DNA from: a virus | Virus record (IMG/VR): IMGVR_UViG_3300045988_106278 | Location: 1 to 64,000 of that record | Length of the DNA: 64,000 nt | Direction: 5' to 3' (one strand) | Shown here: in pieces, positions 1 through 64,000 of the stretch | How positions within the stretch are numbered: the first letter of the stretch is position 1 | Layout of the letters: every line of letters begins with the position of its first letter | Position numbers and translations under genes: made by a program | Notes under the pieces: model-generated | What the model was told of the DNA's origin: nothing | Seen by the model: the letters and a program-made list of their open reading frames with translations, nothing else | The model's database searches: none

Positions 1-9
1 CTTATGCGA

Positions 10-42
10 TCGTCGGCAGCGTCAGATGTGTATAAGAGACAG
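10..42. other. Residual Nextera transposase adapter (TCGTCGGCAGCGTCAGATGTGTATAAGAGACAG) at the contig end
   Basis: Exact 33-nt match to the Nextera read-1 adapter sequence; biological sequence starts at about 43. Confidence 0.9.
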
Positions 43-43
43 A

Positions 44-169
44 GCTATAGCAGCATCATGGTTAAATCCAAAATGGACTAAAAATTATTATAAGAATGGT
101 ATTGCAGGAGGCGCTGATGCTAATGGTACTAGTGTTGCAAAATATATAAATAAATTTAGAAATGCCTGA
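44..169 (+). CDS. Hypothetical protein, 3' fragment (5' end lost at the contig edge); ends with TGA
   Basis: Frame 2 is open from the adapter junction to TGA at 167-169. It overlaps the next ATG in the pattern ATGCCTGA. It has no in-frame TAG. Confidence 0.35.
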   Translation, partial: AIAASWLNPKWTKNYYKNGIAGGADANGTSVAKYINKFRNA

Positions 170-806
170 AATTTTTGAAGAATTAGATCGTCAAGCAGAT
201 AAATGGGAACCTACTGCGGCAGCTATATCTTTAGGTAGTTTAGGACTAGGTGCAGGTATAAGTACTACCGCTGTAGGTGCTCCTATAGGAGGAATTATTG
301 CTGGAGTAGGCTAGTTACCTTCTTTAGTTATAGATGGGTATCAAGCTGGTAGAGGATGGTACAAGACTTTTAAAGAATCCCCAAGTAATTTTGGAAATGC
401 CGTATGGAATACTTTGGAAACTGGGGCAGATATATTAGGAGCTAAATTTGCATCAGCTTTAGCTAAGGGAGGTTCTAATTTTCTTAGATCTAGCGTATAC
501 AAACCTGGTTATTACCCTAAACATCATTCTCCAAGAGTTAATGCTATGCGAAAGAGACAAGTCGACGTAATATTAAATTAGCAGAAAAAAGAAGCTACTG
601 AAAAATTGGCTAAAAGAGGAGTTCGATCAAGTCAAGGTTCATACTTTACATCTAAATTAAACTAGGAATTAAATAAACCTTATTTAGAGTAGGTAGCTAA
701 AAGAAATGCTACAATAACAAACGATGTTACTAAATTAAGTCCTAAAATATAGTTACCTATTTAGATTATACCTAATATTATTGATATACATGCCAGAAAT
801 AAATAA
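162..806 (+). CDS. Glycine-zipper-rich hypothetical protein; contains about 6 in-frame TAG codons (amber-recoded), stop TAA
   Basis: The frame is continuous from ATG 162 to TAA 804-806 only if TAG is read as sense. It encodes ...AAISLGSLGLGAGISTTAVGAPIGGIIAGVG(TAG)LPSLVIDGYQAGRGWYK.... It is not in the standard ORF track because of the TAGs. Confidence 0.6.
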
Positions 807-832
807 TATTTATAAATTTAATAAAAATAATA

Positions 833-952
833 ATGGATACATATACTTTAACAGAAAAGATTGAGGAACTACAAAGATTTTTAGATTTTGTAAATGAAAG
901 AGATAAATAGTTATGGAATAAATATTTAAAGAAATATGAAACAGGTGATTAA
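833..952 (+). CDS. Small hypothetical protein (39 aa) with one in-frame TAG
   Basis: ATG 833 to TAA 950-952 in frame 2, reading MDTYTLTEKIEELQRFLDFVNERDK(TAG)LWNKYLKKYETGD. Confidence 0.3.
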
Positions 953-1047
953 AACTGGAAAGGATTACTATGGAAAATAGAACACCCAGTAGAAATAGTA
1001 TATTCCGAAATTACTCTATATTCTTTATTAAAACTATGTAAGAAGAT

Positions 1048-1263
1048 ATGAAATAGTTTTTAATTAAATTAATAACAGCACATACTGGAATAAGTAGTAA
1101 AAGAGTATGTGGAATATTAGGATGGATAGTAAGTTTAATTATTCTAATATACTGTTCTATTAGTTAGATACAAGCTCCTGATATGATAGATACAGTTTTA
1201 TATTGTTGTATGGGATTACTAGGAATTGATAGTATAACTAGTATATGGAAAAATAAAGTATAA
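1048..1263 (+). CDS. Holin-like small membrane protein (71 aa) with two in-frame TAG codons
   Basis: MK(TAG)FLIKLITAHTGISSKRVCGILGWIVSLIILIYCSIS(TAG)IQAPDMIDTVLYCCMGLLGIDSITSIWKNKV. It has two hydrophobic helices and a charged C-terminus, and ends at TAA 1261-1263. Confidence 0.55.
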
Positions 1264-1265
1264 AT

Positions 1266-2381
1266 ATGCCAATAGTAGATGAAAGTAAACAAAATAAAGG
1301 AGTAAATAATAATACTCGGAATAAATAGATGGCTATAGATATGGAATATTATAATAGACTAAATCATCTTAGATTTAAATCTCCATATCTTGGTGCTAAA
1401 TATTAGTAGAGAGTTATTCCAGTTAGAACTTTAAATGGGGTACAAGATGTATTTGTAGATAATAGAGGGACTATAAAATAGGGAGGACATACTCATTCTA
1501 AATTATATAATTATAGTAATAAGAATAGAACCCATCCTATAAAAGGAGCTTATGCTAGAGAAGTAGATAGTTGGAATAATAATACTAGTCCTATTAAAGC
1601 ATTAGTTAATTCAGGAATAGGTTATGCTTTAGCTCCAGCAGCTTAGGCAGTATATGATTATACTAAAGGAGCTTTAGATATATCTAAGAATCCGACTAAA
1701 GCTAGTAATTATTTAGTAATGCTTCCTGTAATGGGATATGCTGTAAAAGCTCCTTTAAAACGTGGAGTAGAAGTAGCTATGAGAACTTCTAATAATGCTA
1801 ATCCTATAGAAGACATAGTATATAATATGCATAAAGCAAGTCCTAAAAAGCATGCTGGAGTATTGTCTTATATATCAACTGGTGTGGGTTACAATACCTA
1901 TGCTCCTGAAGCATATACTGGATTTTAGAAAGCAGCTAAAGGTAATGATATGATTGATGCTTATTTATATAATCCTTCTTATGGAGTAAAGAAAATAAAT
2001 GTAGATTATGGTCCACATGAGAATTATATAAGAAAGATATATCCATATAAAGATATTCCTGTATATGAAAATACTGAAACTTTAGATTTCTTTACTAAGA
2101 AACCTATGTAGAAAGCTTCTAATATAACTAATAAAACTCCTTGGAAAGGTGCTAATAATAATCTAGACTTTGGAGATACTGCTGGACATTTAGTTTAGGA
2201 AGGAACATCTAATGGTAAGAAAGTATATAGAGCACAAGATATTTGGAAGTTTAATCCTGATGAATATAAGTAGAAATGGAGTTCATATGATTTAGACAGT
2301 AAAGCTGTATTAGGATTAAAAATATTAGATAAGTTAGGAACTCCAGTAATAATAATAAGAACACCATGGCTATATAGGTAA
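1266..2381 (+). CDS. Hypothetical late protein (about 371 aa) with about 10 in-frame TAG codons
   Basis: Frame 0 is continuous from ATG 1266 to TAA 2379-2381 only with TAG as sense. The ORF-track fragment 1719..1928 is one inter-TAG piece of it. Confidence 0.6.
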
Positions 2382-3502
2382 TTACTGACAATGATTCAAT
2401 ATATGATTATTGGTATGAAGATGGGTATTTGTATGGTAGAAGAAAATCAAATAAAATCCCTTTTAGAATTAATTCTGATAAAGCTAATAAAATAATATAT
2501 CCATAGGTTTAGGCTAAAGGAGTAGATCCTGCTAAACCAACATCTACCTTAGTATACCATCCTGCAAAATATGAAGAAATGCCCACTGCTAAAAAAATAT
2601 CTATTCCTAAATAGGAAGAAGGAACAATATGGGAACGTGGTAAATAGTTGATTAATTTAGTAGGAAATGGATTAAGTAGAAAACTATAGTTATTTTTTGA
2701 TTCAGAACCTGAGCATACTAGTAAAAGAATTAAAATTTCTAATAAAAAAGTAACTAAAAATAAGAGGAGAGAAAATTTAGAAATAGAAATATCTCCAAAT
2801 AGTTATACTATAAATGATACTACTAAAATAAACTCTAGAAGATATCGTATACCAGAATCCATAAATTTAACAAAGCATACTTTTGGTTATAGAAATAGAG
2901 GTGATTATACTCCTATAAATAGTGTAGCAGCTCCTATTACTGCTTTTTCTAATTTCAAATCTAAAGAAAGCATATCTCCTAATAATTAGAATTATATAGG
3001 TATAGATTCTATTGGTAAATTTGTTTTTGGTAAATATTCAGATATTCCTAATGGAAGTATGATTTCTCCAACATTTAAAAATACAGTTACTGGTTTCAAA
3101 ACAGATTCTAAAGATAATGTATTATTCATGGAAAGTAATTCTAATGGTTCTAGAAAAAGTCCTATATTAAATGCCATAGTAAATGGTAAATCAGTAAATA
3201 ACAGACTAAATTTCTTAGCTAATAATAATAGAACTGATGAATATGGTTCTATAGCTGGAGGAAGAATAATTATATAGGCGGGTAAAGAAGTTCGTTTAGT
3301 TTCCGGAAGTATAGATAATATTAGAGATGAGATAGAAGCTATGAAATCTAGAAACAATGTTAAAACAGTAGATTTATATACTTTAGATAATGGTACTTAT
3401 CATTCAGGATTAAGAACTTTTGATAAAATATTTACTAGAGATGACTTACTAAAATATGATGCTCAAAATACGGGCGGAGGAAATTTTTTATATATAAAAT
3501 AA
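2366..3502 (+). CDS. Hypothetical late protein (about 378 aa) with about 9 in-frame TAG codons
   Basis: Frame 2 runs from ATG 2366, which overlaps the previous gene's end, to TAA 3500-3502. ORF-track fragment 3059..3277 lies inside it. Confidence 0.55.
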
Positions 3503-3513
3503 TTAAAACCACA

Positions 3514-3556
3514 ATAGCCGAAGTTTCTCAAATGAGAAGCCTCGGCTATTTTTTTA
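3514..3556 (+). terminator. Rho-independent terminator
   Basis: GC stem tagccgaag ... cctcggcta followed by TTTTTTT, immediately after the late-gene block. Confidence 0.7.
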
Positions 3557-3744
3557 AATTAATAAATATCCATCCCCAAATATTTATTAATAAGTAACAG
3601 ATAATTCATTTAACTTATCACAAAAATCAAGAGTTAATTGATTATCTTGTAAATCATTATCTCCTATAGTATCAATAATCTACTGTACTTCATTAAGTAC
3701 TTTGTTCATTTTAGACTTTAAGTCTTTTAATTCTTTGTTAGTCA

Positions 3745-4026
3745 TTAATCAATTTTTATATAACCATTAACATCTAGATTATCATATATAGAAGTCATTG
3801 TATATCCTGTAATTGGATTTCTATAATGATATTTTTTAATTTCAATATCTTCTTCTGAATTAGAATTTATATTTTGGTTGTCTTTAATCCATTGGTCTAA
3901 ATCAGCTTCTGTTCCATTCTCTAATTGAAATAGAATCTTAGGTTCTGATTTTAATCGTTTTAATTTTTTAGTAAGATTAGTTGTTTTTAAAATCTTACCA
4001 TTTAATTCATAAATTGCTGCTATCAT
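3745..4026 (-). CDS. Hypothetical protein (93 aa)
   Basis: ORF track. It is the downstream member of the minus-strand cassette that holds the suppressor tRNA. Confidence 0.5.
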   Translation of the reverse strand: MIAAIYELNGKILKTTNLTKKLKRLKSEPKILFQLENGTEADLDQWIKDNQNINSNSEEDIEIKKYHYRNPITGYTMTSIYDNLDVNGYIKID

Positions 4027-4101
4027 TTGAAGATTATGTTTTTAAAGTAGAATTAGCGTTATCCGAATAGCACCACGTGGAGGTTTCTACTTACGCTATT
4101 C

Positions 4102-4173
4102 TTCTCCCACAAGGATTCGAACCCTGGCTAAAAGATTTAGAGTCTTCTGTGCTAACCATTACACCATAGGAGA
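4102..4173 (-). tRNA. Amber suppressor tRNA, anticodon CUA (reads UAG); probably Gln identity
   Basis: Hand fold: acceptor TCTCCTA/TGGGAGA with one G-U pair. Anticodon stem is GAAGA/TCTTT with loop CTCTAAA (U33, CTA, A37). T arm is CAGGG-TTCGAAT-CCTTG; length 72 nt. U1-A72 and a D arm almost identical to the co-encoded tRNA-Gln(TTG) suggest Gln identity. Confidence 0.8.
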
Positions 4174-4182
4174 GTATTATCT

Positions 4183-4395
4183 TTATAGATAACTACTAAC
4201 ACTAAAAGGATTTTCAGTAGAAGTAGTTTTAATACTATTAGTGTCTACTGTAATAAACCCATTATGTGGTATATCTTTTAAAACCATATTATCTATAGTT
4301 AATTTAGGTCCATTAATAATATTTACTAGTTCTATTAATTGAGATACTGTAAGATTAGGAACTATCTTATTAATTTTTTGTAATGTTTCTATCAT
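4183..4395 (-). CDS. Hypothetical protein (70 aa)
   Basis: ORF track. It is immediately upstream of the suppressor tRNA in transcription order on the minus strand. Confidence 0.45.
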   Translation of the reverse strand: MIETLQKINKIVPNLTVSQLIELVNIINGPKLTIDNMVLKDIPHNGFITVDTNSIKTTSTENPFSVSSYL

Positions 4396-4579
4396 TTAAA
4401 AAATCCACTATGTGTTTAAATTCTTGTTTATATTTTTTATATTTAGAATTATCTAAATTAGAAGAAAAATCTTCTAAAGATATATCTGAGATAATTCCAA
4501 ATATTAGACAAGCATTGTTAAATGTTTCATCATCTAATTTACTACAATATTCTTCAAATTCATCTACCTTTTTAGTCAT
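4370..4579 (-). CDS. Hypothetical protein (69 aa)
   Basis: ORF track. It is the first gene of the minus-strand cassette. Confidence 0.45.
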   Translation of the reverse strand: MTKKVDEFEEYCSKLDDETFNNACLIFGIISDISLEDFSSNLDNSKYKKYKQEFKHIVDFLNDRNITKN

Positions 4580-4972
4580 GGTTATATGAATTACATTATC
4601 AATAACCTATAAATTTATATTATACTAATCAGGAAGGTCTTTAATACTTTGTATTAGTTGTTCTTTATTCATTTAATATTTCTTTTTGATTACACGAGTA
4701 ATATAGTCGAGGGAGGGAATATTAAAAGTTAATTTTTGTAAAAGTTAATATTTTAAGAAATTAAAATAAAAATTTTAAAATTTTTTTAGAGAAGATTTTA
4801 TATAGCCCCCTGGGGTTTAAAAAATAGGAATTTTTGTAAGTAAGTAGGATGAGGTTAAAATTTAAAAATTAATTTTTATTATGTGGGAGGGAGTAGACTA
4901 CCTCCTTAGTCCCCCCACCATATTTAGTCAAAAAACAAAACAAAAAATTAATAACAATTAAACATTAAGATT

Positions 4973-5443
4973 ATGAAAGGTACAAACAATGAAATCAGTC
5001 TCAGCCTTTTAGGCTTGGAGAAAATGTACAAGGCTGACTTAGGTGAAGCCTTAGTAGAAAACACTGAATTTGCTGTCAGTTTCCCTTACAGTGTAGAGCT
5101 CACGACACGTCAGATGTCCCGTGAACTCACTGCTGATGAGCAGCTCTTGCAACGCACTCATCAGTTAGGAATAGAGTTGACATCTGACGGGCGTGTTCCA
5201 AATGGCGAAGCTCCAATCTTAGTGGGGGTAGGTTTCACTAAGGACAATGACGGCAACATAGTCTTCGGCGGCGGTAACCACGTAATGATTGCCGGCAACT
5301 TTGCAACAGTTTTCGCCGGTAAGACTTGCAAAGAGTGCGCGGAGGCTTATGATAAAGCCGTTAAGGACAACAAGAAAGTAGTAATGAAAGCTACTAGGTC
5401 CGCTAGGGGTAAGATTTGGTCGGAGTTTAGTATCAAGAAGTAA
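4973..5443 (+). CDS. Hypothetical protein (156 aa); GC-rich codon usage atypical for this genome
   Basis: ORF track. Its GC content is far higher than its neighbours. A GC-rich hairpin lies upstream and a strong terminator downstream. Confidence 0.6.
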   Translation: MKGTNNEISLSLLGLEKMYKADLGEALVENTEFAVSFPYSVELTTRQMSRELTADEQLLQRTHQLGIELTSDGRVPNGEAPILVGVGFTKDNDGNIVFGGGNHVMIAGNFATVFAGKTCKECAEAYDKAVKDNKKVVMKATRSARGKIWSEFSIKK

Positions 5444-5445
5444 TT

Positions 5446-5471
5446 AAAGGGGACTTTGTCCCCTTTTTTTA
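5446..5471 (+). terminator. Rho-independent terminator
   Basis: aaaggggac tttg tcccctttttttt. Confidence 0.8.
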
Positions 5472-5502
5472 CTGTTTCTATTTATTTTTTTGTAGTGTTT
5501 GT

Positions 5503-5745
5503 ATGTTTAAGACATTTTATGGATTAGCATTTAAACATTATTTCCTTAACTCTGAAACATTAGAACTTTATCGTAATAAATATATTTCAAATATTGTTTA
5601 TGGTTGGTTTTTAATTGTCTCGGTTGATGGAGGAGCTACATGGGAAGAAGTGAAACATGTTAGTAGTGGAATCTTGGAAATAAGATATAAAAACTATCTT
5701 ATTGGATTAATTTCCGATGTTGAGGAATCTAAAGAGATAAAATAG
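5503..5745 (+). CDS. Hypothetical protein (80 aa)
   Basis: ORF track. Confidence 0.35.
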   Translation: MFKTFYGLAFKHYFLNSETLELYRNKYISNIVYGWFLIVSVDGGATWEEVKHVSSGILEIRYKNYLIGLISDVEESKEIK

Positions 5746-6321
5746 GAAGCATACACGACTCCCCAAAACTCAATCCCCAATTTCCAACAAATCTCAAATA
5801 TTCACTACAAATTCATATCTAAAATCACTTTTAAACCATATTACAAATTCAATATTTATCACAAAATACAGCACTTTATTATTTTATTTTAAATATTGAG
5901 TTAAACTAAAATCAAAACAACACAAATAAAAATAAACAAATGTTTTGTTTAATGACTTTTAAGGTTGAAATCCCTGTCTAAAGTTTACTTTAGACGAAAT
6001 CCTATAACGCAAAGCATACCTCAACGTGGTTTATAGGTCTTAAAACTAAAGTGCTTAATCCTCGCGATAGTATAAGGTAAATCGTATAAAGTTATGCAGT
6101 ATTTTTATATTGTAGTATACACACTGGTAAAATTACATTCTATAAACAACTTAAATCTTATGCAACTGAAGTAGAGCATAGTTTAAAAGTTGCAAAAGAA
6201 GGTTTTGATTGGGACGCGTTTGAAGCAAATCGAGGGGCTGATATGGATATTGATAACCACCTGAGCAAGTGTATAAACTGCTCTTAACTAGATTATTTAC
6301 TCTTTAACAAATAACAATAAA

Positions 6322-6564
6322 ATGAAAAAGAATATCTTTGTAATCTCTACTATTTTTTTAGGGATAGTAGTTGTAGCATTGTTATTTACAATAGCTACTC
6401 TTCAGTCAGAAAACTCTGACTTACGTAATGTAGTACGTAACCAAGCTAATCAAATTAGCGAAGCCGATAGATACTACAACAATGTTGTAATGTATGCTGA
6501 TGATCCTGTGTATAAAGCATTGGATAGAAGTAATACAAAAATCCAAGTAAATATGAATAAATAA
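6322..6564 (+). CDS. Hypothetical membrane-anchored protein (80 aa)
   Basis: ORF track. N-terminal hydrophobic helix ISTIFLGIVVVALLFTIATL. Confidence 0.5.
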   Translation: MKKNIFVISTIFLGIVVVALLFTIATLQSENSDLRNVVRNQANQISEADRYYNNVVMYADDPVYKALDRSNTKIQVNMNK

Positions 6565-6565
6565 T

Positions 6566-6865
6566 ATGTTAACAGGTCGATCAAGTCTCTTGCAGGTACA
6601 TCAATTGTATCTGCGAGAGATAAAAACTAAAGAACACTTACATTGGCGTAAACAAGTTATTAAAACACATAACATAGCTGTAGCCAATCGTAAATCTCAT
6701 AATTATGCAGTCCAACTCTTGGTAAAAGCTACTAATATTCCATATTCAGTAGAATTAGCTAAGTTGATGAATCTTATAATTAATGGGAAATTTACCCAAC
6801 GAAAAATGTATTATGTATCTATTGATACTGCGATATTTAAACTTATAAACAATTTAACTATTTAA
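6566..6865 (+). CDS. Hypothetical protein (99 aa)
   Basis: ORF track. Tightly packed with its neighbours. Confidence 0.45.
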   Translation: MLTGRSSLLQVHQLYLREIKTKEHLHWRKQVIKTHNIAVANRKSHNYAVQLLVKATNIPYSVELAKLMNLIINGKFTQRKMYYVSIDTAIFKLINNLTI

Positions 6866-6870
6866 ATAAA

Positions 6871-7335
6871 ATGAAGAAATATAACATTTGGAATAAAATT
6901 TTCCATAAAAGGGAATTAAACAAGAATGTTGCGGATTATAAACTTCAACAAGGTCTTGTTAATAGTTATGAGTGTTGGCTTACTAAAATTGGTAATGCCA
7001 ATACTCTATCTGAGTGTATGATACTCCATAAAAGAATTTGGCGTAAAGGGTTTCGTAATGCTAACCTTGGTCCAGATAAATATGGAATGTTTAGAACTAA
7101 AGATATAAACCTTATGACAATAAATGAGGTTTATATTGGAGGAATCTATGGTCTTAATACTTTAACCATTGCACAATGGGAAGATCGTAAAGAAGAACCA
7201 TATGATTCTACACAGACATGCTATGACATTGTCTCATGTGCGTATAAAAGATTGTTAAAATCTAACATTATAGCACTTGCAGATAATGCTAAGTTATTAG
7301 TAGCAGAATACCAACAAAATAATTATAAGTTATGA
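6871..7335 (+). CDS. Hypothetical protein (154 aa)
   Basis: ORF track. Confidence 0.5.
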   Translation: MKKYNIWNKIFHKRELNKNVADYKLQQGLVNSYECWLTKIGNANTLSECMILHKRIWRKGFRNANLGPDKYGMFRTKDINLMTINEVYIGGIYGLNTLTIAQWEDRKEEPYDSTQTCYDIVSCAYKRLLKSNIIALADNAKLLVAEYQQNNYKL

Positions 7336-7417
7336 TATTCTTACAAAATATTATTTTAATTATTCTACTTATAGGAATGAGTAAAATAGCATACGATGAT
7401 TTTAAAGAAATGAATTT

Positions 7418-7855
7418 ATGATAAATGTATTTCAAAATGAGAAGGAATATACAATTTCTGTGACTAAAAAAGTAAATTTCTCTGAAACTCCATCAAAAAG
7501 AGATTTCAAGAAGTTTGCAGAAGAAGTATTTGAGGCTTATACTAATATTATAGTAGAAGCTCGAATGAATGCTTGTGTTAATGGTCTTATTAAGCATTCA
7601 GATAATGTAAAGTATTGTGATAGTAAATATAACACTAGAAAATCTGGTGGAGAACATACTTTCTCTTATAATGCTTATGATACTATGCAAAGACTAGTTA
7701 AAAAAATTCAGCAATATAAGTTGGGTGAATTAACTAAGTCTGAACTCAAACAGATTGCTAAAGCTCTTTATTGGGTTGAAGATAAATCAGATATTGGAAA
7801 ATATACATTCCAGGACTTAATTGATGTAATCGATGAATACAGAGAAATTAAATAA
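7418..7855 (+). CDS. Hypothetical protein (145 aa)
   Basis: ORF track. Confidence 0.5.
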   Translation: MINVFQNEKEYTISVTKKVNFSETPSKRDFKKFAEEVFEAYTNIIVEARMNACVNGLIKHSDNVKYCDSKYNTRKSGGEHTFSYNAYDTMQRLVKKIQQYKLGELTKSELKQIAKALYWVEDKSDIGKYTFQDLIDVIDEYREIK

Positions 7856-8207
7856 AAAAATTGTATCAGGTTGTGAGAGTCTTGCCGGTAAAGCTCTCAC
7901 AATAGATCATGATGCTAGAACTTATCATATTGGTGATAGAGTAATTCCATTTTCTTCTTGTGTTATTAAAGAAGGTAAAATTTATTACTTGACACCAATG
8001 TGTAAGGTTCTTGTTGATATGGGTTTTAAAGGCGTAGCAGATTTTACCTCTAATACAGTTATTTGTACTAGTTTTGATAATTGTAATCGCAATATTAAAA
8101 CTGTAGGACTTGTAACTATCGACGACAGAGTCTTTATTAAGATTACTCTTAATTCAGAATTTCCAATGTATGGAGGTTACGAATCTTTAAGAAGTGAAGT
8201 TTATTAA
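7833..8207 (+). CDS. Hypothetical protein (124 aa)
   Basis: ORF track. It overlaps the upstream gene's end. Confidence 0.45.
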   Translation: MNTEKLNKKIVSGCESLAGKALTIDHDARTYHIGDRVIPFSSCVIKEGKIYYLTPMCKVLVDMGFKGVADFTSNTVICTSFDNCNRNIKTVGLVTIDDRVFIKITLNSEFPMYGGYESLRSEVY

Positions 8208-8338
8208 TCTGCACTCTAGTACTATAGAGTATAATGAATAGTTGACATCTTGGAAAGAAAATTGGTTAATCATAAGACAAGACTTATGTATTTTTAAAAT
8301 AAAATAGTTATCAACAATATACAGTTTAGATTATTTTC

Positions 8339-8372
8339 GCTAGTTCGGTCTGTGATAGATAGGGCTAGTTAC
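8339..8372 (+). repeat. Hairpin with conserved loop motif TCGGTCTGTGATAGATAGGGCT (copy 1 of the motif family)
   Basis: A 25-nt core identical to the copy at 8424-8454. Flanking arms gctag/ctag are self-complementary. Confidence 0.6.
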
Positions 8373-8423
8373 TTTAGTAATCTATTATGTTCATAAACAC
8401 AATAGATTACAAAGACAAATATT

Positions 8424-8454
8424 AGAGTTCGGTCTGTGATAGATAGGGCTCTAG
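8424..8454 (+). repeat. Hairpin with conserved loop motif (copy 2); stem tagag/ctcta differs from copy 1
   Basis: Same 25-nt core as copy 1, with a different but still complementary stem, 85 nt downstream of it. Confidence 0.6.
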
Positions 8455-8544
8455 TGTAAACCTACATCCTGCATATCCAAAGTAGCAGACTCTTAATGAG
8501 AAAGGTGATGGCACATTATTAATAATTAAATATTTAAAAAAAAA

Positions 8545-8712
8545 TGGAGACAAAAGACATTATTAAGATTACAGCATTAGTCTTTTCTAAAAAGAAAACT
8601 ATTGCACAAGTAAGTAAGGAGTACAAAGCTATTCATGGTAAAGAACTTCCAATCAAAAGTGACTTAGAAACATTACAAGCACAATTATCTTTGGGAGGAA
8701 TTTATCAATGGT
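8545..8712 (+). CDS. Small hypothetical protein (55 aa)
   Basis: ATG to TGA, reading METKDIIKITALVFSKKKTIAQVSKEYKAIHGKELPIKSDLETLQAQLSLGGIYQW. It is below the ORF-track size cutoff. Confidence 0.3.
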
Positions 8713-9067
8713 GACAATGAATCACAATACTCTGGGAGAATTAGTAATAATGCTCTCAGCACAGATTGATGCAGAGTACAATATTTCTAAGACTACACAT
8801 GCTAACTATGCTAATGCTTTCAATAAGAAGTATCAATATCTTAATAATACATTAAGAATTATTTCTGGAGAAAGTATAAAGGGGGGAACATTTGCAGCAT
8901 ATATTAGAAATCCTTTGTTAGTATTATCGGGACTAATTATGGATAAGTACAAGAAAATATTATTTACAGATATAAAAGGTAACACTTTTGTTGTAAATAA
9001 TGTTAAATGGCTTTACCAATATATGAGTTCTAAAAACATTAATACAGAACCAAGAATATATGAATAA
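8708..9067 (+). CDS. Hypothetical protein (119 aa)
   Basis: ORF track. Confidence 0.5.
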   Translation: MVTMNHNTLGELVIMLSAQIDAEYNISKTTHANYANAFNKKYQYLNNTLRIISGESIKGGTFAAYIRNPLLVLSGLIMDKYKKILFTDIKGNTFVVNNVKWLYQYMSSKNINTEPRIYE

Positions 9068-9458
9068 AGGTTTGCTAGTAATTGTTATACTTGCTTTTAT
9101 TCTATGTGTGATTTGGATTATTGCCAATCATAATAAAGTAATAAAACAAGTAAAACTTAATCAGCTAAGAGATATAAGAAGCAATATAAACAATGCTTTA
9201 AGTCTCTACGATTGTTTGTATATACATATTAATATGTATAATAAAGGATTTACTGGAAGTAAATCTTTAACCTCTGATGAAATAGTATTTCTATCAGATA
9301 ACTTATCATCTAAAACTGTAATGTTCAAAGAGGGAACTTTAGAATATATCGAAGGTCATTATGAAGCTGACTCTGAAACTTATAAAACAGCATTAGCTAC
9401 ATATAAATCTAGATTAATTTCTGAAGTTAATCTTGAACTAGATAGATATAACTATTAA
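9060..9458 (+). CDS. Hypothetical membrane protein (132 aa)
   Basis: ORF track. N-terminal TM helix LLVIVILAFILCVIWIIA. Confidence 0.5.
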   Translation: MNKGLLVIVILAFILCVIWIIANHNKVIKQVKLNQLRDIRSNINNALSLYDCLYIHINMYNKGFTGSKSLTSDEIVFLSDNLSSKTVMFKEGTLEYIEGHYEADSETYKTALATYKSRLISEVNLELDRYNY

Positions 9459-9469
9459 TTTTAAAAATT

Positions 9470-16705: not shown

Positions 16706-17060
16706 CCAATTTGGGGGATACCTATATAGTCGCGAATATTATAGGGCAGATTGATAAGAAACGGAAACAATAAGCTGGGGTAATTCTAGTAACCCCCAGG
16801 AATTTGTAAACGAAAGTTTTAAAGTACGTTAGATTCGTAAATCCCCCACTGCGAAGTTTCAATCGTTGTACCTAATTAGGGAAAAGAGAAGTTACCTACA
16901 TAATCCGGAGTATGTAGGACAGGTGATAAGGCGAAACATGATTATTATCTAAGTAGCTGAAGTACGTTCGATTCGTATTACTTCTCCAAAGTCTTTGATG
17001 GACTGAAATGCCAGGTTTCATAGGAGTATATTAGCTAATTAGTTAGTATACTCCTTTTTA
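16706..17060 (+). ncRNA. Candidate structured non-coding RNA or regulatory region (ORF-less, ~350 nt) ending in a terminator
   Basis: A long-range GGGGG/CCCCC stem spans 16713-16800. A duplicated hairpin aagtacgtt(a/c)gattcgta sits at about 16826 and 16957. Terminator at 17023-17060. Confidence 0.3.
17023..17060 (+). terminator. Rho-independent terminator
   Basis: ggagtata ttagctaattagt tagtatactcc ttttta. Confidence 0.65.
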
Positions 17061-17087
17061 TGTTTAAGTATTTTAAAGATTAAGTTT

Positions 17088-17543
17088 ATGTGTTTTATTA
17101 AGACAAAAGAAAGTAAATTATTAATAGCAAAAAGAGATATTACAGTTTATAAAGTAGGAGTATATGCAGATGTACAAATGTTTACACCGTACTTTATGAC
17201 TGATTATTGTTATAGAAGAAAAGCACTTGCTAATCAAACTGTAACATTTAATAAAAACTCTATTAACATAGGTTTACATAGTGTATTATCTTTAGAAGGT
17301 TGTTATGCATCATTAATTGGCTGTATACGTTTTTTCTCTAATGGGAGTCGCATTCCTTTTATTGTTGTAAATGTTTTATGTAATCATGTTTATATAGGAA
17401 AATTTATTATTCCAAGAGATAGTTTATATATGGTTAATTCTCATAATGAAGTAGTATCTAATAGGCTTATTTATACAGGTGAATTTAAATACATTAATAA
17501 GAATGAAAATTTTAATATTAAAGAATTATGGAAAGAAAATTAG
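17088..17543 (+). CDS. MCW-family paralog, copy 5 (starts MCF; 151 aa)
   Basis: Carries VYKVG and IGKFIIPRDSLYMVNSHNEVVSNRLIYTGEF. Confidence 0.55.
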   Translation: MCFIKTKESKLLIAKRDITVYKVGVYADVQMFTPYFMTDYCYRRKALANQTVTFNKNSINIGLHSVLSLEGCYASLIGCIRFFSNGSRIPFIVVNVLCNHVYIGKFIIPRDSLYMVNSHNEVVSNRLIYTGEFKYINKNENFNIKELWKEN

Positions 17544-17755
17544 GTGAAATATTTACTTATAATGGTAAAATGTATCAGGTAGTAAAATCTGATATATGTG
17601 AGAATTGTGCATTTAGAGAGAACGATTGTAGTATTCTGAGATAAAAAAATTTAGACCTGATTGTAAAGTGGCTATCGATTACTTGAATAAAGTAATAGAT
17701 AAACTTAAATATGAAGATATAATATACAATATGTTTTATTAAAATTAAGTAGATT

Positions 17756-18742
17756 ATGGAACAGAAACTTAATATAGCAGAAATCTTGAAGAATAAACCA
17801 AGGGGTACTAAATTGTATTCTATGATTCATGGTAAATGTAGTTTTGAAGCAGTAACAGATGAAATTTTTAAAATAAACTTCTGTACTTCAAAATTTGGTT
17901 TAACACAATCTGGAGAATGTACCTTAATTAAATTTGGTAATATGTATGATGGTGGAGAATGTATTATCTTCCCATCTAAGGAAATGCGTGATTGGTCTAA
18001 GTTCCAATGGGAAAAAGGTGATGTACTGATAAGTAATGATGGTGGCACAGAGGTTATCTTTGACGAATGGTACGATGATACTTATACAAGTTTTTATTGT
18101 AAGCATTACCTTAACAGTGAAGATAAGAATAAAATCGTATATTACGAAGAATTCTTATGCACAACTGAAAGATATTCCCTTGAAGATAAGGATATTGCTC
18201 AGACCTACATTAACACCATAGAGAAGCGTTTGGATGGCAAGCTCAATCTTGAAACTTTGGAGATTGAAAAGCAACCAAAGTTCAAGGATGGAGATATACT
18301 TAGTTGTAATGAAGGTTCATTTACAAGACATACAACTTTAATACTTCATAAGGATGAAAATATAACAGAATCAATAGTTTCTTTGATTAGACATAAGAAC
18401 CTTGTTGAAACTAATGTACCTATAGATAATTTTCTTCTTTCAAGACTTTATCCTGCTAGAGAAGATGAAAAGAAAGAACTTTTTGATGCCCTTGCAAAAG
18501 GAGGAAAAGCTTGGGATGCTGAGAAGAAAATAATTGTTAACTTGAAGCATAAGTGCGAGTTTAAGCCATTCGATAAAGTATTGGGACGAAATGAGAAAGA
18601 TGATGTATGGGAAGCTGACCTCTTTTCTCATTATAGAAAAGAATCACAATATCCTTTTCGGTGTATCGGATGTAGTCGTAAGTATTGTATTCCTTACGAA
18701 GGTAATGAACATCTTCTAGGCATAAGAAATAATCCTGAATAG
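17756..18742 (+). CDS. Hypothetical protein (328 aa)
   Basis: ORF track. Confidence 0.55.
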   Translation: MEQKLNIAEILKNKPRGTKLYSMIHGKCSFEAVTDEIFKINFCTSKFGLTQSGECTLIKFGNMYDGGECIIFPSKEMRDWSKFQWEKGDVLISNDGGTEVIFDEWYDDTYTSFYCKHYLNSEDKNKIVYYEEFLCTTERYSLEDKDIAQTYINTIEKRLDGKLNLETLEIEKQPKFKDGDILSCNEGSFTRHTTLILHKDENITESIVSLIRHKNLVETNVPIDNFLLSRLYPAREDEKKELFDALAKGGKAWDAEKKIIVNLKHKCEFKPFDKVLGRNEKDDVWEADLFSHYRKESQYPFRCIGCSRKYCIPYEGNEHLLGIRNNPE

Positions 18743-18854
18743 TACAACCTCCACGACACAGAATGAGCGAAAGTAAGTTAAGGCTTTATGCCCATATACC
18801 TTCTTAGCCCCAGAACAATACTGGTCGTGGAGGTCACTATAAAACTTAAAAAAT

Positions 18855-19217
18855 ATGATAGATAAGAAAATAGAAGAAGCTGCACGACGCAATGCTGATA
18901 AATACAGAAATTATCCAACTCTGTCCGATGAAGATAGAGATAAAGTTAGCATAGGCTCTTTTATGGATTGTGCTAAGTGGATGCGAGAAGAGTTCTTGAA
19001 GGACTTGTGGCATCATGTTAGCGAAAAGCCAAACATTAAGCAAGGAGAATGTTGTGTTACATGTTTGGTTAAGTTTAAAAATGAAAGTACGGAATTATGT
19101 GTATATTTCCGTAATCCAGAAGGATGGGTATGTGATGATATGAGTCCTAAAGATTTTAAAAGAAATTTTAAGGGATGGCTTTATATTGATGATTTACTTC
19201 CAAAGAAAGGAGATTAA
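18855..19217 (+). CDS. Hypothetical protein (120 aa), GC-richer segment
   Basis: ORF track. Local GC is above the genome background, with a 10-bp inverted repeat CCTCCACGAC/GTCGTGGAGG upstream. Confidence 0.5.
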   Translation: MIDKKIEEAARRNADKYRNYPTLSDEDRDKVSIGSFMDCAKWMREEFLKDLWHHVSEKPNIKQGECCVTCLVKFKNESTELCVYFRNPEGWVCDDMSPKDFKRNFKGWLYIDDLLPKKGD

Positions 19218-19218
19218 T

Positions 19219-19449
19219 ATGAGTGGATTATTATCAATGATTGGCATGCAAACTGAATTGAACTATCTAATAGGCGATTTCCCTGCATGCTTTGGAAGTA
19301 CACCATTAGCTATTCCGAAAGGCAACATTCCCTCTGACAATCAGAAGTGTCAGTCAAAGGCACAGCATGAGTTTACCATCAAGGGGATAAAAGTTATGGC
19401 TGCTTCTAAGAAAGATGCCATCAAAAAGTTTAATCATCGTAAAAAGTAA
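19219..19449 (+). CDS. Hypothetical protein (76 aa)
   Basis: ORF track 19186..19449, trimmed to the internal Met (MSGLLSMIG) to avoid overlap with the upstream gene. Confidence 0.4.
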   Translation: MSGLLSMIGMQTELNYLIGDFPACFGSTPLAIPKGNIPSDNQKCQSKAQHEFTIKGIKVMAASKKDAIKKFNHRKK

Positions 19450-19454
19450 AGCGT

Positions 19455-19841
19455 ATGAAACATAAGTTTACGGTTGTCAGTGAATCTAATGATGATTCAG
19501 AGGAAAGAGAAGTAGAAAGGAATGCAGAAAGATGGCTAGAAATTATTAGATCTTTTATAGATAAAAGGGACAAATTAAATGTAAGACGCGATGAGCTACT
19601 TCAAGAAATGAAACAATTTCAAGAAGACTATATTAAAGCCTTGCCTGTTAAAATTGGAGATAAGATTATGGATGAGGATGGACGTGTAGGTCAGCTTTCC
19701 AGAATAGTTCCATATCGTTCACCATCGGAAAGGTTTATGTGTGCGACATTGAGTTTGACCCTTTTATTTCATATGGAGAAAAAAGATGGTACTTATGACA
19801 ATCGTGAAGTTTATGTTCATGGTTTTCCAATCAAATTATAA
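19455..19841 (+). CDS. Hypothetical protein (128 aa)
   Basis: ORF track. Confidence 0.5.
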   Translation: MKHKFTVVSESNDDSEEREVERNAERWLEIIRSFIDKRDKLNVRRDELLQEMKQFQEDYIKALPVKIGDKIMDEDGRVGQLSRIVPYRSPSERFMCATLSLTLLFHMEKKDGTYDNREVYVHGFPIKL

Positions 19842-19846
19842 TTAAT

Positions 19847-20227
19847 ATGAACAGAAATCAAGCTAAAAAATTTTATCCTATTCTGCAAGCTTTTGCAGAA
19901 GGAGAGGCAATTGAGTGTAGGACAAAGCCGAGTGCATTAAGCAAAAGTTGGCAAGATATGAATGATTGGACGGAAATGAAAGAGATTGAGTTTTGGAATA
20001 ATACAGAATATCGCATCAAGCCAGAACCAAAGTATCGTCCATTCAAGAATGCAGAAGAGTGTTGGGCAGAAATGCAAAAGCATCAACCATTTGGATGGAC
20101 TAAACTAATAGGAGAAATCGAGTATAGTCTTATAACAGATGTTGATGATACTATTAATTATTCAGATGCTATTAAAGAATATACATTTGCAGATGGAACT
20201 CCATTTGGTATAAAAGAAGAGGAATAG
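19847..20227 (+). CDS. Hypothetical protein (126 aa)
   Basis: ORF track. Confidence 0.5.
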   Translation: MNRNQAKKFYPILQAFAEGEAIECRTKPSALSKSWQDMNDWTEMKEIEFWNNTEYRIKPEPKYRPFKNAEECWAEMQKHQPFGWTKLIGEIEYSLITDVDDTINYSDAIKEYTFADGTPFGIKEEE

Positions 20228-20229
20228 CT

Positions 20230-20496
20230 ATGGCAACATATAGAATAGTAGATATGTATCGTAAAAGCAAGGCTGTTAAAGGCATACATTACGATTCTTG
20301 GGATGAACCTATTCTTGCTTATCGGGTAGATAAAAGACATTCATTACTCTTTGGACTTATTCATTATTGGGAATATGGTGCAAATAATCTTTTCCCAGTG
20401 TGCTCGTTTTATTCGGTTAATGAAGCTGAGGAAGCTATCTTAAAAGCAGAGAATTTTCCAATAAAGAGTAAAAAAGTAACAATTTTATATAAATAA
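20230..20496 (+). CDS. Hypothetical protein (88 aa)
   Basis: ORF track. Confidence 0.45.
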   Translation: MATYRIVDMYRKSKAVKGIHYDSWDEPILAYRVDKRHSLLFGLIHYWEYGANNLFPVCSFYSVNEAEEAILKAENFPIKSKKVTILYK

Positions 20497-20525
20497 TTCA
20501 TGAATAAACAGATTTACATTCATCA

Positions 20526-20861
20526 TTGCTTTTTCTAATGATTAAATTGGAAGAGGCTAAAAACAATTCAATGTCTGATAAAAACTTTGTCGCTGCATTG
20601 ACCGATGTTCTCAGATATTTCCGTGATAATGGAGAATTAAAGAAAGCTTATGAAATCCAAAAGGATTCATTAACAAATATGGCTAATAGTCCTTGGGTGA
20701 AATTAGTAATTGGTATGTTCACTTCAAAAGTACAAGAAGATAAAGTTGATGTAGAGTTGCCTGACATTGATGCTCTAATAAAAGAAAATACTTCTGATGA
20801 GTTTATTGAAAGGAAAATCAACGATATTCTTGGGAATAATACAGAACTTAAAGAAGAATAA
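20526..20861 (+). CDS. Hypothetical protein (111 aa)
   Basis: ORF track. The true start may be an internal Met. Confidence 0.4.
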   Translation: MLFLMIKLEEAKNNSMSDKNFVAALTDVLRYFRDNGELKKAYEIQKDSLTNMANSPWVKLVIGMFTSKVQEDKVDVELPDIDALIKENTSDEFIERKINDILGNNTELKEE

Positions 20862-21161
20862 ATGATATTCTATAGATTTGGTGAAATTCCAGAAGATGCA
20901 TGTTCATCTATATGGAACAATAATAATGAAGTAATAGGTAAAGAAAAGGGTGTGTCTGTTTATGAAGCTCATAAAAATATAAATGGAACATACTCTCCTG
21001 TTCTTCCATTTCCAACAAATGAGATGGCATTTAATGATTTTATATATAATGTAAAATACTTTACTGGCAATAAATATCTAGTAACCGGTGATTTGTTAGA
21101 TGAAACTGGTACTGATGGTGAGCCATTAATTAAGAATGTAAAAATATTAAAAAAATTATAG
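20862..21161 (+). CDS. Hypothetical protein (99 aa)
   Basis: ORF track. Confidence 0.45.
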   Translation: MIFYRFGEIPEDACSSIWNNNNEVIGKEKGVSVYEAHKNINGTYSPVLPFPTNEMAFNDFIYNVKYFTGNKYLVTGDLLDETGTDGEPLIKNVKILKKL

Positions 21162-21163
21162 TT

Positions 21164-21568
21164 ATGGAAACAGAAAATATAAATAACTATTCGGAAATGT
21201 CTATTGAGGACTTGGAAAAACTTAAAATAAAGTTTCTAAGTCAAAGAGATAATTTAGAGAATATTATAGGAGAAATAATAAATAACATAAGAGCTAAAAA
21301 GATACAAGTTAGTAATCACGCTCTTAGAGAACATCCTTACTATAAAGATACAACATCTTATTTAAAAGTAGTTATCAATGATGGTACTGGATATACTGTA
21401 ACTAAAATCACTCCTGGTGGTAAATGTATAGGTATATACCAATTTAATGCAGATAATACTAACTTTTTAAAATATTATAAAATCTGCTCTCAATCTGAAT
21501 GGGAAAGTGCCATAGATAGACTTAATATATGGTTTAAAGATGCTAGTTTAAAAATTAAAAAGTTATGA
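21164..21568 (+). CDS. Hypothetical protein (134 aa)
   Basis: ORF track. Confidence 0.5.
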   Translation: METENINNYSEMSIEDLEKLKIKFLSQRDNLENIIGEIINNIRAKKIQVSNHALREHPYYKDTTSYLKVVINDGTGYTVTKITPGGKCIGIYQFNADNTNFLKYYKICSQSEWESAIDRLNIWFKDASLKIKKL

Positions 21569-21804
21569 TTAAAGCAACAGAAGCAAAGACTATATCTAGG
21601 TCTGCTGTATTAGACCCGCATATATTAGATCAAATAAACTTTGCTATAATTAAAGAAGCTAGTAAAGGTAATTATGCAGCTTGGATTGGTTCTATACTTC
21701 CGCCAACTAATGTTGACAAATATTATAATTACCTTAAAGAGTTAGGATTTGAGATTAGTCTTCGTTATAAGGGTGAACATGGAGTTTATGTAATTTGGGG
21801 TTAA
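21565..21804 (+). CDS. Hypothetical protein (79 aa)
   Basis: ORF track. Overlaps the previous gene by 4 nt (ATGA). Confidence 0.45.
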   Translation: MIKATEAKTISRSAVLDPHILDQINFAIIKEASKGNYAAWIGSILPPTNVDKYYNYLKELGFEISLRYKGEHGVYVIWG

Positions 21805-21826
21805 AAATAAAAAAAAATAAAAAAAT

Positions 21827-22036
21827 ATGAATAAACTTTGGATATTACCAACAATTTGTTTTATAATTGTTTTAGCTTGGTCAGTTCCTAGCTACTATTA
21901 TCAGAAAGCAAAAATTCTGGAATTGCAAATAATTGTAGATAGACAGTCAAATGCTATTCAGCAACTTGAAAAAGAGAAGAATAATACAGAAGTAACTATT
22001 CCTCAGTATTTAGATAGCCTGCCTGGAGGTGATTAA
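21827..22036 (+). CDS. Hypothetical membrane protein (69 aa)
   Basis: ORF track. TM helix LWILPTICFIIVLAWSV. Confidence 0.45.
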   Translation: MNKLWILPTICFIIVLAWSVPSYYYQKAKILELQIIVDRQSNAIQQLEKEKNNTEVTIPQYLDSLPGGD

Positions 22037-22145
22037 GTATCTATAATATGAATGCAGATATTCAATTTGTAATTCTATTCTTTATTATGATAGGAATATT
22101 AATTGTTTCTATGACTTTTTTATTGTATTATATAAGTTAATTGCT

Positions 22146-22772
22146 ATGTATTTAGAAGGAGATAAATGGAAAAATTGGCACACTAGATGTTCTGATGCTG
22201 CCATTAAAGAGAACAAAAGTGAAGAAGATACTAAACTAAGTACTATATCAGTGTCTAAATTACTTGAGTATGCACATACTGCATTGCATCATTGTGAGAT
22301 TAATAATTTAGACCCTTATAAAGTTCCAGTATTTCTTACATTAGAGCGTGATAATAATTTGTATTCTAATATTGGTTTAGGTATATGTTGTAGTAGTCAG
22401 TTAGGTACTTATGTAACTTTAGAGTCTTCAGATTATTATAAAATGTTCTATGTTGCTCCGGATTCTAAACCTGAAGTTGGTGAATATTGGAGAAGTAGAG
22501 GTGTAGGTTATGATTTATCTGGCTTTGTAGTATCTAAACTAGCTGGAGAACGTTTAACTAGATTAGTTAAATATGTACTAAATACAGATGAACCTCTGTC
22601 TCATCTAGATTACAGAGAATTTGAACCTAATTGGATTCAATTCAAGTTTCGAAAAGAAGAATTTAATCTGGAATTATTAGATAAACTTGCAATAGCAAAT
22701 GATAATATAGTTAATGAAGCTATATTAAGACAATGTATGATTAATGATACCAAAAAAGAGACAGATTTATAA
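22146..22772 (+). CDS. Hypothetical protein (208 aa)
   Basis: ORF track. Confidence 0.55.
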   Translation: MYLEGDKWKNWHTRCSDAAIKENKSEEDTKLSTISVSKLLEYAHTALHHCEINNLDPYKVPVFLTLERDNNLYSNIGLGICCSSQLGTYVTLESSDYYKMFYVAPDSKPEVGEYWRSRGVGYDLSGFVVSKLAGERLTRLVKYVLNTDEPLSHLDYREFEPNWIQFKFRKEEFNLELLDKLAIANDNIVNEAILRQCMINDTKKETDL

Positions 22773-23073
22773 TTTCTTTGACGATGGTAAATGTTCACCA
22801 AGTAGATTATATAAAGCTTATGTAAAGAAAGTAATTCCTTTTAATAAGGCTGATATACATCTAAAGATACATTTAGTAAATAGTGCTCTTAACTGTAGTT
22901 GGATATGGAATGGAGATACTGATTATTTTATAGGCTGTTACATTCCTAAGTACGACAATCATCTTATTTGGTTTACAAGAACTAAATATGGTACATGGTT
23001 CAGTATGGATATTCAATCTAATTGGCAAGGAGGATTATTAGATGTCAATAGAGATATTCAATTTAGTTTTTAA
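22744..23073 (+). CDS. Hypothetical protein (109 aa)
   Basis: ORF track. Confidence 0.45.
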   Translation: MIPKKRQIYNFFDDGKCSPSRLYKAYVKKVIPFNKADIHLKIHLVNSALNCSWIWNGDTDYFIGCYIPKYDNHLIWFTRTKYGTWFSMDIQSNWQGGLLDVNRDIQFSF

Positions 23074-23179
23074 CATTAATTAAGTTTTAAATTATGGGTA
23101 ATGAAGATAGAATAGATCCAGATGATTGGTACGATATGGGTTTTCCATATAGCCGAAGAATCAGAAGATATTAAAGAGT

Positions 23180-23612
23180 TCTAATTTAGGACTCTTTTAA
23201 GTATGGGGCTAAACTAGTATTTGATTGTCTAGGAGATAAGAAACACAGCAAGACAACTTGGATAGACAAGTAAAAAATTAATTGGCGAAGTAAATAACAC
23301 TTCCGCTTCTTACGCTATTGCAGCCTGAGAAGCCGAGCAGCACTTGCTTAGGAACAGAAAGGTGCACTATTCTTTCATTTCTTATAAGTTCTCTGTATAC
23401 TTTAGGAACAGAGTGGTGGAAGTTGACAATGTTAATCTTGTCAACCCTAACAGACAAGGATAGTCTTTAAAACCTATGCTGTAAGAACGTTTTGATGCAA
23501 ATAGGCAAGACGACGGGGCAGTACCGTCTAGCTCCACTAGTTCATAGAACTGTTTTTATTATTATTTGTTTTTAATCCCTGGGCTATTATAGTTCAGGGA
23601 TTTTTGTTTAAT
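23180..23612 (+). ncRNA. Candidate structured non-coding RNA (~430 nt; GC-rich island, ORF-less) ending in a rho-independent terminator
   Basis: No ORF. Direct repeats TTAGGAACAGA(A/G)(A/T)GGTG sit at about 23347 and 23400. Hairpins are GTTGACAA...TTGTCAAC and GACGG..CCGTC. Terminator ccctgg..caggg + T-run at 23577-23610. Confidence 0.35.
23577..23610 (+). terminator. Rho-independent terminator
   Basis: ccctgggctattatagttcaggg followed by atttttgttt. Confidence 0.6.
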
Positions 23613-23729
23613 TTTAACTGTTAATTATGGAAGAATATATTAATAACTCTATTAAAATAATTGATGATATGTTATACAACATAGACATTCTTATAAATTT
23701 ATTAAAGTAATTATTAAACATTTATCAAA

Positions 23730-25215
23730 ATGGGTAAACAAATTTGGTTGCAAGATGGCAACGTTTTTAGTCAGGGTAGTGCGACAACAGTATCTCATCC
23801 TGAAGGATTACCGAAAGGTATTTATGAAGTAAAAGTCTCAATGACTGGATTTTACTTAAGTAAAATCGCTGAGTCTTTTACGTTTGATTACAAACTGTAT
23901 GGTCTAAACCAAAAATTTATTGATTATGTCTTAAGGACATATGAGAACACTACAGGAAATTTAGGTGTTCTGCTAGATGGAATCAAAGGAACTGGTAAAA
24001 TTTAAGCAAATTCAGTAAGCTTAAATTTTTAAAAATTTTATATTTATTTGGATTAAAATTTTTAAAACTTGCCGTTCTAAACAGGAATGTTTAGAATTAT
24101 TAGCGGGTGAAAACGGGGAAGGCTGTGATGCTAATCCCGTGGTAAATGAAGATAGTAACGAATCTTCATCACTGTAACGCGTAGAAGTTGAAACTCTTAT
24201 AAGAGAATATAATACTTCCAAGAGCGCCCGCTCTCCCAATCATTTGAATGGAGAAAAAGGTACGCTGAGCTATAACAAATAAGAAGTTATAGAAATATAG
24301 ATAAAAAGCTATATGATAACAATACTGAAAACAGTTACCGCAAAGGAACTTTGTAATCGTTTACAGCTTCCTGTAGTCTTAGTACAATCAATGGGCAGTG
24401 ATACTAATAGTAAATTAATAAAATATTTATCTACATCTATTGATTTTGACTGTATCTTCTTCTTTGATGAATATGAGAAAGAATTTAAAAATTCTTCTGA
24501 TGTTCTTTCTTTCATGGATGGTACTTATAACTCTATTTATCGTAAGGTATTTTTACTTACTACTAATGAGTTAGATGTAGACCCAAATCTTCTTGGTAGA
24601 CCTTCTAGAATAAGATATAAAAAGTCTTTCAGTAATCTTTCTGAGGAAGTTACTAGAGAGATTCTTAATGATATCTTGGAAGATAAAACTGCCATAGAAA
24701 AGGTTATAGAGTTAACTCATTCTATGAATATTATTACTATAGACTTAATTAAAGCTATAGCAACTGAAATTAATATTCATGGAGTAGAAGTTCTTCCTAA
24801 TATTAAAGAAACCTTTAATATTGAATTCTCTAGATTTACTTATTTGTATAGAGAAGTACAAATCAGACATTGTGACTTGGAATTTACTCCTGAAAATATA
24901 AATAATATATTAAAAGCTTTTTATAAGTTTAAAGAAATTAAAAAGAAAGATTGGGAGAAACATACTAGTGAAGAAAGCAAATTCTATGATGAATGGTCTA
25001 CTAAGTTCAATGAGGATTATGGTTCCACTATTGAGGATAAAGAGTTAAAATATCTGGAACCTGGAGATTATTTTGAGGATGATCGTATATTGATGGTAAG
25101 TATTAAAGAAAAATATGTAGTAACTATGACTGATTATGGGAATATTAGAATATATATAATTAATAGTTGCTATTCTACAAGTAAAGCTACAGGTCTTGTA
25201 AATTACAAATTATAA
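23730..25215 (+). CDS. AAA+ ATPase interrupted by an ORF-less ~307-nt intron-like insertion (exon 1 23730-24001, exon 2 24309-25215)
   Basis: Exon 1 ends ...LLDGIKGTGK (Walker A GxxxxGK) and then hits a stop. Exon 2 begins ...ITILKTVTAKEL... with IFFFDEYE (Walker B) a little further on. Removing 307 nt joins the frames exactly. The insertion is GC-rich and structured, preceded by U and ending in G. Confidence 0.55.
24002..24308 (+). other. Putative self-splicing (group I-type) intron in the AAA+ ATPase gene
   Basis: 307 nt with no ORF. GC-rich core with a long-range GCGGG (24103)/CCCGC (24231) pairing and hairpins ttctaaaca..gtttagaa and tgaagat..atcttca. Boundaries are U|...G|. Confidence 0.45.
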
Positions 25216-25293
25216 AAAATAAATGCCCCCTTGGAATTAACATCAGTTAATTCTTAGATAGTTAATTTTTATTATTTAAACATTTACAAATTT

Positions 25294-26880
25294 ATGGAAC
25301 ATTTAGTTCTTATTGGTGTTATCGCAGTCGTTATTATTGTACTGCTTGTTATTATTGCTACAATGTATGTTAAAGCTCCTCCTTCGATGGCGTACATTCT
25401 TTCAGGTTTTCGTAAGGAGCCACGAGTACTTATCGGTGGTGGTGGAGTAAAAATTCCTGTACTTGAACGATTAGATAAAGTATATCTTGGTCAAGTAACA
25501 GTTGATGTTAAGACTTCACAACCAGTTCCTACTCATGATTTCTTGGATGTAATGGTAGATGCCGTATGTAAAGTTAGGGTAAAACCTGATACAGAAGGCA
25601 CTAGACTTGCAGCTAAGAACTTCTTGAATATGAATTCTGTGCAGATTGCTGCTCAGGTGAAAGATTCTTTGGAGGGTAATATGCGTGAAGTAGTAGGTTC
25701 TCTGGACTTAATTAAGATTAACACTGATAGAGATGCATTCTCTGATGAAATTCAGAAGAAGGCAGCTCCTGATATGGCTAAGTTAGGTCTTGAGATTTTG
25801 TCTTGCAATATTCAGAATATTACTGATGAGAAAGGCTTGATCCGTGATTTGGGAGCTGATAATACAGCAGCTATTCAGAAAAATGCTAAGATTACTCGTG
25901 CTAATGCTGATAGAGACGTAGCTAAGGCTCAAGCTGAGGCTGACAATGAAGCTAATGAAGCACGAGTAAAGGCTGATACCATTATTGCTGAACGTAATAA
26001 TGAATTAGCTATTAAGAGAGCTGAACTGAAGAGATTGTCTGATATTAAGAAGGCTGAATCTGATGCTGCATATGAAATTCAGCAGCAGGAGCAGCAGAAG
26101 ACTATTAATATCAAGACTGTAGATGCTGATATTGAGAAGACTCGTAAAGAACAGACCTTATCTGAAGAGAAGATTAAGATTAAGCAGAATGAGTATCTTG
26201 CAGATGTAAATGCTAAAGCTGATGCTGACAAGTATCAGACAGAAATTGATGCTCAGGCTGCTTTGGAGAAGCAGAAGCGTGAGGCTGAGGCTGAAGCTTA
26301 TAAAGCAGAGCAAACTGCTAAGGCTGTAAAAGCTAAGGCTGAAGCTAATCGTTATTCTCAGGAGCAGGAGGCAGCAGGTATTCGTGCTAAGGGCGAAGCT
26401 GAAGCATATGCTACTCAGCAGACCTTAACTGCGGAAGCTGAAGGTACTAAAGCTAAACTTTTGGCAGAAGCTGAAGGTACTAAAGCTAAACTTTTGGCAG
26501 AAGCTGAAGGTGTGAAGGCTAAGGGTCTTGCAGAAGCTGAGGCTATGCAGAAGAAGGCTGAAGCATACAGTAAGTATGGCTCTATTGCTGTAATTGACAT
26601 GCTTTCTAAACTTAATGAGAAAGTTCTTCCTGATATGGCTAAGTATATTGCTGAACCTATGAGTAAGATTGGCAATATGACAGTTTATGGAACTAATGGT
26701 TCTGAGGCTTCTGGTATTTCTGGTAATGTGCCTGCTATTATTAAGCAGACTCGTGACATTGTAAAAGATGCCACAGGTGTAGATATGGCAGACATTATGA
26801 AGGCTAACACCATTGATGCTAAGGTTAACAAGAATGTTAACGTTAATGGCGATGTAGAAAACACCAATGTAAATGTATAA
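25294..26880 (+). CDS. Flotillin-like SPFH/band-7 domain protein (528 aa) with N-terminal TM helix and Ala/Glu-rich coiled coil
   Basis: N-terminal TM LVLIGVIAVVIIVLLVIIATMYV, followed by a region read as SPFH-like, then a long AEAEA coiled coil with tandem repeats. GC-rich codon usage. Confidence 0.7.
   Translation: MEHLVLIGVIAVVIIVLLVIIATMYVKAPPSMAYILSGFRKEPRVLIGGGGVKIPVLERLDKVYLGQVTVDVKTSQPVPTHDFLDVMVDAVCKVRVKPDTEGTRLAAKNFLNMNSVQIAAQVKDSLEGNMREVVGSLDLIKINTDRDAFSDEIQKKAAPDMAKLGLEILSCNIQNITDEKGLIRDLGADNTAAIQKNAKITRANADRDVAKAQAEADNEANEARVKADTIIAERNNELAIKRAELKRLSDIKKAESDAAYEIQQQEQQKTINIKTVDADIEKTRKEQTLSEEKIKIKQNEYLADVNAKADADKYQTEIDAQAALEKQKREAEAEAYKAEQTAKAVKAKAEANRYSQEQEAAGIRAKGEAEAYATQQTLTAEAEGTKAKLLAEAEGTKAKLLAEAEGVKAKGLAEAEAMQKKAEAYSKYGSIAVIDMLSKLNEKVLPDMAKYIAEPMSKIGNMTVYGTNGSEASGISGNVPAIIKQTRDIVKDATGVDMADIMKANTIDAKVNKNVNVNGDVENTNVNV
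26438..26503 (+). repeat. Tandem 33-nt repeat (2 copies plus a partial one) inside the flotillin-like gene, encoding AEAEGTKAKLL repeats
   Basis: gaagctgaaggtactaaagctaaacttttggca repeated exactly at 26438 and 26471. Confidence 0.8.
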
Positions 26881-26895
26881 ACATTAAGTATCACA

Positions 26896-26927
26896 GAGGG
26901 AGAGATTATTCTCTTCCTCTTTTTTTA
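26896..26927 (+). terminator. Rho-independent terminator
   Basis: agagggagaga ttat tctcttcctct ttttttt. Confidence 0.75.
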
Positions 26928-26941
26928 ACTTTTAAAATTTT

Positions 26942-28975
26942 ATGGAATATTTAGATTTTAGAAATCTTGTTACAGAAGCATGTAATAAGATGATTAAAGA
27001 GAACAAGCATCTCTTTATTCTTGACACTCAAAAAGAATTTTTATGGATGGCTTATATGGAATCTTTCCCTGAAGGAGCCGTACGTCAAGAATTTAACTGT
27101 GTAAATTGTAAACATTTCATTACTCGCTATGGAGCATTAGTCTCTGTAGATGAGAATTATAAAATACATTCTTACTGGGAGGATGTTCACGCTGAAGGAA
27201 TGTTTGCTAAAGTTGTAGACAATATGTTACAAGTGCTTAAAAATACTAAAATTAGAAATGCATTTGTTACGGAAGAGACTACAATGGGTTGTAAGTGTAA
27301 TCAGCAGATACTACCTTCTAAAGAAATAATTACTTGGAACCATTTTTATGCTATTCCTACAAGTAATTTAATTATGGATAAGTCTCAGACTCCAACATTC
27401 CGTGCAGGTGCTAAATCTTCACATGATGTATGGATAAGAACTTTATCTGAAATTAACTATAATTCTGTACAAACAATATTAGACTTAATTGCAGATGATA
27501 ACCTCTATAGAGGTGACACTTATCTACGTCAAGTGAGTGCTTTAAAGACTGCTCTTGATACAATAGAGAATAAGCACTTGGAAGGTTTTGAGTTAGATAA
27601 TTATGCTTGGATATCTTCTTGTGTACTTCCTGATGCTGTAACACATATACTTAATAGTGCTATAGGTCAGCTTCTTAAAGACATAACTGATACTAACAAT
27701 GTTGAAAGTTCAGTTAAGAAGTTTGAAGCTATGGTTGCTCCTTATAATTATAAGAGACCCAAGGGTATTGTCACTAAAACTCAGGTAGAAAATGCTTATA
27801 AAACTGTAGTAGAACTTGGCTATGAAGATTCTTTAGAGCGTCGTCATGCTAAAGTAGAAGATATATCTATTGAAGATGTTATCTTTGTAAATAGAGAAAC
27901 TCGTAAGAGAATGTTAGGAGGATTTGATTCTCTTATGAATGAAACTTCTAATACTAGCAAAACTGCTACAGACTTTGAGAAGACTGCGATTCCAACAACT
28001 ATGGAAGAGTTCCTTAATAATATTGTTTCTAAGGCTAGTAAGCTTGAATTATTCTTTGACAATAAGTTAAATAATAGTTTAGTAACTCTTACTGCCCCAG
28101 TTAATAAAGAAGCTCCTTCTATGTTTAAATGGAATAATGGGTTTGCTTGGGCATATAATGGTAATATCTCTGATGCTATTAAACAACGTGTTAAAGAAGT
28201 AGGAGGTAAGGTAGATGGCTATATGAGAATCTCTCTTCATTGGTATAATTACGATGATTTAGATTTACATATGGATTGTCCTTATGAACACATTTATTAT
28301 GGTAATAAAGCAGACCTTCTTGATGTAGATATGAATGCCTGTGGAGGTAGTGCTTTTGAAGAACGTAATAATCCTAAGAAATTCTCTCGCAATGCTGTAG
28401 AAAATATCATTTTCTCAGGAATTCCTAAAACAGGTACTTATAAAGTATTTGTTAACAACTTTGCTAAAGTTGAAAATATTGATTTAGGATTTGAAGTAGA
28501 AGTAGAACTCAATGGAGTTGTTCATACTTATGTGTATGATAAAGACGTCCCTCATAAGAGCAATGTTCCAGTATTAGACTTTACTTCTAATGGACGTGAA
28601 GTTATCTTTACTAAAGAACATTTAAGTGGTACTACAGCATCTAAAGAAATTTGGGGAGTAAAGACTCAGAACTTTGTTGAAGTATCTGCTATATGTTTAT
28701 CTCCAAATTACTGGGGAAATAATAAGGTAGGTGCTAAGCACTATTTCTTTATGCTGAAGGATTGTAAGAATCCAGATGCTGTTCGTGGATATTTTAATGA
28801 GTATCTTAAAGACGAACTCACTAAAAATCATAAGAGAGTATTTGAAGTATTAGCATCTAAAGCTTTGACTCCTTATGATGATAATCAGATGAGTGGTTTA
28901 GGATTTATAGCTACTTCTCGTAATTCACTTATGGTTAGAGTAGATTCAGGTAAAATTTATAAAGTAAACATTTAA
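26942..28975 (+). CDS. Large hypothetical protein (677 aa)
   Basis: ORF track. Directly downstream of the flotillin-like gene. Confidence 0.65.
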   Translation: MEYLDFRNLVTEACNKMIKENKHLFILDTQKEFLWMAYMESFPEGAVRQEFNCVNCKHFITRYGALVSVDENYKIHSYWEDVHAEGMFAKVVDNMLQVLKNTKIRNAFVTEETTMGCKCNQQILPSKEIITWNHFYAIPTSNLIMDKSQTPTFRAGAKSSHDVWIRTLSEINYNSVQTILDLIADDNLYRGDTYLRQVSALKTALDTIENKHLEGFELDNYAWISSCVLPDAVTHILNSAIGQLLKDITDTNNVESSVKKFEAMVAPYNYKRPKGIVTKTQVENAYKTVVELGYEDSLERRHAKVEDISIEDVIFVNRETRKRMLGGFDSLMNETSNTSKTATDFEKTAIPTTMEEFLNNIVSKASKLELFFDNKLNNSLVTLTAPVNKEAPSMFKWNNGFAWAYNGNISDAIKQRVKEVGGKVDGYMRISLHWYNYDDLDLHMDCPYEHIYYGNKADLLDVDMNACGGSAFEERNNPKKFSRNAVENIIFSGIPKTGTYKVFVNNFAKVENIDLGFEVEVELNGVVHTYVYDKDVPHKSNVPVLDFTSNGREVIFTKEHLSGTTASKEIWGVKTQNFVEVSAICLSPNYWGNNKVGAKHYFFMLKDCKNPDAVRGYFNEYLKDELTKNHKRVFEVLASKALTPYDDNQMSGLGFIATSRNSLMVRVDSGKIYKVNI

Positions 28976-28987
28976 TAATTAACAACA

Positions 28988-29356
28988 ATGTACAAAGAAG
29001 CATTACAAAAGAAATTACGTTTTAAGACAAACAAGGGTATGATTACTACAGAAGATTTGTTCGACTTATCTCTGCAGAATCTTAACACTTTAGCTATTAT
29101 GCTGGATAAGAAAATTAGTGAGGCTCCTAAGAAGTCTTTCATTGAAGAGCTTCCAGCTGAAGAAAATGATGATGAACTTCGTTTCAGCATCGTAAAAGAT
29201 GTAATTAATATTAAATTAAAGGCTCGTAAAGACAATATTAATAGAGCACAGATTGATGCTCGTAACAAACGTATTGCTGAGCTTATCGCAAAGAAAGAGG
29301 ACGAAGCTCTTGAGAATAAATCTATTGAAGAGCTTCGTGCTATGATTCAGAATTAA
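28988..29356 (+). CDS. Hypothetical charged/coiled-coil protein (122 aa)
   Basis: ORF track. Confidence 0.5.
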   Translation: MYKEALQKKLRFKTNKGMITTEDLFDLSLQNLNTLAIMLDKKISEAPKKSFIEELPAEENDDELRFSIVKDVINIKLKARKDNINRAQIDARNKRIAELIAKKEDEALENKSIEELRAMIQN

Positions 29357-29482
29357 AATTTTTAAGATTTTATTTTTAGAAAAAAAATTCACAACTATAA
29401 TAACCTCAGTAATAAGGAATACTTATTGAACGTTGTGAAACGTGAATTATAGTCGTGATAATTAAAAGGAAACTCAATCTTT

Positions 29483-29516
29483 TGAGGGGACTCTATTTAG
29501 AGTTCCCTCTTTTGGT
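29483..29516 (+). terminator. Rho-independent terminator
   Basis: gaggggactct attt agagttccctc ttttgg. Confidence 0.55.
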
Positions 29517-29521
29517 TTATT

Positions 29522-29743
29522 ATGACTAGCAAATTTAAATTGTATGAAAGTATTGTCTTAGACAATATTAAATTTACAGTTATTAATATTAGTGTAATTC
29601 CACAATGTGCTCAATATATAGATAATAAATTTGTCTATTTATTTGATTTTAATTATTCTTTAAGTTATGGGGATTACAAGATAGAACTCACAGAGACAGA
29701 AATAAATAATTTAATTAAAAATAATAAAGTAAACAAAAATTAA
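29522..29743 (+). CDS. Hypothetical protein (73 aa)
   Basis: ORF track. Confidence 0.35.
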   Translation: MTSKFKLYESIVLDNIKFTVINISVIPQCAQYIDNKFVYLFDFNYSLSYGDYKIELTETEINNLIKNNKVNKN

Positions 29744-29916
29744 CTTTTATAATTTTTATAGTTAAATTATATTTATATCACAAACGGGTTAGGACTGTTA
29801 TAGTTACGAATTTCACGATTAACCTGATTCCCAGATGTATATATCTATAAATATACTGACTTTTTTGAAGATTTCAACATGAAATTGGAAGGGTCGTACT
29901 TACCTTAGTACACAGA

Positions 29917-29948
29917 ACCGAGAATTGGGAAGTTCTCGGTTCATTTTT
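29917..29948 (+). terminator. Rho-independent terminator
   Basis: gaaccgagaa ttggg aagttctcggttc attttt. Confidence 0.65.
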
Positions 29949-30165
29949 AAATTTTATTAAAATTATATTTTGAATAATAAAATTTAGATTTATAATAGTC
30001 AATACGATAAAAAAGAATAAAAAATGAAGAAATTACTTGTATTTAGTGTGTTATTTACACTCTTGAGTTGTTCTACTGGTTCAAATAATTCAGTAAATTC
30101 AACTTCAAATGATTCTATTAATGTTGATACTACTGTTATTGATTCAACTGTATGTCCTGATTAAT

Positions 30166-30246
30166 CAGGACTTTCGTCTAGATAGCCAAGTGGTCAACGG
30201 CAGCAAGCTGTTAACTTGCCCCGAAAGGTTCCTAGGTTCGAATCCT
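30166..30246 (+). tRNA. tRNA-Asn (anticodon GTT) with an unusually long (12-nt) variable region
   Basis: Acceptor GTCTAGA/TCTAGGC. Anticodon arm GCAAG-CTGTTAA-CTTGC is perfect. T arm CTAGG-TTCGAAT-CCTAG is perfect. Length 81 nt. Confidence 0.6.
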
Positions 30247-30257
30247 AGTCTAGGCGC

Positions 30258-30334
30258 AAAGACACATGGAGTATTAAGCCCTGTTGGTAAGGGAACTAGA
30301 CTGTCACTCTAGTAAAACTAAGAGTTCGAGTCCC
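30258..30334 (+). tRNA. tRNA-Asp (anticodon GTC)
   Basis: Acceptor GGAGTAT/ATATTCC. Anticodon arm CTAGA-CTGTCAC-TCTAG is perfect. T arm AAGAG-TTCGAGT-CCCTT has one mismatch. Confidence 0.6.
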
Positions 30335-30489
30335 TTATATTCCGCAAATAATGGAGAGGACCTAGCATTTAACTAGGCGGTTGTTAGAGGTAGCGGTGGC
30401 GATCCACGAGTATGCCTGATAGCTCAATGTATTATTAGAATATGGTCACGATAGTTCGCCCGTCTAATGCCATATTCGCCTTTATTTAA

Positions 30490-30562
30490 GCTTCTATAGC
30501 ACAATTGATAGTGCAGCACTCTTGTAAAGTGCAGGTTATTGGTTTGAGTCCAATTAGAAGCT
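30490..30562 (+). tRNA. tRNA-Thr (anticodon TGT)
   Basis: Acceptor GCTTCTA/TAGAAGC. D arm GCAC-AATTGATA-GTGC. Anticodon arm GCACT-CTTGTAA-AGTGC. T arm ATTGG-TTTGAGT-CCAAT. All perfect; length 73 nt. Confidence 0.8.
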
Positions 30563-30574
30563 CTTTATTTATAT

Positions 30575-30647
30575 TTGAGGTGAGTGAAACGGCTTACACG
30601 TCTGTCTCATAAGCAGAAAACAGTGGGTTCAACTCCCACATCTCGAA
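30575..30647 (+). tRNA. tRNA with anticodon CAT (elongator Met or Ile2)
   Basis: Acceptor TTGAGGT/ATCTCGA with two G-U pairs. Anticodon arm TCTGT-CTCATAA-GCAGA. T arm GTGGG-TTCAACT-CCCAC is perfect. Confidence 0.6.
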
Positions 30648-30702
30648 CTAAACGGTTATTGGTCTGAGTCCAATACCTACAACTAATTAAAAAATAAATA
30701 AT

Positions 30703-31179
30703 ATGAAAAAAACTTTTAATTATCAATCTGACGCAAACTTTTATGATAAAAAGGATTTTATTATAGCTGTTTTAAAAAGCAAAATAAATAGGTTTAAAGA
30801 GTATGATGCTGAAAGAAAAAAGCATTATGCTGGATTAGAACAAAAAATCGGAGAATTAGAATCCTATATAGATGAATTAGAAAATGGACTTGGTATAGAA
30901 TCTTTAAATAATAAGATTCAGTCTTTAGAAAATGAGATTGAGAAACAGAATCTTAAAATTAGAGAGTTAAGAGCTAAAGTTAATATATCTTTATTTGATG
31001 ATACTAAGTCTTTTAGAGAATTAGAATCTATGGCAAATAATTTGAAAGACTTTAATAGCATGAAATTAGCTATTAAAGGTCTCAAAAAACAGCTTAGAGA
31101 TAATAAAAAAACTATATCTGATTTAGTATATGAATTAACACAAGCTAAACTTAAAATAAAACAATTAACTGGAGAGTAA
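30703..31179 (+). CDS. Hypothetical coiled-coil protein (158 aa)
   Basis: ORF track. Heptad-rich sequence (ELESYIDELENGLGIESLNNKIQSLENEIEKQNLKIRELRAK). Confidence 0.5.
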   Translation: MKKTFNYQSDANFYDKKDFIIAVLKSKINRFKEYDAERKKHYAGLEQKIGELESYIDELENGLGIESLNNKIQSLENEIEKQNLKIRELRAKVNISLFDDTKSFRELESMANNLKDFNSMKLAIKGLKKQLRDNKKTISDLVYELTQAKLKIKQLTGE

Positions 31180-31189
31180 TCTCCAATTT

Positions 31190-31263
31190 GGGCTCGTAGT
31201 TCAGTTGGCTAGAACGCTACTTTTGCAAGGTAGATGTCGTGGGTTCGAGTCCCATCGTGGTCC
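31190..31263 (+). tRNA. tRNA-Ala (anticodon TGC) with a mismatched acceptor stem
   Basis: D arm GTTC-AGTTGGCTA-GAAC is perfect. Anticodon arm is CTACT-TTTGCAA-GGTAG and T arm GTGGG-TTCGAGT-CCCAT. Acceptor GGGCTCG/CGTGGTC has two mismatches. Confidence 0.5.
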
Positions 31264-31282
31264 ACTATTAAATTAAATATTT

Positions 31283-31621
31283 ATGAAAATAACTATTGAT
31301 ACAGACAATTTAGAAACATTAAAGTATAAAACTGAAGATGTTCCTATTTTAATGAAGACTTTCCAACAATTAATAAATAAATTAATGTATGAAGTAATAG
31401 GGAATTATTATTCTGTAGACAATGTTCCTGAAGATACTCCAAAATGGGTAAAAGAAGAACTACTTAATGTAGGAAAAACCTGTTATATGGATGGGCATAT
31501 GAATAAAGAATATGTCTTTAAAGGTATTCAAGAAACATTTGAGGATTATTATTATATATTAGAAGATAATAATAAAAAAATTTCTTATTCTTCATGCGTT
31601 GGAAAGATATCTTATAAATAA
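31283..31621 (+). CDS. Hypothetical protein (112 aa)
   Basis: ORF track. Confidence 0.45.
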   Translation: MKITIDTDNLETLKYKTEDVPILMKTFQQLINKLMYEVIGNYYSVDNVPEDTPKWVKEELLNVGKTCYMDGHMNKEYVFKGIQETFEDYYYILEDNNKKISYSSCVGKISYK

Positions 31622-31623
31622 AT

Positions 31624-31701
31624 GCAAGATTAGTGTAGCTGAAGGCGCATATCTGGCTTCCAACCAGAAGGCTTGCGTGGGTTTGATTCCCACATCTTGC
31701 A
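31624..31701 (+). tRNA. tRNA-Gly (anticodon TCC)
   Basis: Acceptor GCAAGAT/ATCTTGC is perfect. Anticodon arm TCTGG-CTTCCAA-CCAGA is perfect. T arm GTGGG-TTTGATT-CCCAC is perfect. Length 78 nt with an 8-nt variable loop. Confidence 0.7.
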
Positions 31702-32102
31702 CTATGATAAAGCTCTAGAATACTAGTTACAGGAGCAACGTAACTTATAGGGTGCCTCTCAACGATGCATACTCGCCTATTAGGTGTCGTAGAACCTACG
31801 AACTGGAATGGTTCGATGATTTTTTGCATTCCTATAGAATCCTAAATAATAAAAATAGAGACCATGTCTCTAACAGGGGTGATTTACCTGGGATTCTTAA
31901 ATTTTTAAACTCTCCTCCTAGATATTTTATAAGTTAAACTTTAAATTTGATTTATTATGATGAAAATTTTAAAAAGAACTTTAAAAGCATTTAAGAAGGG
32001 TTGGACTTGGTATGCTAATCAGTATTGTAGATTATACATGCCTCCAATTATTTAATCTTATTATTTAATTTGTAAGTACCAAAGGGGTACTTACTGATGT
32101 TG

Positions 32103-32138
32103 AGTCGGGCAATAAGCTCGACTTTTTTTGTTTGTATA
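32103..32138 (+). terminator. Rho-independent terminator
   Basis: agtcg ggcaataagct cgact ttttttt. Preceded by a 9-bp hairpin gtaagtacc/ggtacttac at 32071-32095. Confidence 0.55.
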
Positions 32139-32161
32139 CATTTTTAAAAATTTTATATATT

Positions 32162-32530
32162 ATGGGAATAATTAACACAATTAAAACAACATTAAATGGT
32201 ATTAATGGTGCTACTTGGATTAACAATGTTAAAATAGAAGGAGCACAAACCATTAGTATTAATAATGGTAAAATTTATGTAAATGGAAATTTAAGAGAAG
32301 GTCTTGAAAGTCCATCTATAGAAGTAAAAATAGAAGGTAATGTAGCTAGTGTACGTACTGATAGTGGGGATGTCTCAATTACAGGGGATGTTTCAACTGT
32401 TAATACAACTAGTGGTGATGTATCCTGTAAAGACGTTAAAGGTGGAGTATTAACAATGAGTGGCGATGTTACTTGTGGTAATATTGGTGGAAATGTTAGT
32501 ACTATGAGTGGTAATATATGCCCTAACTAA
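32162..32530 (+). CDS. Repeat-rich hypothetical protein, possibly bactofilin-like (SGDVS/GDVT repeats)
   Basis: ORF track 32132..32530, trimmed to Met 32162 because the upstream ATG lies inside the terminator. Sequence has degenerate GDVS(I/T)TGDVS repeats suggestive of a beta-helix fold. Confidence 0.4.
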   Translation: MGIINTIKTTLNGINGATWINNVKIEGAQTISINNGKIYVNGNLREGLESPSIEVKIEGNVASVRTDSGDVSITGDVSTVNTTSGDVSCKDVKGGVLTMSGDVTCGNIGGNVSTMSGNICPN

Positions 32531-32544
32531 AAAGATTATTTATA

Positions 32545-32928
32545 ATGAGAAGATTTAAATTTATATTAATATTATTATGTTTCTTATGCACTAAAAGTAT
32601 TGCTCAAACAATAACTCATGTAACTCTTACTTGTTATCAACCAGTAAAGAGTCAGTGTGATAATAAACCATTAGTTACAGCTGATGGTTCTAAAATAAAT
32701 TTACACCATTTAAAACATAATAAAATTAAGTGGTGTGCTATATCTCGTGATTTACTTTATTTATTTCCAAAGAATAAACCTAAAAAAGTGTTTATAGAAG
32801 GATTTGGGATATATGAAGTTAGGGATGTCATGAATAAAAGACATAAACATCGTATTGATATATTAATACACCCCAAAAATTCTAAACGAATCAGTATCAA
32901 ACATGTAAAAGTTAAAATTCTTAAATAA
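32545..32928 (+). CDS. Secreted hypothetical protein (127 aa) with signal peptide
   Basis: N-terminal MRRFKFILILLCFLCTKSIAQT. Confidence 0.5.
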   Translation: MRRFKFILILLCFLCTKSIAQTITHVTLTCYQPVKSQCDNKPLVTADGSKINLHHLKHNKIKWCAISRDLLYLFPKNKPKKVFIEGFGIYEVRDVMNKRHKHRIDILIHPKNSKRISIKHVKVKILK

Positions 32929-33350
32929 TGTGTTTATATTTGCGATATAAAGAAGAATGTGTAGCTACTTCTAACATATGTGTATGGAAAGCTCTAATAA
33001 ATTATGGTAGGCTCGGTTATTATTCACCAATATTTAATTATAGATATAATATAGGAGAAACTTATACATCATACTTAGACAGAAATAAGAATAGTGTATC
33101 TGTAGATATAGGACTACATTCTTTTGGATATAATATAAAGATAATAAGTCCTTATGCTGGAAGATATGAATGTCGTGGAGATACACATAATAGTTTTGAT
33201 ATTGATGAATCTATTGATACTATAGGTTTATTTATAATTCCTGAAGGAAGTCACTATTATACTGATGGATATTTCTACGCAAGTGATACTTTAAAATTAT
33301 TAAGAACTCTTCCAAAAAATAAATTTTTTAATTATATGATGAACAAATGA
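32928..33350 (+). CDS. MCW-family paralog, copy 6 (starts MCL; 140 aa), distant from the tandem cluster
   Basis: Carries GLHSFGY and IGLFIIPEGSHYYTDGYFYASDTLKLL, matching the family motifs at 15-17.5 kb. Confidence 0.5.
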   Translation: MCLYLRYKEECVATSNICVWKALINYGRLGYYSPIFNYRYNIGETYTSYLDRNKNSVSVDIGLHSFGYNIKIISPYAGRYECRGDTHNSFDIDESIDTIGLFIIPEGSHYYTDGYFYASDTLKLLRTLPKNKFFNYMMNK

Positions 33351-33455
33351 CATTAAAAGAAGCCGTAGAAGCCTTTGATGGCAAAAAAGGGACTAGTAAG
33401 TTTATCTTATTAGTCCCTATTTTTGTATTAGCATTACTAATATTTATTAATTTAA

Positions 33456-33656
33456 ATGGTTAAGTATAAAAAGTGTGGGGCATTACGAATTAGAATAGAT
33501 GGTAATAAATGTATTGTAGTAAATCTTAGATTACCTTCTATTACTAGTCGTAGTACTTCATATTTAGGGTTTTTAAGAGAAACTATTTTAGATAGTAATA
33601 AGCAAGAGTTTAATAATGCTGTAGAAACAATCTGTACTAGGATTAAATCTTTATAG
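33456..33656 (+). CDS. Hypothetical protein (66 aa)
   Basis: ORF track. Confidence 0.35.
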   Translation: MVKYKKCGALRIRIDGNKCIVVNLRLPSITSRSTSYLGFLRETILDSNKQEFNNAVETICTRIKSL

Positions 33657-33722
33657 TATTATATTATCTTACTTATCATAACGCAGATGATTATTAGTAG
33701 AAAATTATTAATATGATTAAAT

Positions 33723-33905
33723 GTGTTTATTGATTTAACATTAGACAGCGATAGTATTAATAGAAGATATTTAATAGCCGTAGATGATATTTCCGTAGTA
33801 GAAGAAGCTGGAGAAAGCTCTTATGTAATGTTAAAGAGTGGTGACTATCTTTCTGTGAAGGAATCTATTGATTATATAAAGTCTTTATTAAATGTTGTCA
33901 AATGA
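33723..33905 (+). CDS. Hypothetical protein (60 aa)
   Basis: ORF track. Confidence 0.3.
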   Translation: MFIDLTLDSDSINRRYLIAVDDISVVEEAGESSYVMLKSGDYLSVKESIDYIKSLLNVVK

Positions 33906-34119
33906 AAAAGTAAATGTAAATTTAGGATGTGGAGGATGGGTTATTCCAGTAACTTTTATTATTTTATTAGTTGCTAAAGTTATTCTACATTCAGATATTT
34001 CATGGTTAGTTGTTTTTAGCCCATTCTTAATAGGAATAGGACTCATAATTATACTCTGTATTATATTGCTAATTTTATATTGTATACCTGATGGAAGATC
34101 TAACAGATATTATAAGTGA
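33892..34119 (+). CDS. Hypothetical membrane protein (75 aa) with two TM helices
   Basis: ORF track. Hydrophobic stretches WVIPVTFIILLVAKVIL and LVVFSPFLIGIGLIIILCIILLIL. Confidence 0.45.
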   Translation: MLSNEKVNVNLGCGGWVIPVTFIILLVAKVILHSDISWLVVFSPFLIGIGLIIILCIILLILYCIPDGRSNRYYK

Positions 34120-34155
34120 TCTAGATGATTATTGGAATGATCTAGAAGCAGACTA

Positions 34156-34338
34156 TTGGAATTCCTTAGAAAAAGAAGGATTATGAATTCAGATACTCTT
34201 GAAATAAAAGTAAATGAAGCTTGGAAAACATTAATTGCAAAATCTCCTTATCTATTAATGTTTAATAAAGAGTTAGAAAAGTGTAAAGACTTTTTTATTC
34301 TAGGATATTATACAGCAATTAGGGATTCTCACTTATGA
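34156..34338 (+). CDS. Hypothetical protein (60 aa)
   Basis: ORF track. Confidence 0.3.
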   Translation: MEFLRKRRIMNSDTLEIKVNEAWKTLIAKSPYLLMFNKELEKCKDFFILGYYTAIRDSHL

Positions 34339-34562
34339 ATTATCAAAAAGCTAGTCAAGTATCTCTATTAGTAGAATTAATTAAATCTTCTGAAATAGTG
34401 TCTAAAGAATATTCTGAAGCACATATACCAGAAGATTTAATTTCTAATATAAAGATATTGTGTATGAAAGATAATAGTTTTAGAAGAAGTTTCTATAGTA
34501 TAATGCAGAAACTTGGAAAGAAATATTTAGATATTTATATAAATAAATTATCAGCATTATGA
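34335..34562 (+). CDS. Hypothetical protein (75 aa)
   Basis: ORF track. Confidence 0.35.
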   Translation: MNYQKASQVSLLVELIKSSEIVSKEYSEAHIPEDLISNIKILCMKDNSFRRSFYSIMQKLGKKYLDIYINKLSAL

Positions 34563-35062
34563 ACTTAGTTTGGTTGAAATTAATAAAGCGAATCTTAACC
34601 CATAAGTATTATGTTGCTAAATATTGCTTTCAAATAGGATTATATTGGCAAGGTATTACTCATGATTTGTCTAAATTTAGTTTTACAGAATTTTCAAGAG
34701 CTATTAAGTATTGGGATGATAATATAAGTTCATTAGCGAATGAATGTAGAATATTAGGATATAGTCAAACATTCCTTCACCATAGAGGAAGAAATCCTCA
34801 TCATTATGAATATTGGATACATTCCTTAGATAATGGAGGAATTCCTGCTAAAATGCCTAAAAAATATGTTCTAGAACTTATATGTGATTATTTAGCAGCA
34901 GCTAAAACATATGGAGCTGACCCTAGAAGAGAATATACATGGTGGCTTAAACAACAGCCTCATATGAAAATCCACAAAAAAACTAAGAGTTATATAACTG
35001 AAGTGTTTTATAAATATAGTATAGGTTTAACATTAAAAGAATCAATTAATGGAAATTATTAA
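34559..35062 (+). CDS. Hypothetical protein, possible HD-family phosphohydrolase (167 aa)
   Basis: The spacing of His/Asp residues (LTHKY ... GITHDLSKF ... FLHHRGRNPHHYEYW ... D) resembles an HD motif, weakly. Sits directly upstream of the NAD+ cluster. Confidence 0.3.
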   Translation: MNLVWLKLIKRILTHKYYVAKYCFQIGLYWQGITHDLSKFSFTEFSRAIKYWDDNISSLANECRILGYSQTFLHHRGRNPHHYEYWIHSLDNGGIPAKMPKKYVLELICDYLAAAKTYGADPRREYTWWLKQQPHMKIHKKTKSYITEVFYKYSIGLTLKESINGNY

Positions 35063-35891
35063 TGCAACTGATGGCTATAAGCTTGGTCATCATCGTATGT
35101 ACCCAAAGGGTACACAAATGGTCTATAGTAACTGGACTCCTAGAAGTAATCGTTACTTCCCAGAAGCTATAGAAGGTTCTGTAGTATTTGGTATTCAGTA
35201 CTTTGTAAAGAAGTATTTGATAGAGGAATTTAACAAATGGTTTGCTCTTCCTAAGGAAGAAGCTATTAAGCAATTTGCTTATCGTGTAGGTAACTTTGTA
35301 GACCTTAACCAGGTTGGGACAAAGCATATTGAAGAACTCTATGATTTAGGATATCTTCCTATTGAAATTAAAGCTCTTCCTGAAGGTTCTATCTGTCCTA
35401 TAAGAGTACCTATGATGACTATTAAGAACACTCTCCCGGACTTCTTTTGGTTGACTAATTACTTGGAAACTTTAATTAGTTGTACTCTATGGCTTCCTTG
35501 TACTTCTGCAACAAGTGCTCGTCTTTATAAGAAGAGACTTATGGAACATGCTAGAAAGACTGGATTCCCAGAGGAAGTAAATCTAGGGTTCTCTTGTCAC
35601 GATTTCTCAATGAGAGGTATGGCAGGACTTGATGCTGCTATTATCTCCGGTATGGCTCATATGACCTCATTCTGTGGTAGTGAAACAATTCCTGCTATTG
35701 AAGCAGTAGAGCATTATTACGATGCAAATGTTACTGAAGAACTTGTAGCTGCAACTGTCCCGGCTTCGGAACATTCAGTGGCTTGCTCTACTATTAGTGA
35801 TTTTGAAGATAATGTAGAAGAAATAATCTTAGATGATTTTGGTAAATTAATTGGATATATTGATAAAAATGGAGACAAAAATTTGTTCTAA
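35049..35891 (+). CDS. nadV: Nicotinamide phosphoribosyltransferase-like (NAMPT/Namat), N-terminal fragment of a split gene
   Basis: TDGYKLGHHRMYPKGT and ...VPASEHSV are NAMPT family motifs. It ends ...FGKLIGYIDKNGDKNLF*, while the rest of the family domain is in 36458..37300. Confidence 0.75.
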   Translation: MEIINATDGYKLGHHRMYPKGTQMVYSNWTPRSNRYFPEAIEGSVVFGIQYFVKKYLIEEFNKWFALPKEEAIKQFAYRVGNFVDLNQVGTKHIEELYDLGYLPIEIKALPEGSICPIRVPMMTIKNTLPDFFWLTNYLETLISCTLWLPCTSATSARLYKKRLMEHARKTGFPEEVNLGFSCHDFSMRGMAGLDAAIISGMAHMTSFCGSETIPAIEAVEHYYDANVTEELVAATVPASEHSVACSTISDFEDNVEEIILDDFGKLIGYIDKNGDKNLF

Positions 35892-36480
35892 TTGTGGTTA
35901 GGAAAAACCTATTTCAGAATTTCCTAAGTGTAAAAGAAATAAAGATGGGTTAGATACTCATTGTAAAGAATGTAGAAATGCTAAAAATAAAGCATATAGA
36001 GAGGCTAATAAAGATAAAGTTAAAGTAGCTAGACATAAATATTATGAAGAAAATAAAGAGCATATATTAGCACAAAAGAAAATTTATGCAGATGCTCATA
36101 AAGAAGAAAAAGCTGCTTATGACAAAATTTATAGACAAGAAAATAAAGATAAATTACGGGAGCAAAAAAGAATATGGGAAAGAAATTCTTTAAAGTTTAA
36201 AATTCGTAATAACCTCAGACGTAGAGTGGCACATACTATGGAATTAATCGGATGTTCTATAGAATTTTTAAAAGAATATATTGCAAACAAATTTACTGAA
36301 GGAATGTCCTGGGATAATTATGGTGAATGGCATTTAGATCATATAAGACCATGTTCCTCTTTTGATTTATCTGATCCTATATAGCAAAAAGAGTGTTTCT
36401 GTTATAAAAATTTACAGCCTTTATGGGCTATTGATAATTTGAAAAAAGCGTATAAATATGAAAATTCAAAAAGCGTCTGA
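35869..36480 (+). CDS. HNH homing endonuclease (203 codons, two in-frame TAG), inserted between and overlapping both NAMPT halves
   Basis: METKICSNCG(TAG)EKPISEFPKCKRNKDGLDTHCKEC... has a Zn-finger-like N-terminus. GEWHLDHIRPCSSFDLSDPI(TAG)QKECFCYKNLQPLWAIDNLKK is an HNH motif. Ends at TGA 36478-36480. Missed by the ORF track because of the TAGs. Confidence 0.7.
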
Positions 36481-37300
36481 AGAGGACAAAAAACTTATTG
36501 GAGAATTATTGTCAATTAAAAGATTGATAAATGAATTATATCCTATTGGAATTGTATCTATAGTTAGTGATACTTATGATTTTTGGAGAGTGATAGAACG
36601 TATTCTCCCTCGTCTGAAAAAAGACATTATGAAGCGTGATGGTCGAGTAGTAATTCGTCCTGATAGTGGTGACCCAGTAGATATTATTTGTGGTCTTCGT
36701 ACAAATCCTCATTACCACACTGCAATGAAGGAAGGCAAGTACTATTGTGATTTCAATCCATTTATGGATGATGATGAAAGTCATTATGTAGAAGTATCTG
36801 AAGGTCAGTATTATGGAGCATATTATATGCTAGGTAAAATCTTTGGATGGAATACTACTGTAAATGATTATCGTTATCCAAGCACCAAGGTTGGGTTGCT
36901 CTATGGAGATTCTATCACTCTAGAGCGTCAGCGTGATATCTATGCTCGATTAGAGAACGCTCATATGGCAGCTTGTAATCTTGTTCTTGGTATTGGATCT
37001 TATACTTATCAGTTTAAGAGTCGTGATTCTTTGGGATTCGCAGTTAAAGCAACTGCTTGTATAATCAATGGAAAGCTTATAGAAATCTATAAGCATCCAA
37101 AGACTGATGATGGAACAAAGAACTCTCTCAAAGGTCTTATTAGAATTGAAGAAGAGAATGGTAAGTATGTCGCTTATGACCAGCAGACTAAGGATGCAGA
37201 ACTGCAAGGTTGTCTTAAAACAGTCTTTGTAGATGGAGAATTAGTAAGAGAATATTCTCTTTCTGAGATTCGTGAACGTGTAAATTCAACATTAGTATGA
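36458..37300 (+). CDS. nadV: Nicotinamide phosphoribosyltransferase-like (NAMPT/Namat), C-terminal fragment of a split gene
   Basis: SIVSDTYDFW and VIRPDSGDPVD (the RPDSGD motif) are NAMPT hallmarks. It carries its own ATG, which overlaps the 3' end of the HNH gene. Confidence 0.75.
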   Translation: MKIQKASEEDKKLIGELLSIKRLINELYPIGIVSIVSDTYDFWRVIERILPRLKKDIMKRDGRVVIRPDSGDPVDIICGLRTNPHYHTAMKEGKYYCDFNPFMDDDESHYVEVSEGQYYGAYYMLGKIFGWNTTVNDYRYPSTKVGLLYGDSITLERQRDIYARLENAHMAACNLVLGIGSYTYQFKSRDSLGFAVKATACIINGKLIEIYKHPKTDDGTKNSLKGLIRIEEENGKYVAYDQQTKDAELQGCLKTVFVDGELVREYSLSEIRERVNSTLV

Positions 37301-37791
37301 TAGAAATTGTTAATGGAGATTTACTTCAGTCAAATTTACCTCTTATAGCCCATCAAACTAATTGTTTAGGAGTAATGGGGGCAGGTATAGCTAAGGCTAT
37401 TAAAAATAAATGGAATAGCGTATATACACGATATGCCAATTATTGTAAATATTTTAAATATTCTAAAGAATTATTAGGGAAATGTCAAGTATGTATAACA
37501 GGAGGTGAACCTATTAATCTCGTAGCTAATTTGTTTGGTGAATATTCTTTTACTGAATCAATAGCTCCCTATGAAAATAGACATACTGATTATGATGCTC
37601 TTAAAAAAGCTTTATTAGATTTAAAAGACTTTTGTAAAGATAACGAGATTACAGAGATAGGCATTCCTTATAAATTAGGATGTGGATTAGCAGGAGGAGA
37701 TTGGGACGGAGTAGTTTATCCTATGCTCCAAGAACTTTTTGCTAATGATTTAACAATAACTCTTTATATTTATAAATTATGCAACAATTAA
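37297..37791 (+). CDS. Macro domain protein (ADP-ribose binding/processing)
   Basis: IVNGDLLQSNLPLIAHQTNCLGVMGAGIAKAI and GIPYKLGCGLAGGDWDGVVYPML match macro domain motifs. Confidence 0.6.
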   Translation: MIEIVNGDLLQSNLPLIAHQTNCLGVMGAGIAKAIKNKWNSVYTRYANYCKYFKYSKELLGKCQVCITGGEPINLVANLFGEYSFTESIAPYENRHTDYDALKKALLDLKDFCKDNEITEIGIPYKLGCGLAGGDWDGVVYPMLQELFANDLTITLYIYKLCNN

Positions 37792-38588
37792 ATTTAGTAC
37801 ATTTAGAAGACAGTGATATTAAGTATTCTATCTCTAGATTCCCTGATGGGGAAGTTCAAATTTCATTAGAAGAATTCAGCCATAAGGAGCAAGTATTAGT
37901 GCAATGTAGAATTACTAATGCTGAAGACTTATTTATACTTATGCAAGTTTTAGATATCCTTGATAGACACGAAGTTCTATATAAAATAAATATCTATTAC
38001 TTAATGAGTATGAGAATGGATCGAGTAATGGTTTTCAATAGACCATTCACTTTAAAAATAGTCTTAAATGTATTAAAAAATTGTAATGCAGAGACTATTG
38101 AAATTTTAGAACCTCATTCTGATGTTTATTATGATCCTAGATTCGGAGTTAAATTCATGCCTCTTTACGCTGAAAAGAATCCATCTAATAATACTTGGAA
38201 AGAATTTCAATTAGTTTTCCCAGATGCTGGGGCTGAAAAGAGAAATGAATTCAGATATAATCGTAAAGCAATTACTTGTAGTAAAGTTCGAGATTTAACT
38301 ACTGGAAGAATCTTAGAGATTAAAATAGATAATCCTGAAAATATACAGGATAAACCTCTGTTAATTCTTGATGATTTATGTGATGGTGGAGGCACTTTTT
38401 GTGGTATTGCTAAAGCATTTAATGCTTTAGGTATTTCTAAAGAGCGTTTATATATTGCAGTTACTCATATGGTAAATCCTAAAGGTATAAAGAATCTGTC
38501 AGAAAACTTTAATCACGTATGGTTTACTAACTCTTATAAAGACTGGGACAATCTTCCTGAGAATGTTACAATGTTTAAGGTTATCTAA
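37779..38588 (+). CDS. prs: Ribose-phosphate pyrophosphokinase-like protein (PRPP synthetase family; candidate ADP-ribose pyrophosphokinase Adps)
   Basis: SRFPDGEVQISLEE (compare Prs GRFSDGEV), LVFPDAGAEKR, and LILDDLCDGGGT (compare DDMIDTGGT, the PRPP-binding loop). Confidence 0.7.
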   Translation: MQQLNLVHLEDSDIKYSISRFPDGEVQISLEEFSHKEQVLVQCRITNAEDLFILMQVLDILDRHEVLYKINIYYLMSMRMDRVMVFNRPFTLKIVLNVLKNCNAETIEILEPHSDVYYDPRFGVKFMPLYAEKNPSNNTWKEFQLVFPDAGAEKRNEFRYNRKAITCSKVRDLTTGRILEIKIDNPENIQDKPLLILDDLCDGGGTFCGIAKAFNALGISKERLYIAVTHMVNPKGIKNLSENFNHVWFTNSYKDWDNLPENVTMFKVI

Positions 38589-38729
38589 TGTATATTTTGG
38601 GACTTATTATAACTATTATTTTGGTAATAATTATAATTGATCCAAGATTAGATATTACAGATAACCAATGTATATTGTGGTATTCAAATTTAGAAGGAGA
38701 ACGTTGTTATTTAATACTTTGGAATAAAA

Positions 38730-39056
38730 ATGATCATTATAAATAAAAATGAATTAGACCCTGACTTAATTCATGACATTAATTTAGAGTTAGAAGCATT
38801 ATTTACAGATAATAGAACTTGGGAAATTAGTTCTAGTACTGGAGATTTAGATGATGCTTCAGATATACGAATTGTTATTAAAGGTGAGGGACATTGCTAT
38901 ATTTCCACAATAAGTGATACTGAAGAATACGTCAGAGATTTATTAAATGGTTATAGAAAAGCTCATAGTTTTGATACTTTTTGTATGTCTACAACGTATT
39001 TTGATCCTGAAAAGAACGGAATAGTATTTGAATATGCAGATTACATATCTTTATAA
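38730..39056 (+). CDS. Hypothetical protein (108 aa)
   Basis: ORF track. Confidence 0.45.
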   Translation: MIIINKNELDPDLIHDINLELEALFTDNRTWEISSSTGDLDDASDIRIVIKGEGHCYISTISDTEEYVRDLLNGYRKAHSFDTFCMSTTYFDPEKNGIVFEYADYISL

Positions 39057-39058
39057 CT

Positions 39059-39472
39059 ATGTTACAGATTTATACTGATGGTGCTTATAAATCTTCTATT
39101 GACCAGGGAGGTATTGGAATAGTATGGATGAAGGATGATGAAGTATTTAAAAAATACTCTAAAGGCTTTAAACATACTACTAATAATAAAATGGAATTAA
39201 TTGCTATGCTATGTGCCTTTAAGTCCATTAAAACTCCAATAGATGAAGTAGAATTTATAAGTGACAGTCAATATGTATTAGGATGTCTTACTAAAGGATG
39301 GAAGAAAAAAAAGAATGTAGAGCTCTGGAATATTTTAGATAAAGAATATGAAAGAGTTAAATCTTTAATAAAAAATATTAAATTTACCCATGTTAGGGGA
39401 CATCAAGATTGTTTTGGTAATAATCTAGCGGATGAATTAGCTAGTAATGCTAGTTTAGAATTATTAGAATAA
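39059..39472 (+). CDS. rnhA: Ribonuclease H
   Basis: IYTDGAY...GGIGIV...MELIAML...FISDSQYVLGCLTKGW...HVRGHQDCFGNNLADELA matches the RNase H1 catalytic motifs (D, E, D, H..D). Confidence 0.7.
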   Translation: MLQIYTDGAYKSSIDQGGIGIVWMKDDEVFKKYSKGFKHTTNNKMELIAMLCAFKSIKTPIDEVEFISDSQYVLGCLTKGWKKKKNVELWNILDKEYERVKSLIKNIKFTHVRGHQDCFGNNLADELASNASLELLE

Positions 39473-39687
39473 TGTATTTAGTTATATCAATAATAATTGT
39501 TGCAGGTATAACTATTTATATTGGATCTGCATTTGCTGTTATAGACAGATGGACTGAAATTAATGTTCCTACTAATATAATAACAATATTAATATTAGTA
39601 TGTCCAATTATAAATACGTTATTAGCACTGTATTACCTGTATCCTGAATTAACAGAAACTTTAAGTAAAATTTTTAAAAATAATTAA
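39472..39687 (+). CDS. Hypothetical membrane protein (71 aa)
   Basis: ORF track. Two hydrophobic helices. Confidence 0.4.
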   Translation: MYLVISIIIVAGITIYIGSAFAVIDRWTEINVPTNIITILILVCPIINTLLALYYLYPELTETLSKIFKNN

Positions 39688-40146
39688 TTATGGCTAAAGA
39701 AATTGTAAAAGCAACAGTGGACACTATTACTATTTATCGTACTACTGGTGGTAAAATTGCGGTAAAACGTAGTGACCGATTAAAACCAAGTAGATATTTC
39801 GATGATATCAAAGATGCTCGTAAGTATGCTGATGAGCACTTTGAAGGTAATGTCTCAGAGTCTCTCTAAGACATTTTCATTTCTAGAGTGATAAATTGTT
39901 CATGATTCTAAATTTAGAAGTTTGTAGGCTATTCTAGATGTGTCTATGACTAAATTATGGTATTTTACCTAGATAATTTTAATATTACACAGATGATTAA
40001 TTTTCTTTTAATTTTCAATTCTAGTTAAAATGAAGTATAAAGCAAAGCTTGAAAGACTTCGTCAGAAGCAGGTATGGTGGGATAAGCTCCCTCAAACAGT
40101 AAAGAATGCAACAACAAGACCTGGTGGTATTGGATCAAAGTAATCT

Positions 40147-40464
40147 ATGATAATTAAAGAGTCTGATTTTGAATTAAGATCTTCAACAAATGATGAAAGT
40201 TGTCCTCATTGGGATTTATATATTATGAAGACCATTAATGCCAAATCTAAAACTAGAGAGGCTAGAGAGGAACTTACTTTAGCAGGATATGGATTAACCT
40301 TATCTGGAGCTATGGCATCAATTGCTAGATATAGAGTAGCTAAAGCTAATTCTGAAAAGGCTTTTACTATGCAACAATATTTAGATTCCTATACAAAAGA
40401 ACTTCATAGATTATATGATATTGTGGGGGAAACTCCTAACAATACTACTTTGATGGAGGAATGA
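40147..40464 (+). CDS. Hypothetical protein (105 aa)
   Basis: ORF track. Confidence 0.45.
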   Translation: MIIKESDFELRSSTNDESCPHWDLYIMKTINAKSKTREAREELTLAGYGLTLSGAMASIARYRVAKANSEKAFTMQQYLDSYTKELHRLYDIVGETPNNTTLMEE

Positions 40465-40730
40465 TTAAGTCCATTCCTATAACTACTTGGAGAGACGAAC
40501 ATCATAGAGACATTACAGTTTCTAAGATGTTCGTCTATGAACTTACAGCATATGCTCACTATAAAGATAGAGAGGAATTGCTAGGTAGCAAGTTTATATC
40601 TTCAAGTAAACCTCTTAAAGAGAGGATACAAGTTACTAAAAAAATTGGATACAGAATTATAAAATCCATTGACTTAGTATCAGCTCCTCTAGATTATATT
40701 ATTAATAATTCCAAATTTAAAAAATTATGA
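40461..40730 (+). CDS. Hypothetical protein (89 aa)
   Basis: ORF track. Overlaps its neighbours by 4 nt on each side. Confidence 0.45.
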   Translation: MIKSIPITTWRDEHHRDITVSKMFVYELTAYAHYKDREELLGSKFISSSKPLKERIQVTKKIGYRIIKSIDLVSAPLDYIINNSKFKKL

Positions 40731-41149
40731 CAAACACTAAGCAGAAACTCGTAGATTACAGAGAAGGTAGTTTTGTAGACTTTGAAGGTAAAGATCATTA
40801 CTTTGTAGTATGCGCTGTTCTTAGAGAAAGTACTGTATTTGAAAATCCTACTAGAATTCTTAGTTTTGGAGTATCTTTCTGTAATCCGGTAGATAAACAC
40901 AACAATGAACTTGGTAAGAAAATTGCTTATGGTAAAAGTATTAGTGATAAAAATACCAACGTACTATTAGGTAGAGCAGGACTTCTTAATATTGAGACTG
41001 TAAAATATATACTTGATAATGAAGTTAATCACGTAAAACAATATCCTGAGCAGTATAGTGTGGCATATGCTAAAGCTAAAGATAAATATGAAAAAGCTAA
41101 AGCTTTAGCTCAAAAAGCAACTATATATAATACGGCAGTAGCAGATTAA
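40727..41149 (+). CDS. Hypothetical protein (140 aa)
   Basis: ORF track. Confidence 0.5.
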   Translation: MTNTKQKLVDYREGSFVDFEGKDHYFVVCAVLRESTVFENPTRILSFGVSFCNPVDKHNNELGKKIAYGKSISDKNTNVLLGRAGLLNIETVKYILDNEVNHVKQYPEQYSVAYAKAKDKYEKAKALAQKATIYNTAVAD

Positions 41150-41481
41150 TGAAACTTTTAGATAGATTAATTTTAATATTAATTTTTATTACTATTATAG
41201 GAGCTACTATCTTTTTATATAAAGGGTTTAAATCTTCTACTGTAATGCCTACAGATACCTTAGAAAGAAAAATAGACTCATTAAATAGTAAGAAAAATTC
41301 TATTAAAGTTGATATCAATAAGTGTGATACTGCTATCTACTATAATAAAACTATCTATGTTAAAGAGAAGGACAATATTATTAAGCAGTCTCCTGATAGC
41401 GACATGCAGTTTTTCACAAACTACATTCAAGAAGTCGGGAGAAAACTTCTTATTGACACCGTATCAATTAAAAATAACTAA
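41149..41481 (+). CDS. Hypothetical membrane-anchored protein (110 aa)
   Basis: ORF track. N-terminal TM LILILIFITIIGATIFLY. Overlaps the next ORF in another frame. Confidence 0.4.
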   Translation: MKLLDRLILILIFITIIGATIFLYKGFKSSTVMPTDTLERKIDSLNSKKNSIKVDINKCDTAIYYNKTIYVKEKDNIIKQSPDSDMQFFTNYIQEVGRKLLIDTVSIKNN

Positions 41482-41722
41482 TCTTATTTTTAATGAGCAT
41501 AAATATTTACTAGTAAATGATAGTTTACAAAAAATTCAAATAAATAACTACAAATCTTTAGTAAATACGCTGGATAGTACGCTAACATATAAAAATTATC
41601 AAATAAAGATTCAATCTGATAAAAATAATGAATTGTATATGCAAAATAAAAAATTATCAAAATTGAATTATTTATTTGGAGGTATAAGTATATTATCTAT
41701 AATATGTGCTCTAATACATTAG
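41357..41722 (+). CDS. Putative lipoprotein (signal peptide MLKRRTILLSSLLIATC)
   Basis: ORF track 41309..41722, trimmed to the internal Met. Lipobox-like LIATC. Overlaps 41149..41481, so one of the two calls may be wrong. Confidence 0.35.
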   Translation: MLKRRTILLSSLLIATCSFSQTTFKKSGENFLLTPYQLKITNLIFNEHKYLLVNDSLQKIQINNYKSLVNTLDSTLTYKNYQIKIQSDKNNELYMQNKKLSKLNYLFGGISILSIICALIH

Positions 41723-41930
41723 ATACTTACATAAAGGATACTGACGGTAAGAAATTTAAATTTCCAGATAGAGATTGTAAGAATTGTAAAAGATATAAAT
41801 GCTTAGTAAATATGGACATGCTTAAATGTAATTTTGCTAAGTATGGATGCAGAAATTATAATCCTAGATAACTAAAATTACTAAAAATTGATAAATAATA
41901 TTTACGCCTTGAAAAAGGATTACCATATTA

Positions 41931-42269
41931 TTGCGGAAATTTATTTATCAATTAATGGTTGTTTATAGTAAATTACTTGAGAAATTTAATGATAGCTTAG
42001 GCTATGTGATATATGTATTCGAATTGTTAGATAATGAGGATAAGCTTAGAGAAAAGACTAAATACCTTATGTGTACTCAACCTCCTAATTGGAGCGCTGC
42101 TACTATAAATTATGGGGATATTGGTTATCTCGAAGTGAAGCCTGTAATAGCAGGGATAGATGAATGGTACGATGGAGACACACAACAGAAATACAGATAT
42201 AATAATGTCTGGTTTATTAAGTTTGTCCCTCAGAGACCTAAAAACGTAGATGATATAATAATACAATAA
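41931..42269 (+). CDS. Hypothetical protein (112 aa)
   Basis: ORF track. Confidence 0.45.
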   Translation: MRKFIYQLMVVYSKLLEKFNDSLGYVIYVFELLDNEDKLREKTKYLMCTQPPNWSAATINYGDIGYLEVKPVIAGIDEWYDGDTQQKYRYNNVWFIKFVPQRPKNVDDIIIQ

Positions 42270-42285
42270 ATAATCTTTAAGATTT

Positions 42286-43272
42286 ATGACAACAGTTTTA
42301 GGTGATAAACTCAATCAAGCTTTTGAAGCTAAGAATAATGATGTAGAAACATTTCTCTGGAAAGGTTCTAGAAAAATTGTAGATGGTGAACGCATTCAGT
42401 CTTCCATGAAAATGGTAGATATGACTGAAGAAGAATTACGTAAAGCATATAAACATTGTGAATCAATGCTTTATAGTGACAACTATGAAAATCCTGGACG
42501 ACGAGTTTTGTTGGAACAGATTGAAGATCAAAGAACTCGCTGTAATGCTGAGTTGTTCTTAATTTGGCTATTGTACCCAGGTGAAGGTAGTACTAGACAA
42601 GGTATTGTAAGAACTAGTTTCTTTAATATGCTTAATCAGCAGATTACTGCTCAGGCAGAACAGTTTGCTAAAGAGAATGCAGAAAGTGGTGAGGGCGAGA
42701 CAAATGTTAGTGCTATTGCAGAGACTCTCTTTAAAGAGTGGACTCTTAATGATATTATGAATAGTGATGAAGATTCATTTACCATGTTTGCTTCATTACC
42801 ATTGTATATCGTTAGAGAAGCTTGTTTATCTGCTTTAGGTAAATGTGTCCGTAAACACATTACTCTTACATTTATTACTGAGCTTGGATTGTGGTTTACA
42901 CGTTCTGAGTTATTAGAATTAAATAAGAAAGACGAGAATGGTCGTTTAGTAGATAGAATTAAGCAAGTTGCTAAACTTCTAAATATTAAATTGAGAGACC
43001 CTAAGAATCCTGAAGACAGAAAAGGTCTTGTTTTAAAAATTGATGATAGAAAAGGCTTAACTCTAAAAGAGTTTAGCGCAATGCTTACCTTCCGTAAGGA
43101 TAAATATGATAAGCGTTATAATGATCTGACTAAAGTACAATTGGAAACCTTAAGAGATAAAGTTTTATTGCATCTCGAAAATAAGGTTAGATGGCAAGCT
43201 TCAGAGTGGGAGAAGCGTATTAAACAAATCAAAGCAGTAGCTGATTACAATGGCTACAAACTCTCTGATTGA
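42286..43272 (+). CDS. Hypothetical protein (328 aa), first gene of the replication block
   Basis: ORF track. It overlaps the downstream helicase gene start. Confidence 0.55.
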   Translation: MTTVLGDKLNQAFEAKNNDVETFLWKGSRKIVDGERIQSSMKMVDMTEEELRKAYKHCESMLYSDNYENPGRRVLLEQIEDQRTRCNAELFLIWLLYPGEGSTRQGIVRTSFFNMLNQQITAQAEQFAKENAESGEGETNVSAIAETLFKEWTLNDIMNSDEDSFTMFASLPLYIVREACLSALGKCVRKHITLTFITELGLWFTRSELLELNKKDENGRLVDRIKQVAKLLNIKLRDPKNPEDRKGLVLKIDDRKGLTLKEFSAMLTFRKDKYDKRYNDLTKVQLETLRDKVLLHLENKVRWQASEWEKRIKQIKAVADYNGYKLSD

Positions 43273-44539
43273 AGGAGAACTATTTCATAAAATCACTAGA
43301 GATGAACGACAAGAAGAGTGTCGTAGAAAATGGATAAAAAATCGTTGTGTGGGGACAATAGTCGCATCTACTGGCTTTGGTAAGAGCAGAATAGGACTAA
43401 ACTGTATTAAAACAGTGCTAAAACACTTTCCACAATACCGAGTACTAATAATTGTACCAACAGAAACTTTACAAAAACAATGGTATGGTCATATAGATTC
43501 TAATGGGCTAGGATTAAGTTGTGACGTACAAATAATAAACACTGTAATAAAACATCCTGCTAAATATGATCTTTTAGTACTGGATGAAGCGCATAGATAT
43601 GCAGCTGAGACTTTTGTAAGATTATTTGAAGTAGTAAAATACCAATTTATCTTAGGTCTTACAGCTACTTTCGAGCGTCTTGATGGTAGGGATAAAATAT
43701 TAGCAAAATACTGCCCAGTAATTGATACTATTGATATTAATACTTGTCTTGCAAATGGTTGGGTTAGCCCATATAAAGAATATCTAGTCTTAGTAAATGT
43801 TGATGATTTAGAAGAATATGAAAAAATAAATAAAGAATTCATTTCTCATTTTGAATTCTTCGGATTCTCTTGGGAGTTAGTTAATAAATTAGCCGGTCCT
43901 ATGGGTTGGCGAAATAAACTACTCCTAAGAGATTCTATGTGTAGTGATCCTAATAAAAAGTCTGAAGTATTACAAAGTATAAATTATCATGCTATCAGAT
44001 TTTGGTCTACTATGCATGAGAAAAAAGCTTTCATAAATAATCATCCAAAGAAAATTGAAATAGTAAAAAAAATTATAGAAGCTAGAAAGGATAAAAAAAT
44101 AATAACTTTTGCTAATAATATTAAAATGGCAGAAAAAATTCCTAATGCTACTGTATATTCTAGTAGAACTTCTAAGAAAAGAAGTGCTACAGCTATTGAA
44201 GATTTTAACTCTGGAAAGATAACTTTATTATCTACAGTAAAAAAAGCTGATGAAGGACTTGATGTAAAAGGTCTTTCTGTAGCTATTATATTTGGATTAG
44301 ATAGTTCAACTACTAGAGCTTGTCAACGGAGAGGAAGATCAATCCGCTTTGAGAAAGGTAAGACAGCAGAGATATTCAATATAGTATTAAATAGGACTCA
44401 AGAGACCAAGTGGTTTTATGATTCTCATAAGGGAGATTCTTTTATAACTATAGACGAATCAGAATTGGATAAAGTATTACAAGGTAAAGACTTTACCCCA
44501 GGTGAAAAGATAGTTCCTAAATTTGATTTTAGATTCTGA
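43250..44539 (+). CDS. SF2 DEAH-box helicase
   Basis: Walker A STGFGKSRIG, motif II LVLDEAHRY, motif III LGLTATFER, and C-terminal helicase motifs (QRRGRSIRF). Confidence 0.7.
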   Translation: MATNSLIEGELFHKITRDERQEECRRKWIKNRCVGTIVASTGFGKSRIGLNCIKTVLKHFPQYRVLIIVPTETLQKQWYGHIDSNGLGLSCDVQIINTVIKHPAKYDLLVLDEAHRYAAETFVRLFEVVKYQFILGLTATFERLDGRDKILAKYCPVIDTIDINTCLANGWVSPYKEYLVLVNVDDLEEYEKINKEFISHFEFFGFSWELVNKLAGPMGWRNKLLLRDSMCSDPNKKSEVLQSINYHAIRFWSTMHEKKAFINNHPKKIEIVKKIIEARKDKKIITFANNIKMAEKIPNATVYSSRTSKKRSATAIEDFNSGKITLLSTVKKADEGLDVKGLSVAIIFGLDSSTTRACQRRGRSIRFEKGKTAEIFNIVLNRTQETKWFYDSHKGDSFITIDESELDKVLQGKDFTPGEKIVPKFDFRF

Positions 44540-44617
44540 ATCTATGTATTAATATCGCTCTGAGAAGAGATTAACTTAATTACAGTATGGAAGACTTTTA
44601 ATTATCCGAATTACTGT

Positions 44618-45229
44618 ATGTTTGATTTAAACATTGATGAAGAAATAACAATTTTAGAAAAATATAATATTACTCCTACTGAATTATTTGTTATTAAAGC
44701 TATTAATGCTTATATAGAAGATTATTCAGAAGATTATCTTCGTAGGTATTTGGCTATTGATAAAAAGTATGTAGGAAGTTTTATAGATATACTTAAATCT
44801 TTACAAGATAAAGGTCTTATCCTTAAAAGTTATAAAATTATTCCAGGAATGAAATTAGTTCCTGAAGAGATACCATTTAATAAAAACTTCCTAAAATGTT
44901 TAGCTAAGAGTTCCTTTGAAATGGGAAAAGAACTTAGAGAACATTATCCTAGATTTAGAAATATTAATGGATGCTTAACTAGTATGCTAGGTGTTTCTAA
45001 AAAGTTTAATAGTCTTGAAGATGCTTATAGAACTTATGGAAAGAAAATCCATTGGAATGAAGAACTTCATAAAAAGATTATTGATTTACTAGATTGGGAA
45101 GCTAATACTGATAATGGTATTATTAATTATAGCTTAGCTACATTTATTGTAGATGAAAAATGGGAAGACCTTGAAGCTTTAAAGAATGGAGATTCAGGTA
45201 TGAATTATAATTCAATCACCACTCTGTGA
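44618..45229 (+). CDS. Hypothetical protein (203 aa)
   Basis: ORF track. Confidence 0.5.
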   Translation: MFDLNIDEEITILEKYNITPTELFVIKAINAYIEDYSEDYLRRYLAIDKKYVGSFIDILKSLQDKGLILKSYKIIPGMKLVPEEIPFNKNFLKCLAKSSFEMGKELREHYPRFRNINGCLTSMLGVSKKFNSLEDAYRTYGKKIHWNEELHKKIIDLLDWEANTDNGIINYSLATFIVDEKWEDLEALKNGDSGMNYNSITTL

Positions 45230-46308
45230 GTTTAGAAAGTTTTAAACGTTCGATAGAGCTTGGTAGACAAGGATTTAATCAAGGATTTAGTATGGGTCTT
45301 CCTAAATTGGAAGAATTAATAGGAGGTATTACTAAAAGTACCATGACTCTTTTATTTGCGAGTTCAGGACAAGGTAAAAGTTCATGTGTATTATATTCTT
45401 ACATATATGCTCCTTTAAAAGAACATTTAGAAGATAATAAATTAAAAATTATTTTCTTTGCTCTTGAAATGAAAGAAGACTTTATTATAGCTAAATTATT
45501 AAGTACCTATTTATATGATACCTATCATATTGTTGTAACTGCTAAACAAATGTTATCTATAGGTAAAGATTATATTTTACCTGACGATTTATATGAGTAT
45601 GTACAACTAGGATATGATTGGCTAGAAAAAGTATATAAAGTACTAACTATATACGAAGGCTCTTTTAATTCTGATAGGCTCATAAAAGTTACAATGGAAG
45701 AGCTTAAAAAAGAAGGAGAATTTACAGAGAATAAGTATATTCCGAAAGACCCTGAAAAAGTAATACTTTCAGTAACTGACCATGTTGGATTGATTCAACC
45801 ATCCAATGGAAGGAACAGAAAAGGAGAAATTGATGATTATACTAATAAATTAGTTATCATTAGAAATAAAACAGGATTATCTCCAATTATTGTTATGCAA
45901 TCCAATAGAGCAGTGGCTAACATGGAAAGAAAAAAGAATGAAGCTTTCATGGAGCCAATGGTGGAGGATATTAAGGAAACATCCACTGTTTCAGAGAATT
46001 CTGAAATTATTTTAGCTGTATATAATCCTCAAGTTGATAAAAGAACAACTTATAGAGGTTACCAAGTTAAAGAAATGGGTTATAGGTTTCGAAGTATTCT
46101 TGTACTAAAGTCAAGATATGGAGAAAACCAAGTAGCTGATTGCTGTTTCTTTGACGGAGCAGTAAATAAGTGGATGGAAATGCCTAAGCCAGAAGAAATC
46201 TTTGATTATTCTAGATATCGAGCTACAAATAACAGTTCAACAGATAATACAATAAAGAATGAAGATAAAGATGAAAAAGTGAAAAATAAATTAGACTATA
46301 GTTTATGA
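45226..46308 (+). CDS. DnaB-like replicative DNA helicase (RecA-fold C-terminal domain)
   Basis: Walker A LLFASSGQGKSS. FALEMKEDFIIAKLLS resembles the DnaB FSLEM...RLL motif. IILAVYNPQV is Walker B-like. Confidence 0.6.
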   Translation: MSLESFKRSIELGRQGFNQGFSMGLPKLEELIGGITKSTMTLLFASSGQGKSSCVLYSYIYAPLKEHLEDNKLKIIFFALEMKEDFIIAKLLSTYLYDTYHIVVTAKQMLSIGKDYILPDDLYEYVQLGYDWLEKVYKVLTIYEGSFNSDRLIKVTMEELKKEGEFTENKYIPKDPEKVILSVTDHVGLIQPSNGRNRKGEIDDYTNKLVIIRNKTGLSPIIVMQSNRAVANMERKKNEAFMEPMVEDIKETSTVSENSEIILAVYNPQVDKRTTYRGYQVKEMGYRFRSILVLKSRYGENQVADCCFFDGAVNKWMEMPKPEEIFDYSRYRATNNSSTDNTIKNEDKDEKVKNKLDYSL

Positions 46309-47060
46309 TTATTGGTTTAGCAGGTTTGAGTGGTACCGGAAAAAGCACTTCTTTGCGTTATTTAGATTATAAATCAACATTTATCATTAGTTGTACTAAC
46401 AAGCAACTTCAAATTCCTGGATTTAGACGTAAGTACAAGAAAGCTGAAGTTGTAAATAAGAAGCCAGTTGGAAATTGGCTTGTGTCTAATGATTATACTA
46501 CTATTGGTAAGTGGTTAAAGATTATTGATAAATTACGTTCTGATATTAAGACAGTAGTCGTAGATGATGCTAACTATTGTCTTTCAAATAATATAATGGA
46601 TTCTGCCCTTGAAAAAGGTTGGGATAAGCACGTTGTGTTTGCTAAAAATTATTATGATTTAATCATGGAAGCTAGTGAACTGCGTGAAGATCTTAATGTA
46701 GTATTTATTAGTCATATTATTAATGCTGGTACTGATCTCGATGAACATTGGCAGTTATATTCTAGTGGTAAAATGTTGGATAGAACCGTAAATATTGATG
46801 GTTTATTTTCTTATATTTTATATACTGAACGCCAGGTTGATAATGAGGGCAATATTAGTTATTTCTTTAGAACTAAAACCAATGGTAACGATACTTGTCG
46901 TAGTGTTGATGGATGTTTTAAAGATAAACTGATTGAACCTAATATGCAGAAGGTTTTAGATACTATCCATAACTTTGAATATGGTGAGGAAGAAGAAGAA
47001 ATCGCAGATGACCATAATGAAACCAATAATGATGACAATATTTTAAATGAAGCTAATTAA
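46305..47060 (+). CDS. P-loop NTPase (AAA/RecA-like ATPase)
   Basis: Walker A IIGLAGLSGTGKST and Walker B-like VVVDDANY. Acidic C-terminus. Confidence 0.5.
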   Translation: MIIGLAGLSGTGKSTSLRYLDYKSTFIISCTNKQLQIPGFRRKYKKAEVVNKKPVGNWLVSNDYTTIGKWLKIIDKLRSDIKTVVVDDANYCLSNNIMDSALEKGWDKHVVFAKNYYDLIMEASELREDLNVVFISHIINAGTDLDEHWQLYSSGKMLDRTVNIDGLFSYILYTERQVDNEGNISYFFRTKTNGNDTCRSVDGCFKDKLIEPNMQKVLDTIHNFEYGEEEEEIADDHNETNNDDNILNEAN

Positions 47061-47652
47061 AATGACAATTAAGTCCGAGTGGCTTAATGAAGAAACTGGT
47101 GAAATTTTAACTGATACACGTGAGTTGAAGGATGATTCTGTAAAGAAGCCGTCTACTCGTAAGTCTTCTTCTAAAAAGAAAGATTCAGAAGTAGATGATA
47201 CAAATCTTAATCCACTATTAATTCTTGAGGAGAATAAGTATATTCTTAATAAGGCTGCTGTTGAGGCTCTTGGTGTAGAACCAGGAGATAAGGTAGACAT
47301 TAAACAGCAGAAGCTTAATAAGAAGGAGTGCTTAGTTATCGGAGCTGCTGAAACATTTGGTACGCAGTCAGGTAATAAATTAACTCAGAAGAATGCAGTT
47401 TCATATAGAGGAAAGAATAACCAGAACCTTGCTGAGCATGGTAATGAGTTTACTTTCACTCCACATCCTAAAATTGATGGATTGTTTATATTAACAGGTA
47501 ATCGAGAGCCTGAGATTAAAGAAGATGTAGTTCCTGAAGCAGAGGATATTGCATCAGAAGATGAATTAGATGACGAAATGGCTAGTCTTATTGACGGCAA
47601 CGCAGATGATACAGAAATCTCAGATAATGATTTTAATTTCGATAATCTTTAA
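47047..47652 (+). CDS. Hypothetical acidic protein (201 aa), possibly ssDNA-binding
   Basis: ORF track. The strongly acidic C-terminal tail ...DDTEISDNDFNFDNL resembles SSB tails. Confidence 0.4.
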   Translation: MKLIKMTIKSEWLNEETGEILTDTRELKDDSVKKPSTRKSSSKKKDSEVDDTNLNPLLILEENKYILNKAAVEALGVEPGDKVDIKQQKLNKKECLVIGAAETFGTQSGNKLTQKNAVSYRGKNNQNLAEHGNEFTFTPHPKIDGLFILTGNREPEIKEDVVPEAEDIASEDELDDEMASLIDGNADDTEISDNDFNFDNL

Positions 47653-47664
47653 TAATATAGCAAT

Positions 47665-48435
47665 ATGAATTTGAATTTTGGTGGTCTTGGTGATATTAAT
47701 CCTACAAGTAAGAAAGGTCTTCGTCCTTATGGAATTTATCTCGTTCAGTTAAAAAGTATAGAAGTTAAGGAGGGTCAAGGTAAGCAAGACCCTAATACAA
47801 CTTGGAAATCTCTGGTACTTCATTTTGAAGGAGAGCAAGGAACTTATCAAGAATCATTGTTTTATCCTAATGAAAGTTCTGCTAAAAGATATGAGGGTAA
47901 GAGAAAGGATTCTAAGGGTGTAGAATTCCCATATGTACTTCCTTCAGCATTTGAACAGCTTAAGGGTTTTATGCTGCATATTATAACAGTAGTAGGTGGT
48001 GATAAAGCTAAAGAATTGTTTATAACTAAAGCTCCTGCTTGTAAGAGTACTGACCAATTCATGCAGCTTTTCCAGGCAGTATTGACTAAGCATTGTATGA
48101 ATAAAAACTTTTATTTAAAGCTTAGCGGTCGTAAGGAAAAGAAAAAGGATGAAAAGGGAATTTCAAAGGAAACTGGTAATGTATTTGCTAAGATTCCTGA
48201 TATTGGAGCTATTAATAGTGATGGACAGTTCTATATCCGTGATAATTTTGCTAGCTTAGAGGAAGATAAATTGTCATTCTCTAGTTATGAGATTAAGCAG
48301 AAAGAGGATATGGAGAAGCGTAAGCCTACTGCTCCTGTGCCAGCAGCTGATTCAGAAGAGGCTAAATCTATTGACTCTACTGAAGGCAAGGAGGCTCAAG
48401 ATGAAGACTTCGATGCTATGCTGGCAGATATGTAG
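47665..48435 (+). CDS. Hypothetical protein (256 aa)
   Basis: ORF track. Acidic C-terminus. Confidence 0.55.
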   Translation: MNLNFGGLGDINPTSKKGLRPYGIYLVQLKSIEVKEGQGKQDPNTTWKSLVLHFEGEQGTYQESLFYPNESSAKRYEGKRKDSKGVEFPYVLPSAFEQLKGFMLHIITVVGGDKAKELFITKAPACKSTDQFMQLFQAVLTKHCMNKNFYLKLSGRKEKKKDEKGISKETGNVFAKIPDIGAINSDGQFYIRDNFASLEEDKLSFSSYEIKQKEDMEKRKPTAPVPAADSEEAKSIDSTEGKEAQDEDFDAMLADM

Positions 48436-48458
48436 TAATTATAAAGTAAGTAGTTTTT

Positions 48459-49469
48459 ATGGAATTAGATTTTTCTTATAAACCAGATATTACTAAGGAC
48501 TACTTACTTAAATATAACACAGAGGAAGCCTATATGGAGTATTATCTTGGCGTAAAAGTTTCAAAAAAATTAATTTGTAATCCTTTACGTAAAGATAAAA
48601 ATCCTACGGCTTCCTTTTTTCGTAACTCTAAAGGAGAACTTATATTCCATGATTTTAATGGGAGCTTTTATGGAAACTTTATATCAGTAGTTATGACTAA
48701 ATATGCTTGTAAATACCATCAAGCATTAGACATTATAGCTAAAGATTTTGGCTTATTAAAAGGACAAAATAATTATCATTCTGTAATACAATCAAGCACT
48801 TCTTTTGTTAAAACAAATGAGCCAGCAGATATACGAGTAGAAATAAAAGATTTCTCAGAAGATGAATTAAAATGGTGGGGTAAACAAGGAGTTTCTTTAG
48901 AATTACTAAATAAATATAAAGTATATTCTTGTCGTACTGTATTTTTAAATGGTAATATTCAAACTATAAAGACTAAAGATAACTTTATCTTCGGATATTA
49001 TGGAGGAACAATGCAAGGTAAAGAATTGTGGAGAATTTATTATCCTAAACGTAAGGAATATAGATTTCTAACAAATTGGCCCTCTAAAAAGGTTCAAGGT
49101 TATAGTCAGTTACCTAAAAAAGGTACTTTATTAGTTATAACTAAAAGTATGAAGGATACTATGTGTTTAAGAGGTTTAGGTGTAACAGCCTGTGCTCCAA
49201 ATAGTGAAACACAATGGTTATCTGAAAACATGTTAAATGATCTAAAAGAAAGATTTACTTATATAGTAACTTTTTATGATAATGATAGACCTGGAATGTT
49301 TAATATGGCTAAGATAAGAAGAAATCATCCAGAATTACTTTATTTCTTTATACCTCATAAATTCAAAGTAAAAGATATAAGTGATTTTTATAAAAAATAT
49401 GGTCGACAGAATACTTTAAAATTTATAAAGTATTATATAAAAAAATTAAGTAACTATGTCAAAAAGTAA
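48459..49469 (+). CDS. DNA primase (toprim domain)
   Basis: A toprim-like segment with LVITKSMKDTMCLRGLGVTACAPNSE and the DxD motif in VTFYDNDRPG. Confidence 0.6.
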   Translation: MELDFSYKPDITKDYLLKYNTEEAYMEYYLGVKVSKKLICNPLRKDKNPTASFFRNSKGELIFHDFNGSFYGNFISVVMTKYACKYHQALDIIAKDFGLLKGQNNYHSVIQSSTSFVKTNEPADIRVEIKDFSEDELKWWGKQGVSLELLNKYKVYSCRTVFLNGNIQTIKTKDNFIFGYYGGTMQGKELWRIYYPKRKEYRFLTNWPSKKVQGYSQLPKKGTLLVITKSMKDTMCLRGLGVTACAPNSETQWLSENMLNDLKERFTYIVTFYDNDRPGMFNMAKIRRNHPELLYFFIPHKFKVKDISDFYKKYGRQNTLKFIKYYIKKLSNYVKK

Positions 49470-49515
49470 TTAGAATCTGAATACTGCTATTAGAATAACA
49501 TATAAAAACGGCGAT

Positions 49516-50025
49516 GTGCACGATTATACATCTATAGAGGAATGCTCTGAGAAAACTAAAATAAGTCAAGCAGCTCTTAAAATTAGATGTAATAAATCTG
49601 GAAAAATGGCTGATGGCACTTTATATGAATGGATAGATAGCCATACTAAGAAGAGTTATCAAGCTAAAAAATCTAGAAATAAAGGAAGTGCATGGGAAGC
49701 AGATATAATTCATCATCTTAGAGATATGGGGTATACTGAGTGTGTAAGTGCTAGAGGAGAGAGTAAGTTTACAGATAATAATAAAGTTGATATAATTGAT
49801 AGGTCTGGAAAATTACCTATAAATATTCAAGCAAAACATACTGCTAATACTCCAGCATATTTTAAGATAGAAAATTCTTGCCCTTATAAGGACAAGTCAT
49901 TTGTGCTATGCTGGAAGAAGGCTCCAACAGAAGGTAGTGTTAGTCCAGGAGCAATAGCAATGATTCCTATAGATTTCTTTTATACTTTATTAGAATGTTA
50001 TTCTAAAAGTAATAATTTAATATGA
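49516..50025 (+). CDS. Hypothetical protein (169 aa)
   Basis: ORF track. Confidence 0.5.
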   Translation: MHDYTSIEECSEKTKISQAALKIRCNKSGKMADGTLYEWIDSHTKKSYQAKKSRNKGSAWEADIIHHLRDMGYTECVSARGESKFTDNNKVDIIDRSGKLPINIQAKHTANTPAYFKIENSCPYKDKSFVLCWKKAPTEGSVSPGAIAMIPIDFFYTLLECYSKSNNLI

Positions 50026-50206
50026 GAGAACTATTAGCCTTAGGAGTAATAGATTTTATAATAAGTACAATATTAATTTTACTTAAGATTTTTGGAATAT
50101 TGTTATGGAGTTGGATAACATTAGCAGTGGTAATATTTTTATCACTCCCAATTACCATAATGATATTATTTATTATTATAATGATAATTATATATAACAA
50201 TACCAA

Positions 50207-50452
50207 ATGAATAATTATATTTTTGCAATTTGTCAGAGTAATAAAAATAAACTTCATAAGTTAACTGCATCTTCATATGAGGAAGCTGTTGAAAAGGCTA
50301 AAGAAGAAGTTGATAAGTACTTAAATTTAGACGATGATACATATGCTATTCTTGATAACAATGATAGCTGGATAAATATCAGAGCTGAATTGGCTAAGAA
50401 AGGTATTGGGGTAACATATATAAGAGATATTGAGGAATTATTTAATCTATGA
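50207..50452 (+). CDS. Hypothetical protein (81 aa)
   Basis: ORF track. Confidence 0.4.
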   Translation: MNNYIFAICQSNKNKLHKLTASSYEEAVEKAKEEVDKYLNLDDDTYAILDNNDSWINIRAELAKKGIGVTYIRDIEELFNL

Positions 50453-50985
50453 AATTAAGAATTGGTTTAGATTTAGATGATACATTAAATGAGTTTATGA
50501 ATCCATATTTAAAAAGATTTGGATATCCTAAGTCTGATGGAGAAATAACAAAAAATGTACAACAAGTTTTAATAAAAGACAGAGAATGGTGGATAAATCT
50601 TCCAGTAAAAAATAAAATAAACTTTATACCTGAATTATATTGTACTAAAAGAGTATGCAATAAAGACTATAGTAAAACATGGCTAAAGAATAATGGTTAT
50701 CCTAGTAAACCTGTTTATCAAGTCTTGTGCCAGCGTGCTAATAAAGCTCGGTATATAAAAGGTAGAGTTGATATTTTCATTGATGATTCTATTAGTAATT
50801 TTATTCAGATGAATCTAGCAGGATTGCCTTGCTTATTAATAGCTTCTGAATCTAATGAAAAATGGGGTCCTTATGGTAAGATTTATAGTTTAGATAAAGA
50901 AGAGATAGAATATGGGTATGAATGTATAAAAGAGTCGGAAGACTTTAACAATTACTTACGTGAAATTAAGTCAAATTTCTATTAA
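50449..50985 (+). CDS. HAD-superfamily 5'(3')-deoxyribonucleotidase-like
   Basis: The N-terminal GLDLDDTL is a HAD motif I (DxDxT). Size and context fit phage nucleotidases. Confidence 0.5.
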   Translation: MKLRIGLDLDDTLNEFMNPYLKRFGYPKSDGEITKNVQQVLIKDREWWINLPVKNKINFIPELYCTKRVCNKDYSKTWLKNNGYPSKPVYQVLCQRANKARYIKGRVDIFIDDSISNFIQMNLAGLPCLLIASESNEKWGPYGKIYSLDKEEIEYGYECIKESEDFNNYLREIKSNFY

Positions 50986-52006
50986 ACCTCTGATAGAGAC
51001 TTTAAGAGTTGAAGATATTGATGATAATACTTATTTCTCAGAAAAGTATAATAATTATATCTCAAACTCTAGATTATCTAAGATAAATCCAGATCAAGAT
51101 GGTTCTCCAACAGAGTTCTTTGATAATTGGGGTAAGACTAAGTTAAATACAACTAGTTTGGAATTTGGTAGTTGGTTACATACTTTAGTTTTACAACCTG
51201 ATGACTTCTTTCTAACAGATGTTAGCAGACCTACTGCTAAAATGGGGTCAATGGCAGACTATATTTATAAGAAAACACAAGGTATCAATGTTACTAATGA
51301 TATTATATTAGAAGCATCTGATAAATGTGATTATTATAAAGATAAAATGTCAGATAAAAAAATAGAAAAAGTGTTAGCAGACTGTGCTCAATACTGGTGT
51401 GATAGAAAAGCTTTTGAAAAAGAAAATAATGATGCTAGAACACCAATATTTACAGATCCTAAAAATCATGCTAAACTGAAAGTCTGTCTAGAGTCTCTAG
51501 ATAGTGATACACAAATTCAATCTTTACTAAACCCTGAAGGATTACTAGAACAACCAATTATTGGTAATGAGATAGCTTTCCTTATAGATGTTTTAGTAGA
51601 GGCTCCAGAGCATAAACCTTTTATATTAAAAATTAAGTCTAAACTTGATAATTATAGTATAGATAAAGAAGAAGGAATAATCACTGTAAATGATTTAAAA
51701 ACCACAGGAGATTTAATAAATAACTTTGCTAAAGGAGCTCTTATTAAATATCACTATTATAGAGAGATGGCTTTATATAGTTGGTTATTAACTATGGCTG
51801 CTAAGAAGAATTATAACATTGAGAATCCTAAAATTAGAAGTAATTTCTTAGTAGTAGAAACTATTCCAAATTTTAATACTAAAGTAGTTCCTATGACTAG
51901 AGAACTTTTTAATAAAGGATTTAAAGAGTTTACTCACCTTCTTAAATTAGTAGCATTCTATTGTATGCATGGTTATGAGGGATTCGGAATTACTCAAGAG
52001 ACCTGA
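50960..52006 (+). CDS. Hypothetical protein (348 aa), possible nuclease
   Basis: ORF track. No confident motif. Confidence 0.5.
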   Translation: MKLSQISIKPLIETLRVEDIDDNTYFSEKYNNYISNSRLSKINPDQDGSPTEFFDNWGKTKLNTTSLEFGSWLHTLVLQPDDFFLTDVSRPTAKMGSMADYIYKKTQGINVTNDIILEASDKCDYYKDKMSDKKIEKVLADCAQYWCDRKAFEKENNDARTPIFTDPKNHAKLKVCLESLDSDTQIQSLLNPEGLLEQPIIGNEIAFLIDVLVEAPEHKPFILKIKSKLDNYSIDKEEGIITVNDLKTTGDLINNFAKGALIKYHYYREMALYSWLLTMAAKKNYNIENPKIRSNFLVVETIPNFNTKVVPMTRELFNKGFKEFTHLLKLVAFYCMHGYEGFGITQET

Positions 52007-52328
52007 TTATACTAAACTTTCCGATTTATATCGTAAATACTTTAGTTTAGGGTCTTTAGGGGAAAGTATAAATTTAAAATTTGCACTTATATCATTACTT
52101 GGATATATGGTAAATTCTATGAAGAAGAAAAAACCTGGAGTTACTTATTATGAAGTAACTGCTAAATTAGCAGAAAAAACAGGTCTTGATGAAGATACAA
52201 TACAAGCTATCGCTATCATCACTGAGGATTTTTCATATGGATGTACCGATTTTCCAACATTTGGCGTGCAACCAAAAGATATGCCAACAAAAATAAGAGA
52301 ATTAATGGGAAAATTTCTTCCATTCTAA
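51969..52328 (+). CDS. Hypothetical protein (119 aa)
   Basis: ORF track. Overlaps the upstream gene's end; the start is uncertain. Confidence 0.4.
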   Translation: MVMRDSELLKRPDYTKLSDLYRKYFSLGSLGESINLKFALISLLGYMVNSMKKKKPGVTYYEVTAKLAEKTGLDEDTIQAIAIITEDFSYGCTDFPTFGVQPKDMPTKIRELMGKFLPF

Positions 52329-52456
52329 AAAAATTAATTTTTTTATAATTTTCTTTTTGGAGGCAAAAAATATAGATTATATTAGCATCACAAAGATAAA
52401 GAAAAAACATCGCAGATGATTTGATAATAAGAATTAATGTTAATATATTTTTGAAA

Positions 52457-53101
52457 ATGAGTGAAATTTTTAATTTTAAGAGTTTTGAAGTAAGTGCAGA
52501 AACAAAGGAAGCAGCAGTAGCACAGGTAGAGAAAGAGAATTTTCATATTAATGGTGATGCAACACAGGCATGGAAGAAGTTCCATGAGAAGAATGCTAAA
52601 GTAACTTCTAATGATGAGAAGGAATTTAAGCTGGAGTATTTGAAGAAAAAGACTAAGAATGCTCCTGGTAGTGGTTTCATTGTAACTCTTTCTAGTGCTG
52701 TTGTAAGTACACGTGAGCGTCCTTGGAAGGTTGTTGATATTAAGACTGAGGGTAAGCGTGATACTCAGAAGAAGTTTGATTTGGTAGACCACGATACAAA
52801 GGAAGTATTGAAGACTTTGAAGTCTGAGCGTGTAAAGAACGAAAAGGCTGGTGAAGCAATTCTTGATAAGGATGGTAACGATACTGGTCATGTTGAACCA
52901 GATACAAAGGTTATTCGTCCTACTAAGACCGCAGCTAAGGAAATGGCTAAGGAACTTATTAAGAAGGGCTTTAAGGGTCAGATCGATATCGTTCAGGGTA
53001 AGGAGTCTATTGGCTCTGACCCAGTAGTAGCTACTGTAACTTATACTCCATCTAAGAGTACTAAGAATGGTCGCTATATGTTCTTTGGTTTGGAATTTTA
53101 A
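52457..53101 (+). CDS. Hypothetical Lys/Glu-rich protein with GC-rich codon usage
   Basis: ORF track 52421..53101, trimmed to Met MSEIFNF. GC content is well above background. A strong terminator follows. Confidence 0.55.
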   Translation: MSEIFNFKSFEVSAETKEAAVAQVEKENFHINGDATQAWKKFHEKNAKVTSNDEKEFKLEYLKKKTKNAPGSGFIVTLSSAVVSTRERPWKVVDIKTEGKRDTQKKFDLVDHDTKEVLKTLKSERVKNEKAGEAILDKDGNDTGHVEPDTKVIRPTKTAAKEMAKELIKKGFKGQIDIVQGKESIGSDPVVATVTYTPSKSTKNGRYMFFGLEF

Positions 53102-53124
53102 TTTTATTCATAATTTTTAAAGTA

Positions 53125-53158
53125 AGGCAGGTGCTCGTGAGAGTATCTGCCTTTTTTA
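53125..53158 (+). terminator. Rho-independent terminator
   Basis: aggcag gtgctcgtgagagtat ctgcct tttttt. Confidence 0.75.
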
Positions 53159-53231
53159 ATTTAGATACCTTTTATTTTACTAGATACTTTTATTTATAAA
53201 GGCGTAACAGCTATCTAATTTTTAAAAAAGT

Positions 53232-54758
53232 ATGAAACAAGCAACAAAATCTTCTTATATTAAGCTCTTTAATGATGCAATTAATAATAATCGTTCTTTA
53301 AAAGCTCAGTGTACTATATCAGGAAAAAATATAAATACTGTATATATGACAATGAGAAATCTTAAAAAGAAAGAAAATAAAGATGAAGATGATAAGAAGA
53401 TATTGGAATTATATGATAAACTAAAGAATACTAAGAAAAAAGAAGTAAAGAAAGATACAGATGATGCTTCTAATACTTGGGAAATAAGAGACGAGGATAC
53501 TGGTAAAATTACTGGATATAAGTTTGAGATTTTCAAAAGAAATAAGCCCGCAATCACAGGAGTCTTTACTAGAAACGAAATGAATAGTGTATATAGAATG
53601 TATACTTATTACGGTTCTGGTTTAACCCAGCAGATTGTCAGCAGATATTTCCCAGATTATTCTCTTATTGACTTTAAAAGAATTTTACGAGCTTTTAATA
53701 TTACTAAAGCATCCTCTCCATTTGCTCCTCATATGTATGAAGAATATACTGAGGATGAATTAAAAGAAAGGCATCTTAGGGAAAAAGAGAATGATTTCTT
53801 AAAAAGAATAGAGAAAGATGAGGTAAAGGATTTAAGAGCTTTAGTTACTAAGTTAACTAAGGAAACCTCTAAGTCTTTAAATAAGGAACTTATAGAAGAT
53901 ACTATTAAAAATACAGTAAAGGATTATAAAGAGCTTCCAGTAAACATTAATAATAAAGAAGCAAAATATCCTGATTTAATTATATGGTTATCTGATTTAC
54001 ATATCGGAGCTTATAATGCTAAATATAGTAGTTTTGTACAGTTACCTTCTTATGATGTTCCAGAAATTAAATCTAGATTATCTAGAATTGTGGAATCTTT
54101 TGTGGGACAAGAATATCATTCTGTATATGTAGTTAATCTTGGAGATTCTATTGATGGGTTCAATAAAGAAACTACTAGAGGGGGTCATGAGCTTCCTGAG
54201 ATTCTTGATAATAAAGAAATTAGTGAAGCATTTATAGAGTGTATGATGGAGTTCTTTGCTACTCTTACAGTAAAAGTAAAAAGTAAAGATTTTAATTATC
54301 TCTCTATAGGAGAATCTAATCATGGTGGTGATTTTGAATGGTTAAATCAGAAACTTTTAGCTGCATATTTAACTAAATATAATGTTAAAAGTTATATTAG
54401 TAACTATCCTATTGATAATTTCATCATTGGAGATCATCAATTCCTATATGCTCATGGTAAAGATAATAATTCTCAGACTAGACAATTTCCTCTTACTTTA
54501 AATCCTCAGACTGAATTATTCTTTGCTAATTATATAGCAGAAAAAGGTATATGTAGTCCTCATATTTATATAGTAAAAGGTGATTTACATAATTATGCTT
54601 ATACTACTGGTAAGCAGTTTGATTATATATCAGTAGGTAGTATGTATGGTAGTAGTAATTATATTACAGCTAATTTTGGACATACTAAATGGAGTATTAA
54701 TTATACTATTGTAAAAGATAAAGATATTTTGATGGGAACTATTAAAGGAAATAATTAA
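53232..54758 (+). CDS. Calcineurin-like metallophosphoesterase (508 aa) with Lys-rich N-terminal extension
   Basis: Metallophosphatase-like motifs in order: LSDLHIG (DxH), NLGDSIDGF (GDxxD), GESNHGG (GNH), YAHGKD. Confidence 0.55.
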   Translation: MKQATKSSYIKLFNDAINNNRSLKAQCTISGKNINTVYMTMRNLKKKENKDEDDKKILELYDKLKNTKKKEVKKDTDDASNTWEIRDEDTGKITGYKFEIFKRNKPAITGVFTRNEMNSVYRMYTYYGSGLTQQIVSRYFPDYSLIDFKRILRAFNITKASSPFAPHMYEEYTEDELKERHLREKENDFLKRIEKDEVKDLRALVTKLTKETSKSLNKELIEDTIKNTVKDYKELPVNINNKEAKYPDLIIWLSDLHIGAYNAKYSSFVQLPSYDVPEIKSRLSRIVESFVGQEYHSVYVVNLGDSIDGFNKETTRGGHELPEILDNKEISEAFIECMMEFFATLTVKVKSKDFNYLSIGESNHGGDFEWLNQKLLAAYLTKYNVKSYISNYPIDNFIIGDHQFLYAHGKDNNSQTRQFPLTLNPQTELFFANYIAEKGICSPHIYIVKGDLHNYAYTTGKQFDYISVGSMYGSSNYITANFGHTKWSINYTIVKDKDILMGTIKGNN

Positions 54759-55027
54759 TGAAGGACATAAGACTTCCAGAAACATCTGATAAATCTATAG
54801 ACATCTCTGCTATAGATACAAATACTGAAGGTATTATCTTAGCATACAAAGGTAATAAACCAATAGGATTTATTGGCTATAACAATGAAGATATTACATG
54901 GGAATATTTCGATGATATTACCATAGATTGTAGTTTTAAATGTAATGAAAATTTACTAGCATTACTAAAAGCTATAATGTCAAATAATTACGCCGATAGT
55001 TTTAAATTAATTGACTTTAAACAATGA
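54758..55027 (+). CDS. Small hypothetical protein (89 aa), paralog A
   Basis: The pattern ...IxLPxxSDxxIDxxAIxTNxxGIIxAYKxxxxxGxIxY... is shared with 55024..55308. Confidence 0.5.
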   Translation: MKDIRLPETSDKSIDISAIDTNTEGIILAYKGNKPIGFIGYNNEDITWEYFDDITIDCSFKCNENLLALLKAIMSNNYADSFKLIDFKQ

Positions 55028-55308
55028 AATATATTACTATTCCTAAAAGTAGTGATACTACTATAGATTTAGCAGCTATTACTAATAATTATAAAGGTAT
55101 AATTATCGCTTATAAAGAAGGTATGGCTGTAGGAAGCATTTCATATTGTTCAGATACCGATCTGTGGTATTTTTGTGACAATATAGATAATGGTCAATTT
55201 GATACATGTAAAGGTACATTATTAGAATTAGTCAATGACTTAATAGATACTAAACATATAGCAGATAATTTTAGATTATTAGAATTTTATACTAACAACG
55301 ATGATTAG
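55024..55308 (+). CDS. Small hypothetical protein (94 aa), paralog B
   Basis: Similar to 54758..55027 (MKYITIPKSSDTTIDLAAITNNYKGIIIAYKEGMAVGSISY). Confidence 0.5.
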   Translation: MKYITIPKSSDTTIDLAAITNNYKGIIIAYKEGMAVGSISYCSDTDLWYFCDNIDNGQFDTCKGTLLELVNDLIDTKHIADNFRLLEFYTNNDD

Positions 55309-55921
55309 CAGAGAAGACATTTTACAGGAAGCTTTACATAAGTGTTTTGTAGAAATGTATAGATGGGCTCAGCCTTCTATAAATTTGGATGAGCTTATTA
55401 AGAATGGATTTAAAGATAGTGAAAAAGATCCTTTATATGCTAGACATTATTTATCTCAAGATAATTTTAATTATATAAGAGACACTTATATGTATGCATA
55501 TGGTATTAAGGATACTTGGGATGATACTTTTGAAATATTAATTAAGCAACTCTTAGAAGGAGGTATAGAAGATGATTATAAAGAAGCTACTCCTGATAAA
55601 CCTGCTTATAGAGATTATAAAAAAGTTATCCCACTAAAAGAAGTTATTACTTGCCCAGAAGAAGTTAATACTATTATTGACTATATAAAGAAATGTCAAA
55701 ACTTTTATAAAGGACATTGCTATGAAACTAATAAATTTTCTTGTAGTATTGCGTTAGGTCCTAGTCCTAATTGTAATGCAAAACATGTTACAGAATATTG
55801 GCATAGTCATGGCAAACCAGAGTTTAAAATAGTAGAATATAATATCTCAGATGTTATTTACGGAGACGGAGACTTTGAAGAAGTATCTGATGAAGAGTTT
55901 CTCACTACATTAAGATGGTAA
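55301..55921 (+). CDS. Hypothetical protein (206 aa)
   Basis: ORF track. Confidence 0.5.
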   Translation: MISREDILQEALHKCFVEMYRWAQPSINLDELIKNGFKDSEKDPLYARHYLSQDNFNYIRDTYMYAYGIKDTWDDTFEILIKQLLEGGIEDDYKEATPDKPAYRDYKKVIPLKEVITCPEEVNTIIDYIKKCQNFYKGHCYETNKFSCSIALGPSPNCNAKHVTEYWHSHGKPEFKIVEYNISDVIYGDGDFEEVSDEEFLTTLRW

Positions 55922-56151
55922 CTAATGAAATTACTAAAGATAACAAGACACTACTTATCTGCTATAAAAATTCATATCCCTGTGGGCAAATATTATACAA
56001 CGGGAGTAAGTGGATATATATTACTAGTGTAGATATAAATAAAGTTAATTATGCGGAAGATACTCCTCATAATTTAGTACAAAAATTATTAGATAAAGAA
56101 ATTATTGATAACATAATGTTTTTCACATACAATGGAGAGAATGCCAACTGA
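55915..56151 (+). CDS. Small hypothetical protein (78 aa), paralog C
   Basis: More distantly related to the 54758 and 55024 proteins (LLICYKNSYPCGQILY). Confidence 0.4.
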   Translation: MVTNEITKDNKTLLICYKNSYPCGQILYNGSKWIYITSVDINKVNYAEDTPHNLVQKLLDKEIIDNIMFFTYNGENAN

Positions 56152-56926
56152 ATTTACTTTAGAAGAAGTATTAAAAGGAAAAGCTACTAGTATTAAAGGT
56201 AAAGATTATCTTCCTACTAGAGGATATATTGAGCCTTTTCTGGAAAGAGTTCAAAAATTAACTTCTGATATTAGAGTACATGTAAAATTACCTGATCAAA
56301 TCACTTATAATAAAAATGGTGATATAGATACTGCTGATTTAACTTTTAATAGAGTATGGTTGGAAGCAGTATTACCAAATGAATATCAATATGCTAATCA
56401 TCAGCAGGTAATTGGTATGGTATATGGTCTAGACACTAGAAAAGCTGTTGTAAAAATGTATTCAGGTGCTCTGAATTCTGCATGTACGAATCTTTGTGTA
56501 TTTAATCCAGATAGTTTAGTAGTTAATGAAATAGAACCAGAGACTCCTATTGACTTTAAGCCAATTACAAGACTTGTAGAGCAAACTACAGAGATAGGAG
56601 TTACTCTCAGACGTTTTGCAGATACAGATTTTGACTATACTAATAAAAGTTTTGTAAATGAGCATTTAGGTAGATGGGTTCGTAACTGTATGTCAGAATC
56701 TATTGATAATGGTTTTGGTAAAGTAAAATTAGCCACATCAACTCCTATTGATGCTTATAAATTATTATTTGATAAAAAAGATAGTCCATATCTTATATCA
56801 GATGATAACGCAAATATGTTTACTGTATATAATGCATTCACTCAAATTATAACTGATTCTATGAAAAAGGATATTATGAATCAGGTTGAGAAAACTTTAC
56901 TAGTAAACAGCATTTTAACTTTGTAA
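56132..56926 (+). CDS. Hypothetical protein (264 aa)
   Basis: ORF track. Confidence 0.55.
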   Translation: MERMPTEFTLEEVLKGKATSIKGKDYLPTRGYIEPFLERVQKLTSDIRVHVKLPDQITYNKNGDIDTADLTFNRVWLEAVLPNEYQYANHQQVIGMVYGLDTRKAVVKMYSGALNSACTNLCVFNPDSLVVNEIEPETPIDFKPITRLVEQTTEIGVTLRRFADTDFDYTNKSFVNEHLGRWVRNCMSESIDNGFGKVKLATSTPIDAYKLLFDKKDSPYLISDDNANMFTVYNAFTQIITDSMKKDIMNQVEKTLLVNSILTL

Positions 56927-57023
56927 ATAATATTTTGAAATAACTATATAAGCACTATATTATTAGTTCAGTACTAGTATTATAGTGCTTATTTCGTAGA
57001 TGATTTAAAATGTTAATTTATAA

Positions 57024-60000
57024 ATGTTATTTATGGTAATAAAGAGAGACGGAATTAAAGAAGAGTTTAACAGAAACAAAATTAGAGATGCTGTACTAAA
57101 GGCTTTTGGAATTACCCAAAATTCTAGTAAAACAATGGACGAAGATATTTACAGAGCAGTTACTGAGATAACTAATTCTGTAGTAGAGACTGAAGATCAA
57201 TCTATTGAGGATATTCAAGACCAAATTGAGGAACTCCTAATGGATTTAGGGTATCATGACGTAGCTAAAAAATATATTCTATATCGTAAAGAACGTGAAG
57301 ATATTAGAAATCATGCTACTAGGGATATTAAATTTATTCATAATTTTGTAAAGTCTGATAATACTGCTAATGCTACTATTGATGATAATAGTAATGTTGG
57401 AACTAAAGGTATTGGAGTATTAAACGCTGAAATACATAAAGTCGATAATAAACTTACTAATACAGAATGGTGGGAAAGTTTTGTAAAGAAGAGAGACCCT
57501 AACTTTAATATAAAAGTTATGAGGAATGACTTTAAAACTATTTTGTATCCTCATGACTCATCTTCTCAAGTAGGGGAACCATATTGTATGGCAACTTCTA
57601 TGTATCCTTTCTTGTTGTTTGGATTAGAGAAATTAGGAGGTAAATCAGCTGTTCCAAAGAACCTTGATTCATTCTGTGGTATTTATGTAAATTTAAACTT
57701 TGCATTAGCCTCTGAAATTAAAGGAGCAGTAGCTACTCCTGAGTTTCTGATGTATATGGATTATTTCTGTAGAAAAGAATGGGGAAATAATTATTATCTC
57801 AAACCAAGTGTAAAAATAACTACAGATTATTGTATAAAACAGAAAACTATTGGCAGTCAAATTGATCAATATTTCCAACAGGTAACTTATTCAATTAATC
57901 AAATAGCAGGATCTAGAGGAATGCAGTCTCCATTTACAAATTTTTCATTCTTTGATAAATATTTCTTTGAAGGTATGTTTGGAGAATTTGTATTTCCAGA
58001 TGGAACAAAGCCAGAATGGAATTCTACTAATTGGTTACAAAGACGTTATTTACATTGGTTAAATCAAGAAAGATTAAAATGTATTTTAACATTTCCTGTA
58101 TGTAGTTATGCCTGCTTAACAGATAAGGAAGGGAATTTTAAAGATTTAGATACTTTCCATTTTATATGCAGTGAATATGCTCAAGGAAATTCTTTCTTTA
58201 CTTATCTGTCTCGTAGTGTAGATAGTTTAAGTTCATGTTGCTTTTCTAAAGATACTAAGTTTTTATGGAAATCTAGCACTTCTGGAGTACATCTAACTAC
58301 CTTTGAAGAATTTAAAAATCTTCCATATAAAAATATGAAAGAGAATTTTAAAGTATTTCACAATGGCTCTTGGGTAGCTGGCAAAGTTATAGATTTACCT
58401 AATCGTCCTATGTATAAAGTTACCACTTATAATAATAAAGAGTTTATTATGACTGATAATCATATAAATGTAACTTTACAAGGAGAAAAACCAACAGAAC
58501 AGTTAACTATTAATGATTACTTATTATTCAATACTTCTAAGTTAAGTGCTATTCCAGATAATAATGAACATTTAACTTACGCCCAAGGTTATGTAATTGG
58601 ATCATTTTTAGGTGATGGCTCTTTTAGTTCTGAAATAAATGGAGTTATCTATGATATTAATTTATCCCAAAATGAACAAAAATATAAACGTTCTAAATTT
58701 TATTGGAATCTCGCATTAAAACAAATGGGATATGAACCTAACGTGGTTTTAAAAGAAGTAGTAAATAATGTTTATCCATTAAGAGTATCTAATAAAAATT
58801 TAGTTGCTTTTATTCAAAAATGGACTAATTGGTATAGAGGAACTTATGCTTATAATAAGAAATTAAACATGAATTGTCTTCTTCAATCTGTAAAATTTAG
58901 AGAAGGTATACTACAAGGATGGTATGATACTGATGGGGGAAATTCTAACAGATGCTACACGACTTCTCCTGAATTAGCAGAAAATATGGAAGCCTTAATA
59001 ACTTCTTTAGGAATGCAAAGCATTATTAATATATCAGATAGAACAGATGAAGAAGTTATAATACGCGGGGAACATTATAAAAGAAATTACCCATTATATT
59101 GTGTAAGATGGTATGAAGATGCAAATCATAGAGCTAATAAAGACGAGGAACATAGTTGGATAAAATATAATAATGGAATATACTTTAAAATAAAATCTAT
59201 CGAACCATATGATTACAATGATAGAGTATATTGTATAGAATGTAAAAATGCTTCTGAACCATATTTTACATTACCAAGTGGATTAATTACTCATAATTGT
59301 CGTCTTCAAAATGCCGTACAAGAAAATACATTTAATACTACTAATGGTCAAATAGGTATAATGACTGGTAGTAAAAATGTTATTACTCTTGATTTAAATA
59401 GAATTATTCAAGATTGGCAGCATACTTGGTCTGATTATAAAGACCATATTGATGTTGATACCAATAAATGTTGTTTCCCAGTAGATTGGATTACACATAA
59501 AGACTTCCAAGAAGGAATTAAGAAATATATAGAAAATATTCTTGAAAGAGTTTATTTGTATCAGTATGCTTATAACGACTTAATGCATTGGTGCAAAGAT
59601 CATCATTTATATGCTGCTTATGATGCTGGTTTTATTAATCTTGATAAACAGTATTTAACTATTGGAATTAATGGCTTAAATCAGGCTGCTGAATACTTAG
59701 GAATGGAATGTAATAATAATATTTATTATAAGACATTCTGTAGATTAATATTCAGTACTATAAAAGAACAGAATAAGAAACATAAAACTAAAACAGCTCA
59801 ATTTAATACTGAACAAGTACCCGCAGAAAGTGCTTCAGTAAAACTTTATAATAGAGATAAAGCTGATGGCTATTGGATTCCTACAGATACTAATCTGTAT
59901 GCTAGTTATATATTTAAACCTAATGATACACATATAAGTATACTTGATAAAATTATACTTCATAGTTCTGAATTCGCTGCTGATGAATTAGATGGAGGTT

Positions 60001-60311
60001 CTGCTTGTCATCTTAATTTATCTGAACATTTGAGTCAGAAACAATATGAGTATTTACTTAAATTTATGGCTAAAGTAGGTTGTAAATATGCTACTTTTAA
60101 TATTCCTAATTGTGAATGTGAAGAGTGTCATTTTATAGCAAAACAACCGTTTAGTAAATGTCCTAAATGTGGTAGTACTCATGTAAGTCTATGGGATAGA
60201 ATTATCGGCTATCTTACAAAGATTTCTAACTGGAGTGCTGCTAGACAACTAGAAGGTAGTACTAGAAGTAGAAAGAATGAATTAGAAATTAATATAGAAT
60301 TAGCACAATGA
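57024..60311 (+). CDS. nrdD: Anaerobic ribonucleoside-triphosphate reductase NrdD (class III) containing a LAGLIDADG intein
   Basis: N-terminal ATP cone (VIKRDGIKEEFNRNKIRDAV). C-terminal Zn ribbon CECEECHF...CPKCGS and glycyl-radical region DRIIGYL. The 1095-aa length is explained by an internal intein of about 353 aa. Confidence 0.75.
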   Translation: MLFMVIKRDGIKEEFNRNKIRDAVLKAFGITQNSSKTMDEDIYRAVTEITNSVVETEDQSIEDIQDQIEELLMDLGYHDVAKKYILYRKEREDIRNHATRDIKFIHNFVKSDNTANATIDDNSNVGTKGIGVLNAEIHKVDNKLTNTEWWESFVKKRDPNFNIKVMRNDFKTILYPHDSSSQVGEPYCMATSMYPFLLFGLEKLGGKSAVPKNLDSFCGIYVNLNFALASEIKGAVATPEFLMYMDYFCRKEWGNNYYLKPSVKITTDYCIKQKTIGSQIDQYFQQVTYSINQIAGSRGMQSPFTNFSFFDKYFFEGMFGEFVFPDGTKPEWNSTNWLQRRYLHWLNQERLKCILTFPVCSYACLTDKEGNFKDLDTFHFICSEYAQGNSFFTYLSRSVDSLSSCCFSKDTKFLWKSSTSGVHLTTFEEFKNLPYKNMKENFKVFHNGSWVAGKVIDLPNRPMYKVTTYNNKEFIMTDNHINVTLQGEKPTEQLTINDYLLFNTSKLSAIPDNNEHLTYAQGYVIGSFLGDGSFSSEINGVIYDINLSQNEQKYKRSKFYWNLALKQMGYEPNVVLKEVVNNVYPLRVSNKNLVAFIQKWTNWYRGTYAYNKKLNMNCLLQSVKFREGILQGWYDTDGGNSNRCYTTSPELAENMEALITSLGMQSIINISDRTDEEVIIRGEHYKRNYPLYCVRWYEDANHRANKDEEHSWIKYNNGIYFKIKSIEPYDYNDRVYCIECKNASEPYFTLPSGLITHNCRLQNAVQENTFNTTNGQIGIMTGSKNVITLDLNRIIQDWQHTWSDYKDHIDVDTNKCCFPVDWITHKDFQEGIKKYIENILERVYLYQYAYNDLMHWCKDHHLYAAYDAGFINLDKQYLTIGINGLNQAAEYLGMECNNNIYYKTFCRLIFSTIKEQNKKHKTKTAQFNTEQVPAESASVKLYNRDKADGYWIPTDTNLYASYIFKPNDTHISILDKIILHSSEFAADELDGGSACHLNLSEHLSQKQYEYLLKFMAKVGCKYATFNIPNCECEECHFIAKQPFSKCPKCGSTHVSLWDRIIGYLTKISNWSAARQLEGSTRSRKNELEINIELAQ
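58236..59297 (+). mobile_element. Intein with LAGLIDADG homing-endonuclease domain inside nrdD
   Basis: Begins ...SLSSC|CFSKDTKF (Cys1) and ends GLITHN|C (His-Asn plus the +1 Cys). Two LAGLIDADG motifs, YVIGSFLGDGSF and ILQGWYDTDGG. The start is ambiguous by one codon because of the CC dipeptide. Confidence 0.65.
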
Positions 60312-60571
60312 AAAGAATATTAAAATTTGAAGCAGAGTGGTGTGGACAATGTAAAGCTTTAGCACCTATTTTAAAAAGAGTATTAGAAAATCATACTGAT
60401 ATTACTTTAACTACAGTAGATATAGAGACAGAGGAAGAAACTACTCTTAAATATAATATTAGAAATCTTCCAACTCTTGTATTTATAAAAGATAATATAG
60501 AGGTAGGAAGAACTTCTGGAGTTTTAACTGCCGATATGATTGAGAATAAAATTAAAGAGCTCTATGCTTAA
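60308..60571 (+). CDS. trx: Thioredoxin
   Basis: Active-site motif WCGQCK (compare WCGPC) in an 87-aa protein next to nrdD and nrdG. Confidence 0.7.
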   Translation: MKRILKFEAEWCGQCKALAPILKRVLENHTDITLTTVDIETEEETTLKYNIRNLPTLVFIKDNIEVGRTSGVLTADMIENKIKELYA

Positions 60572-61040
60572 ATATGTTGATACAGCTGTTACTTTTGCAG
60601 AATTTCCTAATGAAGTTTCTCTATGTATTAACATCAGTAACTGCAATTGTTTCTGCGATGGTTGCCACTCACCTTATTTGTCAAAAGATATTGGAGAAGT
60701 GCTATCATTGGAACGACTCCAAGGATTAATTGAATCTAATAAAGGAATTACATTAATAGGATTTATGGGAGGAGATTCTGATCCAAAAGAAATAAATAAA
60801 TTAGCTAAATGGGTTAGAGAAAATTATCCCGAATTACATATTGGATGGTATAGTGGTAAACAAGAATTAGCTGATAGTGTTATAGATATTGATAATTTTG
60901 ATTATCTTAAACTTGGTCCTTATATGAAACAATTTGGACCATTAAATAATCCGAATACTAATCAAAAATTTTATAAGATAGATAGAAATGCCCATATAAT
61001 GATATGGTGTACGAATATATTTTGGAAGGAGGCTGAATAA
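60540..61040 (+). CDS. nrdG: Anaerobic ribonucleotide reductase activating protein NrdG (radical SAM)
   Basis: Cys cluster CNCFCDGC (CX3CX2C). The true start is probably the internal MLKYVDT. Overlaps the trx gene end. Confidence 0.6.
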   Translation: MRIKLKSSMLKYVDTAVTFAEFPNEVSLCINISNCNCFCDGCHSPYLSKDIGEVLSLERLQGLIESNKGITLIGFMGGDSDPKEINKLAKWVRENYPELHIGWYSGKQELADSVIDIDNFDYLKLGPYMKQFGPLNNPNTNQKFYKIDRNAHIMIWCTNIFWKEAE

Positions 61041-61053
61041 GCCTCCTTTTTTA
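61027..61053 (+). terminator. Rho-independent terminator
   Basis: aggaggct gaataa gcctcct ttttt, overlapping the nrdG stop codon. Confidence 0.7.
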
Positions 61054-61216
61054 GTTTTTATGGAGTGTGCAATTTTAAATTACGGTGTAGGAAGTGTTGA
61101 CTTAGTAACAGTTCCAGATGATATTAATGATGTAGAAGTTTATTTATGTGATGTTCTTGGTTACAGAGAAGATGAAATAGAATTTATGATTAAAGAGAGT
61201 AAAATTAATGTAGAAG

Positions 61217-61612
61217 ATGATAGAGACTAAACGAATAAATAATTTAGAATTTAAGGTCGCTACCTATCTTTTAAAAAATCCTCCTGAAATTAAAGCCTAC
61301 CATATAAATAGATATATGCCTAATTGTTATTATGGTCATGAGTCTGATTTTATAAAAATAGATAATGATTGGTATAGAGACCCAAACTTTTCCTGGCATA
61401 AAATACATAAAAGCTGCTTTAAAAATTCTGAAACTTGTTATGCTATAGCAAGTTTTGAGTATAACAAACATGAAGGAGTTTATGAATTTATGTGGGTAGG
61501 TGAAAGACCTTTAGATTTAACAGAACAAGAAGAAAAAGATTTTAAAGAATTAATTATTTATGGTTTTAATAAGTTAAATCATGGAAGTGACGAAGGTGAG
61601 TTAGATTACTGA
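61217..61612 (+). CDS. Hypothetical protein (131 aa)
   Basis: ORF track. Confidence 0.5.
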   Translation: MIETKRINNLEFKVATYLLKNPPEIKAYHINRYMPNCYYGHESDFIKIDNDWYRDPNFSWHKIHKSCFKNSETCYAIASFEYNKHEGVYEFMWVGERPLDLTEQEEKDFKELIIYGFNKLNHGSDEGELDY

Positions 61613-61948
61613 TGATCTTAAGAAATACACATATGGAGGCAAAGATTCCGACTATATAACTCTTACGGAATGGGCTAATGGAGAAGGATATGATATTGAT
61701 ATTAATGGTAAATTAATATCTTTATCTAATGATGAACTAGAAGCCATTAACTATTTAACACTAGTAATGCGCTTCGAAAACAAAAATAATGGATGACATA
61801 ATTGTGTTAGATTATTCCAATGGTAAAGTTTATATTTATACCTTACCTAGATTACAAATGTATGATAGTGAGATAGAAGATTGGTTAGATTCTATGAGTT
61901 TTGATCTAAGCAATATAAACTGGATGGTTAATAAAAATATCACGATTA

Positions 61949-62389
61949 ATGATGAAAGAAAATAAGACAGAATTAGAACAGAATATTGACGAGATTATTG
62001 AAAGCTCTAGAAAAATTTCTAATATTTTTACTTTGGAAACTGCTAGATTGATTAAGGCTGCACTAGTTAATAATAAGCACTCTGAAAAGCCTGTTTCCGA
62101 ATTAGAAGTTCTTCAGAAAATGGCTAAAGAGCGTGAAAAGTCTATAGTTCTCTACACAAATGCAGGTCGTCAGGACTTAGCTCGTTTAGAGTCTAAAGAA
62201 CTTGATTGTATTAAAGAGATGATGCCTAAAGAACCTTCAGAGAAGGAGATTGAAGAACTTATTGCTGAATTAATGGAAGCAACAACTCTTACTATTAAAG
62301 ATACTAAAGGTGTTATTGCAGATGTTCAAAGTAGATTCCCTACTGCTCAGAAGAGTACTATTGTTAAAATATTTAAATCTTTACTGTAA
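61949..62389 (+). CDS. GatB/YqeY domain protein
   Basis: TARLIKAAL...VLYTNAGRQDLARLESKELDCIKEMMP...EIEELIAEL...DTKGVIADVQSRFPT matches the YqeY-family pattern. Confidence 0.55.
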   Translation: MMKENKTELEQNIDEIIESSRKISNIFTLETARLIKAALVNNKHSEKPVSELEVLQKMAKEREKSIVLYTNAGRQDLARLESKELDCIKEMMPKEPSEKEIEELIAELMEATTLTIKDTKGVIADVQSRFPTAQKSTIVKIFKSLL

Positions 62390-62703
62390 TGAAGTTATAC
62401 GGAAAATTAGATGAAGAGGCTATTACTGACATATCTTGTAATTTGAAAGCTTTTGAAGAGTATGATGATGTTTATTATACTACTAAAGAAGCTGTATCAA
62501 TGTATGATGTTTACGTACCTTTTGAAGAAAACTTAGATGCAGATTGGCTTCCTTATAATTGTACTATCGTAGAATATGATATATTTTTCAAAGATGGTGA
62601 ATACTATTATGAAGGAGAGGAGCCTGATGATTCAGTAAGAGGCGAACGAACATTTGAATATAAAGAAGGTAAGTTAGTAAAACAAGAGTTTAAGCCATAT
62701 TAA
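62389..62703 (+). CDS. Hypothetical acidic protein (104 aa)
   Basis: ORF track. Confidence 0.45.
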   Translation: MKLYGKLDEEAITDISCNLKAFEEYDDVYYTTKEAVSMYDVYVPFEENLDADWLPYNCTIVEYDIFFKDGEYYYEGEEPDDSVRGERTFEYKEGKLVKQEFKPY

Positions 62704-62704
62704 T

Positions 62705-63034
62705 ATGTATTTTATATATCAAAAACAAATAAATGTAGCTAGTGAATATAGCTATAATGTAGATTCTATAATTGAATGGTTTAAAGATTATATCGATCAA
62801 GATGATATTATAGAGGCATATGGAGGAGTAGAAGAAGTTACTGCTAAAGATATAGTAGACGATATTTTCTGTGAATCCGATTCTTGGTATGATGCTTTTA
62901 TACAAAATTTTGATATAGAATCAGATGTTATAGAGAATATGTATCCTGAAGATATTGCTGAACAGCTAAAAGAAATAGTAGGAGATAAATTAATAGATTA
63001 CTATACTAAGCGTTTAAAAGAACTTCAAAAATGA
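62705..63034 (+). CDS. Hypothetical acidic protein (109 aa)
   Basis: ORF track. Confidence 0.45.
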   Translation: MYFIYQKQINVASEYSYNVDSIIEWFKDYIDQDDIIEAYGGVEEVTAKDIVDDIFCESDSWYDAFIQNFDIESDVIENMYPEDIAEQLKEIVGDKLIDYYTKRLKELQK

Positions 63035-63318
63035 TAAATTTAATATGGAGTGAAATTCGACAAGTATCTGTTGAAGAAGATACCCTTTACTCAGCTTTAC
63101 TTTACATATATCGTACCTATATAGGAAGTGAAGACGATAGCATAGACGAGATTATTGAAGGCATTCAAGACAATATAGAAAATTACATAGAGGAATTAAT
63201 TAAAGAAGCTTCTCCCTATAATTATTCTAATGGTGATATAGATGCTGAAGATATTACAGAGTTAGTTACCGAAGATGAGTTCTTAGAAAAATTTAAAGAG
63301 TGGTATTTGAATGACTAA
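63031..63318 (+). CDS. Hypothetical acidic protein (95 aa)
   Basis: ORF track. Confidence 0.45.
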   Translation: MINLIWSEIRQVSVEEDTLYSALLYIYRTYIGSEDDSIDEIIEGIQDNIENYIEELIKEASPYNYSNGDIDAEDITELVTEDEFLEKFKEWYLND

Positions 63319-64000
63319 AATACTAGTAATCCCGGATGTGCATGGTCGTGGTTTTTGGAAAGAACCATGCAATAATTGGACAGGTAAAATTATATTCTTA
63401 GGAGATTATCACGATCCTTATGGAGAATATATAATAGGAGAGCCTGATAAAGTAGAATCTTTAACTAATCTTAAAGAATTAGTTGCTTTTGTAGAGAATA
63501 GACGTAAGATCTCTGATGTTATATGCCTATTAGGTAATCATGAGCTTCCATATTTCAATGGAAATGGTAAATGTAGATTTGATTACTGGCAACAAAAAGA
63601 AGTAAAGGAGCTAATTAGTAGTTTAAATCCTCAATTATATTACATATATGAAGATTTAACTCTTAAAGAGCCTCATAAATACTTATTCTCCCATGCAGGT
63701 ATTACTAAAGACTGGTTAGATTATAATAATCTAGAATTAAAAGACTTAGATAGTATAGATATAACTAATCTTAGTCCATTAGACCAAATTCCTTATTCTA
63801 GAAGTGGATACAATAAATATGGCTCTTGTGTCTGGAATGATTTAGAAGATTTTCAACTGCAAACTCCATATAAAGGTTATTATCAAATATTTGGACACTC
63901 TTGGGGAGGTAGAACTGAACCTGTAATCACAGATAAATATGCGATGCTAGATTGTTGTAAACCATTTGTGTTAGATACTGAAAATAATGAATTAAAAGAA
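63311..64000 (+). CDS. Ser/Thr protein phosphatase (calcineurin-like/lambda-PPase-like), 3'-truncated at the window end
   Basis: ATG 63311, then IPDVHGR (DxH), FLGDYHDP (GDxxD), LLGNHE (GNH). The ORF runs off the window end. Confidence 0.6.
   Translation, partial: MTKILVIPDVHGRGFWKEPCNNWTGKIIFLGDYHDPYGEYIIGEPDKVESLTNLKELVAFVENRRKISDVICLLGNHELPYFNGNGKCRFDYWQQKEVKELISSLNPQLYYIYEDLTLKEPHKYLFSHAGITKDWLDYNNLELKDLDSIDITNLSPLDQIPYSRSGYNKYGSCVWNDLEDFQLQTPYKGYYQIFGHSWGGRTEPVITDKYAMLDCCKPFVLDTENNELKE

What the first reader, a model, noticed from the sequence alone, without database searches (positions are those of the whole stretch)
162..3502. Amber (TAG) codon reassignment in a late/lysis gene block
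Five consecutive + strand genes, one holin-like, contain between 1 and about 10 in-frame TAG codons each. Their frames are otherwise clean and they terminate at TAA. The partial gene at 44-169 and the HNH gene end at TGA. So TAG is sense here while TAA and TGA remain stops. This is the signature of code-15-like recoding reported in crAss-like phages. It also means standard ORF callers fragment or miss these genes.
Basis: partly seen in the sequence, partly recalled or inferred. Interest (0 to 1): 0.7.

Follow-up and report, generated by a model that had tools for sequence, protein, structure and literature searches.

The report
Amber codon read as glutamine
The late and lysis genes at the start of this gut phage fragment use the stop codon TAG to encode glutamine, read by a phage tRNA encoded next to them, while the early genes use the standard code; this is real, but it is a trick already described for crAss-like phages.

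Summary
Five consecutive + strand genes (162-3502) carry 6, 1, 2, 9 and 8 in-frame TAG codons, have no in-frame TAA or TGA, and all end at TAA. Chance probability is about 1e-46. Codon-level alignments with five related phage contigs show TAG exchanging mainly with CAA/CAG, including at invariant Gln sites, so TAG means Gln (code 15).

An amber-suppressor tRNA (anticodon CUA, tRNA-Gln-like) lies at 4102-4173 on the - strand.

From about 4.9 kb to 64 kb the genes (replication, nucleotide metabolism, tRNAs) use the standard code. About a tenth of them stop at TAG. In one of these the TAG is replaced by TAA in relatives.

The block is the tail of a lysis cassette. The portal protein of a 95% identical relative places the phage among large (165-193 kb) crAss-like phages. 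Late-gene TAG-to-Gln recoding with a phage suppressor tRNA is already published for these phages, so novelty is low.

Side observation: in relatives the suppressor tRNA gene is split in its anticodon by group I-like introns.

The parts
44..169 (+). 3' end of a lytic transglycosylase (SLT domain) gene, cut by the contig end; stops at TGA
   Evidence: Aligns with the C-termini of full-length proteins in L002, L004, L006 and L007 that carry precomputed PF01464 hits.
162..806 (+). g1: 214-aa protein with a Gly/Ala-rich hydrophobic N-terminal segment; 6 in-frame TAG, stop TAA; function unknown
   Evidence: All 6 TAG are conserved in L001. A neighbouring CAG in the window is TAG in L001.
833..952 (+). 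g2: 39-aa protein, 1 TAG, stop TAA
   Evidence: Homologues in L002 and others end at the same place. TAG exchanges with CAR and GAA in relatives.
1048..1263 (+). g3: 71-aa holin-like membrane protein with two hydrophobic segments; 2 TAG, stop TAA
   Evidence: phrog_1322 membrane protein, E 3.5e-4. Conserved in all five relatives. 8 synonymous and 0 non-synonymous differences from L001. The holin function is inferred from size, topology and position.
1266..2381 (+). g4: 371-aa protein of unknown function; 9 TAG, stop TAA
   Evidence: 66 homologues. Conserved motifs KRGxEVAMRTS and QDIWKFNP. TAG/CAR exchanges at conserved Gln sites. No Pfam, PHROG or fold match.
2366..3502 (+). g5: 378-aa protein; 8 TAG, stop TAA. 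Its C-terminal domain is fused to peptidoglycan hydrolase domains in other phages
   Evidence: Homologues P0092-P0095 and P0112 carry PF01510 (Amidase_2), and P0113 carries PF01464 (SLT).
3513..3550 (.). Hairpin followed by a T run: likely two-way terminator between the convergent + and - strand units
   Evidence: Minimum free energy -22.6 kcal/mol, z -8.0 against shuffles.
3587..3745 (-). 52-aa gene with 1 in-frame TAG (3680-3682), stop TAA
   Evidence: The same gene with TAG at the same codon is present in L002, L004, L006 and L007.
3745..4026 (-). 93-aa gene without TAG, directly downstream of the suppressor tRNA; function unknown
   Evidence: Conserved in L006 and L002. No Pfam or PHROG hit.
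4102..4173 (-). Amber-suppressor tRNA, anticodon CUA, tRNA-Gln-like
   Evidence: ARAGORN; Rfam tRNA 63.6 bits; cloverleaf with canonical D and T loops. It has U1-A72 and A73, and shares the stretch TATGGTGTAATGG with the window's tRNA-Gln(UUG). It sits at the same position in L002, L006 and L007.
4183..4395 (-). 70-aa ORF between the 100-aa gene and the tRNA; no TAG
   Evidence: An ORF only; not supported by homologues here.
4370..4672 (-). 100-aa gene with 2 in-frame TAG (4607, 4625), stop TAA
   Evidence: Homologues in L002, L004 and L007 have CAA/CAG where the window has TAG, and the reverse.
12129..12201 (+). Ordinary phage tRNA-Gln (anticodon UUG), used for comparison with the suppressor
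17756..18742 (+). Example of an early gene that stops at TAG
   Evidence: The homologous codon is TAA in L011 and L023. Read-through would add 7 codons.
47665..48435 (+). Early gene that stops at TAG immediately followed by TAA
35869..36480 (+). HNH/endonuclease VII-type ORF with 2 in-frame TAG (35899, 36382), stop TGA. It lies between the two halves of a NAMPT/NAPRTase gene in the otherwise standard-code block
   Evidence: phrog_1035, E 2.3e-26, when TAG is read as Gln. Flanking halves carry PF18127/PF04095. Sequence.

Best explanation
The window is the junction between the late (recoded) and early (standard-code) halves of a large crAss-like gut phage genome.

In the late and lysis genes TAG is a sense codon for glutamine. 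It supplies about 70% of all Gln codons there. TAA and TGA stay stops.

Decoding is done by a phage-encoded amber-suppressor tRNA (anticodon CUA, derived from tRNA-Gln) at 4102-4173. The host glutamine-charging system presumably aminoacylates it, because the central anticodon base U35 and the weak U1-A72 pair are kept. That step is inferred.

Early genes are translated with the host's standard code, and some of them end at TAG.

The likely consequence is also inferred, not shown. Until the suppressor tRNA has accumulated, host release factor 1 stops ribosomes at the first TAG of the lysis and virion genes. Recoding would then act as a translational time-lock on late and lysis functions.

Shown here: the recoding, its Gln meaning, the tRNA gene and the early/late partition. 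Inferred: who charges the tRNA, when it is expressed, and the time-lock role.
For: Open frames:
- 26 TAG, 0 TAA and 0 TGA in 1073 codons, P about 1e-46.
- 25 of the 26 TAG are conserved in MT835539 at 95% identity. The 26th lies in a deletion. Synonymous changes exceed non-synonymous ones in g3 and g4.

Meaning of TAG:
- Gln is the top partner in 171 informative columns, with a working control.
- TAG sits at invariant Gln sites of two families.
- TAG+CAA+CAG make up 3.45% of late codons, against 2.6% Gln in early genes. CAA+CAG alone would give only 1.0%.

Suppressor tRNA:
-. It is syntenic in three relatives. A sibling tRNA with the same D arm and anticodon CUG (Gln) exists in L102.

Partition:
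- 53 early ORFs (12,127 codons), called without reading through TAG, remain long and intact. Stops of about 100 early ORFs are TAA 64, TGA 23, TAG 13.
- TAG exchanges with TAA at a homologous early stop.
- In the 176.6 kb pseudo-genome of the 95-99% identical relative, the + block at 8-85 kb has 0-5 TAG per 1000 codons. The - block at 85-172 kb plus the lysis block has 10-44, and 18-44 in all but one 5-kb bin.

Lysis context:
- SLT and Phage_lysozyme2 genes lie upstream in relatives.
- The g5 domain is fused to amidase or SLT domains elsewhere.

Literature describing the same system: PMC7886860, bioRxiv 10.1101/2021.08.26.457843, PMC9523058 (abstract).
Against: - No expression or proteomic data exist for this phage.
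- At g5 codon 304 the distant homologues mostly have Lys where this lineage has TAG. One TAG in the relative L001 aligns with TAT (Tyr) in the window. Both are ordinary substitutions but show that single sites are not decisive.
- The suppressor tRNA sits among TAG-containing genes on the same strand, not in the early block. Its early expression is therefore not evident from the layout.
- The TAG share of Gln codons is no higher in the lysis genes (70%) than in the relative's structural genes (66%). A lysis-specific bias is not seen here.
- No release-factor gene was found, so how competition with RF1 is handled is unknown.
Confidence: 0.92

Rival explanations
1. TAG is sense but encodes another amino acid (Lys, Glu, Tyr or pyrrolysine) rather than Gln.
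For: Lys and Glu are the second and third commonest partners of TAG. Lys dominates opposite TAG at g5 codon 304 in distant homologues. One TAG/TAT exchange. ARAGORN labels the tRNA 'Pyl' from its anticodon.
Against: The Gln score (261) is far above Glu (150) and Lys (143). True Lys and Glu codons score highest for themselves in the same test, and true CAA shows Lys and Glu as its usual substitutes. Invariant Gln sites are TAG in relatives. Without TAG the late proteins would have only 1.0% Gln. The tRNA has a normal D loop with GG and a TTCGAAT T loop, which from my knowledge is not the tRNA-Pyl architecture.
Confidence: 0.03
2. The TAG codons are real stops: the genes are pseudogenes, or the TAGs are assembly or sequencing errors.
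For: Under the standard code the region has only short ORFs. The contig starts with adapter sequence.
Against: Only TAG interrupts the frames, never TAA or TGA. The same TAG positions recur in independent assemblies from Mexico, a baboon and other samples. There is purifying selection across the TAGs. A matching suppressor tRNA is encoded alongside. Roughly half of the relative's genome, including portal and terminase, has the same feature.
Confidence: 0.01
3. The recoding is real, but its main role is not timing of late genes. The suppressor tRNA may serve to corrupt host proteins by read-through (an anti-defence role). Alternatively, in-frame TAGs may have accumulated neutrally once the suppressor was fixed.
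For: Both ideas are proposed for crAss-like phages (PMC7886860; PMC12386605). Some Zeta phages keep a CTA suppressor without any recoding. Here the lysis genes are no more TAG-rich than the structural genes. CAG is almost gone from late genes, as expected if CAG-to-TAG transitions drifted in.
Against: The sharp early/late boundary and the use of TAG as a stop in early genes are hard to explain by drift alone. They fit a temporal switch. Neutral accumulation should also affect early genes.
Confidence: 0.3

Closest known systems
TAG-to-Gln (genetic code 15) recoding of late genes in crAss-like phages (Yutin et al. 2021, PMC7886860; Borges et al., bioRxiv 10.1101/2021.08.26.457843; proteomic proof in Peters et al. 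2022, PMC9523058)
   Same: In-frame TAG confined to late, structural and lysis genes. Early and replication genes in standard code. Phage-encoded tRNA-CUA. TAG aligns with Gln. Low-GC gut phage whose portal is related to crAss-like phages.
   Different: Nothing essential. In this lineage the lysis genes are not more strongly recoded than the structural genes, unlike the ~105 kb crAss-like phages analysed by Borges et al. Gln incorporation was not measured for this phage.
Zeta-group crAss-like phages (145-192 kb; Yutin 2021; Lera phage, PMC12386605)
   Same: Related contigs are 165-193 kb. A forward block holds nucleic-acid metabolism and tRNA genes, and a reverse block holds virion genes. There are many inteins and intron-type endonucleases. 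A GatB/YqeY-type 'tRNA amidotransferase' gene is present. A suppressor tRNA-CUA is present.
   Different: Lera recodes TGA to Trp and its CTA suppressor appears unused. Here TAG is heavily used. Phylogenetic placement in the Zeta group was not tested.
Lak megaphages and Agate/Jade phages with release factors or 'code change modules' (Borges et al.)
   Same: A suppressor tRNA near a recoded lysis cassette. Standard-code early genes.
   Different: No release factor (GGQ motif search) and no aminoacyl-tRNA synthetase was found in the window or in the relative's 176 kb. The genome is much smaller than Lak.
Classical amber suppressors derived from tRNA-Gln (E. coli supE; from my own knowledge)
   Same: A CUA anticodon on a tRNA-Gln-like body. 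U35 and a weak 1-72 pair, the known GlnRS recognition elements, are retained.
   Different: Here the suppressor is a phage gene that serves hundreds of designed-in TAG codons. It is not a mutant host tRNA rescuing nonsense mutations.

Membership tests
Code-15 (TAG to Gln) recoded phage | Conserved genes interrupted only by in-frame TAG, intact when TAG is read as sense | tested here: met
   26 TAG, 0 TAA and 0 TGA in 1073 codons. Long-ORF coverage rises from 0% to 82%.
Code-15 (TAG to Gln) recoded phage | TAG positions align with Gln in homologues | tested here: met
   Gln is the top partner (54 of 171 columns; score 261 against 150 and 143). The control recovers 37 of 45 codons. Invariant Gln sites are TAG in relatives.
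Code-15 (TAG to Gln) recoded phage | TAA and TGA remain stop codons | tested here: met
   All seven recoded genes at 162-4672 end at TAA. The partial SLT gene and the HNH-type endonuclease ORF (35869-36480) end at TGA. No in-frame TAA or TGA. The candidate TAA read-through of g2 was rejected.
Code-15 (TAG to Gln) recoded phage | Phage-encoded suppressor tRNA with anticodon CUA | tested here: met
   4102-4173 (-), Rfam 63.6 bits, cloverleaf, syntenic in relatives.
Code-15 (TAG to Gln) recoded phage | Recoding limited to late genes, early genes in standard code | tested here: met
   One exception is an intron-type endonuclease ORF with 2 TAG in the early block.
Code-15 (TAG to Gln) recoded phage | Gln actually incorporated at TAG (peptide evidence) | not testable with these tools
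   Needs proteomics, as in PMC9523058.
crAss-like phages (Crassvirales) | Portal and large terminase homologous to those of crAss-like phages | tested here: met
   Tested on the 95% identical relative MT835539, because these genes lie outside the window. The portal hits 89 other records at under 60% identity, nearly all named crAss-like phages or unnamed gut phage contigs; the listed hits are 24-31% identical. TerL matches phrog_6681 and the portal phrog_6547. The window's helicase has weak hits to Cellulophaga phi14:2 and cr127_1.
crAss-like phages (Crassvirales) | Major capsid protein and the large phage RNA polymerase typical of the order | not tested
   Giant recoded ORFs (1200-3400 aa) exist in the relative but were not annotated.
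Zeta group of crAss-like phages | [quoted passage not shown] | tested here: met
   Related contigs are 165-193 kb. NrdD intein. Split NAMPT gene. Terminase region with LAGLIDADG ORFs and an intein-bearing nuclease in the relative.
Zeta group of crAss-like phages | Phylogenetic placement within the Zeta clade | not tested
   No Zeta reference sequences were available to build a tree.

The most novel reading that the evidence does not exclude
The conserved - strand cassette around the suppressor tRNA may be a dedicated code-switch module. It consists of a 100-aa gene with TAGs, the tRNA-CUA, a 93-aa gene and a 52-aa gene with a TAG. Its small proteins, perhaps together with the early-encoded YqeY/GatB-tail-like protein (61949-62389), could help charge the tRNA with Gln or blunt release factor 1.

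In a tenth or more of related phages the switch would additionally depend on self-splicing of a group I intron that splits the tRNA's anticodon. That would also explain why many recoded phages seem to lack a suppressor tRNA.
Probability: 0.1. Interest if true: 0.65.

Novelty: already known. Interest (0 to 1): 0.25.

Why it matters
For annotation it matters directly. With the standard code the first ~4.7 kb of this window, and about half of the whole genome, breaks into meaningless fragments. The lysis and virion genes only become visible with code 15.

Biologically it is one more clean example of a single genome that uses TAG both as a stop (early genes) and as Gln (late genes). That supports the published idea of a translational switch during infection. 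It does not open a new question.

The intron-split suppressor tRNA genes seen in relatives may be worth a separate look. Standard tRNA finders miss them, and surveys report detectable suppressors in only about 40% of TAG-recoded phages.

Tried and rejected
- TAA read-through of g2. The frame stays open from the TAA at 950-952 to a TGA overlapping the g3 start, and a tRNA-like gene with anticodon UUA exists at 11396-11480. I rejected this because g2 homologues end at the same place and no late gene has an in-frame TAA.
- Function of g4. There are no Pfam or PHROG hits. The AlphaFold model has mean pLDDT 60, with only the C-terminal half confident. Foldseek against the PDB gave nothing below E 0.8.
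- A PDB sequence search with the SLT homologue gave only a chance hit.
- The sigma-70 promoter scan of 1-5600 found no more sites than shuffled sequence, so the timing of tRNA expression could not be inferred. GC skew is uniformly positive and shows no origin in the window.
- Rfam gave no group I intron hit for the ~1 kb insertions in L001 and L004. Only the ORF-less 223-nt version in L133 gave a weak full-length match.
- A search for release factors by the GGQ motif in the window and in the relative's 176 kb found none. Pfam scans of 51 early proteins found no synthetase or release factor.
- Supplementary tables of Borges et al. are not held, so I could not check whether the related baboon scaffold is one of their recoded phages.
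Full report
THE OBSERVATION

The window is AT-rich (30.2% G+C). Its first 42 bases are a Nextera adapter, so phage DNA starts at 43 and the contig is cut inside a gene.

Translating all frames with TAG marked shows five consecutive + strand genes:
- g1 162-806: 6 TAG
- g2 833-952: 1 TAG
- g3 1048-1263: 2 TAG
- g4 1266-2381: 9 TAG
- g5 2366-3502: 8 TAG

All five start at ATG and end at TAA. The partial gene 44-169 ends at TGA.

In 1073 in-frame codons there are 26 TAG and no TAA or TGA. The other two frames of the same DNA carry TAA or TGA at 9.5% of codons. The open frames have a chance probability of about 1e-46.

Under the standard code the region holds no ORF of 100 codons. With TAG as sense, such ORFs cover 82% of it. 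For 4900-64000 the change is only from 75% to 77%.

WHAT TAG MEANS

A GenBank record from human faeces (MT835539, unannotated) is about 95% identical. All 25 alignable TAG codons are conserved in it. In g3 and g4, synonymous differences outnumber non-synonymous ones: 8 to 0 and 19 to 10.

A protein search with g4 found 66 homologues on contigs of up to 193 kb. Their database translations do not match a standard-code translation of the DNA, so the Gln residues shown at TAG positions in those proteins are circular evidence. I therefore worked at the codon level on the DNA of five relatives: L001, L002, L004, L006 and L007.

Results of the codon-level comparison:
- TAG and CAA/CAG replace each other freely.
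- The invariant Gln of the g4-family motif QDIWKFNP is TAG in L002.
- The Gln of the lytic transglycosylase motif G-L/W-F-Q is TAG in four of five relatives.
- Over 13 late-gene families there are 202 alignment columns with TAG, 171 of them with a sense codon in another sequence.
- Gln is the commonest partner (54 columns), followed by its usual substitutes Lys (35) and Glu (24).
- The summed BLOSUM62 score is 261 for Gln, against 150 for Glu and 143 for Lys.

The same procedure applied to ordinary codons recovers the right amino acid for 37 of 45. True CAA has Lys and Glu as its main non-identical partners.

Composition agrees. TAG+CAA+CAG make up 3.45% of codons in g1-g5, against 2.6% Gln in early genes. 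CAA+CAG alone would give only 1.0%. TAG therefore encodes Gln.

THE DECODER

ARAGORN and Rfam both find a tRNA with anticodon CUA at 4102-4173 on the - strand. It folds as a normal cloverleaf with canonical D and T loops. ARAGORN's 'Pyl' label reflects the anticodon only.

It has U1-A72 and A73, like the window's own tRNA-Gln(UUG), and shares the stretch TATGGTGTAATGG with it. Suppressor tRNAs sit at the same place in L002, L006 and L007. The L002 copy has the acceptor stem UGGGG/CCCCA, typical of bacterial tRNA-Gln from my own knowledge.

Among 80 viral contigs holding this tRNA's D arm, 68 have the intact CUA anticodon and one (L102) has CUG, the Gln anticodon.

Charging by the host glutamine system is inferred from these features. 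It was not tested.

EXTENT AND PARTITION

The recoded region does not stop at 3502. After a strong hairpin terminator (3513-3550, -22.6 kcal/mol) come - strand genes that converge on the lysis block:
- a 100-aa gene (4370-4672, 2 TAG)
- a 70-aa ORF
- the tRNA-CUA
- a 93-aa gene
- a 52-aa gene (3587-3745, 1 TAG)

The TAG of the 52-aa gene is conserved in four relatives. Those of the 100-aa gene exchange with CAA/CAG.

From 4.9 kb on, everything is on the + strand and reads in the standard code. The genes there include:
- helicases and a DnaB-type helicase
- RNase H
- a NAMPT gene and a macro-domain protein
- an anaerobic ribonucleotide reductase with an intein
- 14-16 tRNA genes

Of about 100 ORFs there, 64 end at TAA, 23 at TGA and 13 at TAG. 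Read-through of the TAG stops would mostly add 0-19 codons. For the gene 17756-18742 the terminal TAG is TAA in two relatives, so TAG is a true stop there.

The one exception in the early block is an endonuclease ORF (35869-36480) that splits the NAMPT gene. It has two in-frame TAG. Borges et al. describe a recoded intron endonuclease in an early gene of another phage clade.

Joining MT835539 and MT835492 gives a 176.6 kb pseudo-genome of a 95-99% identical relative. Its + block (8-85 kb) has 0-5 TAG per 1000 codons. The - block (85-172 kb: portal, terminase, giant proteins) plus the lysis block has 10-44, and 18-44 in all but one 5-kb bin. The window therefore holds only the tail of the recoded half.

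WHAT THE GENES ARE

- The partial gene 44-169 is the end of an SLT-domain lytic transglycosylase.
- Relatives have a Phage_lysozyme2 gene and a small zinc-finger protein just upstream.
- g3 is a 71-aa two-segment membrane protein. This is consistent with a holin but not proven.
- The C-terminal domain of g5 is fused to Amidase_2 or SLT domains in other phages, which points to a cell-wall role.
- g1, g2 and g4 remain of unknown function. A structure model of the g4 family found no fold match.

'Late/lysis block' is a fair description.

LINEAGE

The relative's portal protein (46 TAG) matches 89 other phage records, nearly all named crAss-like phages or unnamed gut phage contigs. The listed hits are 24-31% identical. 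Its terminase fragment and portal hit PHROGs 6681 and 6547.

Four features fit the Zeta group as described in PMC7886860 and PMC12386605:
- genome size of 165-193 kb
- a forward metabolic and tRNA block with a reverse virion block
- many inteins and intron endonucleases
- a GatB/YqeY-type gene

No tree was built, so group membership is not settled.

HOW IT LIKELY WORKS, AND RIVALS

The early genes are read with the host's code. Once tRNA-CUA is made and charged with Gln, ribosomes can pass the TAGs of the late genes. Before that, RF1 would end translation at the first TAG. This would keep lysis and virion proteins off. This time-lock role is the published hypothesis and is inferred here, not shown.

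Three points argue for caution:
- The tRNA lies among TAG-containing genes rather than in the early block.
- Lysis genes are no more TAG-rich (70% of Gln codons) than structural genes (66%).
- No release factor or synthetase gene was found.

The alternative roles are sabotage of host proteins by read-through, or neutral accumulation after capture of the suppressor. They cannot be excluded, but they explain the sharp early/late boundary less well.

Other amino acids for TAG, and pseudogenes or errors, are effectively excluded.

COMPARISON AND NOVELTY

Every element has been described for crAss-like and other gut phages: TAG to Gln, late-gene restriction, the phage tRNA-CUA, and TAG still used as a stop in early genes. 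Gln at TAG has been confirmed by proteomics in two crAss-like phages. Near-identical sequences are already public, though unannotated. The finding is correct and useful for annotation, but it is already known.

SEEN IN PASSING

- In L001 and L004, and in at least seven IMG/VR contigs, the suppressor tRNA gene is interrupted between U35 and A36.
- In the six IMG/VR contigs where the 3' exon could be located, the insertions are 223-1003 nt long. Those of L001 and L004 are about 1 kb.
- Each of these mapped insertions ends in G, and all but one follow a T (that one boundary is ambiguous).
- All the mapped insertions except the 223-nt one contain a long ORF (about 270-300 aa); that of L001 matches Pfam HNH.
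- The ORF-less 223-nt version gives a weak but full-length match to the Rfam group I intron model, including the J8/7-P7 signature.
- ARAGORN in default mode misses these genes.
- CAG is nearly absent from late genes. CAA:CAG is 10:1 there, against 193:123 in early genes, as if TAG had replaced CAG.
- A tRNA-like gene with the ochre anticodon UUA (11396-11480) is conserved in the relative. It has weak stems, and there is no sign of TAA reassignment.

Noticed in passing
window 1-42: Nextera transposase adapter sequence at the start of the window. The contig end is an assembly artefact and cuts the SLT gene.
   Followed up: yes
L001 13607-14616 (-); L004 about 14200-15280 (-); L133 about 700-922; L134, L142, L152, L168, L171: In relatives the amber-suppressor tRNA gene is split inside the anticodon (between U35 and A36). 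The mapped insertions are 223-1003 nt long and end in G; all but one follow a T. All but the 223-nt one contain a long ORF of about 270-300 aa, which in L001 matches Pfam HNH. The 223-nt ORF-less one gives a weak full-length Rfam group I intron match (16.8 bits, E 0.057). About 10 of 80 family members in IMG/VR are interrupted. Default tRNA finders miss them. The window's own copy is intact. I found no report of this in the papers searched.
   Followed up: partly
window 11396-11480 (+): tRNA-like gene with the ochre anticodon UUA. It is 85 nt with a long extra arm, a C-U mismatch in the anticodon stem and a weak T stem. It is conserved in MT835539. No late gene has an in-frame TAA, so there is no sign that TAA is reassigned.
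   Followed up: partly
window 10886-10966, 11588-11657, 14025-14097 (+): Three further tRNA-like genes with irregular anticodon regions. Two are found only by Rfam; for one of these, ARAGORN needs an 11-nt 'intron' to fit it. The third is called by ARAGORN with a two-base anticodon.
   Followed up: no
window 162-4672 versus 4973-62389; L008 27843-49522: CAG is almost absent from recoded genes. CAA:CAG:TAG is 10:1:26 in g1-g5 and 94:15:208 in the relative's structural genes. In early genes CAA:CAG is 193:123. TAG seems to have replaced CAG specifically.
   Followed up: partly
window 35049-37300 (+): A NAMPT/NAPRTase gene is split into two halves (35049-35888 and 36458-37297). An HNH/endonuclease VII-type ORF (35869-36480) lies between them, carries two in-frame TAG and ends at TGA. 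It is probably an intron with a recoded homing endonuclease inside the standard-code block.
   Followed up: partly
window 57024-60311 (+): Anaerobic ribonucleotide reductase (NrdD, with an ATP-cone) interrupted by a LAGLIDADG-type intein.
   Followed up: partly
window 61949-62389 (+): A free-standing YqeY/GatB-tail-like protein (PF09424, E 8.6e-16; phrog_1460 'tRNA amidotransferase'). From my own knowledge, this domain family binds tRNA-Gln in other systems. It might assist charging of the suppressor tRNA. Such genes also occur in phages that are not recoded.
   Followed up: no
window 17756-18742 and 47665-48435 (+): Early genes that stop at TAG. In the first, the homologous codon is TAA in two relatives. 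In the second, TAG is directly followed by TAA. After the code switch these proteins would gain 7 and 0 residues.
   Followed up: yes
window 25294-26880 (+): A phage-encoded SPFH/Band 7 and flotillin-like membrane protein (528 aa) in the early block.
   Followed up: no

What the first reader, a model, noticed from the sequence alone, without database searches (positions are those of the whole stretch)
23730..25215. AAA+ ATPase gene split between Walker A and Walker B by a 307-nt ORF-less, GC-rich, intron-like insertion
ORF 23730-24005 ends exactly after a Walker A motif (GIKGTGK-I-stop). ORF 24313-25215 resumes with the helix expected after Walker A (ITILKTVTAKEL), followed by Walker B (IFFFDEYE). 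Deleting 24002-24308 fuses them in frame. The insert is structured, starts after a U and ends with G. This points to a small self-splicing group I-type intron. Together with the tRNA-Leu intron, the nrdD intein and the HNH gene, the window is unusually rich in selfish elements.
Basis: partly seen in the sequence, partly recalled or inferred. Interest (0 to 1): 0.65.

Follow-up and report, generated by a model that had tools for sequence, protein, structure and literature searches.

The report
Self-splicing intron splitting a phage ATPase gene
A 331-base group I intron that has lost its homing-endonuclease gene interrupts the ATP-binding loop of a gut-phage AAA+ ATPase gene; it is real and well supported, but it belongs to a kind of element already known to be common in gut phages.

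Summary
The split gene is real, but the borders given are wrong. More than 100 uninterrupted homologues (384 aa, 90-97% identical) read GIKGTGKTV[VT]AKEL. The excised segment is therefore 23997-24327 (331 nt), not 24002-24308. It follows a U (GGU) and ends in G.

The insert folds as a group I intron: P1-P10, a P3/P7 pseudoknot and an extra P7.1 hairpin. On a MAFFT alignment with about 70%-identical copies from other phages, 97.9% of cells pair. 35 of 56 pairs show compensatory changes (0 of 500 shuffles).

Sister alleles carry a LAGLIDADG endonuclease gene in the P1 loop; the window copy is a deletion derivative. The spliced reading frame is intact in all nine intron-containing alleles (dN/dS 0.22-0.53).

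The same intron family sits after the GGU glycine codon of Walker A in four other ATPase genes. These are a second AAA+ gene of this phage lineage, a crAss-like AAA ATPase, a crAss-like DnaB-type helicase and a staphylococcal-type phage terminase.

Rfam RF00028 does not detect this family at all.

Group I introns are already known to be dense in gut phages, so this is a new member of a known kind. Splicing itself is inferred, not shown.

The parts
23730..23996 (+). Exon 1 of the AAA+ ATPase gene (89 codons, ends ...GIKGTG with GGT; U23996 is the last exon base)
   Evidence: Alignment to intron-less alleles L002-L004 and to proteins P0001 etc.
23997..24327 (+). Group I intron, 331 nt, with no endonuclease gene
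   Evidence: Junction fixed by uninterrupted homologues; fold and covariation
24328..25215 (+). Exon 2 (295 codons plus TAA), starting AAA ACA = K-T of Walker A and containing Walker B IFFFDE
23993..23996 (+). P1, exon strand UGGU; U23996 forms the U-G wobble at the 5' splice site
   Evidence: The 5' exon ends GGU in every context found. Intron-less alleles of the second AAA+ gene in close relatives have GGA here, occupied ones GGT.
23997..24066 (+). A+T-rich P1 loop; about 24054-24058 is the scar where sister alleles carry a ~976-nt LAGLIDADG gene insert
24067..24074 (+). Internal guide: GCCG (24071-24074) pairs with the exon UGGU; the UU before it can pair with intron bases 1-2 (P1 extension) or exon 2 bases 1-2 (P10)
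   Evidence: GCCG is kept in cr118_1, cr6_1, Lak-A1 and MT835539
24075..24096 (+). P2 hairpin, 9 bp with a GNRA loop (GGAA)
   Evidence: Four compensatory pairs against L008; 8 of 9 pairs covary family-wide
24102..24109 (+). P3 5' strand (pairs with 24225-24232)
   Evidence: 6 of 7 pairs with compensatory changes
24113..24140 (+). P4-P5 with AA/AA internal loop (J4/5, J5/4)
   Evidence: Compensatory changes in P4 and P5
24141..24173 (+). P6/P6a
24177..24183 (+). P7 5' strand with bulged C24178; G24179-C24265 is the candidate guanosine-binding pair (pairs with 24261-24266)
   Evidence: 2 of 6 pairs covary and the G-C pair is invariant in 11 sequences
24184..24218 (+). P7.1/P7.1a, an extra hairpin between P7 and P3' (a subgroup IA-like feature)
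   Evidence: 4 of 5 pairs covary
24225..24232 (+). P3 3' strand
24233..24253 (+). P8 hairpin
   Evidence: 3 of 4 pairs covary
24254..24266 (+). J8/7 (AAAAAGG) and P7 3' strand (UACGCU)
24270..24314 (+). P9 (24270-24292) and P9.1 (24295-24314; loop AUAAAAAG conserved)
24315..24327 (+). 3' tail GAUAACAAUACUG ending in the terminal G (24327)
   Evidence: The tail G[AU]UAA[CU]A... and the final G are conserved in all 11 aligned sequences

Best explanation
Window 23997-24327 is a group I self-splicing intron with a subgroup IA-like architecture. It is inserted between the Gly (GGU) and Lys codons of the Walker A motif of a 384-aa phage AAA+ ATPase gene. After transcription, the exon end UGGU pairs with the guide GCCG (P1). 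The P3-P9 core binds guanosine at P7, and two transesterifications join 23996 to 24328, restoring GIKGTGKTVTAKEL. The element originally carried a LAGLIDADG homing endonuclease gene in its P1 loop. That enzyme would cut intron-less alleles and copy the intron in by repair (homing). The window copy has lost this gene by deletion and is now an immobile but still spliced passenger. Shown: the insertion and its exact junction, the RNA fold with covariation, endonuclease-bearing and empty sister alleles, and selection on the exons. Inferred: catalysis and splicing in vivo, endonuclease activity, and the direction of spread.
For: (1) More than 100 uninterrupted homologues of 384 aa read GKTV[VT]AKEL. 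Intron-less DNA alleles exist (L002-L004, L037-L045), including some with exon flanks identical to the occupied alleles (L039, L043: GGT AAAACAGTTACT). (2) U at -1 and a terminal G are present in every copy. (3) Group I topology including the P3/P7 pseudoknot. Among close copies 98.7% of cells pair and 7 pairs are compensatory. On a MAFFT alignment with ~70%-identical copies from cr118_1, cr6_1, Lak-A1, phi116 and others, 97.9% pair and 35 of 56 pairs are compensatory. This gives 0 of 500 shuffles, and slid controls give 30-44% paired. Hand-anchored helices give 418 of 420 canonical pairs. (4) Sister alleles L001, L005, L006, L029 and L030 carry a LAGLIDADG ORF in the P1 loop (Pfam LAGLIDADG_3 E 4e-11; phrog_4645 E 2e-55). 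The endonuclease gene was lost at least twice. (5) All nine intron-containing alleles keep an intact spliced ORF of 383-384 codons, with dN/dS 0.22-0.53. (6) Distribution is sporadic: 4 of about 15 close relatives and none of about 25 distant ones in IMG/VR. (7) 6 of the 13 differences between the window and the intron-less allele L002 fall in the 12 nt just 3' of the site (P 2e-9). (8) The same family sits at the same Walker A codon boundary in four other ATPase genes.
Against: Rfam RF00028 gives no match, even at E<=10 on the insert alone. No RNA data were available, so splicing is not observed. P1 is short (4 bp plus 2) and its loop is 70 nt. P10 has only 2 bp in the window copy. The opposite strand folds about as well by energy alone. 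Two related alleles (L001, L025) carry deletions that remove a splice site, so the gene can decay.
Confidence: 0.9

Rival explanations
1. A dead intron. The insert derives from a group I intron but no longer splices, so in this phage the ATPase gene is a pseudogene on its way to loss.
For: The endonuclease gene is gone. Alleles L001 and L025 carry deletions through a splice site. P10 is weak in the window copy.
Against: Both exons are intact in all nine occupied alleles, with dN/dS 0.22-0.53, including one allele with 81 substitutions. Substitutions in the ribozyme helices among close copies are almost all pair-preserving (98.7% paired). The window core has no helix-breaking change.
Confidence: 0.05
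2. A non-intron insertion (miniature transposon with a 4-nt target duplication) or a very long translational bypass. The first 4 nt of the insert repeat the first 4 nt of exon 2, like a target-site duplication or matched take-off and landing codons as in T4 gene 60.
For: AAAA/AAAA in the window, AAGA/AAGA in L008 and L030, AUUG/AUUG in Lak-A1. A stop codon follows shortly after the putative take-off codon.
Against: The repeat is absent or partial in cr118_1 (AAUA/AAAU), cr6_1 (AAUA/AAGA) and phi116 (UGUA/AAAU). The sequence shows no terminal inverted repeats. The gap is 331 nt, against about 50 nt for known bypasses (own knowledge). The conserved pseudoknotted fold and the LAGLIDADG gene are unexplained by either idea.
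Confidence: 0.02
3. Two separate genes, or a naturally split ATPase whose two halves assemble after translation.
For: Two ORFs are callable, and the second has an ATG at 24313.
Against: Homologues are continuous. The split would fall inside GxxGxGK|T. The residues MITIL encoded from the ATG have no counterpart in any homologue.
Confidence: 0.01
4. Another class of intervening element: a group II intron, an intein or an assembly artefact.
For: None specific.
Against: No Rfam group II or other ribozyme match. At 331 nt it is too short for a group II intron (own knowledge). Stops occur in the exon reading frame, so it is not an intein. An identical structure appears in independent assemblies from IMG/VR, ENA, JGI and GenBank.
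Confidence: 0.01

Closest known systems
Group I introns of crAss-like phages (Yutin et al. 2021, PMC7886860), including the intron with an 'intron-encoded endonuclease' in the AAA ATPase gene of crAssphage cr6_1 (NC_055894, Suoliviridae)
   Same: The cr6_1 ATPase is a homologue of the window gene (32% identity, E 9e-18). It is split at the identical point (GTKGTG|KTV) by a copy of the same intron family (about 70% identical core) carrying a LAGLIDADG gene. Yutin et al. list 'ATP_43b' among Delta-group genes with group I introns; whether that is this gene was not checked.
   Different: The window copy has no endonuclease gene, so a search by endonuclease domains, as used in that paper, would miss it. 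The host is a different, unnamed human-gut phage lineage with contigs of about 170-185 kb. Its contig accessions are not in that paper's supplements.
Phage subgroup IA group I introns (T4 td/nrdB/nrdD, Staphylococcus phage Twort orf142) - from own knowledge
   Same: Small self-splicing introns in conserved phage genes; an extra hairpin between P7 and P3'; optional homing endonuclease genes in peripheral loops; sporadic distribution among close relatives.
   Different: There is no sequence-level match through Rfam RF00028. The endonuclease is LAGLIDADG in the P1 loop, not GIY-YIG or HNH in P6/P9 as in T4. The subgroup was not assigned with subgroup-specific models.
Group I introns of Jug jumbo gut phages (PMC12880540)
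   Same: Gut Bacteroidota-type phages with many short group I introns, on average about 206 nt, splitting essential genes. Splicing was confirmed by metatranscriptome reads for 37 of 76 introns.
   Different: Different phages (360-402 kb). Those introns were found with subgroup covariance models that could not be run here. No link to this particular family was tested.
Inteins clustered in ATPase P-loops (Novikova et al. 2016, PMC4760082)
   Same: A selfish element whose insertion point is the most conserved part of the ATP-binding loop, allowing it to occupy non-orthologous ATPases.
   Different: Those elements splice at the protein level; this one is an RNA intron. I have seen only the abstract of that paper.

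Membership tests
Group I intron | Removal of the element restores a continuous conserved gene; empty alleles exist | tested here: met
   More than 100 uninterrupted 384-aa homologues; empty DNA alleles with identical flanks
Group I intron | 5' exon ends in U, paired as a U-G wobble with an internal guide sequence (P1) | tested here: met
   UGGU (23993-23996) with GCCG (24071-24074). GGU and GCCG are kept in all contexts. Close-relative empty alleles of the second AAA+ gene have GGA, occupied ones GGT. Pairing is inferred from sequence; no covariation is possible because both strands are invariant.
Group I intron | The intron's last nucleotide is G | tested here: met
   G24327; the last base is G in all 11 aligned sequences
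Group I intron | Conserved core P3-P4-P5-P6-P7-P8 with a P3/P7 pseudoknot, supported by covariation | tested here: met
   97.9% of cells paired, 35 of 56 pairs compensatory, 0 of 500 shuffles, slid controls 30-44%. P3 6 of 7 and P7 2 of 6 pairs compensatory.
Group I intron | Guanosine-binding site: an invariant G-C pair in P7 next to a bulged nucleotide | tested here: met
   G24179-C24265 is invariant in 11 sequences, preceded by a bulged C or A. Binding itself is not testable here.
Group I intron | Match to the curated covariance model (Rfam RF00028) | tested here: not met
   No hit at E<=10 on 23900-24420 or at E<=1 on the whole window. The model also misses this family's copy in L103 while scoring 77 bits on a neighbouring intron. 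This points to limited model coverage, not to absence of the fold.
Group I intron | Guanosine-dependent self-splicing; ligated exons in RNA | not testable with these tools
   No RNA data. Indirect support: spliced ORF intact and dN/dS below 1 in nine occupied alleles.
Mobile group I intron (homing) | Homing endonuclease ORF in a peripheral loop | tested here: not met
   Absent from the window copy. Present in sister alleles (LAGLIDADG_3 E 4e-11). The window keeps only the deletion scar at about 24054-24058.
Group I subgroup IA | Extra pairing(s) P7.1/P7.2 between P7 and P3' | tested here: inconclusive
   One extended hairpin (24184-24218) with covariation. Subgroup-specific models (GISSD; Selles Vidal 2025) are not available here.
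Group II intron | Six-domain structure with domain V, usually over 600 nt, often a reverse transcriptase ORF | tested here: not met
   331 nt, no Rfam group II match
Intein | In-frame ORF with Hint domain, spliced at protein level | tested here: not met
   TAA at 24003 and further stops in the exon frame
Programmed translational bypass (T4 gene 60 type) | Matched take-off and landing codons across a short (~50 nt) gap | tested here: not met
   Codons match in the window (AAA/AAA) but not in cr118_1, cr6_1 or phi116. The gap is 331 nt.

The most novel reading that the evidence does not exclude
One group I intron lineage, invisible to the Rfam model, has a fixed guide (GCCG) that needs only ...GGU in the exon. 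It is paired with fast-diverging LAGLIDADG endonucleases (56% identity between two copies whose ribozyme cores are about 98% identical). This lineage specialises in the Gly-Lys codon boundary of Walker A. It has thereby jumped between non-homologous ATPase genes: two AAA+ genes about 55 kb apart in one genome, a DnaB-type helicase and a terminase. The hosts span crAss-like, unclassified gut and staphylococcal-type phages. The cluster of six substitutions right at the site in many empty alleles (AAGACGGTCGTT) would then be an endonuclease-resistant variant.
Probability: 0.5. Interest if true: 0.55.

Novelty: new member of a known kind. Interest (0 to 1): 0.35.

Why it matters
For annotation. 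This gene would be called as two fragments, a 91-aa orphan and a 300-aa ATPase with a false start. The standard Rfam model gives no warning, and searches for endonuclease domains cannot see endonuclease-free copies. The same family splits a helicase, a terminase and capsid genes in deposited phage genomes. There the flanking pieces are annotated as separate genes (cr118_1, phi116).

For biology. The locus holds a nearly complete homing cycle in one population: empty sites, possibly resistant sites, occupied sites with the endonuclease, occupied sites without it, and decaying alleles. It also suggests that the P-loop is a recurrent landing site for RNA introns as well as for inteins.

Tried and rejected
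- Rfam at gathering and E-value thresholds on the insert, the whole window and related loci gave no group I hit for this family.
- The metagenome scan with the 19-mer GCGGGTGAAAACGGGGAAG returned 26 loci. Eighteen were unrelated G+C-rich coding DNA.
- L010 was a chance 19-mer match in an unrelated phage gene.
- blastn of the intron against the window found no second copy, only A+T-rich low-complexity matches.
- I did not build a covariance model. The core is about 270 positions, beyond the likely calibration limit, and the MAFFT alignment already gave decisive pair counts.
- My first bracket string for the count of structure pairs ignored the P3/P7 pseudoknot and mis-paired three helices. It was redone with separate brackets.
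- I first read L008 as a different phage, because only the intron matched at the DNA level. Searches showed that both AAA+ genes lie on the same contigs, so the two hosts are two genes of one lineage.
- I considered that the changed exon flank in L008 (GTPGTG) proves transfer from the first AAA+ gene. I rejected this as unproven, because distant homologues of the second gene also read PGTG.
- The PDB sequence search found nothing for the endonuclease and only a weak p97-like hit for the ATPase.
- The contig accessions were not found in the supplements of Yutin et al., so the phage could not be placed in their groups.

Full report
**1. The observation**

The two ORFs are as described. ORF 23730-24005 ends GIKGTGKI-TAA. 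ORF 24313-25215 begins MITILKTVTAKEL and contains IFFFDEYE. Pfam AAA (PF00004) matches the second ORF (E 4.8e-6) and matches a fusion better (E 3.3e-8). The intervening stretch is richer in G+C than its surroundings (0.38-0.43 against about 0.2-0.3). It folds well beyond shuffled controls (z -5.5). The opposite strand does the same (z -6.1), so energy alone says nothing about strand or function.

**2. The true junction**

A search of 5.8 billion proteins returned more than 100 uninterrupted homologues of 384 aa at 90-97% identity. They read GIKGTGKTVVAKEL or GIKGTGKTVTAKEL. Intron-less DNA alleles (L002-L004) align to the window up to 23998 and again from 24340.

The excised segment is therefore 23997-24327 (331 nt). 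Exon 1 ends GGT and exon 2 starts AAA ACA GTT. Both the insert and exon 2 begin AAAA, so the junction could be shifted by 0-4 nt. Only the zero shift gives U at -1 and G at the last position, here and in the second host gene.

The ATG at 24313 lies inside the intron.

**3. What the insert is**

*Rfam.* Rfam finds nothing: no family at E<=10 on 23900-24420 apart from two chance snoRNA-like hits, and no group I hit anywhere in the window at E<=1.

*Structure.* By hand the sequence fits group I topology:
- P1: exon UGGU 23993-96 with GCCG 24071-74
- P2: 24075-96, GGAA loop
- P3: 24102-09 with 24225-32
- P4-P5: 24113-40, with AA/AA internal loops
- P6/P6a: 24141-73
- P7: 24177 and 24179-83 with 24261-66, C24178 bulged
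- P7.1: an extra hairpin, 24184-218
- P8: 24233-53
- P9: 24270-92
- P9.1: 24295-314
- terminal G: 24327

The energy-based centroid independently recovers P2-P6, P7.1, P8, P9 and P9.1, and encloses P4-P6 in P3.

*Covariation among close copies.* On 11 close copies (alignment A4), 98.7% of cells pair. Seven pairs carry compensatory double changes (P2 four, P4, P5 and P9.1 one each). None of 500 shuffles reaches this, and slid controls give 33-48% paired.

*Covariation among distant copies.* A sensitive blastn of the core against 50,697 phage records found copies about 70% identical over the whole core. They occur in crAss-like phages cr118_1 and cr6_1, Prevotella phage Lak-A1, Mammaliicoccus phage phi116, Clostridium phage phiCP39-O and others. 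On a MAFFT alignment of these with the window (A5, not fitted to any structure), 97.9% of cells pair. 35 of 56 pairs have compensatory changes, against a shuffled mean of 19.7 (0 of 500). Slid controls give 30-44% paired and 5-10 such pairs. P3 covaries at 6 of 7 pairs and P7 at 2 of 6, so the pseudoknot that defines the group I core is supported. The G-C pair of P7 next to the bulge is invariant. A separate count on hand-anchored helices gave 418 of 420 canonical pairs.

*Why Rfam fails.* RF00028 hits other introns in one of these loci (77 bits in L103) but not this family's copy 400 nt away. The negative Rfam result reflects the model's coverage.

**4. Mobility**

- *Endonuclease-bearing alleles.* Sister alleles at 96-98% identity (GenBank MT835492 = L001; L005, L006, L007, L029) carry about 976 nt more at window position ~24054, in the P1 loop. 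This encodes a two-domain LAGLIDADG protein (YWLGFIFADGY, IRGYFDGDG). It matches Pfam LAGLIDADG_3 at E 4e-11 and phrog_4645 'endonuclease' at E 2e-55.
- *Loss of the endonuclease gene.* Copies without it arose at least twice. The window/L009 type and L013 have different deletion end points, and L013 still keeps the last codons of the gene. The window copy is thus a deletion derivative.
- *Distribution.* In IMG/VR the intron occupies 4 of about 15 close relatives of the gene and none of about 25 more distant ones.
- *Two kinds of empty site.* One has flanks identical to the occupied alleles (GGT AAAACAGTTACT; L039, L043), and more distant relatives have a similar sequence. The commoner one reads GGT AAGACGGTCGTT. 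Between the window and L002, 6 of the 13 substitutions in 1152 nt fall in those 12 nt (P 2e-9). This fits either co-conversion or a site variant resistant to the endonuclease. I cannot tell which.

**5. Is it still spliced?**

This cannot be observed here. All nine occupied alleles retain an intact spliced ORF of 383-384 codons. They differ from the window with dN/dS 0.22-0.53, including one with 81 substitutions. Substitutions in the ribozyme helices are nearly all pair-preserving. Both facts argue that the intron is removed and the protein is made. Against this, two alleles carry deletions through a splice site: L001 lacks window 24218-24347, and L025 lacks the exon 1 end and most of the endonuclease gene. 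The gene can therefore decay.

**6. Other hosts of the same family**

| Locus | Host gene | Split point | Notes |
|---|---|---|---|
| L008, L028, L030 | Second AAA+ gene (BLASTP E 0.85 against the first) | FGTPGTG\|KTSL or YGIAGSG\|KTSL | About 55 kb from the first gene on the same contigs. On five contigs carrying both genes, only one of the two is occupied. |
| cr6_1 | AAA ATPase, homologue of the window gene | GTKGTG\|KTV | RefSeq calls the ORF inside 'intron-encoded endonuclease' |
| cr118_1 | DnaB_C helicase | AGISGSG\|KSS | Endonuclease-free copy; the two pieces are annotated as separate 'DNA helicase' genes |
| phi116 | Large terminase | ASRGLG\|KSF | |

In close relatives, empty alleles of the second AAA+ gene have GGA at the site and occupied ones have GGT. 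That is the U which P1 requires.

Other family members sit in non-P-loop genes (Lak-A1, capsid genes). In Lak-A1 the exon still ends UGGU.

The endonucleases of the two AAA+ copies are only 56% identical, while the ribozyme cores are about 98% identical. The element is therefore a mosaic.

**7. An unexplained detail**

The first 4 nt of the insert equal the first 4 nt of exon 2 in the window (AAAA), in L008 and L030 (AAGA) and in Lak-A1 (AUUG). This does not hold in cr118_1, cr6_1 or phi116. In L008 both could pair with UCUU just 5' of the guide (P1 extension and P10). In the window only two pairs are possible. A target-site duplication or matched bypass codons are formally possible readings. 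Neither fits the relatives, the fold or the endonuclease.

**8. Comparison with what is known**

Yutin et al. [quoted passage not shown] Their Delta-group list of interrupted genes includes 'ATP_43b'. The Jug phage study (PMC12880540) found 18.5 short group I introns per genome and confirmed splicing for 37 of 76 by metatranscriptomics. Inteins are known to cluster in ATPase P-loops (PMC4760082).

This element is therefore a new member of a known kind. The mildly new points are three. The family escapes Rfam. Endonuclease-free copies are invisible to domain-based surveys. And one family recurs at the Walker A Gly-Lys boundary of several non-homologous ATPases.

**9. Verdict**

Confidence that this is a group I intron that is (or recently was) spliced is about 0.9. 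Interest is moderate to low (0.35).

Noticed in passing
window 23205-23539 (+): Full-length but sub-threshold match to tmRNA (RF00023, 31.8 bits against gathering 47, E 4.7e-9, model 1-374), in a G+C-richer stretch without long ORFs just upstream of the ATPase gene. ARAGORN did not call it. Possibly a phage-encoded tmRNA-like gene.
   Followed up: no
window 4102-4173 (-) and 11396-11480 (+); L006 and L030 endonuclease ORFs: tRNAs with anticodons CTA (reads UAG) and TTA (reads UAA). The LAGLIDADG ORFs in relatives contain one or two in-frame TAG codons, end in TAA, and match Pfam and PHROG profiles across the TAG. TAG is therefore probably read as sense in this lineage. Of + strand ORFs of at least 150 codons in the window, 23 end in TAA, 9 in TGA and 4 in TAG.
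   Followed up: partly
window 35049-35891, 35892-36457, 36458-37300 (+): The first 280-aa ORF matches PHROG nicotinamide phosphoribosyltransferase profiles only over their N-terminal part. A second, non-overlapping 280-aa ORF follows; I did not scan it. The ~570 nt between them encode an HNH-type endonuclease-like sequence (WHLDHIRPCS...NLQPLWAIDN) with an in-frame TAG.
   Followed up: partly
window 45226-46308 (+): This 360-aa ORF matches only the C-terminal part (333-612 of 621) of the DnaB-like helicase profile phrog_19. In crAss-like cr118_1 the DnaB-type gene is split by this intron family. Whether the window helicase is also split was not checked.
   Followed up: no
L001 (MT835492.1) 3640-3660; L025: Two alleles of the same gene have deletions that destroy it. 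L001 lacks window 24218-24347 (3' third of the intron plus 20 nt of exon 2, between ACTT repeats). L025 joins mid exon 1 to the middle of the endonuclease gene.
   Followed up: partly
L097 (NC_055872 cr118_1) 1511-2834; L099 (PV389079 phi116) 517-3491: Deposited annotations call the exon pieces as separate genes. In cr118_1 these are two 'DNA helicase' CDS. In phi116 they are a 90-aa hypothetical protein plus a 504-aa hypothetical protein that together form the large terminase. The intron between them is unannotated.
   Followed up: yes
window 14025-14097 (+): ARAGORN reports a tRNA with a two-base anticodon ('ta', type unknown), while Rfam scores it as a normal tRNA (52.5 bits).
   Followed up: no
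Because Rfam also misses the intron studied here, this is not evidence of absence. The 'nrdD intein' (57024-60311, 1095 aa, matches the NrdD profile over 97-1079) was not examined.
   Followed up: no

Follow-up and report, generated by a model that had tools for sequence, protein, structure and literature searches.

How can a NAMPT-family gene that is cut in two by a homing-endonuclease gene take part in a pathway that rebuilds NAD+? The question is raised by a locus in the window, the whole stretch of 64,000 nt of viral DNA that was analysed; the locus lies where replication and nucleotide metabolism are encoded in a gut phage of about 175 kb. A preliminary description had placed two NAMPT-family halves, an HNH gene, a macro-domain gene and a PRPS-like gene here, and these positions were correct (Table 1). 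Consecutive genes in 34559-38588 (+) all overlap in an operon-like manner, and the HNH frame shares 23 nt with the end of the N-half and 23 nt with the start of the C-half. Judged by its sequence, the cluster is NARP1-AP, i.e. NARP1 plus an associated phosphatase. Our reading, to which we give a probability of about 0.8, is that of a NARP1-AP operon with a functional Namat split by a free-standing HNH cassette into two reassembling halves. What we show here is the gene content and motifs, an insertion polymorphism, that both halves are under purifying selection, and that TAG codons occupy glutamine positions.

Table 1. Coordinates of the features discussed in the text, numbered from the first nucleotide of the window.
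Feature	Position	Strand	Evidence
DUF5662 gene	34559-35062	+	Pfam PF18907
Namat N-half, NAMPT family, 280 aa	35049-35891	+	Pfam NAMPT_N, NAPRTase
Free-standing HNH homing-endonuclease gene, 203 codons	35869-36480	+	PHROG 1035
Namat C-half, NAMPT family, 280 aa	36458-37300	+	Pfam NAPRTase
Macro-domain protein, 164 aa, assigned Adpp	37297-37791	+	Pfam Macro, PHROG 335
Adps-like PRPS homologue, 269 aa	37779-38588	+	PHROG 619
Block differing from uninterrupted allele	35780-36640	+	Comparison with L011
tRNA, anticodon CUA	4102-4173	-	ARAGORN, Rfam

The N-half, which ends in a TAA stop, matches Pfam NAMPT_N plus positions 1-60 of the NAPRTase profile, and positions 15-267 of the 500 of PHROG 448. The C-half, whose start codon lies within the 3′ end of the HNH gene, matches NAPRTase positions 72-238. 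They align with residues 12-255 (E 1e-74; mammalian NAMPT, about 1e-39) and 255-488 (E 5e-58; human NAMPT, 4e-15) of Namat 9w5x, respectively; the halves tile this solved structure cleanly and every active-site residue is present. Asp8 and Tyr10 of the N-half correspond to Namat D13 and Y15 and the clamp-loop Arg35 to R40; HDFSMRG is found at 35598-35618, and the catalytic His242 lies within EHSVAC (35769-35786). The D215 equivalent is GSE212, Asp215 being replaced by Glu throughout the whole clade of the present Namat. The C-half carries RPDSGDP (36656-36676), YGDS (36902-36913), KxPKTDDGTKNSLKG and the adenine-clamp helix motif GSYTYQFKSRD (36995-37027). This last motif, which is missing from H. 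ducreyi NadV and Xanthomonas Nampt (PMC12774641), bears out the earlier choice of Namat over Nampt; its positions 3 and 7 are aromatic as in Namat, whereas NadV has Gln and Arg there.

We modelled the two halves with AlphaFold as a single chain, joined end to end (pLDDT 76, pTM 0.79; below 50 pLDDT at the junction, residues 238-276). The best PDB match of the model was 9w5x (target-normalised TM 0.88, 40% identity), with NadV and NAMPT ranking behind. This structure and 9w5w are those of the Namat of Bacillus phage SPbetaL1 (PMC12774641), whose contacts to nicotinamide, ribose-phosphate and adenine are all conserved or conservatively replaced here, and whose clamp-helix motif (GSxFxFxFTRD) and clamp-loop Arg are present. 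In contrast to the SPbetaL1 enzyme, a homodimer of one 491-residue chain, the present Namat comprises 280 + 280 residues and has the Glu for Asp215; its N-half bears a 34-residue tail, and its C-half has about 8 extra residues and a lineage-specific insertion of about 40 residues.

The PRPS-like protein matches PHROG 619 (E 3e-61) and falls under every curated Prs cutoff (TIGR01251, 69 bits for a cutoff of 113). It was aligned with the active ICP1 Adps, using the Adps features given in PMC13586617. Its donor loop DDLCDGGGTF (38370-38399) follows the Adps pattern DDxCDGGxTF, and the catalytic-hairpin Lys lies within SKVRD (38280-38294). Conserved residues are F18, R87, H121, D161, K185, D212, D213, C215, D216 and F221; like Adps, the protein lacks the C-terminal regulatory helices. 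A tblastn search with this protein gave 895 phage records, including Felixounavirus, Listeria, Pseudomonas and Vibrio phages. The NARP1 interpretation of the preliminary description is borne out by this Adps-type homologue, together with the clean split and the Namat clamp motif.

The macro protein matches Pfam Macro (E 1e-8) and PHROG 335 'phosphatase' (E 7e-39) and contains the motif GCGLAGGDW (37678-37704). A macro-domain protein, Adpp, converts ADPR-1''-phosphate to ADPR in NARP1-AP, which was described in 2026, and is present in 15% of NARP1 operons (bioRxiv 10.64898/2026.01.28.702374). The extra step on an ADP-ribose derivative that had been suggested for this gene is therefore a sound expectation, but the arrangement, already described, is not the unusual feature it was taken for. 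Besides the protein of a close relative (MT835492.1, 85% identical), the best phage matches are Vibrio harveyi Thalassavirus proteins encoded between Adps and Namat. It is 41% identical to AG74 gp177, which in turn shares 95.5% identity with the protein that Vibrio phage Gary encodes next to Adps, in the Adpp position. We assigned the macro protein as Adpp, a putative ADPR-1''-phosphate phosphatase.

Two other functional readings of these genes were weighed. An ordinary Nampt with a PRPP synthetase would convert PRPP and nicotinamide to NMN, either in a NARP2-like pathway or in nucleotide salvage. Namat indeed keeps PRPP-dependent NMN synthesis in vitro (PMC12774641), the identity to Namat (40%) is little above that to H. 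ducreyi NadV (36%), and D215 is replaced by Glu. However, the aromatic clamp positions and the conserved clamp-loop Arg, the failure of the PRPS-like protein at all Prs cutoffs, its Adps donor loop and C-terminal truncation, and the absence of an NMN adenylyltransferase among the neighbouring genes tested, make this reading very improbable. The macro protein could also be a de-ADP-ribosylase (DarG-like, acting against DarT, or TARG1-like) that lies beside NARP1 by chance. By sequence it is closer to the DarG and TARG1 structures (PDB matches at 4e-9 and 1e-7) than to Poa1p (2e-4), and it gives a partial NCBIfam DarG match (E 4e-17). Yet its gene overlaps translationally with both Namat-C and Adps, the Thalassavirus matches occupy the same operon position, and the Gary protein at that position corresponds to the assayed Adpp; we regard a de-ADP-ribosylase as rather unlikely.

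How did Namat come to be split? The uninterrupted relative L011 is 96-97% identical (96-100% outside the divergent block), and identity drops to 0-69% only in the block of Table 1, where 747 nt stand in place of 49 nt. This block, which comprises the endonuclease gene flanked by about 90 nt on the left and about 160 nt on the right, looks like a mobile cassette with co-converted flanks, and resembles a co-conversion tract. A second uninterrupted allele was found in L010/P0125. The cassette would have inserted five codons past the catalytic histidine codon, giving the N-half a stop and the C-half a start codon. Since each half provides part of the active site and of the adenine clamp, we infer that the halves would have to reassemble non-covalently, presumably into an N2C2 assembly equivalent to the Namat homodimer. 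The order N, HNH, C, x, Adps, with the same break, is common to four diverged lineages (window/L007/L008; L009; L015/L016; L017/L018), and split N-halves were found in at least 10 protein clusters. dN/dS was 0.13 for the N-half and 0.15 for the C-half relative to L009 (dS above 1.2), and 0.08 and 0.04 relative to L007. Selection has preserved both Namat halves intact in several related phage lineages.

These values bear on the possibility that the split gene is dead, inactivated by the endonuclease insertion, its open reading frames being remnants heading for deletion. Such decay does occur around Namat: the gene is deleted in L001, lacks 78 nt including HDFSMRG and is frameshifted in L011, and misses about 60 C-terminal residues in L002; moreover, the N-half tail is weakly constrained. 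The pathway would therefore be dispensable at times, Namat being often damaged or lost in relatives. Nevertheless, the damaged copies seen in the present population are the uninterrupted alleles, not the split ones, whereas both split halves are full-length at the five split loci examined, which represent four lineages; their dN/dS is 0.04-0.15 at saturating dS, and all catalytic and clamp motifs are kept at every one of these loci. We thus consider a pseudogene decidedly unlikely, and the split, as proposed earlier, to be real. Could one polypeptide still be made, through a group I or II intron, a split intein ('fractured gene') or ribosomal bypassing? Split-intein fractured genes with a free-standing endonuclease between the parts are known (PMC2677866), and the three frames (N-half, HNH, C-half) are each shifted +1 from the previous one. 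A group I intron also occurs at another site of related Namat genes, where it served as Rfam positive control (55.6 bits). An Rfam search of 35600-36700 gave no intron match, even at E up to 10, and there is no room for a ribozyme core because the 566 nt from stop to start fall wholly in the HNH frame. An intein needs roughly 130 residues; here the extra residues number about 43, of which 28 follow the N-half alignment and 15 precede the C-half alignment, and a Hint match sought at the locus was absent. For ribosomal bypass of 566 nt we know of no precedent, and a single polypeptide by any of these routes is hardly credible. The evidence is in favour of a homing-endonuclease cassette that is free-standing, with two polypeptides that would reassemble; it argues against intron, intein and pseudogene alike.

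The N-half ends in a 34-residue tail (35787-35888, +; STISDFEDNVEEIILDDFGKLIGYIDKNGDKNLF) that is absent from unsplit Namat and whose final 7 codons overlap the HNH start. The pattern (I/V)D(I/V)xEVILDDxxKIIGY(I/V)DxxG is found again in other split N-halves, at identities as low as 63%, with weak constraint on the tail (pN/pS 0.5-1.3 over 24-27 codons) and AlphaFold pLDDT below 50. A partly duplicated linker had been proposed from the peptides FGKLIGY and DKKLIGEL. Both exist and share 12 of 18 nt, but the duplication is not convincing; their counterparts in the L009 lineage have only 'IG' in common.

The HNH gene matches PHROG 1035 endonuclease VII (E 2e-26; 5740 homologues found), contains an HLDH motif (36331-36342) and ends in TGA. 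Its frame is closed in the standard code by in-frame TAG at 35899-35901, aligned with Gln in the two closest homologues, and at 36382-36384, aligned with Gln in nearly all. A 30-nt deletion at about 36228, between GCACAT repeats, removes a motif conserved across all aligned full-length homologues. The gene does overlap both Namat halves, as had been described, but in view of the TAGs and the deletion it is not intact; this copy is decaying and probably inactive. With the frameshift of the L007 copy, there are two independent HNH lesions while the Namat halves remain intact. The L009 orthologue (dN/dS 0.075) has nine in-frame TAG and one CAA, and its neighbouring genes no TAG. Elsewhere in the window, the open reading frames 162-806, 1266-2381 and 2366-3502 need 6, 9 and 8 TAG read-throughs, respectively. 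In some of its genes this phage reads TAG as glutamine, and the likely means of doing so, in the HNH gene and in these frames, is the amber suppressor tRNA with anticodon CUA (Rfam tRNA, 63.6 bits). The D-arm of this tRNA and that of the phage tRNA-Gln(UUG) are identical. Written with TAG as Gln, the HNH gene would therefore be translated only once this tRNA is present.

The DUF5662 gene (E 2e-31) is the first of the tightly overlapping block. The HD-type hydrolase suggested for this position is not supported: Pfam DUF5662 was the sole match, with no HD-domain, NCBIfam or PDB sequence match. The gene is syntenic in L007, L008, L011, L014 and L002; in L001 a deletion has removed both it and Namat. 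As only 11 phage records carry the gene, it has no general link to NARP1.

Genes in pieces with HNH-type free-standing endonucleases at critical, conserved coding sites are known in T4-like phages: mobE in Aeh1 nrdA, mobA in the T4 topoisomerase and seg in gene 43 of phage 25, the split reductase of Aeromonas phage Aeh1 being active (PMC2988022). There too, the insertion leaves two open reading frames that start and stop separately, and the enzyme is retained. However, the present target is an anti-defence enzyme instead of a replication enzyme, the split is common to several diverged lineages, and the endonuclease gene uses a code with a reassigned stop. In this last respect it recalls the TGA-recoded Agate phages, in which a recoded intron endonuclease lies inside an early gene and recoding is predicted to delay its synthesis until the code switch (bioRxiv 10.1101/2021.08.26.457843). 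In both cases an endonuclease gene rich in the reassigned stop lies among standard-code early genes, but TGA is read as Trp in Agate phages and TAG as Gln here, and the Agate endonuclease resides in a self-splicing intron whereas ours is free-standing and splits a protein.

The NARP1-AP of Vibrio phage Gary (Osterman et al., bioRxiv 10.64898/2026.01.28.702374) has the same three enzyme families in one overlapping operon, and the present macro protein is 37-41% identical to Gary-group Adpp. The gene order differs (Namat, Adpp, Adps here; Adps, Adpp, Namat in Gary), as do the hosts of the system, Vibrio phages in the known case and gut Bacteroidota-type, low-GC, TAG-recoded phages here. The expected chemistry is the same, ADPR-1''-P -> ADPR -> ADPR-PP -> NAD+, with activities that we infer from homology to characterised enzymes. 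Adpp would strip the 1''-phosphate from ADPR-1''-P, the product of RES-type NADases; Adps would move pyrophosphate from ATP onto ADPR; and Namat would couple ADPR-PP with nicotinamide to give NAD+. This three-enzyme kit, including its macro gene, was known already, whereas the splitting of Namat into two polypeptides with an endonuclease gene between them appears to be unreported. By rebuilding NAD+, the pathway would counter bacterial defences that deplete it.

The interval 34559-38588 contains six ORFs, all on the + strand and each overlapping its neighbour, and is surrounded by replication and nucleotide metabolism genes (helicase, primase, exonucleases, NrdD). The genes for Namat and Adps lie on one strand among these overlapping ORFs, and the same pairing is found in the related phage loci L007, L009, L015 and L017. 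The Namat/Adps pairing of the NARP1 type put forward in the preliminary description is borne out by the Namat halves (35049-37300) and the Adps gene (37779-38588) on the same strand. The possible HD-type hydrolase upstream is not supported: this gene matches DUF5662 only, and neither an HD domain nor any match in NCBIfam or among PDB sequences was found. Neither literature on the DUF5662 family nor a PDB relative was found, and the gene is present in only 11 phage records.

Genes of the Namat/Adps operon and their profile matches
Gene product	Coordinates	Strand	Match
DUF5662 protein	34559-35062	+	Pfam
NAMPT-family N-half, 280 aa, TAA stop 35889-35891	35049-35891	+	Pfam NAMPT_N and NAPRTase, profile positions 1-60; phrog_448, 15-267/500
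HNH endonuclease frame	35869-36480	+	PHROG 1035, endonuclease VII
NAMPT-family C-half, 280 aa, ATG at 36458	36458-37300	+	Pfam NAPRTase, profile positions 72-238; phrog_448, 263-496/500
Macro-domain protein	37297-37791	+	Pfam Macro; phrog_335 'phosphatase', E 7e-39
PRPS-like protein, 269 aa	37779-38588	+	phrog_619, E 3e-61; weak Pfam Pribosyltran matches

When aligned with the solved Namat of Bacillus phage SPbetaL1 (9w5x), the N-half covers residues 12-255 (E 1e-74) and the C-half residues 255-488 (E 5e-58), as compared to about 1e-39 and 4e-15, respectively, for mammalian NAMPT. The residues listed as contacting nicotinamide, ribose phosphates or adenine (PMC12774641) are all found, shared out between the two halves, save for a Glu at D215; this is the sole notable change and is invariant throughout the clade. 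D13, Y15, R40, F189, S190, R192, the D215 position and the catalytic His fall in the N-half, and R306, D308, G360, D361 and the clamp helix in the C-half. The adenine-clamp helix motif reads GSYTYQFKSRD in the window C-half (36995-37027), GSFTYQYNTRD in SPbetaL1, GAQTYQRNTRD in H. ducreyi NadV and GGALLQKVDRD in Xanthomonas Nampt. The stacking residue of the clamp loop (Arg, Lys or Tyr at the third loop position) is Arg35, in TPRSNRY, which aligns with Arg40. An AlphaFold model of the N-half fused directly to the C-half, computed with a 36-sequence alignment, reached a pLDDT of 76 and a pTM of 0.79, with low confidence at junction residues 238-276, and its best structural matches are Namat crystals (target-normalised TM 0.88), before NadV and NAMPT. 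The joined halves modelled from the single sequence without alignment gave a pLDDT of 33. On these alignments we identify the NAMPT-family protein as a Namat, and the clean split suggested earlier is confirmed by the way the halves tile 9w5x and divide the active-site residues. Known Namat is a single polypeptide forming a head-to-tail homodimer, whereas the window Namat is encoded by two ORFs in different frames. Residues 80-119 of the C-half (36695-36814) form a lineage-specific insertion of about 40 residues relative to SPbetaL1 Namat, LRTNPHYHTAMKEGKYYC...EVSEGQYY, which is modelled confidently as beta-hairpins and is mostly absent from the uninterrupted P0125 allele.

An uninterrupted Namat is carried by the 51.7-kb contig L011, which is 96-100% identical to the window on either side, 49 nt of L011 corresponding to 747 nt of the window (35780-36526). 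Past these 747 nt the identity is 59-69% until about 36640, giving a diverged block at 35780-36640. The L011-type empty site reads GAACATTCAGTAATGTGCGCAGGAGGTGAGGATGG; other uninterrupted alleles are those of L010/P0125 and L002 (75% identical). The diverged block fits the picture expected for an endonuclease cassette with co-converted flanks, presumably from a diverged donor, and we read the split as a homing-endonuclease insertion. The break is five codons past the catalytic histidine codon (EHSV(M/A)C/A, with the slash at the break). The N-half gains a 34-residue tail, the final codons and stop of which are supplied by the 5' end of the HNH gene, while the 3' end of the latter supplies the start codon of the C-half. 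The HNH frame shares 23 nt with each of the two halves, and the N-half, HNH and C-half ORFs occupy three successive reading frames.

Other kinds of interruption were weighed against an endonuclease cassette. A group I or II intron would be expected in an Rfam covariance scan, which gave no match at the locus either at the gathering threshold or at E up to 10; the positive control, a group I intron of 55.6 bits, was recovered from a related Namat, where it occupies another site (L014 3575-3784). A split intein would need at least about 130 residues, and the halves together hold about 43 extra residues as compared to Namat (28 on the N-side, 15 on the C-side), with no Hint/intein Pfam match. The split-intein 'fractured gene' organisation is known (PMC2677866), and the break does follow a Cys; the unsplit protein reads SVMCA, so that this Cys is native. 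Translational bypass was rejected on length and frames. The duplicated linker described earlier turned out to be a four-residue coincidence in the window lineage: the L009 counterparts share only IG and the DNA gives no support. No relevant paper on a split NAMPT or Namat came up in the literature search, and the division of Namat into two selected polypeptides by a decaying, TAG-recoded HNH homing-endonuclease cassette appears to be unreported.

The HNH frame has N-terminal zinc-finger cysteines (CxxC...CxxC) and an HNH nuclease motif, with HLDH at 36331-36342 and NLQPLW...N. The window copy is probably inactive. The frame is closed in the standard code by TAG codons at 35899-35901 and 36382-36384, and a 30-nt deletion at about 36228, flanked by GCACAT repeats, has removed AHALKGESKS, a segment present in all aligned full-length homologues. 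Translation requires suppression of the two TAG codons, and a tRNA with a CUA anticodon is encoded. Lesions arose independently in near-identical genomes, with the 30-nt deletion in the window and a 1-nt frameshift in L007. The locus thus follows the typical path of such elements, in which the endonuclease invades, becomes fixed and then decays, and the host gene survives. The nearest precedents for the endonuclease-split Namat are nrdA of phage Aeh1, whose split form yields an active enzyme, gene 43 of phage 25 and the T4 topoisomerase (PMC2988022).

The order N-half, HNH, C-half, variable gene and Adps is found in four diverged lineages: the window with L007 and L008 (174-177 kb contigs), L009 (186 kb), L015 with L016, and L017 with L018. 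Split N-halves of 278-295 aa with a similar tail fall into at least 10 protein clusters, with identity down to 63%. Comparison of the window with L009 gives dN/dS values of 0.13 (N-half), 0.15 (C-half) and 0.20 (Adps), with dS > 1.2; comparison with L007 gives 0.04-0.09. No catalytic, clamp or Adps donor-loop motif is damaged in any of the five split loci. The halves keep their active-site residues and diverge from L009 at dN/dS of 0.13-0.15, which argues against the degraded pseudogene envisaged in the preliminary description, and the split enzyme is maintained by selection. The sequence pattern of the N-half tail recurs, but a pN/pS of 0.5-1.3 on about 25 codons indicates weak protein-level constraint. 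Such values give no support to a strongly selected clasp, and a role of the tail in assembly is therefore speculative.

The TAG positions of the HNH frame correspond to Gln in homologues, the second in nearly all of them and the first in the two closest. The L009 orthologue contains nine in-frame TAG codons and one CAA, with no TAG in nine neighbouring genes; these nine codons, called as Gln by the gene caller of the source, align in the window with Gln (five), TAG (two) and Glu (two). The tRNA with anticodon CUA is located at 4102-4173 (- strand), and near it the ORFs 162-806, 1266-2381 and 2366-3502 (+ strand) are open only with TAG as a sense codon, with 6, 9 and 8 in-frame TAG for 5, 3 and 1 CAA/CAG, respectively. 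A PHROG search with these three ORFs gave no match. From 6 to 64 kb the window mostly uses the standard code. From the TAG codons at Gln positions, the CUA tRNA and the TAG-coded ORFs, we infer that TAG encodes Gln in a subset of phage genes, the endonuclease included. Borges et al. (bioRxiv 10.1101/2021.08.26.457843) reasoned in the same way about a recoded endonuclease encoded in an intron of an early gene. In the window phage, synthesis of the endonuclease would presumably have to await the code switch. An 85-nt tRNA-like gene with anticodon UUA (ochre suppressor) was also called at 11396-11480 (+), although TAA is the commonest stop in the window (57 of 90 long ORFs), and a second tRNA, with an irregular anticodon loop, is found at 14025-14097 (+).

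We consider it improbable that the split is more than a tolerated scar, be it as a tail/head assembly module or as a timing device. The N-half tail and the C-half head may possibly form a small evolved module that lets the Namat fragments co-fold. As for timing, the C-half start lies inside the 3' end of the TAG-coded gene, so that C-half synthesis could follow the code switch; the gene between the halves could thereby tie C-half synthesis, hence NAD+ reconstitution, to this switch. If true, the insertion would time an anti-defence pathway. A sigma-70-like site (TTTACA, 16 nt, GATAAT; 10/12) at 36411-36438 (+) is located inside the HNH 3' end, 20 nt 5' of the C-half start; it belongs to a class that is not enriched as compared to shuffles and follows a consensus not used by the likely host. 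Sigma-70 promoter-like sites number 31 versus 38.3 expected in shuffles, a consensus uninformative for a Bacteroidota-type phage, and terminator-like sites number 5 versus 1.6 +/- 1.4, a slight excess that is equally uninformative for such a phage.

The PRPS-like protein scored under all curated Prs cutoffs, with 69 bits for the best profile (TIGR01251, cutoff 113) and 21-58 bits for Prs equivalogs of NCBIfam/TIGRFAM (cutoffs 296-536). Its closest solved relative is Bacillus Prs, at E 2e-10 only. Felixounavirus, Listeria, Pseudomonas and Vibrio phages are among the 895 phage records in which tblastn found relatives; NARP1 has been characterised in like phages, such as Bas63 and ICP1. Alignment with ICP1 ORF228, an Adps with reported structures and activity (PMC13586617), shows invariant acceptor residues (R87, H121, D161, D212, D213 and D216) together with conserved F18, Lys185, Cys215 and F221, the catalytic-hairpin Lys185 being found in SKVRD. 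F92 and F223 of ICP1 Adps are not kept, and are variable in Felixounavirus Adps too. The donor (PP) loop reads DDLCDGGGTF in the window, DDICDGAASF in ICP1 and DDIIDTAGTI in Bacillus Prs. The protein ends at the same point as the Adps of ICP1, Felixounavirus and JSF10, about 20 residues short of Bacillus Prs, and therefore lacks the C-terminal alpha11-alpha12 regulatory/filament module of Prs. In the choice between Adps and housekeeping Prs left by the preliminary description, the profile scores, the donor loop and the truncated C-terminus all point to Adps.

According to Osterman et al. (bioRxiv 10.64898/2026.01.28.702374), 15% of NARP1 operons encode Adpp, a macro protein of the Poa1p type that converts ADPR-1''-phosphate, the aRES product, to ADPR. 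The best phage matches of the window macro protein are the 85%-identical copy of MT835492.1 (L001) and then proteins of Vibrio harveyi Thalassavirus phages encoded between Adps and Namat. It shares 41% identity with AG74 gp177, which is itself 95.5% identical to the phage Gary protein in the equivalent operon position, and the activity of Gary Adpp has been assayed (bioRxiv 10.64898/2026.01.28.702374). The macro gene overlaps both flanking genes, for the Namat C-half and for Adps, and its product matches Poa1p weakly (E 2e-4 to 6e-4). Its sequence also resembles the macro domains of DarG and TARG1, and we therefore keep a de-ADP-ribosylase as a minor rival to Adpp. With Adpp as the preferred assignment, the macro gene would make the window operon a NARP1-AP, a system already described. 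The extra ADP-ribose-derivative step surmised earlier is accordingly supported by homology to the Gary-group Adpp, and only its novelty is lost.

The gene between the Namat C-half and Adps varies by lineage, with the macro gene in the window and an added NAD_synthase-family ORF in L017 and L018. L009 has, instead of the macro gene, a 138-145-aa ORF for which the Pfam scan of L009 gave no match, and which is also found in L015 and L017 (variable genes at L009 5453-5869 and 6647-7201, and L017 5377-6267). A Tad2-like (Thoeris anti-defence) gene lies directly 3' of Adps in L009.

Namat is frequently lost or damaged among relatives. In L001, 97% identical, an in-frame microhomology deletion (L001 4560-4745 for window 34655-37203) joins DUF5662 codon 32 to the final 29 codons of the Namat C-half, and the macro and Adps genes stay. 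The uninterrupted Namat of L011 (5001-6474) is a pseudogene, in which a 78-nt deletion takes HDFSMRG and a frameshift lies downstream, and the L002 Namat misses about 60 C-terminal residues. These losses fit an accessory anti-defence function under fluctuating selection. In L002 (5551-7536), where the macro gene is absent, no stop separates Namat from the in-frame ORF before it, which encodes an AAA-ATPase of about 207 aa; this run-on could be a fusion, or reflect an unrecognised stop or start. The group I intron of L014 (E 1e-11) lies directly after ...SRDSLG of the adenine-clamp motif, and this accounts for the truncated Namat proteins of 438 and 453 aa in the database. In L013 (5194-6751), a related Namat is broken after ...NLVLGIG by a 385-aa DUF723 ORF flanked by 144 and 256 nt of non-coding sequence, the source of 397-aa Namat forms. 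No Rfam intron was detected there at the gathering threshold, and the DUF723 ORF would add a third type to the insertions known in Namat.

Judged from its sequence, the locus is a genuine operon of the known NARP1-AP system, with a predicted function in rebuilding NAD+ from ADPR and nicotinamide and in rescue from NADase defences. With NARP1 and NARP1-AP, phages widely counter NAD+-depleting immunity, a strategy recognised only recently, and the pathway is now extended to low-GC, TAG-recoded phages of the human gut. Namat, the key ligase, can work as two fragments translated separately, or is at least retained by selection in this form, with the break directly after the catalytic histidine and the active site and adenine clamp each divided between them. 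With a single-chain crystal structure at hand, the window locus is a natural case of fragment complementation, and the reassembly of endonuclease-split enzymes is listed as an open question in reviews of T4-like phages. Such operons will be overlooked or misannotated by annotation pipelines and NARP1 surveys that rely on the standard code and on a Namat length of about 490 residues. Among the related loci, Namat stands out as a hotspot of loss and of selfish elements (HNH cassette, group I intron, DUF723 ORF), a pattern that fits fluctuating selection on anti-defence genes.

Follow-up and report, generated by a model that had tools for sequence, protein, structure and literature searches.

The window, a 64,000-nucleotide stretch of viral DNA, carries an nrdD gene whose product is too long for an anaerobic ribonucleotide reductase (RNR). 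The question raised by this locus is what the additional segment is, how it is maintained and how the enzyme could work in spite of it. Taken as one joint explanation, covering the operon, the intein, its homing and the thioredoxin as reductant, it is very likely that nrdD, a thioredoxin gene and nrdG form the class III (anaerobic) RNR operon of a human-gut crAss-like phage, in which nrdD is interrupted by a class-1 intein with a nested LAGLIDADG endonuclease.

The operon and its source

The NrdD precursor is encoded by a single ORF of 3288 nt (57024..60311, plus strand, as are all features described here), which gives 1095 aa including the intein. An alternative start is found at ATG 57033, and the proteins of sibling phages have been called as 742 or 739 aa. 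The thioredoxin gene follows (60308..60571, 87 aa), its start overlapping the nrdD stop in the sequence ATGA, and then the gene of the putative NrdG activase (60564..61040, 158 aa from ATG, as in the gene calls of L002 and L019), which overlaps the thioredoxin stop by 8 nt; the longest nrdG ORF opens at TTG 60540. These overlaps suggest that the three genes may be translationally coupled. A terminator-like hairpin with a T-run (61024..61060) spans the nrdG stop, the hairpin itself (61024-61050) having an 11-bp stem, a folding energy of -17.3 kcal/mol and a z of -3.5. The closest relatives originate from human faeces, one of them is labelled Crassvirales and their contigs reach about 186 kb; the source is a crAss-like phage and not a bacterium. 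The initial annotation had proposed this operon, with a thioredoxin gene placed between nrdD and nrdG, a terminator at its end and a gut host, and each of these elements was recovered, the terminator as the hairpin and the host through the faecal origin of the relatives.

The thioredoxin matched PF00085 with 70.4 bits (cut-off 23.5) and has the CxxC active site, in the form WCGQC instead of WCGPC. It is short, with a shortened N-terminus, and scored under the equivalog cut-off of TIGR01068 (69.8 vs 96.8 bits). The nrdG product reached 140.8 bits against TIGR02826, under the cut-off of 151.7 but by far its best-matching family, and its radical-SAM CX3CX2C motif reads CNCFCDGC.

NrdD itself is assigned by its domains and motifs to the class III RNR catalytic subunits of the NrdDh or 'SCCR' type, with an ATP-cone preceding the NrdD domain. 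The Pfam model NRDD matched the 1095-aa protein with 228.7 bits, split in two stretches, and NCBIfam TIGR02827 with 577.3 bits (cut-off 568.3) in three stretches, while the allosteric ATP-cone domain lies at 57033..57299 (aa 4-92, PF03477, 71.1 bits). The SCCR motif is the hallmark of NrdDh, and both of its Cys were found to be essential by mutagenesis (PMC4493059). In the NrdD spliced in silico this region reads SSC|CRL and aligns to 328-SCCR-331 of Thermotoga maritima. Moreover, the glycine encoded at 60207..60209 (RIIGYL; Gly1062 of the precursor and Gly709 after splicing) aligns with the Gly of the T. maritima glycyl-radical loop RIVGYL (PMC4493059) and is the predicted radical site, and the C-terminus contains a Cys cluster, CxC...CxxC. 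T. maritima NrdD is also the best PDB match of the phage protein (E 1.7e-53). The SCCR motif, the RxxGY glycyl-radical motif and the C-terminal Cys cluster are shared with the NrdDh of T. maritima and Neisseria bacilliformis, although identity to these is about 30% or less. The phage enzyme differs from them by its additional ATP-cone and intein and by a thioredoxin of its own encoded next to it.

The segment inserted in NrdD

Alignment to intein-free NrdD placed the insertion exactly inside the SCCR motif, with one Cys on either side (S-C|C-R). The N-extein (57024..58238, aa 1-405) ends in SLSSC, Cys405 supplying the first of the two motif Cys. The intein (58239..59297, 353 aa, NrdD aa 406-758) runs from CFSKD to LITHN, and the C-extein (59298..60311, aa 759-1095 plus stop) starts with CRLQN, its Cys759 being both the second SCCR Cys and the predicted +1 nucleophile. 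At the DNA level these boundaries are ambiguous by 2-3 nt because TGY Cys codons stand at both ends.

The residues expected for splicing are conserved in an alignment of 36 intein sequences, that of the window included. Cys1, the predicted block A nucleophile (Cys406, codon 58239..58241), is Cys in 35/36. The block B motif T-x-x-H (58452..58463, intein T72-D-N-H75) has Thr in 30 sequences and Ser in the other six, with His in 35, and blocks F/G (59223..59297), RVYCIECKNASEPYFTLPSGLITHN, end in His352-Asn353 (H757-N758 of the precursor), which are His in 34 and Asn in 35 of the sequences. The Pfam model Intein_splicing (PF14890) scored 29.8 bits, under its gathering score of 35.8; the nested endonuclease interrupts the match to this model, to which homologues carry precomputed matches. 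The structure predicted with AF2 (pLDDT 92, pTM 0.91) found its best Foldseek matches among the TliVMA, PhoVMA, PI-PfuI, PI-PkoII and PI-SceI inteins (E 8e-17 to about 1e-10, TM 0.58-0.68). With the intein alone, phmmer gave no match among PDB sequences and a profile search gave weak matches (E 0.03-0.05), so that the relation to solved inteins emerged from the comparison of folds. From its canonical splicing residues and its modelled fold, the 353-aa segment can be classed as a class-1 intein with a Hint domain. The solved inteins share with it the Hint domain, the nested double-LAGLIDADG endonuclease and the Cys1, His-Asn, Cys+1 chemistry, but they are only 10-15% identical in sequence and reside in V-ATPase, class II RNR or DNA polymerase. 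The window intein is also smaller, and an additional region for DNA recognition, such as PI-SceI has, is not obvious in it. An element acting at the DNA level, namely a group I intron with an in-frame ORF, was rejected given the continuous frame, the Hint fold and the lack of any intron match in the window.

Removal of the intein in silico leaves a 742-aa NrdD, and more than 100 intein-free NrdD proteins of sibling phages (742 or 739 aa) are 98-100% identical to this spliced product over their full length. In addition, the DNA of one sibling (L002) shows against the window an exact 1059-bp gap at the intein. Because of these two observations the insertion is not a chance artefact. Most sibling genomes are without the intein, and IMG/VR holds 12 empty alleles and two occupied ones. 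Altogether five occupied copies, from four independent genomes, were found (the L019 copy matches that of the window at 100% identity), and the 3288-nt ORF is unbroken in all five. The list from the intein protein search was not used for allele frequencies; it under-samples long precursors and is without the window's own 1095-aa protein, though this is recorded on five contigs. The excess of about 350 aa in NrdD and the textbook intein boundaries (Cys first, His-Asn last, Cys next), both pointed out in the initial annotation, are borne out by these data, and the contrary outcome, a native insertion lacking splicing motifs, is excluded by the many empty-site alleles together with the intact splicing residues.

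The endonuclease and signs of mobility

Two LAGLIDADG motifs had also been reported for the intein, and both are present, as YVIGSFLGDGSF and GILQGWYDTDGGN. The first, GYVIGSFLGDGSF (58587..58625), contains the catalytic Asp126 (LGD126G) and lies in the match to Pfam LAGLIDADG_3 (PF14528, 26.1 bits vs a cut-off of 22.5). The second, EGILQGWYDTDGGNS (58902..58946), with the catalytic Asp232 (TD232GG), was located by alignment and by the fold match to I-DmoI, which ranks in Foldseek after the solved inteins (target TM 0.64-0.69). The predicted fold is that of an endonuclease-containing intein, and a putative monomeric two-motif LAGLIDADG homing endonuclease is encoded.

The intein DNA is 99.4-99.9% identical in the four genomes (1-6 of 1059 nt differ), whereas 27-50 of the 1735 nt of the flanks differ in the same genomes (1.6-2.9%), giving Poisson P values of 1.5e-5 to 2e-9. 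Just 3' of the insertion, where the empty site reads AGTTCATGT|TGTCGTTTACAGAATGCC, two to three synonymous changes are tightly linked to the presence of the intein: the Leu-Gln codons at 59304..59309 are CTTCAA in 5/5 occupied copies, while among the 13 empty alleles 12 read TTACAG and one reads TTACAA; the nucleotides at +7 and +9 are seen only where the intein is present. The uniformity of the intein against its flanks, along with these changes confined to a very short tract at the junction, carries the sequence signature of homing. In co-infected cells the freed intein would cleave nrdD copies that lack it, at the place where SCCR is encoded, and the intein would then be copied into the cut gene by recombinational repair; the CTTCAA change may protect the occupied alleles from cleavage or be a mark of co-conversion. 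Alternatively, the intein could diverge so little because it was acquired once and recently, the flanks having since been exchanged by ordinary phage recombination.

It is also conceivable, though fairly unlikely, that the intein still splices but has lost its endonuclease activity, and that it is inherited vertically or spread only by general phage recombination on its way to a mini-intein or to loss. Occupied alleles are indeed in the minority (2/14 in IMG/VR), the same site also hosts mini-intein derivatives that have no endonuclease (P0116-P0118), and among the 36 aligned sequences the catalytic Asp is replaced, mostly by Asn, in six at Asp126 and in three at Asp232. Moreover, the three differences between the inteins of the window and of L001 are all non-synonymous. 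Nevertheless the window copy retains both catalytic Asp and all conserved LAGLIDADG Gly, the confidence of the model is high in its endonuclease domain, and a near-identical intein is found across diverged backgrounds, all of which speaks against this reading.

Much less probable is that the intein is unable to splice, which would leave nrdD a dead gene and the phage dependent on the host RNR. Splicing is here predicted from sequence and fold, and a Cys at -1 beside Cys1 is an unusual junction context. However, Cys occupies -1 in 34/34 aligned sequences covering that column, and the intein family therefore tolerates this context; the ORF is intact in every occupied copy and the extein proteins have stayed 98-100% identical to functional-looking siblings. 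That the segment is instead a domain native to NrdD that does not splice, or a loop expanded in this lineage, as the score of Intein_splicing under its cut-off and the insertions known in RNR families might suggest, has practically no likelihood left and is refuted by siblings which lack exactly these 353 residues (with the exact gap in the DNA) while being 98-100% identical elsewhere in NrdD, by the splitting of SCCR between two essential Cys and by the full set of splicing residues in an intein fold.

Narrow Rfam scans revealed group I introns in the nrdD of sibling phages, at two sites other than that of the intein, and both sites are empty in the window copy. Rfam at its gathering threshold missed an insertion in sibling nrdD, and it gave no match for the gap within the split NAMPT gene.

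Relatives of the intein and the proposed maturation of NrdD

Homologous inteins occupy the same NrdD site in Clostridium phage c-st, in a Desulfovibrio phage and in about 120 metagenomic NrdDs. That of c-st has been noted as a putative intein (PMC3653736), and by sequence the window intein belongs to this allelic family. The intein of Clostridium botulinum phage c-st (CST076) and phage D-1873 likewise interrupts an NrdDh protein, at the site ...ASC|C...THN|CRL, and combines Hint with LAGLIDADG. The c-st and window inteins are 48% identical over the whole intein whereas their exteins are only 28% identical; the former has 330 aa and the latter 353 aa, and the gene order is glutaredoxin-nrdG-nrdD in the Clostridium phage but nrdD-trx-nrdG in the crAss-like phage. 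The c-st intein is presumably listed in InBase, and no paper was found under its InBase-style name 'CbP-C-St'.

Intron- and intein-laden nrdD genes have been described in general terms for gut phages, namely Zeta crAss-like phages (PMC7886860) and Jug jumbo phages (PMC12880540). Together with the group I intron of T4 nrdD they show that self-splicing mobile elements have entered this gene repeatedly; the window copy has a protein-level element only. No description of this intein or its site in crAss-like phages was found in the literature searched. The intein is real and well supported, but its kind has already been described in other phages. It is on its own ordinary, though textbook-clean, and its value resides in the natural population that surrounds it, in which near-identical phages have or lack the intein and, independently, have or lack the two group I introns in nrdD. 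This population is a ready system for the study of homing, of the length of co-conversion tracts and of the cycle of gain and loss of selfish elements, set in one of the most abundant phage groups of the human gut. It also provides correct nrdD gene models for genomes in which gene callers fragment the gene.

As the intein splits SCCR, the 1095-aa precursor should be inactive. Splicing would start with an N-S acyl shift at Cys406 and proceed by transesterification to Cys759; cyclisation of Asn758 and an S-N shift would then rebuild SCCR in the 742-aa NrdD, on which NrdG, as a radical-SAM enzyme, would generate the glycyl radical at Gly1062 (precursor numbering). The position of the intein within SCCR, flanked by the two catalytic cysteines, places three reactive cysteines at the junctions of the precursor (Cys-1, Cys1 and Cys+1), and splicing could therefore be redox-gated, with disulfides among them stalling it under oxidising conditions and the co-encoded thioredoxin or a reducing cytoplasm releasing it. 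We regard this gating as unlikely, although the mycobacterial DnaB intein offers a precedent of redox-conditional splicing (PMC6195587). If true, the oxygen-sensitive NrdD would mature only when able to work, and the intein would be a regulatory switch and not a pure parasite.

The adjacency of the genes and the precedent of N. bacilliformis, for whose SCCR-type NrdD a thioredoxin-type reductant is reported (via PMC4493059), suggest that the phage thioredoxin probably provides NrdD with reducing equivalents and is not a chance passenger. This role leans on one characterised homologue, and T. maritima NrdD was not supported by E. coli thioredoxin (PMC4493059). The presence of a phage thioredoxin next to nrdD lends in turn circumstantial support to the existence of thioredoxin-dependent NrdDh enzymes.

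The nrdD operon and its inserted segment

The window is AT-rich (G+C ~28%) and small plus-strand genes are tightly packed around the nrdD locus. The nrdD precursor ORF (57024-60311, plus strand, 1095 aa) encodes an N-terminal ATP-cone (Pfam, 71.1 bits); its Pfam NRDD match (228.7 bits) is split into two separated stretches and that to NCBIfam TIGR02827 (anaerobic RNR, "Bdellovibrio type") into three (577.3 bits, cut-off 568.3). On the same strand follow a thioredoxin gene, trx (60308-60571, 87 aa, WCGQC, PF00085 70.4 bits), whose start overlaps the nrdD stop in ATGA, and, after an 8-nt overlap, nrdG (60564-61040 from ATG, the longest ORF beginning at TTG 60540), whose product carries a CX3CX2C motif. 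The gene order of the initial annotation is borne out by these Pfam and NCBIfam matches, though the nrdG product (TIGR02826, NrdG activase family) reaches 140.8 bits, slightly below the cut-off of 151.7. Where the operon-end terminator was predicted there is a terminator-like structure, an 11-bp GC-rich hairpin and T-run (61024-61060, plus strand, dG -17.3 kcal/mol, z -3.5). Another hairpin (56928-57015, 25-nt arms, dG -32.2 kcal/mol, z -7.2) spans nearly all of the 97-nt intergenic region 5' of nrdD and is near-invariant in 12 sibling genomes, while the coding flanks there differ by 2-5%; it could terminate transcription of the gene before it or help to regulate the operon. The hairpin shows no covariation.

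The extra segment of about 350 aa described in NrdD was delimited as 353 aa (nt 58239-59297, plus strand; aa 406-758, CFSKD...LITHN), with ...SLSSC on its N-terminal side and CRLQN on its C-terminal side. Its removal in silico leaves 742 aa, and more than 100 database proteins of 742 or 739 aa match this spliced NrdD over 100% of its length with 98-100% identity; they sit on contigs as long as ~186 kb, one with the label Crassvirales. The sibling genome L002 has an empty-site allele, with 98-99% DNA identity to the window on either side of an exact 1059-bp gap, which rules out a native NrdD insertion, the outcome that would have refuted the initial annotation.

Predicted splicing and endonuclease, and position in the enzyme

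Within the NrdD ORF, Pfam LAGLIDADG_3 was matched with 26.1 bits (cut-off 22.5) and Intein_splicing below threshold (29.8 against 35.8), and sequence-only searches with the intein gave weak results. When the window intein was aligned with 35 homologues of 36-68% identity (n=36, window counted), it held every conserved residue tabulated: Cys1 (35/36), T72 and H75 (30 and 35 of 36), Asp126 (30/36), Asp232 (33/36), His352 and Asn353 (34 and 35 of 36) and the cysteines at -1 and +1 (34 sequences each). Moreover, the AlphaFold2 model built on the homologue alignment (pLDDT 92, pTM 0.91) had as top Foldseek matches in the PDB the endonuclease-containing inteins TliVMA, PhoVMA, PI-PfuI, PI-PkoII and PI-SceI (E 8e-17 to ~1e-10, TM 0.58-0.68), followed by I-DmoI, aligned to the central domain. 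The conserved splicing and Asp residues and the predicted fold support an intein with a LAGLIDADG homing endonuclease; the observation is confirmed and its original interpretation supported.

The closest solved relative is T. maritima NrdD (E 1.7e-53), in which 328-SCCR-331 aligns with SSCCRL of the joined exteins and the glycyl-radical loop RIVGYL with their RIIGYL. Subclass NrdDh is marked out by SCCR; this motif aligns with MGCR of T4 NrdD, the site of the radical cysteine, and both C329A and C330A are inactive (PMC4493059). The intein therefore separates two essential cysteines, the second of which doubles as the +1 splicing nucleophile. Beyond the observed insertion anatomy, occupancy among siblings, catalytic residues, predicted fold and population signature, self-splicing would rebuild SCCR, Gly1062 would be activated by NrdG and the phage thioredoxin would reduce the enzyme; thioredoxin is named as the reductant of N. 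bacilliformis NrdDh in PMC4493059.

Probable mobility and relatives of the intein

When IMG/VR was scanned by pattern for the site of this phage, 12 alleles were empty and 2 occupied, and the identical 1095-aa precursor is recorded on 5 further contigs. In four independent occupied genomes the inteins differ at 1-6/1059 nt and the flanking exteins at 27-50/1735 nt (Poisson P 1.5e-5 to 2e-9). The DNA upstream and downstream diverges by up to 5%. All occupied copies have TGT CGT CTT CAA at the 3' junction, where 13/13 empty alleles have TGT CGT TTA CAG or CAA; among the 1735 nt only +7 and +9 are fully associated with the intein. This uniformity and the junction-linked changes are the footprint to be expected if an endonuclease drives homing and co-conversion tracts are very short; the endonuclease would cut empty alleles during co-infection and the intein would then be copied in. 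The same low intein divergence may also reflect a single recent gain followed by recombination of the flanks, and the junction changes could alternatively be target changes that shield occupied alleles.

Homologous inteins occupy the same ...SC/C...HN/CRL site in Clostridium phage c-st (CST076), phage D-1873 and Desulfovibrio phage 7757. As further evidence of mobility, inteins of distant phages resemble each other more than their hosts do, those of the window and c-st being 48% identical and the host proteins 28%. Homologues were also found in ~120 metagenomic NrdD fragments, some of them mini-inteins without endonuclease; in three database proteins (P0116-P0118) these lie between SC and CR, measure ~145 aa and lack the LAGLIDADG domain, a stage consistent with a cycle of intein gain, decay and loss. 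The c-st intein has been noted (PMC3653736), intron and intein densities are high in the large genomes (145-192 kb) of Zeta crAss-like phages (PMC7886860), among which class III RNR with ATP-cone is widespread (PMC12386605), and gut Jug phages have intron-fragmented nrdD and "Intein_splicing" proteins (PMC12880540). With the c-st, Zeta and Jug precedents, the window intein belongs to an already known kind.

Other elements in sibling loci and in the window

Two more nrdD insertions, both missing from the window, are polymorphic among siblings. The first, at EQVP/AES (empty site 59822/59823), measures ~307 bp, or ~1.25 kb in L008, is also present in L015 (1479-1795), L018 and L009, and matches the Rfam Group I intron with 54.3 bits, over the gathering score of 50; the last exon codon there is CCC in the uninterrupted window instead of CCT. 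In Desulfovibrio phage 7757 (L004) the intein-bearing nrdD ORF (2435-4858) ends near this site, with a 217-aa HNH-type ORF (5059-5712) behind it, so use of the EQVP intron site seems to extend to a distant phage. The second lies in a Tyr codon, one base past the glycyl-radical Gly codon (empty site 60210/60211), measures 318 bp or ~1.06 kb and is present in L001 (6183-6500), L015 (2172-2495), L006, L008 and L011, the ~1.06-kb copy of L011 holding a 256-aa HNH-type ORF; it matches the Rfam Group I intron below the gathering score (36.5-40.6 bits, E 2e-7 to 5e-9). In addition, some siblings have between trx and nrdG a free-standing 238-aa ORF (L011 8222-8938; same place in L008), inserted with a 12-nt duplicated junction, which may be a free-standing homing endonuclease.

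Elsewhere in the window, a nicotinamide/nicotinate phosphoribosyltransferase appears to be divided between two 280-aa ORFs (35049-35891, NAMPT_N and NAPRTase positions 1-60; 36458-37300, NAPRTase positions 72-238), which suggests another intervening element; the 566-bp gap between them gave no hit in Rfam. A 528-aa SPFH/Band 7 and flotillin-domain protein is encoded at 25294-26880 amid phage replication-region genes. There are 14-15 tRNA genes, among them those at 4102-4173 (minus), 11396-11480 (plus) and 14025-14097 (plus) and two arrays, one at 10.8-14.4 kb and the other at 30.2-31.7 kb. Stop-codon recoding is reported in crAss-like phages, and the putative suppressor tRNAs of the window agree with it: one tRNA has anticodon CTA and reads UAG, and an 85-nt tRNA with a poor anticodon stem was called with anticodon TTA and would read UAA, which would be unusual for a suppressor. 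One odd tRNA gene has a two-base "anticodon".
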